This document shows positions 1 to 64,000 of a stretch of 64,000 bases of DNA, piece by piece (positions within the stretch are counted from its first letter, which is position 1; every line of letters begins with the position of its first letter). The position numbers were made by a program, and so were the translations under genes. The DNA lies in contig CM060733.1 of the NCBI GenBank assembly GCA_030704615.1, forward strand, positions 37,696,001-37,760,000, written 5' to 3'. Source of the DNA: Takakia lepidozioides. Lineage: Eukaryota > Plantae > Bryophyta. Under the pieces are notes generated by a model. That model searched no databases. It saw only the letters and a program-made list of their open reading frames with translations, and was not told where the DNA came from.

Positions 1-1174
1 GATGTCTTGCAGAAGAACAGTGGATTCCCGCGGGCTTGGATTGACAAGGCGCCACAACATCCGAGGGAGTCTTCAAGTGTTTGGAGTCCGTTCTTTTTTT
101 CTTGTCAGCCTTTTGTCCTTTGGAATGATTCCCTGCAGAGGAAGGAAATGGCTCGGGGGTTTTTTTTCGCCTCTTTGGTGCAGAACATTGTGCGAGCAGT
201 TCAGGGTCACGCTGTGTCGATGTTGGAGATGTTTTGCCATTGAACGACGGGATAAGTGGAGGGGCAACAATAGGCAAGCACAAAAAATTGTCCCTTGAGC
301 ACTCGACATCCTGGATGGAATGAAAACGCAACGAAGGAATAAGTTACCTCGGAACTGCATTCCAATGTAGACGTCGTTTGACAGGAAGGTCATAATCTGC
401 AAATTTTCTTACCTGGAGCGACAGATGAATATCAGACCCCAAACTAAGTGAAATTAGGAGAATGACCAAGGAGCAAGAAATGAGTTTAAATCACCTGATT
501 CCTGCGGATTTGGGCTGTCCAACCCTCGTGCTGGGGAGATATGCGAGGAAAAGACGAAACCAGGTGCAGCGGAGCCGTAGCCGAGTCCCCAACGGTTGCC
601 CTGCGGGTTGGATAGACCAGACCCTGCGTACTGAACAGGGAGGGTGAGGAATGTTGGGAAAGGTCGATAAAGTCTCCGAGATATTTATGTTCTTCACCTG
701 CACCTTGGACTTTACCCCCAGGAGGACCCGAGAGGAGAAGAGTGTCGCCCGCTTCCCGGGAGGACAAGGGTCTGACAGAGGATCCATCCTCAATTTGAGC
801 ACCATCGTGAACCCTCGGAAAGCCTTCAATACTCCGACTCACAGCTGATCCGGAGGGTTCCTTTAGGGGACTTGAGGAACCGATGACGTTGTCAACATCT
901 CCTTAAACCTGCCAAAGAGACATAATCATAAATCCGAGAATGCAAGAATGCGAACTTCCACTGAACAGTGGAGGTCACTAGATATAGTCATGTCCCCGTA
1001 TGAAGGCCTGTATCAGAGTCTTGGGATTGCCCGGAATGTGCGTCAAGAATTCAACTGAAAATGAGTCAAAATGAGAGTACCATATCTTTCACGTGTGTGA
1101 TTACAAGGAAATGAAAAAGAGAAACTATGAAGATATTCAATAGCTCGAGTGAGATGGAATTGATCAAAAATAAT

Positions 1175-1921
1175 TTATTTTGAAGCATCATATCTAAGAC
1201 ATTTAAAACCGTTGTCCTCAATAAAATCCCAGAGTGGGCTAAACTTGGGATCGTTTGAAACATTGGGAAAAAAACTCAACCCTATCCTTTTTTTCCTAAG
1301 ATAGCTTGAAACAGTGGGATGTTTCCTCATTCCAAGCAAATAGGTCTGAAGAACCTTGAGAAGATAGCAACCATCAGTCTCAACGGTCTGGAACAGTTTG
1401 AGAACAAGACATGAGTCGGGCGGGTTCAATACACACTTCATGGCGGTGTCGTCAATGAGCAGACTGTTACTCTTGGTGTATTGCCCACCAAATCCCTTCC
1501 AGACCTTGACCGGTGGCTTAAAAAACAAACGAGGAGGGTCCAATCGTGATTTGAATTGAGGGTGAACCGAAGCAGGGCATGAAATACAATCCTCTTGAGA
1601 CATAACGAAGGCCGGTTGAGGTAGACCACAAAGCAAAAAATCCAGGATGGGCTGCAAGTTCTTGTACATCATAGAGCTCCAAATCCCTAACCGGTAGTAT
1701 TTGTGCAACTCTGTCCACACTTCGCGATATTTCTCCCGTCTAAAGACAAGTCGGAATCCGACAAGAGCTGGAATTCTGTAGTCCGATTTTGAAAACCGGG
1801 GGATATTGTAGCTCTTCTGGTGCTTCAAGATTTTGCACAAGACTCCATTCGCGTCAAAAATAATCAAACGCAACCCTTGCGCAGGAGGAGAAACAGGTGC
1901 TCCAATCTGCCAGAGAGTCAT
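1175..1921 (-). CDS. FCP1/NIF-homology (HAD-superfamily) phosphatase-like protein, intronless, 248 aa
   Basis: Motif I 'LIIFDANGVL' (cf. plant FCP1-homology LDLNGLL), 'GIWSSM', and motif IV 'SNSLLIDDTAMKCVLNPP' (cf. NTLLIDDSPYK..NP). Single open frame. Confidence 0.7.
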   Translation of the reverse strand: MTLWQIGAPVSPPAQGLRLIIFDANGVLCKILKHQKSYNIPRFSKSDYRIPALVGFRLVFRREKYREVWTELHKYYRLGIWSSMMYKNLQPILDFLLCGLPQPAFVMSQEDCISCPASVHPQFKSRLDPPRLFFKPPVKVWKGFGGQYTKSNSLLIDDTAMKCVLNPPDSCLVLKLFQTVETDGCYLLKVLQTYLLGMRKHPTVSSYLRKKRIGLSFFPNVSNDPKFSPLWDFIEDNGFKCLRYDASK

Positions 1922-2764
1922 TCATACTTAGGATGATAAAAGGGAACAGTACAATGCATTGGAAAAACCGACACCAGGCAAGTGAACATAGTAGGATTTT
2001 TTAGAATTAGGCACTTTCATATTATTTTTCCAACCTTTTAGGCATAAATCTTGAAAAATCACAGATTTGCTTAGGCACTTTTTTTTTAATTTAATTTGTG
2101 CCTAATCTGCTATGAACCTACGGTAATCTCAGATAAACATGTATAGCCATGCATAGCGCAGCTGCCAGGGATACACTTTCTAAAACTGGAACTGCAAACC
2201 TCATGTTTCCTGTCCTAACATAACCCACAAAACCAAATTCAAAAAAACTGAATGTGCAGAGTAGGTATGGGAAATGAGTGGAGACACGGCCGCCGCAGAG
2301 CGTCTGGCGGCCAACAAATGTTTGCGGGTCGCTTCGTGCGGCTCCGTCAGCGGAAGACGCCAGCATTGACCGCAGCGACATGGAGCGTGCCATCTCTCAC
2401 ACCATCATCCCTTCCCCGCATTCATTCCTCATAAAAGGCTCACAGAATATGCCAGCCTCGCTTTTGATTTCACATACACTTAACTTCCATATATAAACTT
2501 GTAGAGCTTCCCTGTCACATTTGTGTCCCACGCCGCACCAGTGGAGTAGAGAGACACAGACATGAGGTGAGTCTCACAACTACAATCTAGATTAACGTGA
2601 GAGGTCTGCGGGTTTGTGAAAAGAGAATGCATTTGAGGGTTACGCCGGTTTGAAGATCTAGAGAAGTCACAGCAATATCGATTGCTGTCTCCATGTATTT
2701 GTAGGACGAAGGATCGGGAGACGGAGAAGAGTGACGGTGAGGCCAGGGACACTTGAGAAGCTCT

Positions 2765-4615
2765 ATGGCAACCGCAAAGTGCTTCACGGTACCAAAGGAG
2801 ACATGTGCATTGATTCTGGCAGCTGCGCTATGCATGGCTATGAGAGCAGTGGATGCTCAAGATGCAGCTGCCGCTGGACCCGCTGTAGGTGCAAGTAGCG
2901 CGCCCTCCGTAGGTTGGTACAAGGGCCATGGTTGGCTGCTTTGGCTGGCCTTTGGGGTGTTTTTTCCAGGAGGCATTATCTTCTCCAAATACGGCCAGGC
3001 TTCTATCCCACAATGGTTCCATCTTCACTGGATTTCCCAGGTCAGTGTGATAGACTGTAGGTCACTTCGCACTTCTCGGAAGAAATTGACAATGCGGATC
3101 TTTGTGACCAGTAGTACTTAGAGCTCACTATTCCAGCAATCTGCCGGATCAACACATAACGACATGCATTGCTTCCGCACCCGGCACACAACCGGAGGTG
3201 TGCGTGGAAGTCAATTGGATCCGATCTGGTTTTTGAACACCTTCTAGTCAATGTATCTTAAATATAATTATTCACTCAAAGAGCTCTAACTGAGAAAAAT
3301 GACCCTTTCACGATCCACAGACCTGTTCATACCAAATTATGGTTTATCAGTTTGAGTTATTGCTAGACATGATGCGTTAGGTGTGCTGCAAAGCTGCATG
3401 ATATGACACCAAGCTTGTGATTGAGTAGGCGGTCGGAGCGACATTGGCAACAGCAGGGCTTGCGATTGGATTGAAAAAGTTTCAAGCGCTCACTGGTTCG
3501 TTGCACGCACAGCTGGGACTGGCTCTCGGTTGCATCATCTGGGCTCTACCTCTACTAGGCCTGATTCGACCCCACAAGTAAGTGCGTGGTGAAACTATGG
3601 TGGTATTCTCATGGAAGTTCTCCATTTCATGAACTTGTTAATTCCTTTCTAGTACTGCATTTTCTTCCAAAAAGCTTCATCACACCCTAATGCCGGGAAT
3701 CACATAGTAACTGCGCCGTATCTGGCGCAGGCGCAAGTCTTTGGGGAACGAGCCCAGGCTTCAAGATGTTGCTCTACCCACCCACAGCAATCCACTCCCC
3801 CCCTCTCTCTGAACTTGCACCAGTCTTGCACTTGCGCTTCACGAGGAATCTTCATCTGAGAGCGCTTTTCAACGCAGATTTGGGAGTCATGTAAGAGTCA
3901 TGAATGTAAATCGACCACGAGAGATAGCTTCGCTCTAAGAGCTCTCAGATCCATTATGATAATTTGATGGTATCGACAAGAGACTAGACTAATCTGCCGA
4001 GCCACAATGAGATAGTCTGGGCATGCTAGCTAGTAACTTCAGTCAAGAACAATCTGTTTGACAGGATGAGAGGGTACTCTAAATTAAGTGTGGATCCTCC
4101 CCCATCTGACCGGGAAGAAGATACCAAATTGGGTACAAGTGGTTGCCCTTTGAATTGCACTTACGTTGTTTTTTTCTTTTTGGTGTTTCAGGGGCCATTT
4201 CATGAGGCCGTATTGGTATGCGCTTCACTGGTTACTTGGGACAGGCGCTGTAATTTTGGGATGGTACAACATATTCTTGGGCTTGGCTCTCTATTTCCAG
4301 GACTTTCCAGCTAGCACACGAACACAAAATGTGAGTATCTGCTAGCCAGTTCCTCATTTCTCTGTTTATAACTCAAATATTGCTTAAGGCTGCTTAAGAA
4401 GCTTGAGGAAAATGCAAACAGGAACTCAAGGATATTGTTGGACACATTTTGCGTTGCAGGGTCTGAATTATGCATTCGCTGTCCAAGTTGCAGTAGTAGC
4501 CTTCATCTATCTATGGTTGGAGCGCCAGCCACATTTTCGCACTCAGTATCAGAATCCAACCGCAGCAGTGGAGCCAAAAAAAAATCGCTTTACAAAAGAC
4601 GACATCCCCGTTTGA
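2765..4615 (+). CDS. Cytochrome b561 domain membrane protein (signal peptide, no DOMON domain); exons 2765-3040, 3429-3577, 4192-4330, 4460-4615
   Basis: GT-AG splicing gives a continuous frame with the four heme-ligand His motifs: 'KGHGWLLWLAFGVFFPGG', 'WFHLHWISQ', 'SLHAQLGL..LIRPHKG', 'WYALHWLLG..GWYNIFLGL'. Stop at 4613-4615. Confidence 0.88.
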
Positions 4616-7601
4616 GGACATAATCCACGGTCATATAGATACTATGTACACGTTCTCTATAATGTGTCAAAAAGGAAAGAAAACAGCATACTGGTGGGGA
4701 GCAACCAGTCCATTTAAACTTTCGAAGGCACTGCAGTCTAATTAAGGAAAACTCGGTAGATGCGGTACTTGGCGTCTGAAGGAGGTCAAGGTCTCATACG
4801 AATTGACGTTTTGAGTTGGCATCCCTACAATTGTCTCATTATGCATATATGTGCTACATGAAACTCTTTGGAGCAGCCACAATTTTTCAGAGATCTTTGG
4901 ATCATGGCTCGAACAATAGAAGCTGGATCCGATTCCACACCTCAACTCTAGAAAACTTTCCACCTCTGTATAAGAAAATTGGGCTTTTTGTCTTTGAACA
5001 GTGATGGCTGGAACCTCGGATCATACAGACTGCAATTGTACTCTTATCAAATAAAACTGATGACATGAAACTGTCAGCAAGGTTGCAGTTTTAAGTGATA
5101 ACAGAATATGGGAAAATGCAAGGTCCAAGATTTCAAGGGGAGATTCCAATGATGGATCCTCCTCAGTATTCTAGTGTGGTAGCGGAAACTATCTAACATG
5201 TGCAAGGCGGGCCTCGCACATCATAAGTGAGAATGGTGTAATTTCAAACGAATGAGTTCTAAGAGATCGAGGACTCACGAGCACTTTTCGATTGACATTT
5301 CGTGATTTCAGCCATCGAATTACTAGTCTACACAATAGTGCAGCTTCTTGACATCTCTCTCTCATCCGACAAGGCCGCCCCCAATGTCTGGACATTGTGG
5401 GGTGCCACGGATGGCGGGGTGCACATGTAGACTTTTCCCGCCCTCTCAGACGTGTGAAAGCCACACTCTGAGCTCCCCAATGTACGCGGCCGTGCAGCCA
5501 GCCCCCGGAGTCAATCTGTCGCTTCCACCTAGTCTCGGTGCAGCAATACAGCCGAAAGCAATCCTGTATGTAGTTTATAAATTATAATCTCCTCAAAGAT
5601 TGCAAATCCGAAGAGGGCGGTGCACAGTTATCGGCTAAGTGGGTGCTGGCGACCACCGATTACGGCAAGCACACATGGTGGGGCCATCGTGTTTCCAGAG
5701 ACGTGACTCCCACACGACTCTCAGCCTCCGGCTGCTCACCACGCACCATGAGCGTCCAACTTCCTCTCCTTGGACCCACCACTGATCCCCAGCCGGAACC
5801 CACCTTCCATATTCGTCCAGATCGAGTCGGCAGGAGAATTTGCAGGAGAAGTTGTTGGAAGGTGTTCCAAGCAGGAAGGTAGAAAAGAAGCTACGATGAT
5901 GGCACGGAATCTACACACCTCTTATATTATTCTAGTAGGTAGATGAACGAGGGTCGGTAGGCTAACCTCACAAGTGTGGTGCATGAAGACTGTAACAGAG
6001 CTGCACTTGTTGTCGTGACTCGCGCTCACAAACTAGCTCCACATGCTGCGCTGCATTTCAAACGCTCATTGGCTCTCTTCTCCTTCCCTTCCGCCGCCGC
6101 AAATCCGTCTGCAGAAGCTACACCAATGACCGCCCTCTGCAGCATGCGCACGTCTACCACCCAAATCTCCCTCCCTTATATTATTGCGCTTCACCGTCCT
6201 CTTAATGAATGCGCAGCTCACGGAATACAGCATTCAATAATACATACAGGGTGAGAGTCTGTAGTGGCCTGCCTGCCTGTCGTCTCCAGCTGCCAGTTCA
6301 CACTTGACACTCTGGTGGCAGAGCACCAACCAGAATAATCACAAGTCGTGCCTCATACAGTTCCTTTGCCCACCATCTCGAGATGGTATGGATGCCAAGG
6401 AAATGCCTACAGAGGTTCCACGCATCTTCTGCATTGCAAACCTTCTACTTACAGCAAGCCTGGTGATACGGTTGGAGGACTGACGAGCAGCTGCTGCATC
6501 AAAGCTTTGTTTCCAAGATTTGCAGTGAGACAACACACTGTTGAACATTGGAGCTAAGTATCGCAAAAGACATGGTCAGCACAGGAGAGCAGCATCAGAG
6601 TAGCTCAAGAGGCTAAGGCTATGCTTTGATGGTTCAAACTATGACTTGGTGCAGGGGTGATGGCGGGGGCTGGACCCTTGCAACTACTAGATTGCACTCC
6701 AAGACATGGCAATCTAAGCTTAGCACAAAGGTCAAGTTTTGAATAGAGAGCTCAAAATTGCAGGTTGATGATTCACAGCATTTTGACATGCGAGAGAGAT
6801 GACTGTGCTTCTAAGGCACTATGGCCTTACCTGGTCTCATGATATCTATATCGGAAGTGAGGAAAGGTTGAGGCTGCAGAGGGGAGGAGAGCATGTAGAG
6901 TGCGGTTGCAGATGCTCTGCTTTCTTGGAAGTGATTTTCTGACAGTTTTGGTGCACAGCCAGCATGAATCACCTTCACAATCTTTGTATGGTCTGCTCAA
7001 TCATGTGAATCTCTTCTTCCAAAATTGCCAAAAGAAAGCTGGCAAGGCCCAATCCAATCAGTCCTGTTAAAGTTGAAGCACTTGGATTGGGAGCTTCGTA
7101 TCAACTAATGCACAATACCACAATATGACAAGAAAGTAGCGGCCATCCACTCACCGAGACTTAGCGCACAAAACCAAAGTGAGTGTGAACTCAACCAGGT
7201 CACAAAACAAGAACACATACGCACTTACAGCGGGAATGATAAGGCCAGACTTGCCGGACAAGAAGACTTGTGACGAATTGCCACAGGGCTGAAGGCAGAT
7301 TGCACTACACAAGTAATCAGTACACTGTCCTTTGATTCTAAATGCTCAAATACACAGCTTTTAAATCAGCCTTTGAATTTAATGGGTTAAATGTCTAGTG
7401 CCTAACTAGTAGGGACACCTCTTGTCAGTAGAGCTAAGTTAATCTTAGATACCAGATGTCGAACCTCTTCCCTCTGAAACAAACCCACAATTTTTGTAAC
7501 TCAAAGGAATGACACAAACGGATTGCCCTCTGCACCATAGTACAGAAAAGAGATGCATCTGCCGATAAAGGTCCAAAAGAATGGGGCTTTTGATGGAGAG
7601 T

Positions 7602-10600
7602 TCACATGGCTTTCACAACGTCGTGATAGTAGAGGAGCAAACACATCGGTTGTCCCACAATACAAAAGAAGAACCAAAACACCATGTTGCCCACCTGTGC
7701 GCAACAAATACAGACTACAATTGATCAGACCAACAGCAATTGCATATTTCCTAAAACACATGGCCCAGACATTGGCCTACATCAGGATGGGTTGATAGGG
7801 AGCTAGTAGTCTCTAGTTTCTTCCGAAGTTCAAAGACGTGTCCATGACGTCCAAACCAAGGGTTTTCAACACCTGAAAACGCGACCCAAGATCCTTTGGG
7901 TAGCGGAGACTTGAAGAGGCAATTTTGTGTGGTTCTAACTCTATTGTTTATCCCTTGAGACATTTTGTGGCTTTAGTAAAGTGTTTTCTTTCTCCCTTCT
8001 CTGGAAAAACTGTTCCTATGATTCAGAACAGCCCTGATGAACTGGAGTATATTTCAATGGCTTATAATGCTCCCATTAGTTCTTCTGAGATTGTGGAAGC
8101 AATTGAACATTTAAATGGATATAAAGCTGGTGGACCTGATGGTATTGTCAACGAGCTTATCAAGCACGGTGGCGATCCCATGATAGAGGCCCTAGTTCTC
8201 CTCTTTAACCTGAAATGATCCCCTTTCGCTGGCGACAGGGGGTCATTGTCAATCTATACAAGAAGGGTGACAGAGAAGAACCGGGGAACTACCGTGGCAT
8301 CACGCTCCTCAATGCTGTTGGCAAGACATTCTGCAGAGTTATAAGTACTCGTCTCGAGGTTGATCTGGAGTCTAGAGGTTGTTTCCACGAAGGCCAAGCT
8401 GGCTTTCGGCGAAACAGGGGCTGTGTGGATCATATCTTCACTCTAAGCCAGATTATCCAGGGAAGGAAAAAAGAAGGGAAACCCACTTATGTCTTTTCCT
8501 GGATGTCAAAAAGGCTTATGACACAGTGTGGAGAGATGGCCTATGGTTCCGCCTCTGGTCTTGTGGGATCAAGGGAAAGATGTGGAGAGTTGTCCACAAC
8601 TTGTATGCTCACACCAAAAGCTGTGTCACTGTTAACGGACAGAAGTCCAACTTCTTTGACGTAGACCAAGGTGTAGCTCAAGGATGTACTCTCTCCCCTC
8701 TGCTCTTCAATGTTTTCATCAATCAACTCCTCGAGGATGTGGAAAGTGAGGGATTTGGGTTAAGGGTGGGTGATACCACCATACCAGCCCTTATGTTTGC
8801 GGATGACTTCGCAGGCATAGGGGAGACTCCAACCAATCTCCAGGAGTTGATTGATTGCGCGAAGAGATACTTTGATCTTTGGGGGCTAGAGGCTAATGTC
8901 AGCAAATGTGCAGTGGTAGCATTCAACGACAGAGGAGAGGGAGGAAGTGATCTTAAGTGGCAGTGGGGTAGCCAAGAGATCCCGGTCCTCCCTTCCTACA
9001 CTTACCTGGGCGTTGAGTTCTCCTCCAATTGTAATTGGGATGCACATATCCGGAAAGTTGTTCAAACTGGCAAGGGCAAAGCTCTGGGGCTCACTAAATT
9101 TTTCCACTGCAGAGGGGTCAACTCTGAGGTTAAGAAAACCATGCTTTGTCGCGTTATTAGTCCTGCCTTGGAGTACGGATCTGCTATATGGGTTGATAAC
9201 TCCAACCAGGCTAAGTCTCTAGAATCCATTCAAGTGGGGGTGCTTAAGGAGTGTATGTCAGCATGCTCCAAAACAGCCAATGTGGCTGTTCGGGGTGAGT
9301 TTGGCATTCCGTCCTTAAGCTCCCGACGAGATGAATTCAAGGTCAGATGGTGGGGTCAGCTGCAACATATGCCCAACACCAGATATCCTAAATTAATCGA
9401 CTCTATATCTTGGAAACAGGACCGCCCTGTGTCAAACAGGCTAAGTCCTGGCAAGAGAGAGTAGAAGACATCCTCAAGGACCTGGACCTGGATCCGCAAG
9501 TCTTGACCCTGCTGGATAAATCTGACTTAGAGGCTGTAGTGTCCTCAGCCATGTCTGTTGCCATGAGATTGTCTGATGAAAATGAAGTTAGGCAGAAAAC
9601 TTCCCTGAACTTGTTTCAAGGGTCTACCCACTCTCGGCACTAGACTGAAATTTAAACTCAGGGCAGGAAGCCTACCTTTGAACAGCAAACAGAAGCAGAG
9701 AGGAAAGGGAGAGTGCAATTGCCCGTTGTGTGGGCAATCTGAAGACAGTATTCATTTTCTGATACACTGTCCGGGGTTCTCTCACCAAAGAGACGCTCTC
9801 TTCAAATCTATTAAGGGAATTGTGCCTGTACCCCTGTTTACCAACTTTGAAAGTCTTGAGGCTGAGCCAAAAGCCCAGGCCCTCCTGAGGCCTAGTTTTT
9901 GGGCAAATCACACACAGCAGATTGATGCTTGTGTGAAGGGATTTCTAGAGGATATCTGGAAAACCCGGATTAATTCTTTATATGGAGGTAAGTCTTACTA
10001 CCAACGTCAGCCCCTGACAGAGTTTGGTTCTGTCCCTTTTGTTCCCGCTCAAACTGGGCGCGGGGTCAATGGCCACGAGGCTACGGCAAACAACGTCTTA
10101 TGAGTACAATTTCTCCCTTCTCTCTCTTGATACCTGGACCTATTGCAACTAACAAAATACCTTGGTACTAGTTCAATACTCTGATTCTTTTCTGCTCTAG
10201 GATTGGACAGATTCTCTCTCTTTGCAATCTTATCAACCTCATGGTTTTGCTTCAAAGCAATTTTTGAGCAAGTATAACTTAATCATGTAACATCAACGAG
10301 GGATCATTGACCGCAATGCTCTACCACAAATCAGATGGCTACTTTGACAGAGATTCATACCCTGGTGGTTGATAACCCCACGAACTGCTCTCGCATGAGA
10401 GTCTTTTGCTGTATAAGGTTCACAGGGAAGGGTGACTAAGAGAATCTCTTACATTGATGGTGGTATGCTAGCTATTGTATGGACAACTAAACACAGACAT
10501 AGCACTGACATTCATAGGTGAGGCTGCATACCATTGAGTTATGAAACTTTTGTTGGAGAAACTTTGTGAAGAAAACCAGTGGCACCTGTTTGTGATCCAA

Positions 10601-13600
10601 AGGAACCAAGGAGTCATTCTCTCTGTTTGAGCAGTGCTTTCCTTCTTAACTGTTCAATCGACTAGAGAGACCAACAGATCATGACTGGTTAGGGCACGAG
10701 ACCGCCTGAAAGTGGTCCTGGATTCAAATCCACACAGGAATATGTTGGGTGTGACCCATATAGTGTAACCTAAGATTGTGGGTTACATAGGAGTTTTGGA
10801 GTCCTTGCATTGGCCTGGATACGGCTGTCAGAAGGTGTCCACCTCTCAAATCAAACAGCAGCCCTACATGTTGAAGAGACACTATCATCCACCCTGCTTC
10901 GGCAAACATCCTCCTCTTTAGTTAAATAGAAGATGTTAACAAAGACACTAAAGACCATTTCTCTGTCGGATGTATCTAAACTGGTAAAGGAGTGCCTGAT
11001 CACTGTGGCTGACACAGTCTGCAGCTCCACCAGTTATGAAACCTCTGGCTACCTGTAACATACTCACCAATAGACGAATATTGAACTTATCACAATTCTG
11101 TTCAAATCTCAATCCCGACAATCCTCTGCTTGTTTGATACATGATTCTTTTACCAGAGACAACTCTCTCAACCTCACTCTTGTATGCAGCCCAAAAGCTC
11201 CATGGTCACCAGAGTAAGCCAAGTATGTCTTTGTTCACATATCTTGTTTAAGGTGTCCATAGAAACATTCAAAGAATGTCACAGTAAAGGGAGCCACATT
11301 GTGACATACCTGAAACATGATGCCAAGGAAAGCCCAGCACCGCAGCATGTGACAAGGCACGCCAATACAAACCTGGGGCACCACCCATGATATTATTCCA
11401 ACAGAAATCACACTTACAATTCCTGCAAAAGGGAAACTTTTATTAGTTGCAAACATCTAGGTCAGTCAGATTACCCTTGCCCTCCCTTTCTTATTGTATT
11501 TATATCTGTGCCCACAAAACCAGAAAAGAGAGTATTCATTGACCATTTCCTGCAAGGATTCACACTGAACCAGTCTTTGCAAGATACTAAACCCCCCAGG
11601 GAACTGACCGAGGTTTGTCAACCCACCAGGGTACCGGAAAGCAACCCGAATTCCACAATGCTTTCCCACAGCCAACAACAATGATAACAAGGGATTGACT
11701 GCTAACTTAGGGGCCAGTTGGCAAAGAGGTGAGATGTGGCTGTAATTGCATTGCAATCCCCACATGATGCCAACCCTCCTAGAGCCGGTTGTGTGTCTCC
11801 ATCCACCACGTTGTGTGTGGGTGGGTGTGACCTGGTGTGTGGGGGCATTAGACAGACTGGACATGTGCATGGCCTTTGAAAACAACCAGAGCTTACCTCA
11901 TGAAAAATGCCGGAGATTGCGAATACAATAATAACCGTCATTGACTGCCAAGCCCCTCGCCGTCCCAGAAAATCAAACCACTTCAATTAACAGTGTATGT
12001 GGACCACCATGCAGACTGTAACTATGAAAACTGGAAATAACAAGCAACCATACACTTGGAGTCACTACACACCTTAGGGATGCCAGCACGGATGCAAGGG
12101 AAATAGATATGGCGAACCATCCACCGATGCACAGGCTACAGCCATCAGAAAGAAACAAAAATTAACTCCACTTCACCAATTTGTGCAGGATAAGACATTG
12201 GAGTTCCAGTCAAAAGGGGAATTCTTAAGCAGGAAATGAGATAGTGTGGATTAGGCCATGCCCACCATTGGACACTTAAGATCTCAAATCTGCGACCATC
12301 CACAGCCCACATATTCTATAGACAGATGATTTTCCATGTTATGACCTTACAATATGGAAAACCTGCTAACAAACCTCCCAGTATGGGACTCTCTCACATC
12401 GAACCGCCCATAGCTCCCTCAGAACCCACAGCATCTCACTTGCAGGACCATTTAACTCTGTTGGACTTGCACAAAATTATACAAGATTGGAGAAAACGAA
12501 GAGAAATGAAGACTCTTCTTCCTCGGGAAACAAGACCAAAGAAAGAGAACTAGCTAACTAACAGACTGAATGCAAACTTGAAATGTTGGCCGGGAAGACT
12601 TACCATGTTCCACATGCGCCAATACTGAAGAGAGCCAGGGTTGGAAATACATGAAGCAGTACCACCGATCCCAAGCAATAGTCAGTTAAAAACCTCATAT
12701 TTGAATATACTTTAACCCAATTGATATCACTGGAAATCTATTTTTTCTGGCATAGAAACCCACCCAACACCATGAACAGTCTAAGTGTTCCAAGCTGAAA
12801 TGCTCGCTTCAAAAGGATAGAGAGAAACAACTGCTTCCACCTCTTCAACTGTTTTTGCATTCCACCAGTCTTTGTAGAACTCCCGGTCTCCAAAACGAAC
12901 TATCTCCGCCAATATGTTGAGCCTGCCATTTGCATTGAACAAGTTGAAGCAGATGGGCTCTCTCTCTCCCTCTAATCCCCACTACTGGAGTGAGCCCCTC
13001 GCAAATAGTGTCCGTTCCCTGTTGTTAAGCCCAAATTGAGCACGGGGTCTATGGCCACAAGGCTACGGCAGGGACTGAAGGAAGAGAAGACTTTCATTTC
13101 CTCCTTTCTTGAGAATTTTGAATTGCACCAAAAACAGTAAGAAAGATCACAATGATATGCCCAAAATACATCCAAAAATCACAAAAGAAAATCTGCTTAG
13201 GAGGAAAACACCCTCCATAATGGGTGGCCAGACTCATCTTCTCCTGAGATTCATACTTCAGCTAGAAAAGAGGCCAAGGAATGCCAGGACAGGTACAGAC
13301 ACAGAGTACAATCCTGAAGTAAATTCTTGATACTGAAAAATGACCCAGACTCACAAGTGGGACAGTAAAATTGGCAGCACTGTAGTGCATTCTAAATGTA
13401 CACAATCAACGCAAATGCAACAATTTTCCAAAGATGTCAGATTGGGGGGAAAGTTAGTACATACCAAAGGTGAAAGAAGCAATAAAACAAGCAGAGCCAG
13501 AAATACAGAGTTGGGATGGACAGCTTCAGTACTCTTTCCAACGCGTACAAATAGTTGCCCTGAAGCGGGTGCTGTGAGTTCTTTATTGTTGGAGTGATAT

Positions 13601-16600
13601 ACTGCACAGCAACAAAAATTCCCATAGGTAGCACCCTTTAAGTCATATAGAAGGAGAAGAGAGAACCAAGGGGTGACAAGACAAAAAGACAACAGGATTT
13701 TCTTACATCCACAAAGAGAATTGAAATGGTACTTTATAATGTCCGCGGAAAGCTCATAGAATTACAACGTCCAGAGAGAGGAGAGAGATGTACTTGTTCG
13801 ATATCCCTCTGATTAATCTCACTTAAATCGGACGAAAATGAAATCATTTCCCTCAGAAGCAGACCGAAATATATTGGAAAACAATTGCTGTACACTACGA
13901 GACCTGCTCAGTAATGAAGCCCATGAGGCCCACAAAGACAACCAGCTTTCCTGTTTGCCGCAGCACCCATCCTTTACGAACTGTTGCAGTTTGGGGGTAG
14001 CTTAACTGTATCCCACACAAAAAACCGTCTTGAGCAACCCCCCATGAGAATGACACCAACATGCACTGAACTAAGGGAGGGGAAAGGGCTAAGGTTGGCA
14101 GTGGGACGGAATACTAAAGCATAACCAGCCACCAGGATTGTAACCTGGTCTCCGGGTTCGGTGGAACGAGAAATGCAGCTGCCCCTCTCAACTTCAACGT
14201 ATGAAACATCTACATACATGCTATACACAAACACAGGTACCCATTCCAACAAAACTGTACCTAAAGGCAGTCTCAATTAAAAAATGGCTGAATTTTTTTC
14301 GACAAACCTGTCATACTAAGGCATACCTACGGAGGAAAGAGGAACCAACCTGGTAACAGAGAGTGGGAGCAATCATGAAGTATGCCATGCTTTGAACAGT
14401 GATATTATCCGGGTATTCCACCTTTGGTGCATCCTGCGGTGTCTCTGGCTGCTAAACACCAACCATTTCACATGTCAAAAAAAAATCTTGATTATGACAT
14501 CAGTATTTTTTGTGATTGGTCAGCCAATATTTTACCATCAATTTGTAAATGGTGGTAACACATCCACCCTCCATAGTTAACATTAAACTTCAAGGTTGAA
14601 TATGGACAATGCCCATCCTTTCCATGGACATGTTCTTAACTACGAAGATGCAGTTGAACAGCAGCCTTCAGCATGTATCAATATGAGAGCCAAGAGAACT
14701 CTAAAGCACATTTGAGAGAAAACCAACATCAAAGAGAGAGCCCTCGCTCCCTTCCTCAGTCGGAAACCATTGCTGCAGGTAGGACCAAGACGCATATTGC
14801 TGATGAAACTGACCCTTGCTTGATGTTGATCTAAGCATAAAAACACGTTTTGAGAGGCTACTGCTCTGAAGGAAGAAGGACAAACTCGATCCTCTGACTT
14901 TCGTGATCTGCTATCCAGTGCCATTTGAAACGCTTATGTGAATAAGTCAGATCTATACCTTCTCACCAGCCCGAATAAGTACGCGGATATCGCTGTTAGT
15001 GTGCGCATACGACACAAGCTTCATCCACCCAACCACTGCAATCAGTATCAGAATGAGGCCAGAGAGCACTGCCGATTGTACCCTGCAACATGGTAAGCAA
15101 TTGTCAAGATTCGTCATTTGAACACAAACAAAGTGGTGTCTCCACATTTTTGACCATGACAAAAATGCCTTACAGTATTCCCTGGTAAGCATCTCATCAA
15201 GCATGGCATGGACAAACCATAAACCCTTTCTTGATTGGAGACAATCAATACATCCCAGCTCTTCTCTTTCAGAGTAAATGGATGTCGAAGCACAACAGGT
15301 ACCTGTGGATAACATATCCAGGATATAGAATTCCTGTTGTGGTGATAATAATGTATAAGAAGGCCACAAACTGCACATATCAACGAAGAATTAGAAACTT
15401 TCTTGAAAGAAAACCAGGAAGCATATAGCATCCGGTGTTGAGATCCATGGGCATGGTGTGACTAACAACCTGTCAGCTAACAAGATTAACAAGATCCTTA
15501 CGCAAGTGGTACAAACTGCAACTTACACACGTAAATGATGCAAAATCACAATATCAGAATTAGCTACTCTTAATCCACATTGAAGGCCAACAATCCTCTT
15601 CCATTTCCTACATTTGAATTGAGAACAATCAAAGCCCACATAAGTCAGAAAAACATACTTACCCCCTCAGAGACTGATGTGTGCACCTTTAACTTCTCTA
15701 CCAACAACGCAGAAAGCGGAAAAACTGGTAATGTTAGCCTGCACATTGCAGCAAAAAGTGAAGTTTTTGAGTGAAGACTTGCACTAAAGGGCTACTACCT
15801 GCCTCTCTCTACCTCTATTCTTATTTCCGCTGATCGTTCTTGGATTTCCGAGCAGTCAATGGCAATTTCAGGTTAAGCCTTATATATCCTGGTGGGAAAA
15901 AATACCACAATCAGCTTGGGAAGGTTAGCATCCTGCAGGGCCTCTGCCTTCCATGTACATCATAACCAGGGTTCCACAACAGTGAATGATTACATTCTAT
16001 ATTAAGCTGACAAAAATTCTAAAACAGATAAGTCAGTGGAGGAGATGGTCAAGATTGGTAAGGCCAGAGTAAATGGTGCTTGAAAGTGAACAAACTGAAG
16101 CCTGGTGGTGGCAACTGGACTCAAGGACTACCCTAAGGGGCCTTCCCATGCTCGAGACTACCTGTTTGCAATATATCAAGTGCGCTGGGTAAAAAGGAAT
16201 GTATATGTGCACATTAGCATGAGGGTACCAAACAAGTTTAGAGGCTTTGTATTGGGCACAGGGAAACGAGAGGCTCTCTTTAAGGTGGGTTCCTCGAGCT
16301 GAAGACAATACTGAAAGATATGGCCCTCCTCGGGGTCTGCATTCTAGGGTGATTACTCAAATCCAACTGGTTCTATGGTTGAAAACTTTCTTGGAAAAAT
16401 CTGGAAGACCAGAATCATCTCTATTTTTGAAATGTTAGACCCACTCGTCGAGCAAGCCTTCCGTGATCATTTTGGCCCATTCCCATCCCCTTTCCTCCTC
16501 TACTCCCTCACGCTGCTCAGTCAAACTGGGCACATGGACTATGGCCACAAAGCCATAGCATGAGAAGTCCTTTGTAATACTATGTCTTTCCCTTTTTATC

Positions 16601-19600
16601 TCTGTATTTGTCTCAGTGCCCACGTTGATATATATCAAGCTGTATTCAGCCCTTGTCATGTCTTTCCTGTTTGCTCTTCTTCATTTTCATTATCCTAAAA
16701 CCTAATTTTATCCAATGGACAGTTAACAGCATTAGATAAGATATCAAAGAATGCAAGGGGAAGGTTTGAGAAAGGATCCATCAGAGACAGTGAAGGGCAC
16801 AAGACAGGAAAAACACAGTTTTCCAGCATATGACCACTAAGGAGGGGAGATCAGATTCAGTACCCACACATCAGAAGAGGCCAATCCTTCCACGACTTGG
16901 AGCTAAACCAAAAACCATTCTGAACTAGCAGCCCGTACTGTAAAAGACAGCCAAACACCATTAGTCGTGCCCTGCAGTACTCTAGGAAGAGAAAAAATCA
17001 AGAGTTTTCTACATGCCTGTCACAATAGTCCACACTTCAGACATCCCAGAGAGAGGAAAGTACAGACACTGATGCCCCAGCAAGGACTTGCCCCCTCAGT
17101 CTGCACTGTATGTTGGAGACCTCGATAAGGAGGCTAACCAAACCATTTGACATCACACTACATCATGAAAAAGATGTTATATGTGCCACAAACGAGCTGC
17201 AAAACAGGCACCTTCATCAAGTTCTCAATGATGAGCCGACTATTCACTGCTATTAGAACTACAACGCACAGATTGAACAACCCTGCATGGCTCTGACCCA
17301 TCCCCATGTCCACAAATTGCCATCATCAGTACCTTCTGTTGAGAACGGTAAATTGCTTCCACCAAATCAAAGTACGGTAAAAATAGAAAGGGTATGCAGC
17401 CATAGACAAGGACAAGTTTAGATTCTCAGCGATGTTTAGTAAGTTCTGAAGGACAAGAAGGGGCTTTTGCTGCAGCCAAAGACATTCATTTAACCATGGA
17501 TAGTAGGTTGTGGACATAAAATGAACCTGATTCACCTGTAAGATAGCCAAATCTGTATTACCTGGTGGGAGAAGGATGTGAATGGGAGAGAGTCGGAGCT
17601 ACACAGACATTAAAGGAGAAGAGGCAGACAAAACAAGAGAATCCACTTGCCTGGTGAAATATCGCGTCTGAACTAAGAGGGCTTTCCCTTGGCCTTCGGT
17701 GCGCCGGCGCCGATGGACGGAGAGTGTGCTTAACAGAGACATCCACATGGGAGGTAGGCTGGCCCTCTGCCATGTTTCCCCCCACCTTCTTCACAGCCAT
17801 ACCTGCTAAGAGACTGGTGCTATCAGCTGACACACTCATCGATAGGCTCTGTGTCTTTCGACGACGAAGTTGATTTGGATTTCCAGTGTTGCTGCTAATG
17901 GTGTCAATATCTTCCCCAGAGGTGCCATCCAAGTCTGCTGTAGTAGTGTCCGACACTTGAGTTAAATCTGAAACACCCTCCACCATACCTGCATCTTTGT
18001 CTTCTTTACTGGACACCACTTTGCAACCTACTGACTGCCAACCAAACAGGGAAACATCCCAATGGTGAGACGCCAGAATATTAAGTACACTACCAACGTT
18101 GTTCTTGGCCACATGTTATGAGACTGCCTGGGAAATCAATTTGCTAGCAGACTCACACAAATACCTTTCTTGGCTACGAAAGATAGATAAAGATAGATAG
18201 ATTGTACTCATAAGACGTTGTTTGCCGTAGCCTTGTGGCCATTGACCCCGCGCCCAGTTTGAGCGGGAACAAAAGGAACAGAACCTACCTCTGTCCGGGG
18301 CTGACGTTGGTAGTAAGACTTACCTTCATATAAAGAATTAATCCGGGTTTTCCAGATATCCTCTAGAAATCCCTTCACACAAGCATCAATCTGCTGTGTG
18401 TGATTTGCCCAAAAACTAGGCCTCAGGAGGATAGAGATAAAGATAGATAGAGAAAGATACCCAGCATGGTGCATTCCAATAAAAGTTTGTCGAGAAAGTA
18501 ATGTTCCAAACATATCCGGAGTGCCCACTACTAACACACCAAGGTTGCTGGCATCACAAGGAGACATACCCTCAAAGCATTGATCCAGTTGTGCCCGTCA
18601 GCTTCTTGCACCTCACTCAGACGCAGTAGAATACGCCTAGAACTGTCCTCTGCAACACACCATCATCCGGCCACTTACCACTAAAAGAATATGCAATTTC
18701 ATCCTTGCTCATAGTCCAAGACGCTTAGATCCCCCATGGTTAAATGTACAAACTAATTTGAGTTACTTGTCGCTTCAAAACCCCTAGGTTTAGCTATTTG
18801 TGTTTTAGTAGTTTGATGTAAAGACTGGTCTCAATGTGATGGAGCACCCCTGTATGCTCTGTGGCATGGTATGTTCTGCTGCTAGAGACAAGTGAGAAAA
18901 AATTCCTGCACTTCAACTTGGTCAAAAAAGTGCACCTGTTATCAGTTTGTGACCTAGTCTTTTCAAATGGAATGATGACCAAACCTTTTTAGAGTATGTA
19001 GATTTCAGCTTACTGACACTCACACATGCAACAAATAGGTGGTTCTGACCTATGCTGAAGATTTGATATCTGCCACTTCTCATCCCTTCCACGTGGATAA
19101 TCCAATTTTCCACAGGATAAATCCCTCGTGGATGACTAGCTGCCTCACCCTCTGACTTCCAGAAGGACAGAGTAGTACTTGTCAAGCTGTTACCACACCA
19201 AATACCAAATGCGTTACAGAATGAGATATCCAACTAGCATGGGGTGAAAATCTCTGTCCGAAAGCAAGAGAGTCACAGGGCATGCTATCACCGTTATGCC
19301 AAAAAACAGCTGTTTACAGAATGTAAGGGTGTCAAGCTGGCCATCATGGGCAGTGTCCAATGTACCTGAAAAAGCGACATTCCCATGTCTCCAGTAGGTG
19401 GGCCCACTGATTAAGCTTATACAAACACCCGCATTTCAGCACAGGGCCTGGACTCTGCAAGAAAGTGCGATGCCCACTTTCAGAGTATTCATGAAGCTCT
19501 CACTAGAGGAAAGGGAGTGATGAAAGGGGTGGAGAGAAGCCCTGATTTCACCAGATGAAAATGTGCAAAGCATACATGATAAAGCATTTGTTTGCAAGCA

Positions 19601-21113
19601 TATAGACAGTATAAAAGGATCTGAAGCAATTGTTTGGAATAGTTTTTAAGAAAATCTCCGATGATCAAAGAGTACAAATTCCATATGCAAACTGAGTTTT
19701 CTTCTCAACTAGACATTGAATTAGCATACGAGAAGGGACAGATAGAAGGGGAAACAAGGTTTTACTTTCATTCGATTGGTTTGTTCCTGCTGAGACCACC
19801 CTGTGTCCCACCAGAATACAGGAAGGGATCGATCCTCATGGAAACGACATGAATCCAAGGCACTGTGAGGTAGCCAATGGACCCCTAAACTCTGCCTCTC
19901 TCGGGGTATTCCAACTGTGTTCTGGATAGTTCCACAACCTCCTGTGTAGAAACTTGGCACAAACTGGTGAAACATACAGGATTTAAGCGCTTTAGGAGCA
20001 AGGAAAGATGGAGGTTCATCATTAAACTTAAGTGTTTCATTCCAACATGATTATGATGTTTGACTGTTCCTGATTAATGGTTTCTAAGGCCTGATTGATC
20101 TCCGCAGAATTTTTCCTTGGCAATGTCCATAAATCTGTCAAGACAGACATTGTCATTCACCTCATTGACCCAACCTGCAACAAGATTATATACAGATGTG
20201 GCGTTCCATTATCAAGTGAGTCGCACCACAAAACTGCCAAAATGCTTCAAAGACAGAATCAATTCTAGGAAAGCAGACGACATCCACAGTGTTTGCAGTA
20301 GCTTCCGATCAAATGGAGAGAACTTCACAGAAATTGCCTCCAAATGAACACTTGACTCAATGCTTGTCTACACACTGCGGCCCGCTGCAAGTCTTTAAAG
20401 CTAAGACTCGTGTCGCGTCCCACTAAAACGTACGAGAAGGTTGCTATACTTCCATCACCTTCATCACCTGTGTGTGCTCCAGGTGCAGACACTAGACTCT
20501 CCTGTTGCTGCCAATTTTGCCTAAAATGGACGTGCATACGTGCATACTTGGGAACAAGCAATACGCATCATTCAATAAAATGTTCTTAATCTACAAGATT
20601 TCCTGAGGCTACCTCGATCTCTCCCGTCCTCCTAATTCCCCAAGAGATAGTCGTCCCTGCTATGCCTTCTTATTACTGTTTAAAGTCTGACGGTCCGTCT
20701 CTCTCTCTCATGCGCAATCCGGGCGACACTTTGCGTGTTCCAAACTGGGGCTAAAAATTCACACGAAACAGAGATCATCCTGAAGCACATTTAGTTGGAC
20801 CTAACACTTCCTTAAAACAAACCGTTCATGTTCCTCCAACGAATGCAAGTCTCAATTCATTCGCACAAACCACACACTAATTCCCCAGCAAAATCCACGC
20901 ATTCCCTCCACTTTCGGTCCGCAAAATATCTTCCATTCATTAGCCATGATGGGAACCTAAGAACAAGATGAATCATGCCTGGGCCAAGCGCTCTTGCAGG
21001 TCCTCAATTTCCCTCTTCAATTTTCTGTTCAGCGCCTCCAAATCCTCCCTACTGATCTCCTCGCTTCCCGGACTAGCAGCAGCATCATCATCTCCCCCAC
21101 CTAATCCTTCCAT
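7602..21113 (-). CDS. DGAT1: Diacylglycerol O-acyltransferase 1 (MBOAT) with N-terminal PH domain, ~21 exons
   Basis: Exons read in frame: 19454-19366, 19186-19050, 18649-18570 (PH domain); 18034-17651 ([23 protein letters not shown]); 17292-17212 ([27 protein letters not shown]); 16937-16864; 15738-15663; 15370-15303; ~15083-14959 ([10 protein letters not shown]); ~14450-14350 (APTLCYQ); ~14005-13904; ~13600-13464; ~12923-12841 ([12 protein letters not shown]); 12624-12604 (YWRMWNM); 12135-12073 ([13 protein letters not shown]); 11944-11897 (SGIFHE); 11372-11310; 10585-10532; 7694-7602 ([30 protein letters not shown]). The first exon (21113-20979, coiled-coil) and the link through ~20500-20150 are tentative. 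Confidence 0.93.
8003..10109 (+). mobile_element. 5'-truncated RTE/RTEX-like non-LTR retrotransposon (RT + C-terminal CCHC), frameshifted, in the last DGAT1 intron, antisense to the gene
   Basis: RT motifs [54 protein letters not shown]; zinc knuckle [17 protein letters not shown]. 14-bp TSD TTTCTCCCTTCTCT at 7989-8002 and 10110-10123. Confidence 0.9.
12975..13075 (+). mobile_element. Short diverged 3'-end relic of the same LINE family, in a DGAT1 intron
   Basis: caaattgagcacggggtctatggccacaaggctacggca closely matches caaactgggcgcggggtcaatggccacgaggctacggca at ~10050-10088; follows a (CT)n run. Confidence 0.6.
16000..16570 (+). mobile_element. Older diverged 3' fragment of a related LINE, in a DGAT1 intron (left boundary approximate)
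   Basis: ORF 16375-16563 '[17 protein letters not shown]...[14 protein letters not shown]' parallels '[17 protein letters not shown]...[14 protein letters not shown]'; 'KREALFK' parallels 'QRDALFK'. Confidence 0.65.
18201..18430 (-). mobile_element. ~230-bp 5'-truncated copy of the 8003-10109 LINE 3' end, in DGAT1 intron 18035-18569
   Basis: Near-identical to ~9881-10110 (a few substitutions). 16-bp TSD AGATAAAGATAGATAG at 18185-18200 and 18435-18450, with 4 extra nt at the 5' junction. Confidence 0.92.
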
Positions 21114-24100
21114 CGCTGCGTGTTCCTCGCACAAAGTCAAGCCATCGATCGCAATCTCGCTCTGTCTCTCTCTCGTTTTTCTACGTTCTTTCTTTCTGGC
21201 TCTTTCTCTTCCCTCTCTGCGCTCTCTCACTCACCAAGCTGCTTCACCGTGCCAGCCACGTATTTATGCTTTTCTTTTTTTATTCTTTTATTCTTCTAGT
21301 TACCCGGCAGTAAGGCTGATTGTCTGTCGCCAAAATGCCGGGTGTACATTTATTTGTCTATTTATAGGCGCACGAGAACACAATGATAGGACGACACGAG
21401 TCACAGTTACGCTGGCTAAACTCGTTCTACCAGCCACTTGGCGGCTTCTAGTTTTCCGGCACTGCCATTCTGTTGTGTCGGGCGGGAGTTTCACATTTTT
21501 CGATAAAGTGCGTGATCAGTAAATAATTAATAAATAACAAGTCTCAAGCGGCGATCATGGGCTCTCTTGCTTTGGTAAAAGATAAAAGAGGAACGTAACT
21601 GCATGAACACACCAAGAAAAAAAAGGAAAAAAGAAAAAAAGTAACACACCAATCCCTGCTTTGACACCGTGTAAGGTCCTTTGACCACATTTTCAATATG
21701 AAATAACAAATATATTTGTTGTTTTGTTGGCTCCGGCGGTTCGACCATCCAGGGCCCCAAATCACAACAGGTAACCAGGCTCCTCGCACTGGCTACAAGA
21801 GAGCCAACAAAATTTCTTGGGCAGCGGACATTTAAGTAAATAAAATAACCAACATATTCTTTTTAATGTAATGCAAAGGGCTTTTGTAAGGTTATTTTTT
21901 CCCTACTTTAATAAAGTTTCCAGGGCTACAATCCCCCTGATCATTAGAAACAAAAAGAAATCCTTTTGCAACAGTATTTTATTAAGTTTTCTTTGTTTGT
22001 AAATTGAAGGCATAATATTTTGGCAGCCACTTTATTTTTATTTCATTATTTATAATTATATATATCCTGTTTGGTAACTGGCTGGTATTCAAAAACCATT
22101 GGAAAACCAATCCAGTCAATATCCATCCACAAATAAAACCGACGGATATAGAATTTGAGGTTTACTTTTTATTTTTCTTAAAGCAGGTGTCATTTAAATT
22201 TTATTGATAAAAGGGGGAAGAACAATACATGTGATACATGCAATCCCCGCCGTATTATAGATATGAATAGGTTGTGAAGCACTCAGTGTATGTACATAGT
22301 AGTAGATTTTCTGATGGTTGAGTTCAGGTTATGAAGCCTTCTTGTTCTTTCCAATCACTTTAGTGCAAAAATTGTCGTAAAAATTGCCCTAAAATCGGCA
22401 CTTTTATTCTCTCTTTCTCTCTTACACCATCCCCATACACACAACCACCCACTTGAATCCCTGACTTTTACTTGGCTAACCCAAGCCCTATGGTTAGAGA
22501 TTGAATATCTTTTGTGGTAAACTGCATGGCGAGAGACTAAGGGTCACAATTGCACGGTTTGATACTTCCAAGATGTGCCTTGAAGGTCCTTTTACCACAT
22601 TTTCTCCATTGACTTCAACATGAAGAGGAGTGATTGCAAGCTAGAGTGGACCAAAAGTGGCATAGCAAGAATACATAAATGAGGATGTGGCGAATCCTCA
22701 ACCATCGGATTTGCTTCAACTGACAATCTTGACCGTCTATTATTGACTGTTCAAACCAAGATTTTCAAACTGCGATAGTTTCAATTCACAAGTATTTTTT
22801 TGAAATTTGATCGCATTTATGGTGAATGAATGTGTCTAATGAAAAAAAAATGTTATTTCAAAAAAATATATTCATAAAGGACTCTATAAAAATAGTTATT
22901 TTTTAGGCTCAAAATAGTACATAAGTTTTTTTAACTTCATATTTTTGAATGATAGTTTTCATTCCAGATTCCTCATTCTTCAAAGCAAGTTTGAGAGAGT
23001 CCCTTTTCTTGAATGTGTTCTAATTTCTATATTTAAAAAGTCCATAACATCTTTTTTTATGGAATGTGACAATTCCTTTTAAAAGTCCATAACATCTAGA
23101 GATTCTGGTTTTTGATAATTAAATTTAAAAGTGTGAAAGTATATGTAGTTGAGCCTTTATATATTAGATCCTTTTTATTGATAGCATTGTCATGTAGGAG
23201 TATGATAATTTACCACTATTCTATGTTTGGAAAAACAGTGTTGTGACAACAAACAATCGACACTAGGCTGCAATCACCAAGAAAGCGAACAATGAGAACA
23301 TCATTGGGTAAGGGTTACCTTTATCACAAGCCCAGATCTCATTCTCTCCCCTTCCTCCCTCCCCAAGGACCAAACTAAGAATCATCCTCGTCCGTGATTA
23401 CTCCATGGGTTTGGACATTGTTGGGCGGGTATAGACCCCGGATATCAACATCCAGATTGGATGATGCCTGTTGGATGTACTAGTAGCTAGAACCTGATTC
23501 TTACCTAGAATCTATGCTGAATATCAACCGGATATTACAAAAATTCAAAAATTCAAACACTTCAGGAAAAAAAAGTTGCTGATTTTGTTTTGGTTGTCGA
23601 GTGATTCAAATGTATGGCGAAATAGCCTTTTGTCATGGTTCATTTTCATTACATTTTATTTTTTATTTTATTTATTTATTTTTTGGGAAAGGGATGAGAG
23701 GCCCTGATACAATTTCTAATATGATCTACATGACTTCTGCCCCTTTTAAATTTTTAAAACAAAATCATATTGATTTATCCATTGGTCTGCATTAGTTTTT
23801 AATCTCAATTTAATAATATTAATTATTTAAGTTGATTAAACATAAATAATAAAATAATTTTATATTTTATTATCCGGATTACTCTATACCTGTTTGGATA
23901 TGACAATCTGGGTATCCCGACTTATTTATATCCAGCAGATTCTGAAAAATAAACCTATCATGCATAAGAGACGAATACAGTTGGAAATCCAGATTTGTTC
24001 CCATTTAGACTTTAGACGCATTTGTTCCGACATTATTCTTCGGCTTGAGGCTGTACTTCTGGTACACAAGATTTCCAACCACAACTGCAAAAACACGGAT

Positions 24101-25078
24101 GCCAAATATTTGGTATATTCTCTTAGTACTCTTTAAAGATGCTACGGGAAAATGAATTACGAAACTGCTCCAAAAGTCTGCTCAGGTGAGCACAAGCTGC
24201 TATTTTTGTTTTTTAAATTCTGGCGATATTTTATTTTTTTTGTTTCTGGCGATACTTCAAAGAGTTTCTCCGGGAAACCTGGGGTGTTTTTTGTGGGGCA
24301 CCGCTAGGGCCAAAATTACCGAAGTTTTGCCCGCAAAACTTTGGGGGGGTTCTTTTGTTCTTTTCCTGCATAGACAGGTCCATAATTACCTTGATTATCT
24401 CGGATTATGAAGTTTCGCTCGCGAAATCCAAGTGGTTCTTATATTGTATCTTCTGGTATTTTTGCTTCAACCAATTAATTTCAAACTTGATTGTTTTTCA
24501 GAAGAATATCACTTTTATTATAGGTGGTAAATATATTTACATTTATCATTTGTTATGGAGCCTATTTGCGTGTAAATTGGACCCTATTTCTATCTTCTAT
24601 CTATTTCTGTGAAAACATTGGGACACTATTACCATGTTTTAGTGCTCACATTCTCCATTTTTCTATGCTCAGGTTCTACCAACCCCCTATATGGATTTAC
24701 AAGGTGTGAGAAAGGCGAGGATCTCCCTAAGATCCGGCTCATCCTTGCTGCACTTCTCATATCCTCTAAGCCCTCCATACAACTCAATAAAGTTATATTT
24801 GTACACGTTAAAGCCTTATGACCATCGTTCCACTGGAAAACAAATCCTACCACAACTTCCATTAGCACTAAAGCAAAATATGTTGAACTAATTCGTTGCG
24901 TGAAAAAATGGTCAGGAAAGAATTGTTACAATTCTTGTCAATCCTTTGCATAATCCTGCCTGGCCAAAAAACCCTAACCTTTTCTTTTGGGGGCCTTGCC
25001 TTTGCAGATCCCACTATTTACTAATTTAGTAGGCAGTAAGTTAGTAGGTAGTAAGAAGGGGGTCCTATGAGGCAGTGG

Positions 25079-25254
25079 GACCCTTCTAGAAGGCCCTGGA
25101 CACATGTCAACCCTACAAGACTCCTTATTCTAAATTTGGCCAATTCTTCCCCTCTTTTTTTTGGACCCTTCTAAAAGGCCCTGGACACATGTCAACCCTA
25201 CAACACTCCTTATTCTAAATTTGGCCAATTCCTCCCCTCTTTTTTTTTGGACCC
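25079..25254. repeat. Direct tandem duplication, 2 x ~85 bp
   Basis: gacccttcta(g/a)aaggccctggacacatgtcaaccctacaa...ttggccaatt..ccctctttttttt(t)gg starts at 25079 and again at 25164. Confidence 0.9.
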
Positions 25255-26188
25255 CCTCATCTCATTCCTTAATACAGGTGGCCTTCCTACATAAGCGCCC
25301 CACTCTAACTCCTGGGCCGCAGTAATTCCTGGATCACTCTAGAATCAGGGCCCGAATGAAACTGCTCTACATATTCTCTTCAATTGTTTTTAAAAGAAGA
25401 GGGGATGGATCATGGAAGCCCTCACATTTTTATTGAAGGGGGAAAACAATCCCATTTCGTCGTGTATAAAGGCCTTATGGCAGCCTTCGGGCACTCAAAG
25501 GGTTTTAGTTGTTTTTCCCTTCGTGTGAATGACAAACCTAGAAACCAAACAAGCTTTTTGCGTTTCCAAGGAAAAAGGAACAATTGTATATATTCAAATA
25601 CTATGGAACCGCAGGGTACTAAAAAGTGAAATGTTTCAATATCAGGACCCGGCTGGTGTTAGCTTCACTCCTCATCTCTCTGAAAACCGGTATTATAACC
25701 TACCTGAGGTAAGAAAGAAAAACAATGTTTTGATAGACCGACGAAGTTTTATCAATCGAAAAAATCAACTATCTATCGATGCCAGTACACACTAGTCAGG
25801 TACTAAAAGTGAGGGTCGTAAGATTGTCAAAAATGGCTCCTCTCAGTCGGCGAAGCAGCATGCGTGCCAACACCCAGTTCTCACTTCTAGGTAGCTGAAG
25901 TGCTTGGGCTACACCAAGCACTGCACTCAAAGCAAACATGCCTGAGTCCAAGTATCGTACCATAACTGATTGAGATATTGCAATGATGGAGTGTTTGACT
26001 CTGAAAGGAGTGGCACAGTGAGAGATGAACACCAACAAAATGAAGGTTCATATGTTTGTCCAATTTGTGATGGCTGATCCATCTGTCGACAAAGAATAGC
26101 CGATCTACAAACTAGTTTTGACACCTACTATACAATCAGCTGGTGACATGATCAACTAATTTGACCACACGCCAACTACTTTCAGAGG

Positions 26189-29100
26189 CTATGACTTCGG
26201 AACAGTTACACTCAAGATCTTAACATCGGTGTAAGGTTTATCATTCTTATCAGTCTTCACCTTCTCAATGGCCTGCAAGGAACAACAGCTCAAATTTAGT
26301 CTTTAAGAGCGAGTTTCACAAATCCTGCCTCTTTGAGATATGTGATCATGACAATGAGGAAAGTCGTAAGGTGAGCCAACAAACCTGGACAACGTCCATG
26401 CCTTTAGCAACACGGCCAAAGACGGTGTGCTTATTGTCCAGCCACGGGGTAGCAACTGTGGTAATGAAAAATTGAGAACCATTGGTATTTGATCCTGCAT
26501 TTGCCATTGACAGTGTAAAAGGCCGATCATGCCGTAGACTGCAAAAGGCTCCCACAGCACTCTGTCAATACTCAATACAGTAATTTCAACTAGAATGGCT
26601 GTTGAGAAGCATATGGAAATGATGTCACCACTGGCCATCTCAGAATTCACACTCCTTACTCTACATCCCCAGCAAGGAAGGTTGAGTAGTTTGTAAAGCT
26701 GTGATAAACTGATCCTAATGAAGAGGATAGAGAAAGAGGTTTGCCTTTTGTGAAATTCGTCCTCAAATTCACCGCCCCAGATAGACTGCCCACCAGTGCC
26801 GTCTCCTAGAGGGTCGCCTGTCTGTACCATGAAGCCCTTTATGACACGGTGAAAGATGAGGTTGTCATAATACCCATTGCGGCAGTGCGTTGTGAAATTC
26901 TCCACAGTTCGCGGACACTCCTCTGGATACAATCGCACATGAAGATCTCCCAGTGTTGTGTGCACAATCTGGGCCAGGAGAGGTCAAGTTGGATTGCTTC
27001 TTTACAGTGAAAAACTGAAGAGAACAAAATATGCCTCCAAACGCCATACATTTGCTACGTTTTATGTATGTTCTCTTCTTTAACAATGGTGTTTGAGCAC
27101 GGAAACAGTATTATGACAGTTCAGCACCAGGGAATCCTGGTTTGGGTGCCTACCACATTCTCAGGCAAGGAAGTGGTGGTGGCCTTGCCAACATCAGAAA
27201 TGGCCAGAAGCTCCTCAGGAGGGGGCTTCTCATTGAACACATCACGTCCTTTGGTAGCATCCTCTGCCTCCTCAGGTTCTCTCCGACTGCCAAACTAAGC
27301 TTTAGTTTAAGGAGAAGTACCCCATCGAACCAGCTCAAAGAAGTTGCCAATTCATTTACAGATACAATCCCAAGAGCACCCAAATCTTTGCAATTGAATT
27401 CACCAAACAAAATGATACATGTGCTGCGAACGACTCGTCCAGTCCTGGCCCATTACAGTAGGATCCCTTCTGGACAGTGGCTACAGCAGCAGTTATTCAA
27501 TAAGCTGAAAAAGGTATCTATAAACCATGTCCTATCCCCTATCTACGATACCCCTAAGCAACAGGCATCCAGATGTTAACTGCACGGAAACCTACCTGAA
27601 GAGGTAAACTCGGTGTTTTTTGAATGCACAGCACAGCAAGGTTGGATCCGTAAGTGGCTCCCGCTGCTCATTCACATTAGCAGCCGCAGCAGGTAACTTC
27701 TTCACCCTTTTAGTGCTGTACCCGCCTTGATACAGCGCAATCTTCAAGAACCGCTCTGTATTCTCCACTTTCCCTATTATCCTTGCCACTTTATTTGTAT
27801 GTAAGTTGACCACCTGCCAGCAATCCCAAACAGCAATTACTTACCAACCAAGGAAGAAGAGAACATTCCTTCAATTGCGTAAGAAGGGACCCCATTCCCA
27901 GCTTCGATGGATGAGAAAAGGGGGTGCAGAAAGCAAAGCAAAGAGCAATCGGAAGCGGATAAGAATATAAGGGACAGAGGATTGCCTTGATGCCAAGTAG
28001 GGTAGGGTAGAGCAAGAAGTTTGAGCTCTCATCAAAAATGGCATTTGGTAAAGGAGCACCCTCGGTTTTCTCAATCTCCTTCTCCACAGCCATACGACGC
28101 CCAAAGTCAATAGCATCCAGTCTGTATAGGGGCGCATCACTCCTCTGGAGGTCTTGCGCTACCTGCACCCCTCTTTCCCAACCCCTCCCTTTTCTTTAGG
28201 CCCCTGAATCAAGTTTCTCCTGAAGCACTCTTGGCCTGTACACATCACATCTATGTAAGAAATATGAATGAGTTGAAAGTCACCTCAAGGGACTCATCAT
28301 AAGTACGGCGTAATCTGCCAGTAGCAAACCAGAAGACGCGAATTCTGCGATCTGGTGAGGTTGTAACAAATTGCTTTCCATCTGTACTCACCTGCTCCAA
28401 ATCCCCCCTTTTTCAGTACATACTAATCTGAAGTCCCCATATTCCTAGGATGCCATAAAATGGCAACTTATCAACATTACAAAGACAACATGCCTGATGT
28501 CACTTCTTTCGATAAGAAGATGGGGTGGTTTTCATGTAACTTGGTGAGAAACAAACAGAAGAGAGATGTGTACCTCAAGGGAGGAGACAGTTGTTTTGGA
28601 TTTTGCAAGAGAGTAGAGGTCTGTCTCCGTCTTGAACTTGAACTGCACACTATTCAATCCCCCCTCACTCATTTTGATTCCCAAACTGTCAACCTTTTCA
28701 TAATTCCTTTTCTTAGGCCATATCTATCCTATGCACCAATGGTACATGTCCACAAAACCATCCACAGTATTTAGCAAATGGACATCCATGGTTGGTTCTC
28801 ATTTCAGCCAACAAAAGATCATTTAACCTTCTGCTTAGTAAGGGACTGTATATACCTGTGAGAAGGGAACTGGAGTGTGTCAGGGGACCAGTATTCCAGC
28901 AAGCCCTTGGCATCAGCAGACACCACCACATCATACACCGCATTGTACTTCATCACCTTGATTGGCACCATGTGAACCTGCACCCAAATCACGTCTCTAC
29001 ACAGTCAGAAAAGAGCACTAGAACATGTCAGCAACTGATGCCCCAGAAGGAAGCTCTGTTTATCTATCTATACTATTTATGTGTGTGCTCAACAGTTTTC

Positions 29101-30544
29101 TTCCTTTCTAACTCGCCCAATTAAATGAGGCATCCAAAATACAATTGAAAGGGCTAGACGAAAAAGACCTGCTTTGAAAGGAGAGCATCATTGCTGCCAG
29201 AACGGGCATCAAATATGTGGACAGTTGGAGATGCCCGGTCACTAACTGCAAGCTTAGCCCTTGCATCCCCTTGCTTGAAAACCCATTCGATTGCCCCCGG
29301 GACAAATGGCAAACGAAGCATGGCCATCATGTCATAGTTCACAACATCATAAATCTTGGCTGAACGATCATTTGAAATTGTGCAACACAGAAGGCCATCT
29401 GGACTCACCTGCATTTCATCTCATTGGTCAGAAAAGAGGCTTGACCAAGAAACTGGCAAATGGAAAGGGGGAAATAAAGGAATCGTGTTGTTAAAAAACG
29501 ATAAGGTTAACAAGCAGCTGCATCAGGTAGAATCATACATACTGTTGATGAAGGACTTACAGCAAGGCCTTCAATGGGACCAAGGTGGGAGCGAAAATGC
29601 TTCACAAATTCAATGCCCATGCCCTTCTTTTTCCAGAACTTGATATGTCCTGCACACAATGTCACATCCACTGCAAGATAAGCCGTGAAGCAGAACAGAG
29701 TGCATCTGACCGCCATGCTAGTGGAACCACTGTTCCAAAAGTGATAGGCAACAACTAAAAATATCATGAGGGAAAAAGGAGACCCGGGCACAGAGAGAGA
29801 GAGACACTCACAGACACAGTAAAACCGTTCTGGATACATATACTTGTAATGTTGTCGAAATACAACCCTCACCCACATCACACAGGAAAGGGAAGGAGAG
29901 AGAGACAGAGACAGAGGGGGCACCATCAAAACTGCCGGTAATGAAGAAGTCAGCGCTGGAAGTTATAACGTGGCTGATAACATCCCGATGCATGTAGCTT
30001 TTCTCGTACCTGGAACCATCGCCCTTTCACTTCCATAAAGGTGATTCATTCAGTTGAACCAAAAATTCACGAGTGGTTAAGTTCTCATTAAGCACCATCA
30101 CATATCCACCCAAATCAAGAAAATGAATCTAGCACTTCCATATTCATATGAAGTCTCTCGGGGTAGAGGTCCACGCTAAGTTGAAGAAAAGAAGCGAATT
30201 CTGTGGCATTCAGTAGGGACATTTATCAAATGGTGATGTACGTAAGCTCACCACTGTGAGCAAACGTAGTTCCATCCAACCAAACCCTAAATTCAGTAAA
30301 CATGCATGCCAAAATTACGAGCAACTTTCGTGTGTGGTAGATGTCACGAGAAGGCATTGCAAGCGCATACTTACATCTGAGCACAGGGGAGTGCATCGAG
30401 AAACGCCTTTTCGAACTCGAGGGGTCGCTTTGGACGTGACGGGCGTGCAGGGCCTGGCCCGACAATAGGGGCATCCTCGGCATCCTCACCATTTGAATTG
30501 CCCTTGGAGTCCGCTGCTCCATCTTCGAGCAGTGTCATCGTCAT
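26189..30544 (-). CDS. CYP71: WD40-repeat cyclophilin (peptidyl-prolyl isomerase, PPWD1 ortholog), ~13 exons
   Basis: Exons give '[26 protein letters not shown]', '[23 protein letters not shown]', '[18 protein letters not shown]', '[47 protein letters not shown]', '[18 protein letters not shown]', ending '[10 protein letters not shown]' at 26189. Confidence 0.96.
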
Positions 30545-31050
30545 AGGGGAAAAGACAGCAGAGAAAGAAACGTCAACCCCAGAAGCCAAGCAATACGAAG
30601 CGAAGAAAAGAGGTAGGCTCAGGTCCACCGAGACCTTGGAGAAGAGAGGAGAGGGAGAGAACCCCTAAACCTCAGCTACACCTGTTCCCCTGTTGGACTC
30701 ATGTTCCCTCAAGTTCCCTAATTACAATCGCCGATTATTTTGGTTTTATTAAAAATTTATACATATAGGGCAATAGAACTTGGTAGTACCTAGTAACTTA
30801 CGTACTTACCCTAAATAGTTTAAGGATTCTAAGAATATACTACCTACTTGAAATGCGACTGGTTCCTTTAGGTTAAGTGATATATTGTCCAAAAACAATC
30901 ACAAAAAAAAGACAATCACCAGCATAATATATTTATTTATTTTTAAACCAAGGGCATGAAGCCAGGGAAAGGAAGACGACAGGGAAGAGGGATCGCTGCT
31001 TTAGGGTTTAGGGGTGAGAGAGGGGGAGAGAGGCGAAGAAGGGGAGGGCG
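30545..31050. promoter_or_regulatory. Short divergent (bidirectional) promoter region between CYP71 and UTP13, with a telo-box
   Basis: About 0.5 kb separates the two start codons. Telo-box TAGGGTTT at 31002-31009; another AAACCCTA lies at 30282-30289 in CYP71 intron 1. Telo-boxes are typical of plant ribosome-biogenesis genes. Confidence 0.55.
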
Positions 31051-33984
31051 ATGGCGCCCGTTGTGGCCTGCAAGAAGAACTATCGAGTGTCTCCTGCATT
31101 GCAGCGATTCTACACAGGAGGGCCAGTGGTGGTTTCTGCAGATGCCTCGTTTGTCGCATGTGCATGTACAGATGATGCTAAGATACTAGACCTGGCTAGT
31201 GGAGCAGTGACTAAAACCCTTAAGGGAGATTCGGAGCCCATCACCGCGCTTGCCCTGAGCCCTGATGGAAAATCCCTGTTCGCTGCGAGCCGTAGTCTTC
31301 AGATTAGGCACTGGAATTTATCCTCGGGTTCTTGCCTTCGCTCCTGGAAGGGGCATGAGGGTCCAGTGGCAGCCATGGCGGTAGATGCGTCGGGGGGCCT
31401 GCTGGCTACTGCAAGTGCTGATCGCAGGGTGCTGGTGTGGGACATTGACGGAGGTTTTTGCACTCATGTATTCCGGGGTCACACGGGCGTGGTGTCGTGC
31501 GTCCAATTCCATCCCGATGCCCACCGCCTTCTGTTGTTTTCCGGGAGTGATGATGGGACAGTGCGAGTGTGGGACTTGGTGACCAAAGCCAGTGCCGCAG
31601 TCCTTGATAAGCATTTCTCAACAGTGACTAGCCTTGCTGTGTCGACAAATGGATGGAGCTTCCTGAGTGCTGGAAGAGACAAGGTGGTGAACATATGGGA
31701 TCTACGAGACTACAGTCTACACACCACAGTCCCTGTCTTTGAAGCAATTGAGTCCATTTGTGTGGTCCCTGATGGGTGTGGCTTGCCGGGGAGTGGTTCT
31801 GATGCGGCACCAAGTAATAAACCAAAGAAGAGTGGTGGGGCTACTTTTCAGTTTCTGACAGTGGGAGAGCGTGGAATTGTTCGAATTTGGAATTCTGAGG
31901 GTGCTGTTTGTCTCTTTGAACAGAAGGAGTCAGATGCCATCCTCAGCTCTGAGAAAGACGATGCAAAGGGCGGCTTCACAGCAGCAATGTTGCTGCCCTC
32001 CCTACGGCAGCTAATGTGTGTCACTGCCGATCAGCGCTTGCTGTTTTATGAATCTGTGACTTTGGACAGTGGCAAGGTTGACTTGAAGTTGGGTAAGCGC
32101 TTTATTGGTTACAATGAGGAGATCATTGACCTGAAATTTGTGGGGGAGGGTGAGCGGTCGCTTGCTGTGGCCACAAATCTGGAGCAGGTGCGGATATATG
32201 ACCTGGCAACAATGACATGCCAGCAGGAGATGGTGGGGCATACCGACATCGTGTTGTGTCTTGACGTTAGTGTATCACCTGCAGGCCTCCCTGTATTGGC
32301 TTCTTCTGGCAAAGATCACACGGTGAGAGTATGGAATGCAGAAAGTGGAGCTTGTCTAGCTGTGGCTGCAGGACACATGGCAGCTGTTGGTGCAATTGCC
32401 TTCTCCAAAAAGCGCCTCAATTTCATCATTAGTGGAAGCAGCGATCGAACAATAAAGCTATGGAGTCTGGAAGGAGTGTTTGACATTGGGACAGGACCTG
32501 CAAAGTTATCATCACAGGCAGTGGTAGCAGCGCATGACAAGGACATCAATGCTCTGGCCATTGCCCCTAATGATAGCCTTGTTTGCAGTGGCTCCCAGGA
32601 TCGGACAGCTCGTGTATGGAAGCTTCCTGAGCTGGTCCCTGTACTCACATTGCAAGGGCACAAGAGAGGAGTTTGGTGCGTGGAATTCTCTCCCGTAGAC
32701 CAGTGTGTCTTGACAGCATCTGGGGACAAAACGATCAAGATCTGGGCTCTGACGGATGGATCCTGCCTGAAGACATTTGAAGGACACACAGCGAGCGTCC
32801 TCAAGTGTGCATTTCTCACAGGGGGAACGCAGCTGATCTCAGCAGGAGCGGATGGATTGGTGAAGCTTTGGACCATAAAGATGAATGAGTGCATTAATAC
32901 CTTCGATCACCATGATGACAAGATTTGGGCATTGGCTGTAAGTCGCAATACAGAGATGCTGGCAACTGGTGGTGGTGATTCACTCGTCAATTTGTGGACC
33001 GATTGCACTGCTGATGATGAGGCGGAAACTATTGGAGAAGAGGAGGAAGAGGCGCTCAAGGAGCAAGACTTGTCAAATGCACTGGTGGACACAGATTGGG
33101 TTAAAGCAGTACATCTGGCATTTGAACTGCGGCGACCCTTCAAGCTCCTCTCTATCTTCAAACACCTTCTCAAAAAGGAGGGGTCGCATGTGCAAATGCG
33201 TGAATGTTTGGAATCACTTGGAAAGGAATACCATCGGTTGTTGTTGGAGTATGTTCGTGACTGGAATTCCAAACCGAAGTCATGCCATGTAGCACAACGT
33301 GTGCTCTTTGACCTTCTGTCTGTGGTCCCCCCAGGAGAGCTAATTGAAGTGCCTGGTGTACGTGAACTAATGGAAGGGATTGTGCCATATACACAACGTC
33401 ACTTTAGCCGATTTGACCGTTTGTCGCGAAGCACTTTCTTGCTGGACTACACACTTGCCCGCATGTCAGTGCTCATGCCAGAAGATAATCTTACCTCCGC
33501 AGCTTTTGGCAATGGGACCTCCTTAGTTTTAGACAGAAAGGTCCTGCAGGTATCTGGTAGTATGCCTTCTATGACTTCTGAACGGCTCAGAAATGGCTTG
33601 GGTGCTAGCCCCTTGGAGAATGTGCAACAAAGTTTGTCATGGGATGGGGACAAGAGTGTGGCACTCGAGGAAGAAGGACGGATAGGAGGTGGACAGAACA
33701 TAGAGACAGAGGGTCATATTGCAATGGCCAGAGTTTCAATCAGCGAAGGGCAAGAGAGCTCTGAGCTAGACATGGTTGAGGAGAACACCATTCGGGCACC
33801 AGAAACCAATGGCAACAGAAACAGTGATGTACTAGCCAATGGTGGCCCACCAGCTCACTGGAAGTCTAGAAAGAAAATAACCAGTAAAACATTAGGTGTG
33901 GAGGATAGTGGGATTGGAGTAGGTAGGCGGAAGGGAGAGGCTCGAGTCAGCAAGAAGAGGAAAAATGCAGGTTTGGCATGCTGA
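31051..33984 (+). CDS. UTP13: SSU-processome WD40 protein UTP13/TBL3 (TORMOZ ortholog), intronless, 977 aa
   Basis: N-terminus 'KKNYRVSPALQRFYTGG'; ~13 WD40 repeats; 'GYNEEIIDLKF', 'AHDKDINALAIAPNDSLVCSGSQD'; Utp13 C-terminal domain 'LAFELRRPFKL..VRDWNSKPKSCHVAQ..PYTQRHFSRFDRLSRSTFLLDYTL'; basic C-terminal NLS-like tail. Confidence 0.95.
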   Translation: MAPVVACKKNYRVSPALQRFYTGGPVVVSADASFVACACTDDAKILDLASGAVTKTLKGDSEPITALALSPDGKSLFAASRSLQIRHWNLSSGSCLRSWKGHEGPVAAMAVDASGGLLATASADRRVLVWDIDGGFCTHVFRGHTGVVSCVQFHPDAHRLLLFSGSDDGTVRVWDLVTKASAAVLDKHFSTVTSLAVSTNGWSFLSAGRDKVVNIWDLRDYSLHTTVPVFEAIESICVVPDGCGLPGSGSDAAPSNKPKKSGGATFQFLTVGERGIVRIWNSEGAVCLFEQKESDAILSSEKDDAKGGFTAAMLLPSLRQLMCVTADQRLLFYESVTLDSGKVDLKLGKRFIGYNEEIIDLKFVGEGERSLAVATNLEQVRIYDLATMTCQQEMVGHTDIVLCLDVSVSPAGLPVLASSGKDHTVRVWNAESGACLAVAAGHMAAVGAIAFSKKRLNFIISGSSDRTIKLWSLEGVFDIGTGPAKLSSQAVVAAHDKDINALAIAPNDSLVCSGSQDRTARVWKLPELVPVLTLQGHKRGVWCVEFSPVDQCVLTASGDKTIKIWALTDGSCLKTFEGHTASVLKCAFLTGGTQLISAGADGLVKLWTIKMNECINTFDHHDDKIWALAVSRNTEMLATGGGDSLVNLWTDCTADDEAETIGEEEEEALKEQDLSNALVDTDWVKAVHLAFELRRPFKLLSIFKHLLKKEGSHVQMRECLESLGKEYHRLLLEYVRDWNSKPKSCHVAQRVLFDLLSVVPPGELIEVPGVRELMEGIVPYTQRHFSRFDRLSRSTFLLDYTLARMSVLMPEDNLTSAAFGNGTSLVLDRKVLQVSGSMPSMTSERLRNGLGASPLENVQQSLSWDGDKSVALEEEGRIGGGQNIETEGHIAMARVSISEGQESSELDMVEENTIRAPETNGNRNSDVLANGGPPAHWKSRKKITSKTLGVEDSGIGVGRRKGEARVSKKRKNAGLAC

Positions 33985-34199
33985 AAATACACACTAGGTA
34001 CCTGGGTTAATATATGCTAGCAAATGCATTGGCCTGTTGATTGCATCTTACCCCCCCCTGTTCTGTTTGTAGCTGGCATGGGGTCTGTGCCACAAAGCTA
34101 TGGCATGACATATTCAAAAGACCATATTTGCAACAATTGACCATCTACTCCAGCTGATGTCTTTTAGCTATTGATCCCTCAGCCTGAACCTGAACATGA

Positions 34200-37100
34200 A
34201 TCTGGACCTCTATCCCTGGTCCCTCAGCTATCCCTGCCCGTGTACATATCATCCCTCAGCCTTGCTACTAGCAGTTGACAGTGACGGCATGAAGTTCTTC
34301 TAGAAAACACCCCAACCTAGGACTTAACAGTAGTTCCAATTCTGAATTGCAACTGCTTCTCTCTGTAGTCGAACAAGCACTCACCTTTTTGTCTCCATTG
34401 TCCCCCCACTGACTGGGATCGGAAAGTGTTCATCCCAAAGCTTCTCTTCATCTTGTTATCTATTTTTGGGTACTTTCCTGCTGCCACATCAGCAGTAACT
34501 TGTCAAAGTCACTCCAAATCACCCCACATCCACCCAACGAGCTAACTTACAGCATTCAATATGTAAATTCAGGGCTGGGTCTGATGAGAGGGAAAAATAG
34601 GCTGAAATAGGTCGAAGAAGAAGGTGCCCTCACCACATTGTCCTCGACCTTGTGTCATGACCCATGGAGGATTTCACTGACCATGCACCCAAGAGGACCT
34701 CTTGTGTGTGCGAGGTGTGTGCTGCTTCCACAGGGAATTGTAGGCAATCTGGAGCTTGAAATCCGGCCCTCTTGGATGAATCTGGACCCACACTGCTCCC
34801 TGCTCCTTCAACTATCCATGCCTCTGCACAAATCATGCATACATCCTTGCCTTGATGCTAGCAGCTGACAATAACACTCTAGAATTGTTCCAGCAAACAC
34901 CCAACCCTACTTATCACACTAGTTCCTATGCTGACTTGCGTCTGCTTCCAACAGGCATTCACCTTTTTGCCTGGATTGTTCCACCATTGGCTGGGGTCGG
35001 AACCGTATTCATTCCAGAGCTTCTCCACATCTCTATTATCTGTTTTCGATACTATCCTGTCGACCACATTGGCAGTAACATGTCAAAATCACTCCAACAC
35101 CACCATAGATCCACCAACGAGCTAACTTGTAGAATTCAACATGAAAATATAGGTACGACTCTGATAGTAGGGGAAAACAGGGTGAAATATGTTGAAGAAG
35201 GTACCTTCATTAGCAGTGGCCTTGTTCTATCAATTGTGCTGCTGCCATTGCTGTTTCCAGTTGACCATCTACCCACTTGTAGCCGTTGTGCTATTGAAGA
35301 AGGTGCCCCCCCTTCCCCCATCATTTGATCATAGGTCTCCAAAGCCTCCATACCATTCCCTACTGTGCATACCCTGCAAGCATCGCGTTCCATGACACCA
35401 CATTTGGTTCAGCCATAGTGTTGAAAACTCTCTTCGCATCCTTAATGCACCCACATTTGGCATAGACGTCCACCAGGGGAGTATTCAGGATGACATCTGG
35501 TACAATTCCAGCTTTGACGGTGTCACCATGGACCTCTTTCCCCTTTTCCAGAGGTCCTAGGCTTGCACACGCATTGCAAACATGCGGAAGCGTGATGTGG
35601 TTGGGCTTCACCCCTTTGCGCAACATTTGCTCATAGGTCGCCAAAGCATTCCTACCACACCCATGTTTGGTAAATCGTGCCAACATTATATTCCACATGA
35701 TCAAAGATCGCTGAGGCATTCTGTAGAAATCTTGGCGAGCATCCATGATGCTCCCGCACTTAACATACATGTTGACAAGGGTGTTGAGTAGAAAAAACAT
35801 TTGTCATGAATCCACTTTGGATAATGTGAGTGTGCACCTGATTCCAGCTTCCAAACCTAGAGCCTTTGTCAGTCTGTCTGCCTCACAAAGCATCTTCACA
35901 TGCCCCGCGGAAAAGGCATTGTGGACTCCCTCTCTTGATCCTCTTTCAGAAGTTGCGGTCATGGTTGAGGACGTGCCTGATTTTATCAACTGTGCCGCTG
36001 CAGCTATTGCCTTTAGTTGACCATCTACCCATTTAGGTTTCTTGTAGCTATTGATCCACATGGAATCACAGGTAATCTGGAGCTTGAAGTCCGGCCCTCT
36101 TGGATGAATCTGGACCCACACTCTATCCCTTCTCCTTCAGCTATCCATGCCTCTGCACAAATCATGCATTCATCTTTGCCCTTGCTGCTAGCAGCTGACA
36201 ATGACAACCTAGGAAACACCCAATCACACTAGTTCCTATGCTGAATTGTGTCTGCTACAACTTTTTGCCTCGGTTGTTCCACCATTCACTGGGGTCAACA
36301 AAGTATTCATTCCACACCTTCTCCTCATCTCTGTTATCTATTTTGGATACTTTCCTGCTGCCACATCGGCAATTACTTGTCATAGTCATTTCAAACCACC
36401 ACAAATCCTCCCAACGAGCTAACTTACAGAATTCAATATGCATCTCAGGGCCGAGTCTGATGAGAGGGCAAAAAGACTGAAATAGGTCGAAGAAGAAGGT
36501 GCCCTCACCACATTGTCCTTGACAATTCAATATGTAAATTCAGGGCCGAGTCTGATGAGAGGGAAAAACAGGCTGAAATAGGTCGAAGAAGAATGTGCCC
36601 TCACCACATTCTTCAAGGCCTCCATACCACGCCCCTGCTGTGCACACCCTGCAAGCATCGTGTTCCACGTGATGAAAGATCGTTGAGGCATTCTGTTGAA
36701 CACTTGGTGAGCATCCATGATGCTCCCGCACATAACATACATGTTGACAAGGGTGTTGACTAGAAAAATATTTGGCGTGCACTTTGGATAATGTGAGTGT
36801 GCACCTGCTTTCTAGCTTCACTTGGCCTTTCATCTTGATGCACTTATGCAAGAGACAGACATACGTATCTGAATCTGCTGAAATGCCTCCTTGGTTTAAA
36901 GTCAGTAGAGCCTCTTTCAGTCTGCCTGCCTCACAAAGCATCTTCACATGCCCATAAGTGCCAGAAGAGGCATTGTGGACTCCCTCTCTTGATCCTCTTC
37001 CAGAAGTTGTGGTCATGGTTGAGGTGCCTGACTTTATCAACTGTGCCGCTGCAGTTGCTGCCTTTGGCAATGCAACCATGCACCTCTTTGCATCTGGTAA

Positions 37101-40100
37101 TCTGACAAACATTCACTTTGGTACAATTCCAGCTCTGAAGATGTCGCCATGTGGACCTCTTTCCCCTTTTCCAAAGCTGCCAGGGCAGTGTTCAGATTGA
37201 CATTTGGTACAATTCCAGCTTTGATGATATCCCCATGCACCTCTTTGCCTTGTCCAGGCCCGCTGCTAGGCTTGCACAAGCATTGCAAATGCACACAAAC
37301 ATGATGTGCTTCCATTGCTCATAGGGCTCCAAAGCCTCCATTCCACATCCCTGCTGTGCATACCCTTCAAGCACATCATATCGCACTCCACGACACCACA
37401 TGTCGTTCAGCCATAGTGTCAAACACTCCCTTTGCATCCTAGATACACCCACATTTTGCAAACATGTTCACCAAGGTATTGTTCAGAATGTCATTTGGTA
37501 CAATTCCAGCTCTAAAGATGTCGCCATGCACATCTTTCCTCATTTCCAAAGCTGCCAGGGCAGTGTTCAGATTGACATTTGGCACAATTCCAGCTTTGAT
37601 GATATCCCCATGCACCTCTTGCCCTTCTCCAGGGCTGCCAGGCTTGCACAACCATTGCAAATGCACACAAACATGATGTGCTTCCCCCATCATTTGCTCA
37701 TAGGTCTCCAAAGCCTCCATCGCACGTCCCTGCCGTGCATACCCTGCAAGCGTCGCACTCCACGACACCACATGTCGTTCAGCCATAGTGTCCAACACTC
37801 CCTTTGCATCCTAGATGCACCCACATTTTGCAAACATGTTCACCAGGGTATTGTTCACAATGACATCTGGTGCAATTCCAGCTCTGAAGATGTCGCCATG
37901 CACATCTTTCCCCATTTCCAAAGCTGCCAGAGCAGTGTTCAGATTGACATTTGGCACAATTCCAGCTTTGATGATATCCCCATGCACCTCTTGCCCTTCT
38001 CCAGGGCTGCCAGGCTTGCACAAGCATTGCAAATGCACACAAACATGATGTGCTTCCCCATCATTTGCTCATAGGTCTCCAAAGCCTCCCCCCACGTCCC
38101 TGCCGTGCATACCCTGCAAGCATCGCACTCCACGACACCACATGTCGTTCAACCATAGTGTCCAACACTCCCTTTGCATCCTAGATGCACCCACATTTTG
38201 CAAACATGTTCACCAGGGTATTGTTCAGAATGACATCTGGTGCAATTCCAGCTCTGAAGATGTCACCATGCACATCTTTCCCCATTTCCAAAGCTGCCAG
38301 GGCAGTGTTCAGATTGACATTTGGCACAATTCCAGCTTTGATGATCCCCATGCACCTCTGGCCCTTCTCCAGGGCTGCCAGGCTTGCACAAGCATTGCAA
38401 ATGCACACAAACATGATGTGCTTCCCCCATCATTTGCTCATAGGTCTCCAAAGCCTCCATCCCACGTCCCTGCCGTGCATACCCTGCAAGCATCGCACTC
38501 CACGACACCACATGTCGTTCAGCCATAGTGTCCAACACTCCCTTTGCATCCTAGATGCACCCACATTTTGCAAACATGTTCACCAGGGGTATTGTTCACA
38601 ATGACATCTGGTGCAATTCCAGCTCTGAAGATGTCGCCATGCACATCTTTCCCCATTTCCAAAGCTGCCAGAGCAGTGTTCAGATTGACATTTGGCACAA
38701 TTCCAGCTTTGATGATATCCCCATGCACCTCTTGCCCGTCTCCAGGGCTGCCAGGCTTGTACGAGCATTGCAAATGCACACAAACATGATGTGCTTCCCC
38801 CATCATTTGCTCATAGGTCTCCAAAGCCTCCATCGCACGTCCCTGCCGTGCATACCCTGCAAGCGTCGCACTCCACGACACCACATGTCGTTCAGCCATA
38901 GTGTCCAACACCCCTTTGCATCCTAGATGCACCCACATTTTGCAAACATGTTCACCAGGGTATTGTTCAGAATGTCATCTGGTGCAATTCCAGCTCTGAA
39001 GATGTCGCCGTGCACATCTTTCCCCATTTCCAAAGTTGCCAGGGCAGTGTTCAGATTGACATTTGGCACAATTCCAGCTTTGATGATATCCCCATGCACC
39101 CTTGCCCGTCTCCAGGGCTGCCAGGCTTGCACGAGCATTGCAAATGCACACAAACATGATGTGCTTCCCCCATCATTTGCTCATAGGTCTCCAAAGCCTC
39201 CATCCCACGTCCCTGCCGTGCATACCTTGCAAGCATCGCACTCCACGCCACCACATCTCGTTCAGCCATAGTGTCGAACACTCCCTTTGCATCCTAGATC
39301 CTAGATCCCTTTGCACCCACATTTTGCAAACATGTCCACCAAGGTATGGTTTAGAATGACATTTGGTACATTTCCAGCTCTGAAGATGTCGCCATGGACC
39401 TCTTTCCCCTTTTCCAGAGCTGCCAGGGCAGTGTTCATAATGACATTTGGTACATTCCACTTTGATGATACCCCATGCACCGCTTCGCCCTTGTCCAGGG
39501 CTCAATGCACCCACATTTTGCATACATGTCCACCAGGATATGGTTCAGAATGACATTTGGTACAGTTCCAGCTCTGAAGATGTCGCCATGGACATCTTTC
39601 CCCTTTTTCCAGAGCTGCCAGGGCAGTGTTCATAATGACATTGGGTACAATTCCAGCTTTGATGATACCCCATGCACCTCTTTGCCCTTGTCTAGGCTCG
39701 ATGCACCACATTTCGCATACATGTCCACCAGGGTATGGTTCAGACTGACATTTGGTACAATTCCAGCTCTGAAGATGTCGCCATGGACCTCTTTCCCCTT
39801 TTGTCCTTGTCCAGGGCTGTCAGGCTTGCACAAGCATTGCAAATGCACACACAAACACGATGTGGTTGGGCTTCACCCCTTCGCGCATTTGCTCACAGGT
39901 CTCCAAAGCATTCGTACCATGCCCATGCTTGGTAATCCTGCCAACATTATATTCCATGTGATTAAAGATCGTTGAGGCATTCTGTGTTGAACACTTGGTG
40001 ATCATCCATGATGCTCCCCTTAACATACATGTTGACAAGGTTGTTGAGTAGAAAAACGTTCGACGTGAATCCACTTTGGACAATGTGAGTGTGCACCTGC

Positions 40101-40640
40101 TTTCCAACTTCTAGGCCTTTCATCTTGATGCACTTATGCAAGAGACACACATACGTATCTACATCTGCTGAAATGCCTCTGTTTAAAATCTGTAGAGCCT
40201 CTTTCAGTCTGCCTGCCTCATAAACATGCCCATAAGTGCCATAAGAGGCATTGTGGACTCCCTCTCTTGATCCTCTTCCAGAAGCTGTGGTCATGGTTGA
40301 GGTGCCTGATTTTATCAACTGTACCGCTTCCAGCTGCCGCTTCCAGCTGACCATGTACCCATGGAGGTTTCTTGTAGCTATCCTTCCACAGGGATCCATA
40401 GGTAATCTGGAGCTTGAAATCCGACCCTCTTGGATGAATATGGACCCACACTCTATCATGCTCCTTCAGCTATCACTGCCTTTGCACAAATCATGCATAC
40501 ATCCTTGCCTTGTTGCCAATGCGATCATCGCACTCCACGACACCACATCTCGTTGAGCCACAGTCGAACACTACCTTCGCATCGTCAATGCTCCCGCATT
40601 CAGCATATATGTCCACCAGGGCGGTGTTCAGAACGACAAA
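34200..40640 (-). pseudogene. Decayed, segmentally duplicated PLS-class PPR gene(s) fused with OSB-type PDF motifs
   Basis: PPR motifs (NTLVNMYVKCGSIMDARQ, VVSWNAMLAGYAQ, GVKPNHIT, LEKGKEVH) with many stops and frameshifts. Repeated PDF-motif halves 'EKLWNEY..DPSQWWNNPGKK' / 'IHPRGPDFKLQIT.DS.W.NSYKKPKWVDGQL'. The same lead-in 'GSREGVHNA..GHVKMLCEAGRLKEAL' occurs three times (~35900, ~36950, ~40230). Confidence 0.85.
37110..39340 (-). repeat. ~6 tandem copies of a 370-372-bp PPR-derived unit
   Basis: The anchor ccacattttgcaaacatg recurs at 37449, 37821, 38191, 38561, 38933 and ~39317. Shorter derived repeats continue to ~39860. Confidence 0.95.
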
Positions 40641-41030
40641 CCCTACAAGCTGGACCATGGACCTTCCATGTCACTTCCAAGTGGAGGCAATACATATTAA
40701 AATATCTATTCCCCCAAGGCCACATTTTCTTTACATGTTCTTGTGAAACACACGTCAGCAAATGTGGCCCCGAATCACGGGTGCAATCAATGCGTAGTGG
40801 TTCATGGAGTCGTTGAGTCGACTACATATTCACTTTAATGAATAAATATCTTTATTCCATTAATCAAATTATGAATGAAAATTTCTAGTCGCATGTGCAG
40901 TAATTAGAACCACTTGGAATTTCCGTTTTTTCAAATTTTATGTATTTCCGTAATTAATTAAATAGCCCGGATTTTTGCTACGACTCCGGAGTCGTTGACC
41001 CCACTTCTGCCCGCCGTCTGAAATGCCCCC

Positions 41031-42350
41031 GTGGGCCCACATTGTCCGTTTCGACTCTCCAGTAGTCCCGCTTACTGCCAAGTGGTTCCCGGAGTGGTTG
41101 GCGGACACCCAGTCGATTCGGAAAAGACACGAATGCTTCTAGTGGAGGTATCTAGTTTGGTCATGGGCTGTGGATTATACTATGCTGCTTGTTTCATTGC
41201 ACGTTATTACATTGAGCAGCAGAAGATGCAGTCAAGATTTCTGAGTTATTCCACTGGGGATCATTGGGTCTTACCTTCAGTTCCACCCCATATGTATCTG
41301 TATGATGTGAAAGTCATGTTGCATAAGGATTCCCAACTTCGTTCATGGTTTAATTTGGCTTGAAACAACTTGGCCAAAGAAAAATTGGGCCCTGACGATA
41401 TTTTTTATAAGGGACATGAAGCCTGGAAATACTTACACTGTTCCAAAGTCATTGGCACACCTCTCACCTATACGGACAAGGAATTCAGGGAGTACACTCA
41501 TTTTGCTTGCAAGCGATTGATGCAAGTAGTACAGTTTAAGCTTCCGGACATGGTGAGCCAACAATGTACGTCACGCAGGATTCCTGAGACGCCCAAGAAG
41601 ATCAGACCACCGAAAGGCCGAAGGGGTGAAGATGATTCTGATACTACTGGTTCAGTGGTGGGTGATTTTGACATGGTTGAGGAGTATGAATTAGCAATGG
41701 CGGACAAAAGACGACGGGGATCTCCTATACCACAACATTTACCTCTTTCTCAAACTAACGCAGGGTTGGCAGTTCCAGCTAGTCGACACTCATCTCCACC
41801 AACCACTGACAGGGCTCGGGCTCGCACACAGAGCCCTCCAAGGGACTCTCACCGACAGAAGGGTGCTGCTAATCCTAAACAGTAAACCGTGAGGACACGG
41901 CTTTTTGAGAGGGGGAGGGGTAATGTTAGAGGGCTATTTGGGACTTAGACACTTTTACGGGTTATGTGGGGTACTCTTAATTTTTGCACAGACTTACGAA
42001 TGGTACACTTGGACCAGCATAGGCCTTAGGGGTGGTAGACAGGCTTACACAGTCAGTCACAGCATTACACAACTTGACACAACTTGATACAGCTTGTCAC
42101 AGTCTGACACAGCCTTACACAGCCTATTACAGTCTATCACAGCCCGACACAGCTTGGCACAGCCCGTCACAACGTACATAGGGAACGGTTATCACTGGTA
42201 GGGAACGACTGTGTGGGAACGACATCTGCAGAAGGAATGTGATTACTTCTTGGGTGACAGTTAGTTAGTTAGGCGGTTAGAACAGCTTGCATATAGATTA
42301 GGCAGAGGACACTTTGGGGATGACACTTGGGGGGAGGACACGTCGGGAGA
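41031..42350 (+). mobile_element. 3' end of a Ty3/gypsy-like LTR retrotransposon: unknown ORF, PPT, start of 3' LTR
   Basis: Small hairpin accgtgaggacacgg, then polypurine tract GAGAGGGGGAGGGG (41907-41920), then TGTTAG at 41924. The LTR contains a 10-bp-period repeat and appears truncated near 42350. Confidence 0.55.
42050..42175. repeat. Degenerate 10-bp minisatellite (consensus ~ACAGCTTGAC)
   Basis: acagcattac-acaacttgac-acaacttgat-acagcttgtc-acagtctgac-acagccttac-acagcctatt-acagtctatc-acagcccgac-acagcttggc-acagcccgtc. Confidence 0.85.
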
Positions 42351-42563
42351 TCAGGATTTAGCCTTAAAAAACAATGATTTGTGTCTCTGGATCCAGAACA
42401 CCCAAACCCCCCTGTATTTTTGGTAGGCATATTTGGCTCCAGGCCACCTGAGGTCTTTTCTTTTGGTTAGAAGACTCCGCTTCCCATATAAAATTCCTTG
42501 TAAGGCGTTTGATCTCTTTGGATAAGCATTTGGCAGGCTTGGGGGAGACTTCGGAAGTTCCAT

Positions 42564-44430
42564 TTGAAAGATGAACCGGCGGGTTTCTATGAAATTCTCA
42601 GGCAACACCTATTCCTCAATTCCTCTACTCCTTCTACAATCCAAAAGAGCCAAGCAAGCCACTGGTCTCAATGGGACCGTAAGGGCATTAGCCAGGTCAA
42701 TGACATCTGCTCTAACAACAACATCAGGAGCATGGAATCCATAGAGGAGTTGGTGGGCAAACCCACAACTGTTCGCGGTTACAATGACATCCTACAGACT
42801 ATGCCTCCCTCTTGGTTGTCCTGCCTTCGTGATGGTGCACCCAACCCCAGCTGATCCAGTCAATGGGCCCTCACATTATTGCATGGAAGCCTCGCTGTGG
42901 TCTTCATCCAAGACTCTTCTCCTCAAGGCCATGTGCTATTTTCCTTCGGCATTGACTTGACCTCGCTGACCCTCAATCTCCTCAGCAGACAGCCAACAAC
43001 ACCCCCCCATCCCGCTCACCCCAATTAGAGTATGTTGTTGGTCCGACCCCTTAAAACCTTTCAACCCTCAGCCCCCCCTAACTGAGCCAGTCATACAATG
43101 GTTGGCATCCAGTACATTTGTCTAGATCTTGGGAAGACCGCTGGTAGATCAAATGGATATTGACCCTTCCGAGTGGTCTTGGAAGTTTGCTAGATCCCCA
43201 ATCTATTCTTTCTTCATTTATACCACCAAAAAGGGTTATAGATCACTGCTGGATCACCTTCCTATGGTTTCAAAATGGGAGCAAAGATGGGAATTTCACG
43301 GTTTTCGCCAAGAGACGTGGTCTGCCATCTGGGGGTCAGTCTGGATAAAAACTCGGCCAACAAAAATTTCCGCATTCTTGTGGCAGCTAGTGAACAAAGT
43401 TCTAAAGGTGGGAGAATGGCTCCAATTCGACAATGCTTTACTCTGTCGGTGCTATTCTGCAGGGATCCTAGGGACTATTGAACATTGCTTACTCTACTGT
43501 CATGCTCCTGTCACTGTCTAGCCATGGATAAAATTCTTCTGACAGTCACTGGAACCCAAAAAACCTGTCTCCGCTTGATCTTCTTCTTAACTATGACAAA
43601 GTCCATAAGAAGAGATCTCTTACCTACCAAGTGATCGAGACCCTTAGAGCCTCCACATTGTGGTACCTCTGGAAGGCTCGTTGCAGGAAAACCTTTGATG
43701 GAGAAACGGCTATAGTATCCTCCCTACTAACCTGTGTTTTCTACGATCTTGGAACTGAGTCTAGGAAAGCTTGGGCCACCCCGTTCTGCAGAAATCATGC
43801 AAAGACCGAGGGAAGCGGCCTCAATCCATGCGACATTCCAAAATAGCTGGGGAAGGCACGAGTTCATATGCCACAGTCCCTCGCCTGATCTCTGTGTTTG
43901 GACCAAGCTCCCACCTGCGATCTGGCGAGATCATTGTGCACCCCTCCACGATGTCCCCCGAGTTCGACCGGGATATTAACTGGAAACATCTAAAACCATC
44001 CTCAGTTCCCTCGCGTTTGCACTATAGATAGGCCTCAGCCATTTTAGGAAGTCAAATCTGACATTATTAGGCCCCCCTTGGCTTCCTCAGAATTTAAGTT
44101 AGAAAGAACATGTCACTATGACTATGGTTGACTGTGCTTTATGTCAGAAATTTATGGGGGTGGTATTAGTTCCACTCCTTCATAGATTGCAATTGTGTTC
44201 CTTGGCATGCACTTCGGTGCAGTGCTGATAGAGTTTAAGTTAGGAAAGCTTATTTGCAGGCTTAAAGTGCTGCTAGTCAGAATGTTCTGCTTTCGCCCAT
44301 GAAGGGAGTAGGGTTTCGATCTTCACTGACTACGGTGTGTGTGCCTTATGGCGTAATAGGGGTTTTAATTTTTTTTCCCAAATAACTTCAATCCCCCTGT
44401 TCTGTAAAATAAATAAATAAAAATAAAAAC
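42564..44430 (+). mobile_element. Degenerate L1-clade LINE 3' fragment (zf-RVT region, A-rich tail)
   Basis: 'WSAIWGSVWIKTRPTKISAFLWQLVNKVLKVG...CRC...GTIEHCLLYC' and 'LWYLWKARCRKTFDG'; A-rich run at ~44406-44430. Confidence 0.75.
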
Positions 44431-44704
44431 ACAAACAAAACTGTTACGATCAGCTTGAAACTCAATGTAATATTAAACAATAGCATAAAATTTGGATTTA
44501 TACATTTTATTCTCTTATCTCCCATCAAATGGAAGTAATGACGACTATGTTTTCAATGAGATCTCACAATTAATCTGAACCATCATGTCTCTCTGGCCTT
44601 TTCCCTCCCCTTAAATTTCATATTTATCATATTTGACATTATATGTTTTGTAATGTGTGAACAATTCCATGTATTGCTAGTCAATGTAACACCATGATTC
44701 CATT

Positions 44705-46763
44705 TTAGTAGTCATCATAATCATCATCATCGAAGTCTTTTGGAGGAGGTGGAGTCGGAGGAGGTTCTACATAATGACCCGGATATTCTTGAATGACCAT
44801 AAGCGTGAATTTGGGATCCACTAACACGGTGATCTCATGCTTCAAACTTTTAATTCGGATCATTTGCAAATCATTTTTTGGGTCTAGTTCACGCACTGCG
44901 CTCCGTGACATAATAGCTAAGGCGGGAATCTCGATTGCATATTGTACGGCTTGTTCTTCCTGCTATACATAAATTATAGAATATATTTATTACTAGTGTA
45001 ACAATAATAAAAACTAATTTAAAGAGCAAGAAAATCAACCATCAAACCTATTTTCCAACAGTTTTTGTTGAAAATGCATTAAGAAATAAAAATTGTGACA
45101 TCGTAGTAAAACCATTCTTACATGATCGTCAGGTGTGGCATGTGCCATTGAGCACATATTGTACCGTCATTTTACTAAGTATAAGCCACACCGTAGGTCG
45201 AATTTAGAAAACCACCTTGATGCACCCTAGGCTACTGATCGAGGGCTTTCCAGCGGTATTAAGAACCAAGGCGGAGGCCTTGCGGTTTGGGAGATCTCAA
45301 CGTGACAAACAAAACAAAACAAACAAACTACCTTGCTTAACATATTGATTATGAATTGTTCATATGAAACAAACAAATAATTATGTAAGTTTTTTCATTG
45401 TATCAGATTAATAATCTATTTTTTACTACTCTATGTGTGGATATGAGATATTTATATATTTGTTAATGTAGTGCATATGTGATCACAAGGTTGGGACAAG
45501 AAACATAGAATTATAGTGTGCAATGATAATTTACTTTACATGCCTAATTGTCATGATCATTTATCAGTAAAATAGCATTAATATAGAAAAACAATTGTAA
45601 CAAATATTACTAGCTATGCATGCCCTAAATTATCTTTTAGTCCCTTCAATAATATAAATATTTGATTGAAAATTATATAAAACTTCTAGTAGAAATGCTT
45701 TTGGTGAAGACCACAATATTGCTTTAGATAAATTATTATAGAAATTGTAGTCCAAATACTTACATCCGCAATTGTGGAGCGCAAGATGTTGCCATCATTG
45801 TCAATGATGATGAGACCTACTACATCCTGCATTTATATATATTAGATCATTTTTCGGTCACCATTTTCTAGCTCTTCATTCTAGATTCGACATTGGATCA
45901 TCATGAGATTCTTCATAAATTTTTGATTAAACCATTTAATCAAGTTCTCATAGCTTTTAGACTTTTGATTTAAGATGCAAGAAATTAGACAAATTCATAT
46001 TCAAACTTCACAATGCATACAAGAAGTGACTCTTCCAAAAGGGAGCTTATATTATAGTGTCTTTTCATCCCTAAGTATTATTGCCTTATGTTGGAAAGTG
46101 GACACTTTGAACCCTATATCACCTATGTTATGCACAAGCAAGGCACAAACACCCAACTACCGGACTACTTGTTGAAGTGCAATGAGTACATATTGAGTAT
46201 ATTTTAGCAATATTATGTATCAATCCTCATATTTAAGGTAATATTGGTTTATAGTTGATTAGTGTTTTTTGTTTCACTTTTCCAAAATCGCCACAAAGGG
46301 CCACATATAAATTCTACCCGGCGCCCATGTGGCGAGTATAACGAGGTGGAAGGGTTAGAAAATTGGCTATAGAACAGGTGCCACATTTTAACAGGTCCAC
46401 GTAGGAAAATCTGGCTCCTGACATTGAACCATTGGCGCTTTTTGGCGAAGTTTTTGTTTTTTACTCCCATAATTCCTTTGTAAAAGTAGCTAGCCCATTT
46501 TCCAGGTTGAAATCCAGCGATTTTTTGCCAGATTTAAAAACACTGCCGTTGATAACACAAACATAGGGACACAAACCGAAAATAAAACTGAGAAGATTAC
46601 AAAATCTTGTACAGAGGATTGACAAAATTTTGTGCTAGCTACTACATGTACATCGAAAGCAAACTCAACCTACTTGACATAGAATAATAATAATTTAAAA
46701 AACAAGGTATGTAGTATTTACCTTAAAGCTGAGTATTCTTTTCAAGGCTATCTCCATATCAGT
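44705..46763 (-). CDS. Dynein light chain roadblock/LC7; exons 46763-46722, 45826-45764, 44962(or 44959)-44705 (initiator ATG either at 46757 or in an unlocated upstream micro-exon)
   Basis: Spliced product TDMEIALKRILSFK|DVVGLIIIDNDGNILRSTIAD|QEEQAVQYAIEIPALAIMSRSAVRELDPKNDLQMIRIKSLKHEITVLVDPKFTLMVIQ matches roadblock (VEETLKRIQSHKGV.G...STMD...ARS.VRD.DPQNDL.FLRIRSKK.EIMVAPD...LIVIQ). All junctions are phase 0 and GT-AG. Confidence 0.88.
45130..45348 (-). mobile_element. Possible small non-autonomous Helitron-like element in a roadblock intron
   Basis: GC-richer island within an AT-rich intron. The minus strand begins a|TCAATATGTTAAGCAAGGTAGTTTG and ends near the hairpin TGGCACATGCCA; no clean CTRR end. 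Confidence 0.3.
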
Positions 46764-47272
46764 CTACCTTGCACATATTAGCAAAAACACACAATATTCT
46801 TCAAACATGCATTATGATTATGAAGTAAAAAGTCTGTGAAACCACAACAATTTCAATCTATTTCGAACAAACGAGACAAGGAAAAGGTGACAAATTTGTA
46901 GCACAGGTATAATCCAAATGATTATTTCTATAAAAGTTATCATATTCCAGCATGAATTGGAATATACTAGCCTTAATGGGTCAATGATCTAGTTAACATG
47001 ATTATTCCACCTCAATCCAGAAATTAAATTTGTGTGAAACAAATCCATATTCCATTCACTTCCACATGACTCAAAGTTTATCTAATAGTACACATCTAAC
47101 GTAAGTAAAAGCGATTTGAATTATGGATTGAATTTGGTGTTTATGTTTCAAATTACATTATTTTAATCATAATTGGGTTTAATTCATAAGAGAAGAACCA
47201 TGATGCAAATCGATGATGCAAATAGCCAATTTGTCTACAATCTTGAGCAGTTTGACCACAACAAATTGTCAT

Positions 47273-48517
47273 AACCATATGGTACACCTAGTAAATGGAT
47301 GAATGTTTTACTAGTATTGGATGTGTTAGAACTCCAAAAAAATTAAGCTTTAACTGAGTTATATTATTTATTTTATGATATATGGTACGATATTATGTTA
47401 TTATGGTATGATATTTCAAAAACCAGAATAATTGAGATAGGGGTCGGCGATCTTTTGAAGACCGGAGTTTAACCCCTAATGGACGACGCGACCCGAAATC
47501 AGAAATCGATTTGCCACGATGGCAAATCGTTGGATGACCTCGGATGAAAAACCTTTCTGAATGAAAGTTGTGCACCGTGATGTCATGCACCTGCCTGGCT
47601 TTACGGCACTTAAAATAATAAAAGCACTGCCATCAGTAAGTTTTTTAGTGTGCAGGGGTACCCAATTCAGGGCCCTCCAGCAACTTTGACCTACCGACGT
47701 GGCACGATATGGGTGGCTGTACCAAGAAAAATTCATTTTGCATGTAGATACGTTAGAAAATGCATCTATGCATGTAGATAGGTTAGAATGCTTCTAAATT
47801 TTTTGTGGTAGTGAGTTTCCACGCAAGGAACAATATGACGAGAGGAATTCACATTGTGATGAAAATTTGGGCACATTACATGCAGATTTGGGGTCAATTG
47901 TAATGGATGGTCTTTTTGACCCTCATGTGGTTTTGGAATTTGGTTTTGGAATTTTGGCGCAAGGTGTTGTACATGCCAGGCAATTAGAATGTGGGTATGC
48001 TGTATCAATGAAAATTCATTTTGCCAGGCCAATTGCTTGGTCAAACCATTTTTTCACTCCAAAACTAGAGCACAATAAAAATTTATAGCTTGCATTTTTG
48101 TTATAATCTTCGTAATGACATGGTGAAATCAACTGAAATTTTTACAGTAGGTTCCTGAAGTAGGTAGGATTACTTTCATACGGTTCATCCCCCTGGATGT
48201 TTGTCAAATGTCAAATATGCCCTCCAACATGAGGGCATGTTCCGGTTTGGAATGGGCCCACCAAAAACGGGCTCGTCCTTTAGGGGTTAAGTTAGAGGTC
48301 TCTTTTCATTGGGTTTGTTGGGGTTGGGAGTCCTAACTCCTAATAAGCCGGCCGGTGAGTAGTTGGATGAATTGTTCCCAGGTTTCTTTTTATGTGAAAG
48401 AAAAAGAAAGAGAAAAAAAGTGAAACCATATGGTACACCTAGTAAATGGATGAATGTTTTATACTATTGGATGTGTTAGAACTCCAAAAAATTTAAACTT
48501 TAACTGAGTTATATTAT
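47273..48517. repeat. ~95-bp dispersed direct duplication (47273-47368 and 48424-48517)
   Basis: aaccatatggtacacctagtaaatggatgaatgtttta...ggatgtgttagaactccaaaaaa...ctttaactgagttatattat is present twice. Confidence 0.85.
47473..48286. mobile_element. piggyBac-like non-autonomous element (MITE), 814 bp
   Basis: TTAA at 47469-47472 and 48287-48290. TIRs CCCCTAATGGACGA / TCGTCCTTTAGGGG (13/14 match) with CCC...GGG termini. No transposase ORF. Confidence 0.7.
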
Positions 48518-48544
48518 CTATTGAAATAATTCTAGTATTGAGTG

Positions 48545-50954
48545 GTTTATTCGCCCTCCCACGGATTTGGGCGTTTCCGACACTCGTAAAACCTCGCCAC
48601 CATTCCCACATGGCAGCGTGACTACTCTCTTGCGGCCATCTATGACCGCTCCGGATTTGCTCGAAAAGGTCATCCCCAAAATGAGATCCACTCCATCGAT
48701 CTCGCAGATAGTGAAGTTCTCACGTCCCTCCCAACTCCCCAGTTGAAGAGGAACATCAAACGCCAACCTTGTCGCCAACTGAGGTTCTCCTTTGGCAGAG
48801 CGCACCTCAATAGAGGCCCCCACGTCACTTGTCGGGAGTCCCAACTTTCGCGCCGCCGTCGGCATCATGAAGGAGTGCGACGCTCCTGTGTCCACCAACA
48901 ACGATACGTTAGTTCCGGATATTATCCATCCACGAACAACTACTGACTCCCTTTACGCAGGGCGCCAGTTTCCTGATACAACTCACAAGAATAGTTGCAT
49001 ACCTTGCAAGTCCTGGCGACCACCGCTTCCACCAAGCGACTGATTGTATCTTCCGACAGCTCCGTGGTTGCCCGAGTCATGTTCAATTGTCGAGGTTTTG
49101 TGCACTTCTTGGCCATGTGCCCGGGCTCTCCGCAATTGAAACACACTCCATCAAAGGTTGCCTTCTGTCCGCCATAAGCCCTCCCCCGCTTTTTTCCTTT
49201 CGAAGCACCGAGTGCCGCCTTGACGTGTTAAGGCCATCCCTTCGATTTCCACGTGCCATTATCATCGCCGCGTGGCCTATCCTACTCTTCTTTTCCGGTC
49301 GGAAGGAGTCACCTTCCCGCCGGGTCTTCTTGTGTTTCAGCTCCGTACGGCCTTGTCCTCACCCCTAGGGACATCCGAGAAACATTCGGCCATCTCAATT
49401 GCCTCGTTCAAAGTCTTGGGTGGCTTCTCCTCCAACTTCCGCCTGGCCCATGGGCCAGTCCCGCCACAAAGTTGAAGACCATTTCTGGTTCTGCCATGTC
49501 CGCGACTTCGAGCAACAGCACATTGAAAGCCTGGACATACCCCCGAATGTCATCTGTTTGCTTCAAATTCCTCATCTTGTCCCGGGCAAGCCAGGACGCG
49601 TTGAGGGGCACAAACTATCTCTTCATCAATTCCTTGAACCCCCTCCAGTTCAAGGTTTCCCGACTTGGACCTCGGTCGTGAAGGCGTTTCTGCCACCATT
49701 GTTGAGCATAGCCCTCAAATAGGTGGGAGCCACTTCCACCCGATCCTCGTCACTCAACGTGGCCGCCCGGAAGTACTCTGCTCTAGCTCTAAGAGCCAGG
49801 TGTTGAGTGCCTTCCGATTTCGGACGCCCTCGAAGGTGCCGGTTCCTTAGGCTTCACCTTAAACTTTGCCTTAGCGGAAGTGGCATTAGCCGCCTTCAAC
49901 AACGTCTTTCAACGTCCCGCCAAACTGCGCCAACGCCCTTCCCAAAAGGCTGCCGGCATGGGAGGCATCTCTTGGTTTGTCGGAGCTCTCAAGGATTCCT
50001 CGGGCTCCGACTCCTCGGATTCATCCCGCTCTTGGGCGGCCTCGTTTTCAGAAACATGAATCGCTTCCTCAAACAAACGGCCGCCTCGGTGACACGCCGC
50101 CCCCATCGGGCTCACCGGGATCATCATCTTTTGGGCCGTTCCGCTTTCGCTTCGGCTTGCCCGAACCCCATGATGAGGCCAATCCCAAGGACGATCGCGT
50201 ACTGAACTCTAAGCTCTGATACCAAGTGTCGCGCACCTCAATTCGGTAAGCTCCCCTTCAAGTCATAGTTACTCGCTTTGATGCGCGCGCCTGACTCCCA
50301 ACCTGGCCGCCGGGCCAACTTGGAGCTTCGGCTGCTCACCGGGACATAACGGTCCCCCTTCGCTTCCCTCTAAACCCCTCCACCTATTTGGGACTAGGAG
50401 AATTCCCTTTGGTAGATGGCAGTCCGGAACACTCCCCCCACTCTTTGGTCGCTTTCCGGCTCGCTCGCTTACTCACTAGTTTTTTGGTCACCAACGGGCT
50501 TGCACCGTTCTCGGGGTTACTACTCCCTATATATACTTCTGTAGCTTGTCCGCGGGGTTTCATAACCAGCCATGCCATTTTATGGCGAACCACCACGAAA
50601 ACCCTCGACTCCCGGTGATGAGTCGCGGTGAGTCTTGGCCAACTCACCACGGCCCCTATGGACCGTGCTGAGTCCCAAGACTCCCCACGACTCCCACCAC
50701 GAGGTCTCCGCCCCCATGGTGAGTCCTATGCCACCCCCACTAAGTCCCGCTAAGCTACCACCACCCCTTGTGGAGCCACCCCCACCGCAACCCGGTGTGC
50801 GGGGCTCCACCTAGTGAGCGCCTCCGCCTCCTTCAGTGCCTTGGGCACTCAAGGGTGCTTCAGCCCCCCATACCTATCGCTGCCACTGCCCCCACCACAG
50901 GGGCAGCCCCTCATGTATCCCGACCCTCTGCCCTCAAGGCAAAGGGCCGCGACA
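48545..50954 (-). mobile_element. Truncated Ty3/gypsy LTR retrotransposon: 5' LTR (50227-50954), PBS, gag, zinc knuckle, protease
   Basis: LTR ends TGTCGCG...CGCGACA. PBS TGGTATCAGAGC (tRNA-iMet) at 50224-50213. Gag 'ARDKMRNLKQTDDIRGYVQAF..FVAGL'; CCHC 'CFNCGEPGHMAKKC'; protease 'LVDTGASHSFM..DLILGM'. No RT, integrase or 3' LTR. Confidence 0.92.
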
Positions 50955-53900
50955 TGGGCCCTATAACAAAAAAGTGTCCAGGGGGACACCAGGTGACCGC
51001 TAAGAATAGAGGGGCGAGGGTACCCCTAGGTACCCAGGGGTATTCTGGGGGACCTAAGGTACATTTGAAGTGCCGGATTCCAGTTGGCGTTTGTTGGTGA
51101 TAATAGCTGTGAGTGAACGGAGTGCCGTGATATGGATTTCTTTGAAACATTTGTGGATGGGAAGAATGGGAATTTGGAAGTTATCGTGTATGTCCGTGAT
51201 ACTGGCGTTATGAATGCCACCTCGAGTGCCGGCTGTGATGACAGTTAACGGGCCGGTTTTCCAGCCACGCCTTTGGAGTGCAAGGATAAGCGGGGCATAT
51301 TTTTGACGTTTTTCTAAGATTGAATCGTTTGGATAACGATCATGGCAAAATGTGAATTCAATGAAATGGATGGTGAGTTGTGGGGATGGTGAGGTGGGGG
51401 GTAAAGTGTTGATAGGTAGACCTTGGACAAGGAGTATGTCCGGGCAAAGTCGAGCGGGGCATGAGCATGGTGATCGGGTACATATGCATGGTAGTAGCCA
51501 CGGTGGTACTGTGTGGTCGGGTGGCCGTCCCTGGTAGATACTTGCATTCATGAGCAAGAACCAACGGGTTTCAACACGTTTTAGAAAGAGCTTGTGGAGG
51601 TGCCAGACTGCCTGGTTATGACGCGTGATATGCAAGCCATGTATAACTGGGTGTGTACATTGGCTGAGGAGATGTGGCCAAGTGTCACGAGCTTGGTGGG
51701 TGGTTGCACATAACGGGCAGTATGGGGATGGGAACAGATGTGGCCAGAAGATGTGTTTGCGCTGGTGGCCCATATATTGGGCATATCGGAATTTGAGTGT
51801 TTGTCGGATTTGTGCGTCGTCGGTGGTGGCTTTGGTTAGCCAGAAATGATTGGAGAGTTTAGGTGCAGTACATTGGATTGAGTCCATTTTTGGATGTGTA
51901 CTTTGGTATGGCTGATGGAGGCTGCCGCTTGTTTATTTGCCTCTCTGGTCAGAGTGGTCAGGAGGTTTCGGACTGGTCTGGGTGCGGGGGGGGTCCAGAA
52001 TGGGGTATATGAACCAGAAGGGATGGGTGTGGGCGATGTGAATAGGGTCGTTCGAGGTTTCAACTATGGGTTGGGAGGCGCCGAGTTGGGCGAGTAGGTC
52101 TGCATCTTCATTACCATGGATGCCAGTATGCGAACGGACTTTGAGTATATGGACTGGGTGGCCTAGGGAGATGGCCCTCTGGACAATAGCGGCAATGAGG
52201 TTGCGGTCGGGTGATGATGATGGGCAGAGGGGTGGGAGATGTGGTTACGAATGAGGAATAGTGAGGTAAGGTTGTCGGTGAAGATGTAGTGTGGGGAGGG
52301 GAAGGTGTCAAGTAGAAGAGGGCGTCATAAATGGCCATGAGTTCAGTCCGGAGGATGGTGGCAGGGCCAGGGAGCCTGAGGGCAATGCCTTGATTGGTGC
52401 CGGCGTGATAGATTCCATACCCTGCATTAGGTTTGGTGAGGGATCCGTCAGTGTAATGTGAATTGGCCAGTGGGTATTTGGGGATGGTGTTTTGTTGATA
52501 TATTAGAGGTGTAGAGGTGTTGTTGGCGCGACCTGGGAAGGGCGTGGTGTCGCAATGTTCCAAGCTTAGTTGGTTTTGATCCATGACAATGTGGTGGGTG
52601 TATGGGTGTGGGAGAGGATGGTTGGATAATGGATGGTGGCCTTTATTTTATGAGTGATGGTGAGCAACTGTTCGAGCTGAGAAAAGAAAGATGGCGGTAT
52701 GGCTGTATGCCGGGGGTTTTGGATGTGTAGAATCAGGGTTAGGGTGGTTCCTTCCATTTGAGATGTTTGGGAAGAGGAGGGGTATGAATATACTTAAGCT
52801 GGTTTGGGTCAATTGTGGCGAGTAGATTGACCCCTTCTGGGAGTTGTAGAAGAGGGTGAGAGATATTAGGAGTGTTTTGTTGTGTAAGGATGAGGATTGT
52901 GGATGCAGTAGGAGAGGAGTGCGCAGCAAGTTTTGCCCATTGAAGAGCTTCGTGAGAAGGAGAACCAGGTGGAGGGTGGGCAAGGCCCCGGCCTTCCCAG
53001 GTGTGCTGGGTGGCAAGTACCAGTGGCTCCAAAGACACAGTCTCTGTGGTGCGGGCTAGAGAATGTGGGCAATGCCATAGGGCATGTCAGTGGGTTGGAG
53101 TAATATGAGTGAGTAAGCTGGAATGTGTTGATAAGTAAGGAGAGAATATCTTGGGGTATAGTATGGTGCGCACATGTTGTTTCCAATTTAGTGGGGGACC
53201 GCGGTTTCTTGGGGGGAGTGTCTTTGAGATAGCGATCAACCAGCCAATATAATTCGGTAGCAACGTCTTGTTTTGGGGGTTGTAGCGATTGTGGGGATGA
53301 GATAGTAGTAGAGTATTTCTCCCAGAGCCACGTTAGTCTTGTATTGGGGACGAGGCCAATGAAGCGGTCATGTTGAGCGTAAATGTTGGAAAGGCGGGGG
53401 CCCGTGTGGATTAGAGGTTGATCATGCTTGACATCTTTGTCAGGATTACATTCAGTTATGCAGATGTGCATGTTGGGGGCATAAAGTGATTGGTGTATAT
53501 ATCTGCTATCTGTAGGTTGGGCGGGAGTGGTGTGTTGTTGGTGCATGTGTGTTAGATAATTGGTGTTGGTTTGTTTATGGAAGGTGGTGAGGAGGGCAAG
53601 ATTGTGTTTGGGGTCGCAAACGTCATGTAGGCCGAAGAGGTCGTCTTCCATCTGCCATGTGTTGTCTGCGGAAGTGTACCTAGCCCATTGACAGTGATAG
53701 TATGTATCAATGCAGGTGGCTCCAAAGGCATCAATGGACGTTTGGGTTTTAACTCCTAGTATAGCTTCAATGATGTAAGCATTGTTATTGTCGTCGTATT
53801 GTGGTGAGGATGGGGGGGATGGTGCGGTGGTTAGGGGGGTGTGGGATCCTTGCCTAGTAGGCGAGGGATTGGATGGCGTATGCAAGTGGCGGATAGGTTC

Positions 53901-54458
53901 AGGGTGTTGTGTGTTAGTTACTTGAGAGGGAAAATCAGATTCTATGTCTGTTTGGGTATTGGTGGCATATGCCGTTTTGAGTGTTTGGTAGATGGAGGTA
54001 GTAGGGGTAGAACGGTACTGGGGGAGCAGGTCTTGAGCCGTATGCGGATAGTAGAGGCATGGGAGGTCACACTGTAGAGTGTAGGCGGTCGAGGGATGGC
54101 AGAATAGGGTACGAAGATGATGTAGGTAGCGATTGGTTTTGTTCGTGGCTTGGGAGAATTTAAGAGTGAATTCGCTAGGTTTTAAAAGTCTATGGCCAGT
54201 GGCGGTAGTAAGTTGGGTGATGGTGGTGATGTGTCGTTCTTTGAAATATGTGAGGATGGGGACATTTTGTTTGGGATAAGAAATGTCAAATTGTGGTAGA
54301 GAAGGGCTTGTAAGCCATGCGCGTTCTAAGGGTGATGAGGTGTTAGGATATTCAGGCAGATCAGTTTGTATGCTAATTTTCATTTGGCGCAAGATGAGTA
54401 ATGTGCGTGCAGTGGGGGAATGTAGGTAGGCTTGTGGGTGCAGGGTGGCTCTTTGCAT
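50955..54458 (-). mobile_element. Dualen/RandI-like non-LTR retrotransposon, 3' part (chromodomain, PCIF1-like MTase, RNase H, CCHC, restriction-like endonuclease), frameshifted and 5'-truncated
   Basis: RNase H: 'YTDGS..AGYGIY', 'TILRTELMAI', 'IFTDNLTSL', 'KVRSHTGIHGNEDADLLA'. RLE module: 'CPLCATTHQARDTWPHLLSQC', 'RHNQAV', 'PDILLV', 'IEFTFCHD', 'KRQKY'. Coding strand strongly C/A-rich. Confidence 0.8.
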
Positions 54459-54479
54459 GGTAAGGATGATTATTTTGAC

Positions 54480-56182
54480 TTGACAATTGTGTTACTTCAT
54501 GCATGTGACCTATACCATCCAGCCCCCTCCCTTGGCGGTGCATTACGCCGTTTTCGTCCCTCTCCTGGACTGCAGTCTGTGAGCAAATCAGTCTTCCCCC
54601 TCCTATTTGGTTTTCCCGGACCCTTGCGTGCGCGCACCTTCAAGCCTCTCTGACATAGCGGTCTTTCGCATTTGCTGGCAAAAGTTCATCCCAGCTCGTC
54701 TTCTTCTGCCAGCCGAATTGTGTTTCGGCGCAAATAAGATCTCTCTTGTCTCCCACGCCACGCTGTTGCTCTCTCGCTCCCCCCCCCCCCCGCATTGTCT
54801 GCTCTGGCAGCCCCTCTTGCTGGCTCTCTCGTCACTTGCCGTTTAGGTGTAGCGTCAGACCTTGCTGACCCTCTTCTTCTCTTGCGTAGCTGGGAGACTT
54901 TAATTTTTTCCGGCTCTATTCAAATCTCAATCTCCTAGAGGATTAATTGGATTGCAGCTCTTGTCGGGCGCCCTCCACAGCCACTCAAGCCATCTCAAAT
55001 TCTAGCTCCTCTCAGGACATTGGCCGCCCTTGAAAGAGCACATAAGGAGACTTTGAACAAGCCCTTGGCGCTTCCCTGCTTGCTCGCTACTTCTTCTTTT
55101 TCTCCCTGCTTAGACGGTGAGTCTCTGGACAAGCGAGCTCCCATAGCCCCTCATGGGCTCTCGTGGTGCCTCCCACAGGAAGCGCTCAGGTTCTGGCTCC
55201 AGTGCAAGAGGAAGAGGCAATTGGATTCCCCGTTCCACGGCCTCTGTTCCAAGCTCCATCTTGGGCAAAGGACCCGAAATTGCGGCTCCGTTTGCAGGTG
55301 CTGACCTCTTCCCGTGGGCTGAATCGGTAGTCCCATAATCAGATTTGCAGGAGATTATCTCGCTTGACCTTGAATGTCTGGGAGCACACTCAGATAAAAT
55401 GATGCAGCATGGGATTCTAATCCATTTCCCGGGGCGGCGCAGAGACAAAGATTGGACAAGGAAATGGGTTTCTGAGTACATTGGTTCCGAAGGAGGGCTA
55501 TCACACCACTCCTGCCACCCTATGGGTAGAGGATTTTACTCGGTGAAATTTGGATCCAAAGCAGATGCTGACAGAGCCCTGGCGTTTAACACTCGCAAAT
55601 CTCGTTTCAAAGTTCACCTCTTCCCGTGGTCTCCAGCTTGGGGTCACAAAGAAGGGCAACATTCAAACCGAGAATCATCGCCCTCCCTTTCCTGGCATCA
55701 TTGCCTGAAATAGGAGCCCATTTCGGTTCCTACATTGGGAGCATCAATGTGTTTGATCCCATAGATGATGCAGTTTTGAGCGTTGATCAGGACCCAACTC
55801 TTTTTTACTCAAGCAATGATAGCGGTGTGCCCAAGATAGTGGTTATGGTGTCCGACACGGCCAAAATTGGTAATGCGATCAGGCTGCCTACGTTGGATGG
55901 TTCATACATCTCTGTGCAAATTAAAGAAGAGGTCTTAAGTATCGTGTGCTTCAGATGCAACGGGGCAGGACACATCAAGGTGGATTGTCCTCACAGAGAG
56001 AAAGGCGAGGGGAAGACAAATGTGCCCCTGGCTCCCAAATCGACAATGGCACCAGCTGCTCCTGCTCCCGCACCCAGGCCCCCCTCACCATCGCGTTCCA
56101 TAGATGTCAGCACCGCTTTGGCCTCGCTCCCCACGCACGCTGACGAACGAGCGGCCAAAAGAAAGAGAAAGGGCTCGCCCTC
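54480..56182 (+). mobile_element. L1 LINE 5' part: pyrimidine-rich 5' UTR and degenerate ORF1 (DUF4283-like + zinc knuckle)
   Basis: 'PMGRGFYSVKFGSKADADRAL...LFPWSP', 'LPEIGAHFGSYI', 'CFRCNGAGHIKVDC'; several frameshifts. Confidence 0.75.
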
Positions 56183-59100
56183 TGTAGATGCATATATTGA
56201 TACATATTTCTTTTCGGATCGTTTTTGATCTTAAGGCAGACAATTTAGGCATTGTACTGCCAAAGTAGGGCAGTTTGTGAGTTATCGGGGAATCGCTAGT
56301 AAAGCACGTAGGAATTTAGATTATGTCTGAGACGACCATGGAGGAGCTTTGGCGTCAAAATGACCGTAGGGAGCTGCATCGACAGCGATTTAGGCTGCCA
56401 ATTTGGTACCAGTAACGACAACATGCACCTGTTCGAAATAATACATAGTCCCGGATCTCTCTATTCTCCGGCCTTTCAAGTCCAGTAGGAGCACGCGGCG
56501 AGGAGTCTTGGCAATTGGAGGAAACAATCTGTACAGTGATGAAATATCGCGACAAAGCAAGTGCTGCATCGGAGCAAACGACGGTGAAGGAACTTCCCGG
56601 CAAAGTTTTGAACTCCTCAATGATGCAAAGTGTGTAGGAGGAAACTCCAGATGATTTGTGACCCAGTGGCAGGGCCAAAGACCCCCTGGGGACACCACCA
56701 GTATTTTTACTGCCACGAAGCGGCAGACTGCCTATATGGCGAAACCATGGAAACCAACCAAAGGTGTGGCTTTTCTTCCCCGATTCCCTTGAGATTTTGT
56801 GGGCAGCTACAAGCCATCTAATTATAATTTTTCACCAAATTTGAGGATTTTTGGAGGTGATGAGAGACGGCATCAAATTATCACGCCGGAGGCAGTTGCG
56901 AAAGACGATTAAATGGAATTCTAGTTCATCCAATGGATGAAATCTGGAAATTCGACCTGCAAGCTGGAGGGATGAAAAGACAACCTAGCGCCAACTGGTC
57001 ATCCATTGGATGGATGAAAAACTAGATTTATCATTAACACCAAGGTTTTCCATCCGTGGTTATTATTCTATGGTGTTCTATCGTTTTTAAATTATAGATT
57101 CATGTAGGAAATAATAGTTTAAGACTATCCTTCACTAGTTTAAGAGGCCCCAAAAACACAATAAAAGAAGAGCAGGCTCATCTTGTTCTTCAATCTAGTC
57201 TCATTTCCTTGTTTTGGCCTCTTGTTTGTGTAGTTAGTTTTGAGCTTGAGGGAGCTAGTTCCTAGAGAGTTGAGCTTGTGGCTCTCTAGTATTAGAAGCA
57301 AGCATATTGACAGCAAGATAGTCCTAGCTCAAGGCCTTGTGGCCATTTGAGGCAAGAAGTAGAGGAAACGCTCCATGAAGTGGGAGACTTGAGGACGAGT
57401 AGGAGTGCCGGAGGAGGACCAAGCTTTAGTACCATTCTACCGAGTGATTTAGTGCATCCCAAGCACCACTTGTTTCAGAGGGTGACTTACTATACATTCT
57501 TGACTTTTGAATTCATTTCATTTGCTGTTCAAGCTTTGTCCAAGGAAATGACCTTATAAGCATTGTTTGCTAAAAATCTATAAAACTAACCCTCTTTCAA
57601 GAGGATGTGTGTGCATCTCTATGTACATGTGTGAAGAGCACAGGTGTGAAGCCCCAAGAGACACGGCCTTAGGAATCTAACCCAATCACGTCATGGAAGT
57701 AAGGGTAGATTTCCATTATTATGTTTAAAGAGAGGGTGAGCTTGCATGAAGTGGCGAAGCTCTTGTCAAATTTCTCTTTCTAGCTTAGTGGCGACGGCCA
57801 TATTGCATGAGACGGCGAAGCTATTGCCAAAATTTTCATATTATTAAGATCATATCTATGATTCATAAGCCCCCTGGCCATAGAGGACCATAGGAGGCGT
57901 TGCCAACTAACTTATAAGTGGTTAAGCTATTTTGTAGAGGGCTGCCAAAAAGGGCAGATCCCAGCACTTAAATGCTGGCGCCTTAGGCGCCTTTGGGTTG
58001 GAGGTCAACCAAGGAGGTTGCCTAGAATTGCCATGGAGTGGCGCCTCTAACGCGGGTGGCATGACCTGCCTCCGTGGGAAGAGTTGACCCCTGGAGCAAA
58101 GTACGCTCAGTGGGGCACTGCGTGGCAGCACCAGGCGCCATAGCTGGGCCTGCGCAGGTACGACACGAGCGGCAAAGACGACGAAGCCTACCTATTACCC
58201 GCTGGATCCGCGCCGGCGGCGGGCCAGCCACACCGCGCCACGTAACGCTGGCCGCGGGGTATCAGTCTTAACCGCTGAATAATTCGACGGATCCCGCCAG
58301 GGACTGATGGTCCTTGGATCGGGTATTTTAAGGGGGGGGTTCTCTCCCTATACCTTTGATTTCTTGTGCACTATTCATAGTATTCTTCTTGCATGAGAAT
58401 AGGGCGTGTTTTAACAAATGATAAGAAATGGCTGGAACCATTGGATAGGCCCCAGCGAGGCCATCGGTTTGATATGTATTCCGGGGTTTGTGAAAGCACG
58501 GCTCACGGGTAGATGCCACAGGCAGAGAGAGAGAGCCCAGAGACAGGGATGAGAGAATCCCTGCTGGGGTTTCACAAGGTAGAAGATGACATGTTTCAAC
58601 TTTGTTTTGGGCTGGTTGCCTGCATAAATTAATCAGATTATATTGGAAGTAAGTGGAAGAGGCGCAGGGAATGGACCCTGGGACCCACTGAATGTTTAAC
58701 CATTGTTTACACACCAGGGTGGCGAGCAGATGAGAAACTGCTGGGTGGCAGATTTCATTCATCCTGGCCCAGTGATGGTTTAAGTTGCTAATGAGTTCTT
58801 GAGTGGTTTGGTATAGGAATTTAGGGGCGTTCCCAAGTGGAGAGCGGTTCCTCAACGCTCCCGGCATAAAAGGGCGTTCCCAGGGCATTCCCCTGGTACC
58901 TTGAGGGTAATTTAGTTAGCTCCAGCATCATGCGATGATTCTCTATTTCTACGAATTTCATGCATTTGTAGGAATATTTTCATGATTTGTCTTTATTATT
59001 TAGCAAGGTAATTCGTCTTTTTTAAGGGATTTTATCCTGACCCCATTAACTTCGAAACGCAAGTTTTAAGGGCGGTATCGCCCCCTTCCGCTGAGGATAT

Positions 59101-59560
59101 TTGAAGTCAAGTACCCGGCCGCTGGGGGGCCTTGGGCCAAGGAACGGCCATTGTTATTAGACCTCGGGAATAACCTAGAGGTTGGCATTGTTATTATTCA
59201 TCCGATGGACTGACCATTGAGGTGGCATTTTGGGATCGCTCTAAGGAGGAGAGACTGACTTGGGAAAGCGGATCAGGTCCCTTCCTAGGAGGTAGGACAC
59301 TCATCCACCTCGGGATTTAGGGGGGGGCATTGGGCGGGAGATAGATGATCCCCGTCTCCCTGGGCTCGGGATTCGTTTTGTGAAGGGATTTGAAGGTTCG
59401 TCCCGACTATAAGCGTGTTGGGAGTCCAGGCATGTAGGAAGTAGTAATAAACAAAGACTTGGAAGGCAATTACGATTAAAGACGTAGAAAATCCATAAAC
59501 AAAACGTAGGACTAGGAAACACAAATTGCCATGTGAAGTAGAGTTGTTAAGCTTTGCTTT
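56183..59560. mobile_element. LTR-like non-coding insertion(s) interrupting the L1 (solo-LTR or LTR-retrotransposon debris; boundaries approximate)
   Basis: Begins TGTAGATG at 56183, where L1 ORF1 similarity stops. LTR-like AT-rich tracts. A PPT-like ttaggggggggca at ~59317-59329 is followed by TG and preceded by a possible chromodomain remnant 'WDRSKEERLTWE'. Confidence 0.4.
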
Positions 59561-59759
59561 GCCGGTACGAAGTTAGACTATCTAGATCCATCCATAGCTG
59601 CCACGGACCCCTGCACTTACTGCAGCCGGGTAGGCGGTTCGCTGAGCCCAACCTACACCGCAACTTGCCACGACCTCCTAGGCTAATATGCCGTCACCCT
59701 GGCCGCGCGCGACCAGGGCTCGTCACCCTCTGTGTCATCTCCCCCGCCTCATCCACGGC

Positions 59760-62118
59760 TCATGTTGTTGCCTCGTGATCAAGGAAGTCCCGCCCATCAC
59801 CCTTCGGCAATATTTGACTTTTGTCCGTTATCCAACTCCTTAGAAGATCCTCTGACAAACTTGGCAACAAGGTGCCTTGAGTTGAGATCTTTTGCTAATC
59901 TAAAGCTATGTGATTGGACCCCAGACAGTGCTGTAAGAAGAAACTTGGCGGTTGTGAAAATCACGCCAATCATCTACGGGCAAATTAATGGGTCAGCAAA
60001 CCCCCCCTCGATTCTGCTGACAAATGGATTGGAAGGCTTGGCAGGAGCATGGATCACTACATTTCATGCTACGCACTATTCGGCATCTAGGGAGGTGGAG
60101 CTCTATGTGAAGCTAATTGGGAACATCATTGCGGAACAACCATTCCATTTTCATCTTTCAAATGAAACCATCGTCCATTTTGGTGCATTTTGGGAAAACT
60201 CGGCAGAGTATGAAGAGGCCTCTACTGTCCATACCTTACTTGCTATTCGGTGGGAGGACATTGTCAGAGATGTAGGAACGGCAAAAGACTTCAGCTGGCT
60301 CACCAGAAGGAAACTCTTTGATGGCTCGCTTGGAGGCTTCCCCATAAGCAGCAAGATTCTATTTGCAGGCTTCATCCTGGTGAATGCCATCCTGGGCTCG
60401 GCCTCATCTCCAACCCCGTCGCCCACAGCCCGCAGAGAAGCAGAAGTTGGCTCTGGTAATATGTGTGAGTCCCCAACTCTTAGATTCCTCTCAAAGCTGG
60501 AAGCTACGAGAGTAAAATCTCAAGAAATATCTAGAGAGCTGGCAAGGGCTCTATCCCAAAGGGAAAAGTCATTGCTTAAGTGCCTACAGCTTTGTCATCA
60601 ACTCTTAGAGAATGGGGATGAAGGTCCAAGCACTCAGGCTAGCTACAACAGGGCGAAGTCAAATCTCTGGAAAATTAGACAAGAGAAAGACAACGCCTAA
60701 AGAATTAAGGCTGGTGTGAATTGGTCCTTGAAAGGTGAAAAAATGACTAAGTATTTTTTTATTAAAGCAAAACAAAGGCGCATGGCATCTGCCATTGCTT
60801 CTCTCACCAGGCCAGACGGTTCCTCTTATGCTCTTCCAAAACATATGGCTCTAGGAGAGTATCCTCGCCGGAGAAGGAGCAGGCTGTTGATGAAATTCTG
60901 CAGAGCATCCCCTCGCTCTTATGTGAAGAGGAAAAAAGTGAGCTTGCTGCCCCTCTCACTAATTCAGAGCTAAAGGAGGCCCTGCAATCCCTTCAATATG
61001 GTAAAATGCCTGGAATGGATGGAATGCCGATTGAATTTTTTAAGGCCCTCTGGTCTACTGTGGTAGAAGATTTCGTGGCCCTGGCCAAGGATATCCTCAT
61101 GAAAGGCATAATGCCATCGCAGCTGTCTATGGGTCTTATCACTCCGATTTTTAAAAAATGGGACAGGAGCCAGTTTTCTAACTACAGACCGATTACTCTC
61201 TTGAACACCACTTATAAGATTATTGCCAAAGCATTAGCGCTAAGGCTCCAACCTGTTCTCTCCAGGGTCATAAGGCCAGAGCAAACAGGCTTCCTCAAGG
61301 GGAGAATGATGTTAGATAATTTCCTACTCATCCATGAGGCAATGCATAAAGCTAAAATTTCAGAGCAGCCTCTGGCTATTTTAATGCTGGACTTTGAAAA
61401 AGCCTTTGACAATATTGACTGGAGCTTCTTGCACAAGGTCCTCGAAAAAATTGGGATGCCCGAGACTTTCTCAAAATGGGTAAAAATCCTTCTCTCTTCA
61501 GCATCGAGCAAGGTTGTCGTTAATGGAGCTATCTCTAAACCTTTTGCTCTATTCAGGTCTGTAAGGCAAGGCTGTTCCCAGCGCCTTACCTCTTCCTCAT
61601 TGCAGCAGATGCGTTGGGTCACTACTTGAACTCTAGACATGACATTGTAGGTCTACAAGTGTCGGGTGACTCAGCGGTAAAGTTGTCTATGTATGCTGAT
61701 GATACTACCCTCATGTTGAACAATGAGAAATCCCTCAACATCAGTAGAGCTTGCAAAGCACTCTAACTCTTCTGTGATGCTTCTGGTTTAAAGGTTAATT
61801 GGAATAAGTCTATAGGGCTGCTCACTGAACTCTCTCCCAATGCTTGGGGTCAGGAGCTGGGACTCAGGTGGCTCCAGCCTGGATCTGCTCATACCCTGTT
61901 GGGTTTTCAGGTTGGCATTGGGCTCTCAGAGGAGCAGAGATTTGAGCCCATCCTTAGAAGGCTACGTAATAAGTTAGCTTTCTGGAGCTCCGCAATGTTA
62001 TCAGTGGCACGAAGGGCTCTAGTGCTTAGTCAAATATTACTAGCATATATTTGGTTCTCGGCTTTGGTATGGTCCCCAAGTTCAAAGCTAGTCGTCAAGA
62101 TTAAAGCTTTCAGAAGAT
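59760..62118 (+). mobile_element. L1 LINE ORF2 remnant (reverse transcriptase)
   Basis: 'WSLKGEKMTKYFF', 'PGMDGMPIEFFK', 'NYRPITLLNTTYKIIAKAL', 'QTGFLKGR', 'LDFEKAFD', 'SVRQGC', 'YADDT', 'LSVARRALVL'; stops and frameshifts. Confidence 0.9.
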
Positions 62119-63579
62119 GATCTTTAAGATCACAACGACTGTGTTGAAAATTGATGATGTAATGGAAGCTTACTCTTTATTGCTGGGTCGACCATGGCTG
62201 AAACAGGCCAGGGTATTCCATGACTGGAATTCCCAGTTACTGACTGTGCATGATGGGAAGCACAAGATACAGATCACCACTAAGAAATCTGGTAGGCTAC
62301 CTGCTACTCGGAGACCTCGTGGAGTCAGAGTGTATGACTGGAGGGGAGGGCTTGATGAGGAGCAGGAAGCTACTCTGTTTGCTGCACACCTAGAGTAGGA
62401 GCAGGTTGCAAAAATGCAACTGGGAGGCCTGAGTTGCTTTAAAGGTATATGTTGTGGTGCAGTAACAACAACATCAATTGAGGGGGAAACAAGCAGTTAC
62501 CCACCACATTTCTATGAAGAAAGAGAGGGAGAAATAGAAATCCTAGAGGAACCAGCCAATGTGAGTTTACAGGATGAAGTAGTGGCTGGATGGACAATCA
62601 CAGCTGAAGAGCAGGTGAGAGAAGTGAATGCGGGAACTGAGGAGGAACCAAGAATGGTGAAAGTTGGGGCTGACTTGGAGCCATAATTCTTTGAGAAAGC
62701 TAAGAACATGTTTATCAAATACAAAGATGTATTTGCTTGGAGCTATGAAGATCTGAAAGGGATACCACCTGAGATCTGCCAGCATAAGATTGAACTGGAA
62801 CCAGGGTCAGTACCAATCAAACATGCAAGGTACAGGATGAATCCCAACTATGCACAGAAGGTTGGGGAGGAGATTAAGAAGTTGGCTGAGGCTAAGTTCA
62901 TATACCCGATAGAGTATATATCACCCATTGTGATAGTTCCCAAGAAGAATAGCAAACTGAGAGTTTGTGTGAACTATAAGAAGTTGAATGATTGTACAAA
63001 GAAAGATCCATTTCCTTTGCCATTCACAGAAGCTGTACTGGACACTGTGGCAGGCCATGAGATGTACTCATTCATGGATGGCTTCAGTGGGTATAACCAA
63101 GTGCAAGTAGCTGAAGAAAGACTGCTTTCATCACTGCTTATGCATATAAAGTCATGCCTTTTGGACTTTATAATGCACTAGCAACTTTCCAGAAAATGAT
63201 AAATGAATCTTTCTATGAGTATTTGGATGATTTCATGCAAGTGTTCTTAGATGACTTCAGTGTGTACAGCTCTAAGAATGAGCACTTGCGGAAGTTGGAA
63301 TTATGTTTGGCCAGATGCAGGATGAGAGGTCTTGGGTTGAATCCAGAAAAGTGTACTTTCTGTGTGAATTCAGGGGTACTACTGGGACACATTGTGTATA
63401 AGAAGAGACTGCTTGTGGATCCTAGAAAGACTGAGGCCATTAAAGAATCCCCACCACCAGTAAATGTTAAGGCTCTAAGGAGATTCCTTGGACAAACCAG
63501 CTATTACAGAAGGTTTGTCAGACGGTATGCACAGATGGCAGCACCATTGAGCAAGCTTTTGAAGAAGGATGCAGTGTAA
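62119..63579 (+). mobile_element. Ty3/gypsy (Tat/Athila-like) pol fragment: end of protease + RT
   Basis: 'YSLLLGRPWL', 'YKDVFAWSYEDLKGIPPEICQHKIEL', 'PIVIVPKKN..LRVCVNYKKLN', 'MDGFSGYNQV', 'MPFGL', 'VFLDDF', 'LRRFLGQTSYYRRFV'. Abuts the L1 RT directly. Confidence 0.9.
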
Positions 63580-64000
63580 CTTCCTCTGGGGGGCCACGCC
63601 GACTTCCCCCACTAAAAGAGCGCTGGTCTGTTGGTCCTAGCTCTGCAATCCCCGAAAAGAAGGTGGTCTTGGGATTATAGACCCGGCCCTGCAGATTGTT
63701 GCGTTCCTAGCTAAATGGGTTCCCAGGGTTCTACGTTATGGAAACAGTCCATGGTGCTTACTGGTAAGAGAACATCTAGTACAAGCAGTGCCCTCCACTT
63801 CCAATTCTTGGGCTCATTCCTTGAAATGGCTTGTCCAGGGGCCTTGCAAAACCAAAGGCAAAGGCTCTGATGCCTGGAACTCCATTTGGGCTGCTTGGAA
63901 TGCTTTCAAACCACATCTGGCCCAAAAAAAGCCCATGTGTTTTGAGGAAGCTGTGCGCCAACCATTATTTGGAAATCGGAACTTAGGACATGTGCCCCTG

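What the first reader, a model, noticed from the sequence alone, without database searches (positions are those of the whole stretch)
35804..36360. In-frame fusion of OSB 'PDF' ssDNA-binding motif(s) to a PLS-class PPR array
Seen: exon 'DNRDEEKVWNEYFVDPSEWWNNRGKK' (~36360-36261), an intron-like gap, then one open frame (36121-35804) 'IHPRGPDFKLQITCDSMWINSYKKPKWVDGQLKAIAAAAQLIKSGT...GHVKMLCEADRL' running into the PPR lead-in. The copy at ~35050-34700 has clean splice sites (AAAAAG|gtgaat...ccag|ATTCAT). Further PDF halves lie at ~34400, ~35270 and ~40440. Known: 'LW..FF..P..WWDNR..K.NP..PDFKH..TGE.LW......P.WV..QL' is the PDF motif of plant organellar OSB proteins, which binds ssDNA; PLS-PPRs bind organellar RNA, mostly in editing. 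Inference: the ancestral gene encoded a [PDF]n-PPR chimera that could link organellar ssDNA (replication, recombination or R-loops) to sequence-specific RNA recognition. I know of no formal description of this architecture.
Basis: partly seen in the sequence, partly recalled or inferred. Interest (0 to 1): 0.78.

Follow-up and report, generated by a model that had tools for sequence, protein, structure and literature searches.

The report
Broken copies of PDF-PPR fusion gene
This stretch holds broken tandem copies of a gene, likely from a moss, in which a small single-stranded-DNA-binding module of organellar OSB proteins sits in front of RNA-reading PPR repeats; the same pairing is intact in a bracken fern protein and a close relative, where the module would likely help RNA-editing factors grip single-stranded targets.

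Summary
The motif is a true OSB-type PDF: copy A scores 71 bits on an OSB-built profile, shuffles at most 7. Its internal phase-0 intron lies exactly where 7 of 7 genomic OSB loci have one. The locus is a pseudogene cluster: copy A has lost its splice donor, reaches the PPR array only through two frameshifts, and shows no E/DYW end. The architecture is nonetheless real. Two intact proteins of about 1370 aa (bracken fern and a 73%-identical unnamed relative) carry three PDFs before PPR repeats and an E motif, and their PDFs are as conserved as the PPRs. Thousands of paralog contigs in two likely-RNA runs cover the window's PDF and linker, but no clean splice junction was listed. The window's PDF is nearer to a moss-type OSB (58%) than to the fern fusions (33-42%), hinting at separate captures (not proven; p-AU 0.07). 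I found no paper describing the fusion. This scan noted it before in other genomes (five notes). Function is inferred: editing factors with an added single-strand grip.

The parts
36261..36357 (-). Copy A, PDF exon 1 (first half of the motif); acceptor is a tandem CAGCAG at 36360-36355 (inferred); one base short near 36340
   Evidence: 27.4 bits on OSB PDF profile; 73-78% DNA identity to the OSB exon of L001/L005; extra base in 9 contigs of X1 and 7 of X2
36110..36260 (-). Copy A intron remnant, 151 nt, donor deleted, acceptor kept
   Evidence: DNA alignment of copies A-D
36014..36109 (-). Copy A, PDF second half (start of exon 2)
   Evidence: 35.0 bits; 74-75% DNA identity to the OSB last exon
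35843..36013 (-). Ser/Thr/Gly-rich linker and first PPR helix, in frame with the PDF; in-frame 75-78 nt deletion near 35858; frameshift near 35843
35360..35842 (-). Broken PPR array of copy A (extra base near 35795; stop at 35362-35360; no E/DYW after it)
   Evidence: Pfam PPR_2 E 9.9e-19
35216..35281 (-). Fragment F: end of a PDF plus start of the linker
   Evidence: repeat family D20
34963..35055 (-). Copy B, PDF exon 1
   Evidence: 19.6 bits
34782..34962 (-). Copy B intron, GT..AG, phase 0, 181 nt, same position as in OSB genes
34722..34781 (-). Copy B, truncated PDF second half
   Evidence: 13.6 bits
34130..34481 (-). Copy C: frameshifted PDF exon 1, intron, heavily deleted exon 2
39962..40515 (-). 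Copy D: 3' part of the intron, PDF second half (40439-40344), linker with a 1-nt insertion, PPR lead-in
   Evidence: 23.8 bits
37150..39850 (-). About 371-bp tandem PPR unit in several copies, each with the same stop, so amplified after the gene died (inferred)
   Evidence: repeat families D1-D5; ORFs ending at the same residues
36620..37064 (-). Copy E: linker plus PPR lead-in and first repeats, without a PDF, frameshifted

Best explanation
The locus is a cluster of broken tandem copies of a gene, likely from a moss, that joins an OSB-type PDF module to a PPR array, and intact members of this architecture likely work as organellar RNA-editing factors whose PDF would add a sequence-independent grip on single-stranded nucleic acid. 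Shown: the motif's identity; the shared intron position; the decay; intact fern PDF3-PPR-E proteins with conserved PDFs. Inferred origin: the last two exons of an OSB gene, with their intron, were copied at DNA level in front of a PPR exon; the gene was then amplified, and this copy decayed and duplicated in tandem. Inferred mechanism: PPR arrays read RNA with their N-terminus at the 5' side (established knowledge, recalled), so the PDF would sit just upstream of the recognised bases. There it would raise affinity for unpaired RNA, or hold the factor on the ssDNA of transcription bubbles in the nucleoid, doing in cis what accessory editing proteins do in trans.
For: PDF profile scores. Phase-0 intron at the same codon in 7 of 7 genomic OSB loci, and the spliced form in the eighth locus, L008. 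PDF second half, linker and PPR lead-in in the same order in copies A and D. Intact P0124 and P0164 (Pteridium aquilinum) have 3 PDFs of 70-80 bits, PPR families and an E motif. Between them the PDFs are 75-82% identical, PPR+E 77%, linkers 20-55%. In X1/X2, 3238 and 1857 contigs lie on 35340-36400. Majority letters move copy A towards the OSB pattern (V to L, V to S, K to A), the main linker indels are 3 and 6 nt, and loose ends at 35840 continue in the intact PPR frame. One X2 contig bridges PDF end and linker (35915-36068). Decay: synonymous to non-synonymous differences between window copies are 3:11, 1:5 and 3:10; no minus-strand frame is open for more than 190 aa.
Against: No intact moss PDF-PPR protein turned up in my searches: 1 of 34 profile hits had PPRs, 2 of 3 long hits (one being the query itself), 0 of 8 metagenome loci. 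No clean exon1-exon2 joint was among the joints listed (15 of 50 shown; 15 of 451), and several contigs run unspliced across the acceptor. No single contig spans PDF to PPR array. Neither fern protein has a DYW domain and P0124's E motif is below Pfam's cut-off. By the reviews read, the PDF is known to bind ssDNA; I saw no evidence that it binds RNA.
Confidence: 0.6

Rival explanations
1. In this moss lineage the PDF exons are passengers: part of a 5' untranslated or unspliced leader carried along as a PPR family amplified. Only the fern fusions use the module.
For: Contigs cross the acceptor unspliced and no clean joint is listed. Copy D begins inside the intron and copy E lacks the PDF. Some paralog contigs carry frameshifts (35954).
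Against: Majority letters in the contigs keep or restore OSB-like residues, and the main linker indels are in frame. Intact splice signals remain in copies B and C.
Confidence: 0.18
2. One reading: the PPR array is the address and the PDF the effector. The protein brings an OSB-like ssDNA coat to specific RNA-DNA structures (R-loops, primers) and so controls organellar recombination or replication.
For: PDF alone binds ssDNA and OSB loss changes mitochondrial recombination (passages of PMC6963530, PMC13393729). Three tandem PDFs in the fern proteins resemble multi-PDF OSBs. Synthetic P-type PPRs can bind ssDNA with the same code (passage of PMC12733224).
Against: The intact relatives end in an E motif, typical of editing factors. 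A large paralog family fits one-factor-per-site editing better than genome maintenance (inference).
Confidence: 0.14
3. In the fusion the PDF is a protein-contact or folding module (dimerisation, recruiting a trans deaminase, stabilising the first repeats) and does not bind nucleic acid.
For: MORF helpers are confined to seed plants (passage of PMC13386178), leaving room for a built-in helper. The fern fusions lack DYW. The predicted PDF is a compact helix-strands-helix unit.
Against: The Trp, Arg/Lys and PDF residues shared by OSB motifs are kept in the fusions.
Confidence: 0.06
4. The junction is a chance product of decay: an OSB fragment landed beside a dead PPR gene.
For: The cluster is heavily shuffled.
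Against: The junction is in frame, repeated in the window, seen in contigs of two studies and matched by intact proteins. No OB-fold remnant is in the window.
Confidence: 0.02

Closest known systems
[quoted passage not shown]
   Same: Full PDF motif. Same intron position as unnamed single-PDF OSB genes L001-L007 and 58% amino-acid identity to that type.
   Different: No OB-fold. The PDF lies N-terminal to PPR repeats instead of C-terminal to an OB-fold. Multi-copy family instead of one or two genes in seed-free plants (PMC13393729, passages).
PLS-class PPR RNA-editing factors (E / DYW subgroups)
   Same: PPR arrays; E motif in the intact fern relatives; large paralog family.
   Different: Extra N-terminal PDF module(s). 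The window's copies are broken and show no E or DYW end.
Known fusions among editing-factor domains (RRM-PPR, MORF-PPR, MORF-RRM; PMC13386178)
   Same: An accessory nucleic-acid-binding or helper domain fused to PPR motifs.
   Different: The partner here comes from DNA-maintenance proteins. The paper's main text has 0 occurrences of OSB, PDF or ssDNA.

Membership tests
OSB PDF motif | About 50-aa motif with conserved Trp residues and the Pro-Asp-Phe signature | tested here: met
   71.2 bits against at most 7.2 for shuffles; exon 1 alone 27.4 bits; invariant columns
OSB PDF motif | Binds single-stranded DNA | not testable with these tools
   Known for AtOSB1 by review passages (PMC6963530, PMC6451138); untested for fusion PDFs
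OSB protein family | OB-fold (SSB-like) domain before the PDF | tested here: not met
   No tblastn hit better than E 0.1 in the window; no SSB family in P0124 or P0164
OSB protein family | N-terminal transit peptide, organellar location | not testable with these tools
   No intact start in the window; no targeting predictor available
PLS-class PPR editing factors | Tandem PPR motifs | tested here: met
   Pfam PPR and PPR_2 above cut-off for 35360-35803 and for P0124, P0164
PLS-class PPR editing factors | P-L-S triplet pattern | tested here: inconclusive
   No PLS-specific profiles available; judged from recalled motif signatures in the translations
PLS-class PPR editing factors | C-terminal E and/or DYW domain | tested here: not met
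   Window: none found. Relatives: E motif 30.6 bits in P0164 (cut-off 27.3), 21.5 in P0124; no DYW family in either
PLS-class PPR editing factors | Intact, translatable reading frame at this locus | tested here: not met
   Lost donor, frameshifts, stops; near-neutral differences between copies
PLS-class PPR editing factors | Required for editing of a specific organellar site | not testable with these tools
   Needs knock-out or heterologous editing assay

The most novel reading that the evidence does not exclude
Seed-free plants grafted the OSB ssDNA-binding module onto PPR editing factors more than once (a moss lineage and ferns separately). The module anchors editors on single-stranded DNA of organellar transcription bubbles or R-loops, coupling editing to transcription and possibly letting deaminase-bearing members act on organellar DNA itself.
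Probability: 0.15. Interest if true: 0.85.

Novelty: new variant of a known kind. Interest (0 to 1): 0.55.

Why it matters
PPR editing factors are among the best-surveyed plant protein families, and the PDF motif has been treated as part of OSB DNA-maintenance proteins. Pfam returned no family for the motif, and the 2026 OSB survey kept only proteins with both PDF and OB-fold (PMC13393729, methods passage), so a fusion would slip through both kinds of survey. If the module is functional it links organellar DNA metabolism to RNA editing and offers a direct test of whether editing is tethered to the nucleoid. It is also a natural 55-aa add-on to try on synthetic PPR editors. The locus itself is dead, which limits its own value.

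Tried and rejected
No whole genome is held for the window, so intact paralogs could not be sought directly. A word-based search with ORF 35804-36136 among longer proteins found nothing among 435 candidates. The ESM Atlas gave only sub-0.9 unrelated hits for that ORF and generic PPR clusters for P0124 residues 28-400. No listed run is on record as RNA; X1 and X2 are guessed RNA, supported by a contig that skips introns of the upstream gene. Contig depth is lower inside the intron than on both exons, but contig depth cannot rank parts of a gene, so I did not use it. The metagenome scan gave 8 confirmed loci of 194 pattern matches; 7 showed an OB-fold match, L002 did not, and none showed PPRs. 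No solved structure matched the PDF by sequence (41 hits, all to the OB-fold part) or by fold (best Z 3.6; no E below 0.001); this does not show the fold is new. A scan of prokaryote genomes could not run on alignment A3. Two of the 34 profile hits (P0121, P0154) were rejected as low-complexity repeats. Three rows (two half motifs, one mis-cut L005 row) were left out of the tree. The tree did not reject one origin for window and fern PDFs (p-AU 0.07). Zaegel et al. 2006 was not held and the supplement of PMC13386178 could not be read.

Full report
Setting. The window is land-plant nuclear DNA. The neighbouring UTP13 gene (31018-33984) has Physcomitrium patens as its best named relative at 73%, against 65-66% for liverworts and ferns, so a moss is likely. 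No whole genome is held.

The observation. The minus strand from about 34130 to 40700 holds four PDF-bearing units (A-D), two linker fragments (E, F) and several PPR pieces. Copy B has a canonical 181-nt phase-0 intron (34962-34782). In the focal copy A the second half starts at 36109, the gap is 151 nt and the donor is deleted. The frame runs from the PDF through a Ser/Thr/Gly linker into the first PPR helix. It then meets an in-frame 75-78 nt deletion, a 1-nt deletion and an extra base before the array, which ends in a stop. No frame in the cluster is open beyond 190 aa, and no E, DYW or OB-fold remnant was found. Differences between copies are near neutral (3:11, 1:5, 3:10 synonymous to non-synonymous). 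The 371-bp PPR units share one stop. The locus is a pseudogene cluster.

The motif is an OSB PDF. A profile of the window's second halves and linker found 34 proteins among 1.84 billion. Seven carry an SSB domain (six above cut-off), one carries PPRs, and one cluster is named OSB3-like; two hits were low-complexity artefacts. A new profile from 31 motifs of 11 OSB-type proteins (three of them isoforms of one gene) scores copy A at 71.2 bits and the best shuffle at 7.2. The second-half score is partly circular, but exon 1 was not in the first query and scores 27.4 bits. A predicted model of a related OSB motif (P0167) is a compact helix-strands-helix unit with block pLDDT 84-92 over the first 60 residues.

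Origin. Eight unnamed metagenome loci matched. Seven are genomic, with a GT..AG phase-0 intron (244 or 258 nt) at exactly the window's position; the eighth, L008, is the spliced form. Seven of the eight show the OB-fold and none shows PPRs. Their exons are 70-78% identical to the window's at DNA level. That these loci are from mosses is my inference. The simplest reading is that the last two exons of an OSB gene were copied, intron included, in front of a PPR exon. That is DNA-level shuffling, unlike the retroposition described for most PPR expansions (PMC13386178, passages).

Intact fusions exist. P0124 (unnamed assembly, 1371 aa) and P0164 (Pteridium aquilinum, 1374 aa) are 73% identical. 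Each has three PDFs of 70-80 bits, PPR arrays and an E motif (above cut-off only in P0164), and no DYW. Their PDFs are 78, 75 and 82% identical, PPR+E 77%, linkers 47, 20 and 55%: the PDFs look to be under selection. They were 2 of 3 hits among proteins of 754-2400 aa, one being the query, so my sample is thin. The window's PDF is 58% identical to the single-PDF OSB type and 33-42% to the six fern motifs. The tree pairs it with that OSB (94/95) and keeps the fern motifs together (91/91), but on 65 columns one origin is not rejected (p-AU 0.07). Separate captures are a lead, not a result.

Paralogs in this organism. Two runs of two studies, guessed to be RNA, hold the region; one contig skips introns of the upstream gene. 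On 35340-36400, 3238 and 1857 contigs were laid, most at under 95% identity. Their majority letters move copy A towards the OSB pattern, the main linker indels are 3 and 6 nt, and loose ends restore the PPR frame at 35840. One contig bridges PDF end and linker. Against this: no clean splice joint was among those shown (15 of 50; 15 of 451), several contigs cross the acceptor unspliced, some carry frameshifts, and no piece spans PDF to array. A living moss family is likely but not shown here.

Mechanism. The E motif and the family size point to editing factors. By review passages the PDF alone binds ssDNA (PMC6963530, PMC6451138), and MORF helpers are confined to seed plants (PMC13386178). I therefore favour a built-in, sequence-independent grip at the 5' side of the PPR target, on unpaired RNA or on nucleoid ssDNA (0.6 overall). 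Rivals: passenger exons in this lineage (0.18), a PPR-addressed ssDNA coat for recombination or replication (0.14), a protein-contact module (0.06), a chance junction (0.02). No binding or function was tested.

Literature. Ten searches found no description of a PDF-PPR fusion. I read passages of PMC6963530, PMC6451138, PMC12733224 and PMC13386178 (0 occurrences of OSB or PDF in its main text; supplement unreadable). For PMC13393729 I read the abstract, outline and passages and searched three supplementary files: 0 occurrences of PPR, and the survey required both PDF and OB-fold. Zaegel et al. 2006 was not held, and most subscription papers are outside the library, so a passing mention cannot be excluded.

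Earlier notes of this scan. Five notes on other genomes report the same pairing in mosses, a liverwort, a clubmoss and a fern. I confirmed the fern case and the motif's identity myself; the intact moss, liverwort and clubmoss cases I could not check. They are not counted as evidence.

Verdict. A real feature at a dead locus; a new variant of PLS-type PPR proteins carrying an OSB module; interest 0.55.

Noticed in passing
P0122, P0123, P0135: Dinoflagellates (Cladocopium, Effrenium, Yihiella) have proteins made of tandem PDF motifs with no SSB Pfam match (P0122: seven motifs scoring 26-64 bits), outside the green lineage where OSBs are described. An unnamed 908-aa protein, P0165, has 11.
   Followed up: partly
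window 33402-34476: One X1 contig runs from the UTP13 coding region across PDF copy C, with about 85 letters that the window lacks, so copy C probably lies in the UTP13 3' untranslated region, antisense to the PDF.
   Followed up: no
window 31018-33984 +: UTP13/TORMOZ gene as one 988-codon open frame without introns.
   Followed up: partly
window about 26300-30670 -: Spliced gene with a cyclophilin domain, probably the WD40-cyclophilin CYP71/PPWD1 type (label recalled), head to head with UTP13; exons joined in contigs of both runs.
   Followed up: partly
window 36110-36165: Many paralog contigs cover the 3' end of the PDF intron, and a second possible acceptor lies at 36153; using it would give a stop in these copies. 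Alternative splicing may switch the PDF off in some transcripts.
   Followed up: no
window 8209-10103 +, 51054-54491 -, 59687-63579 +: Decayed retroelements; reverse transcriptase domains confirmed at 8376-9464 and 60766-61629.
   Followed up: partly
window 1175-1921 -: 248-codon open frame with a weak NIF phosphatase-family match (E 1.3e-05).
   Followed up: no
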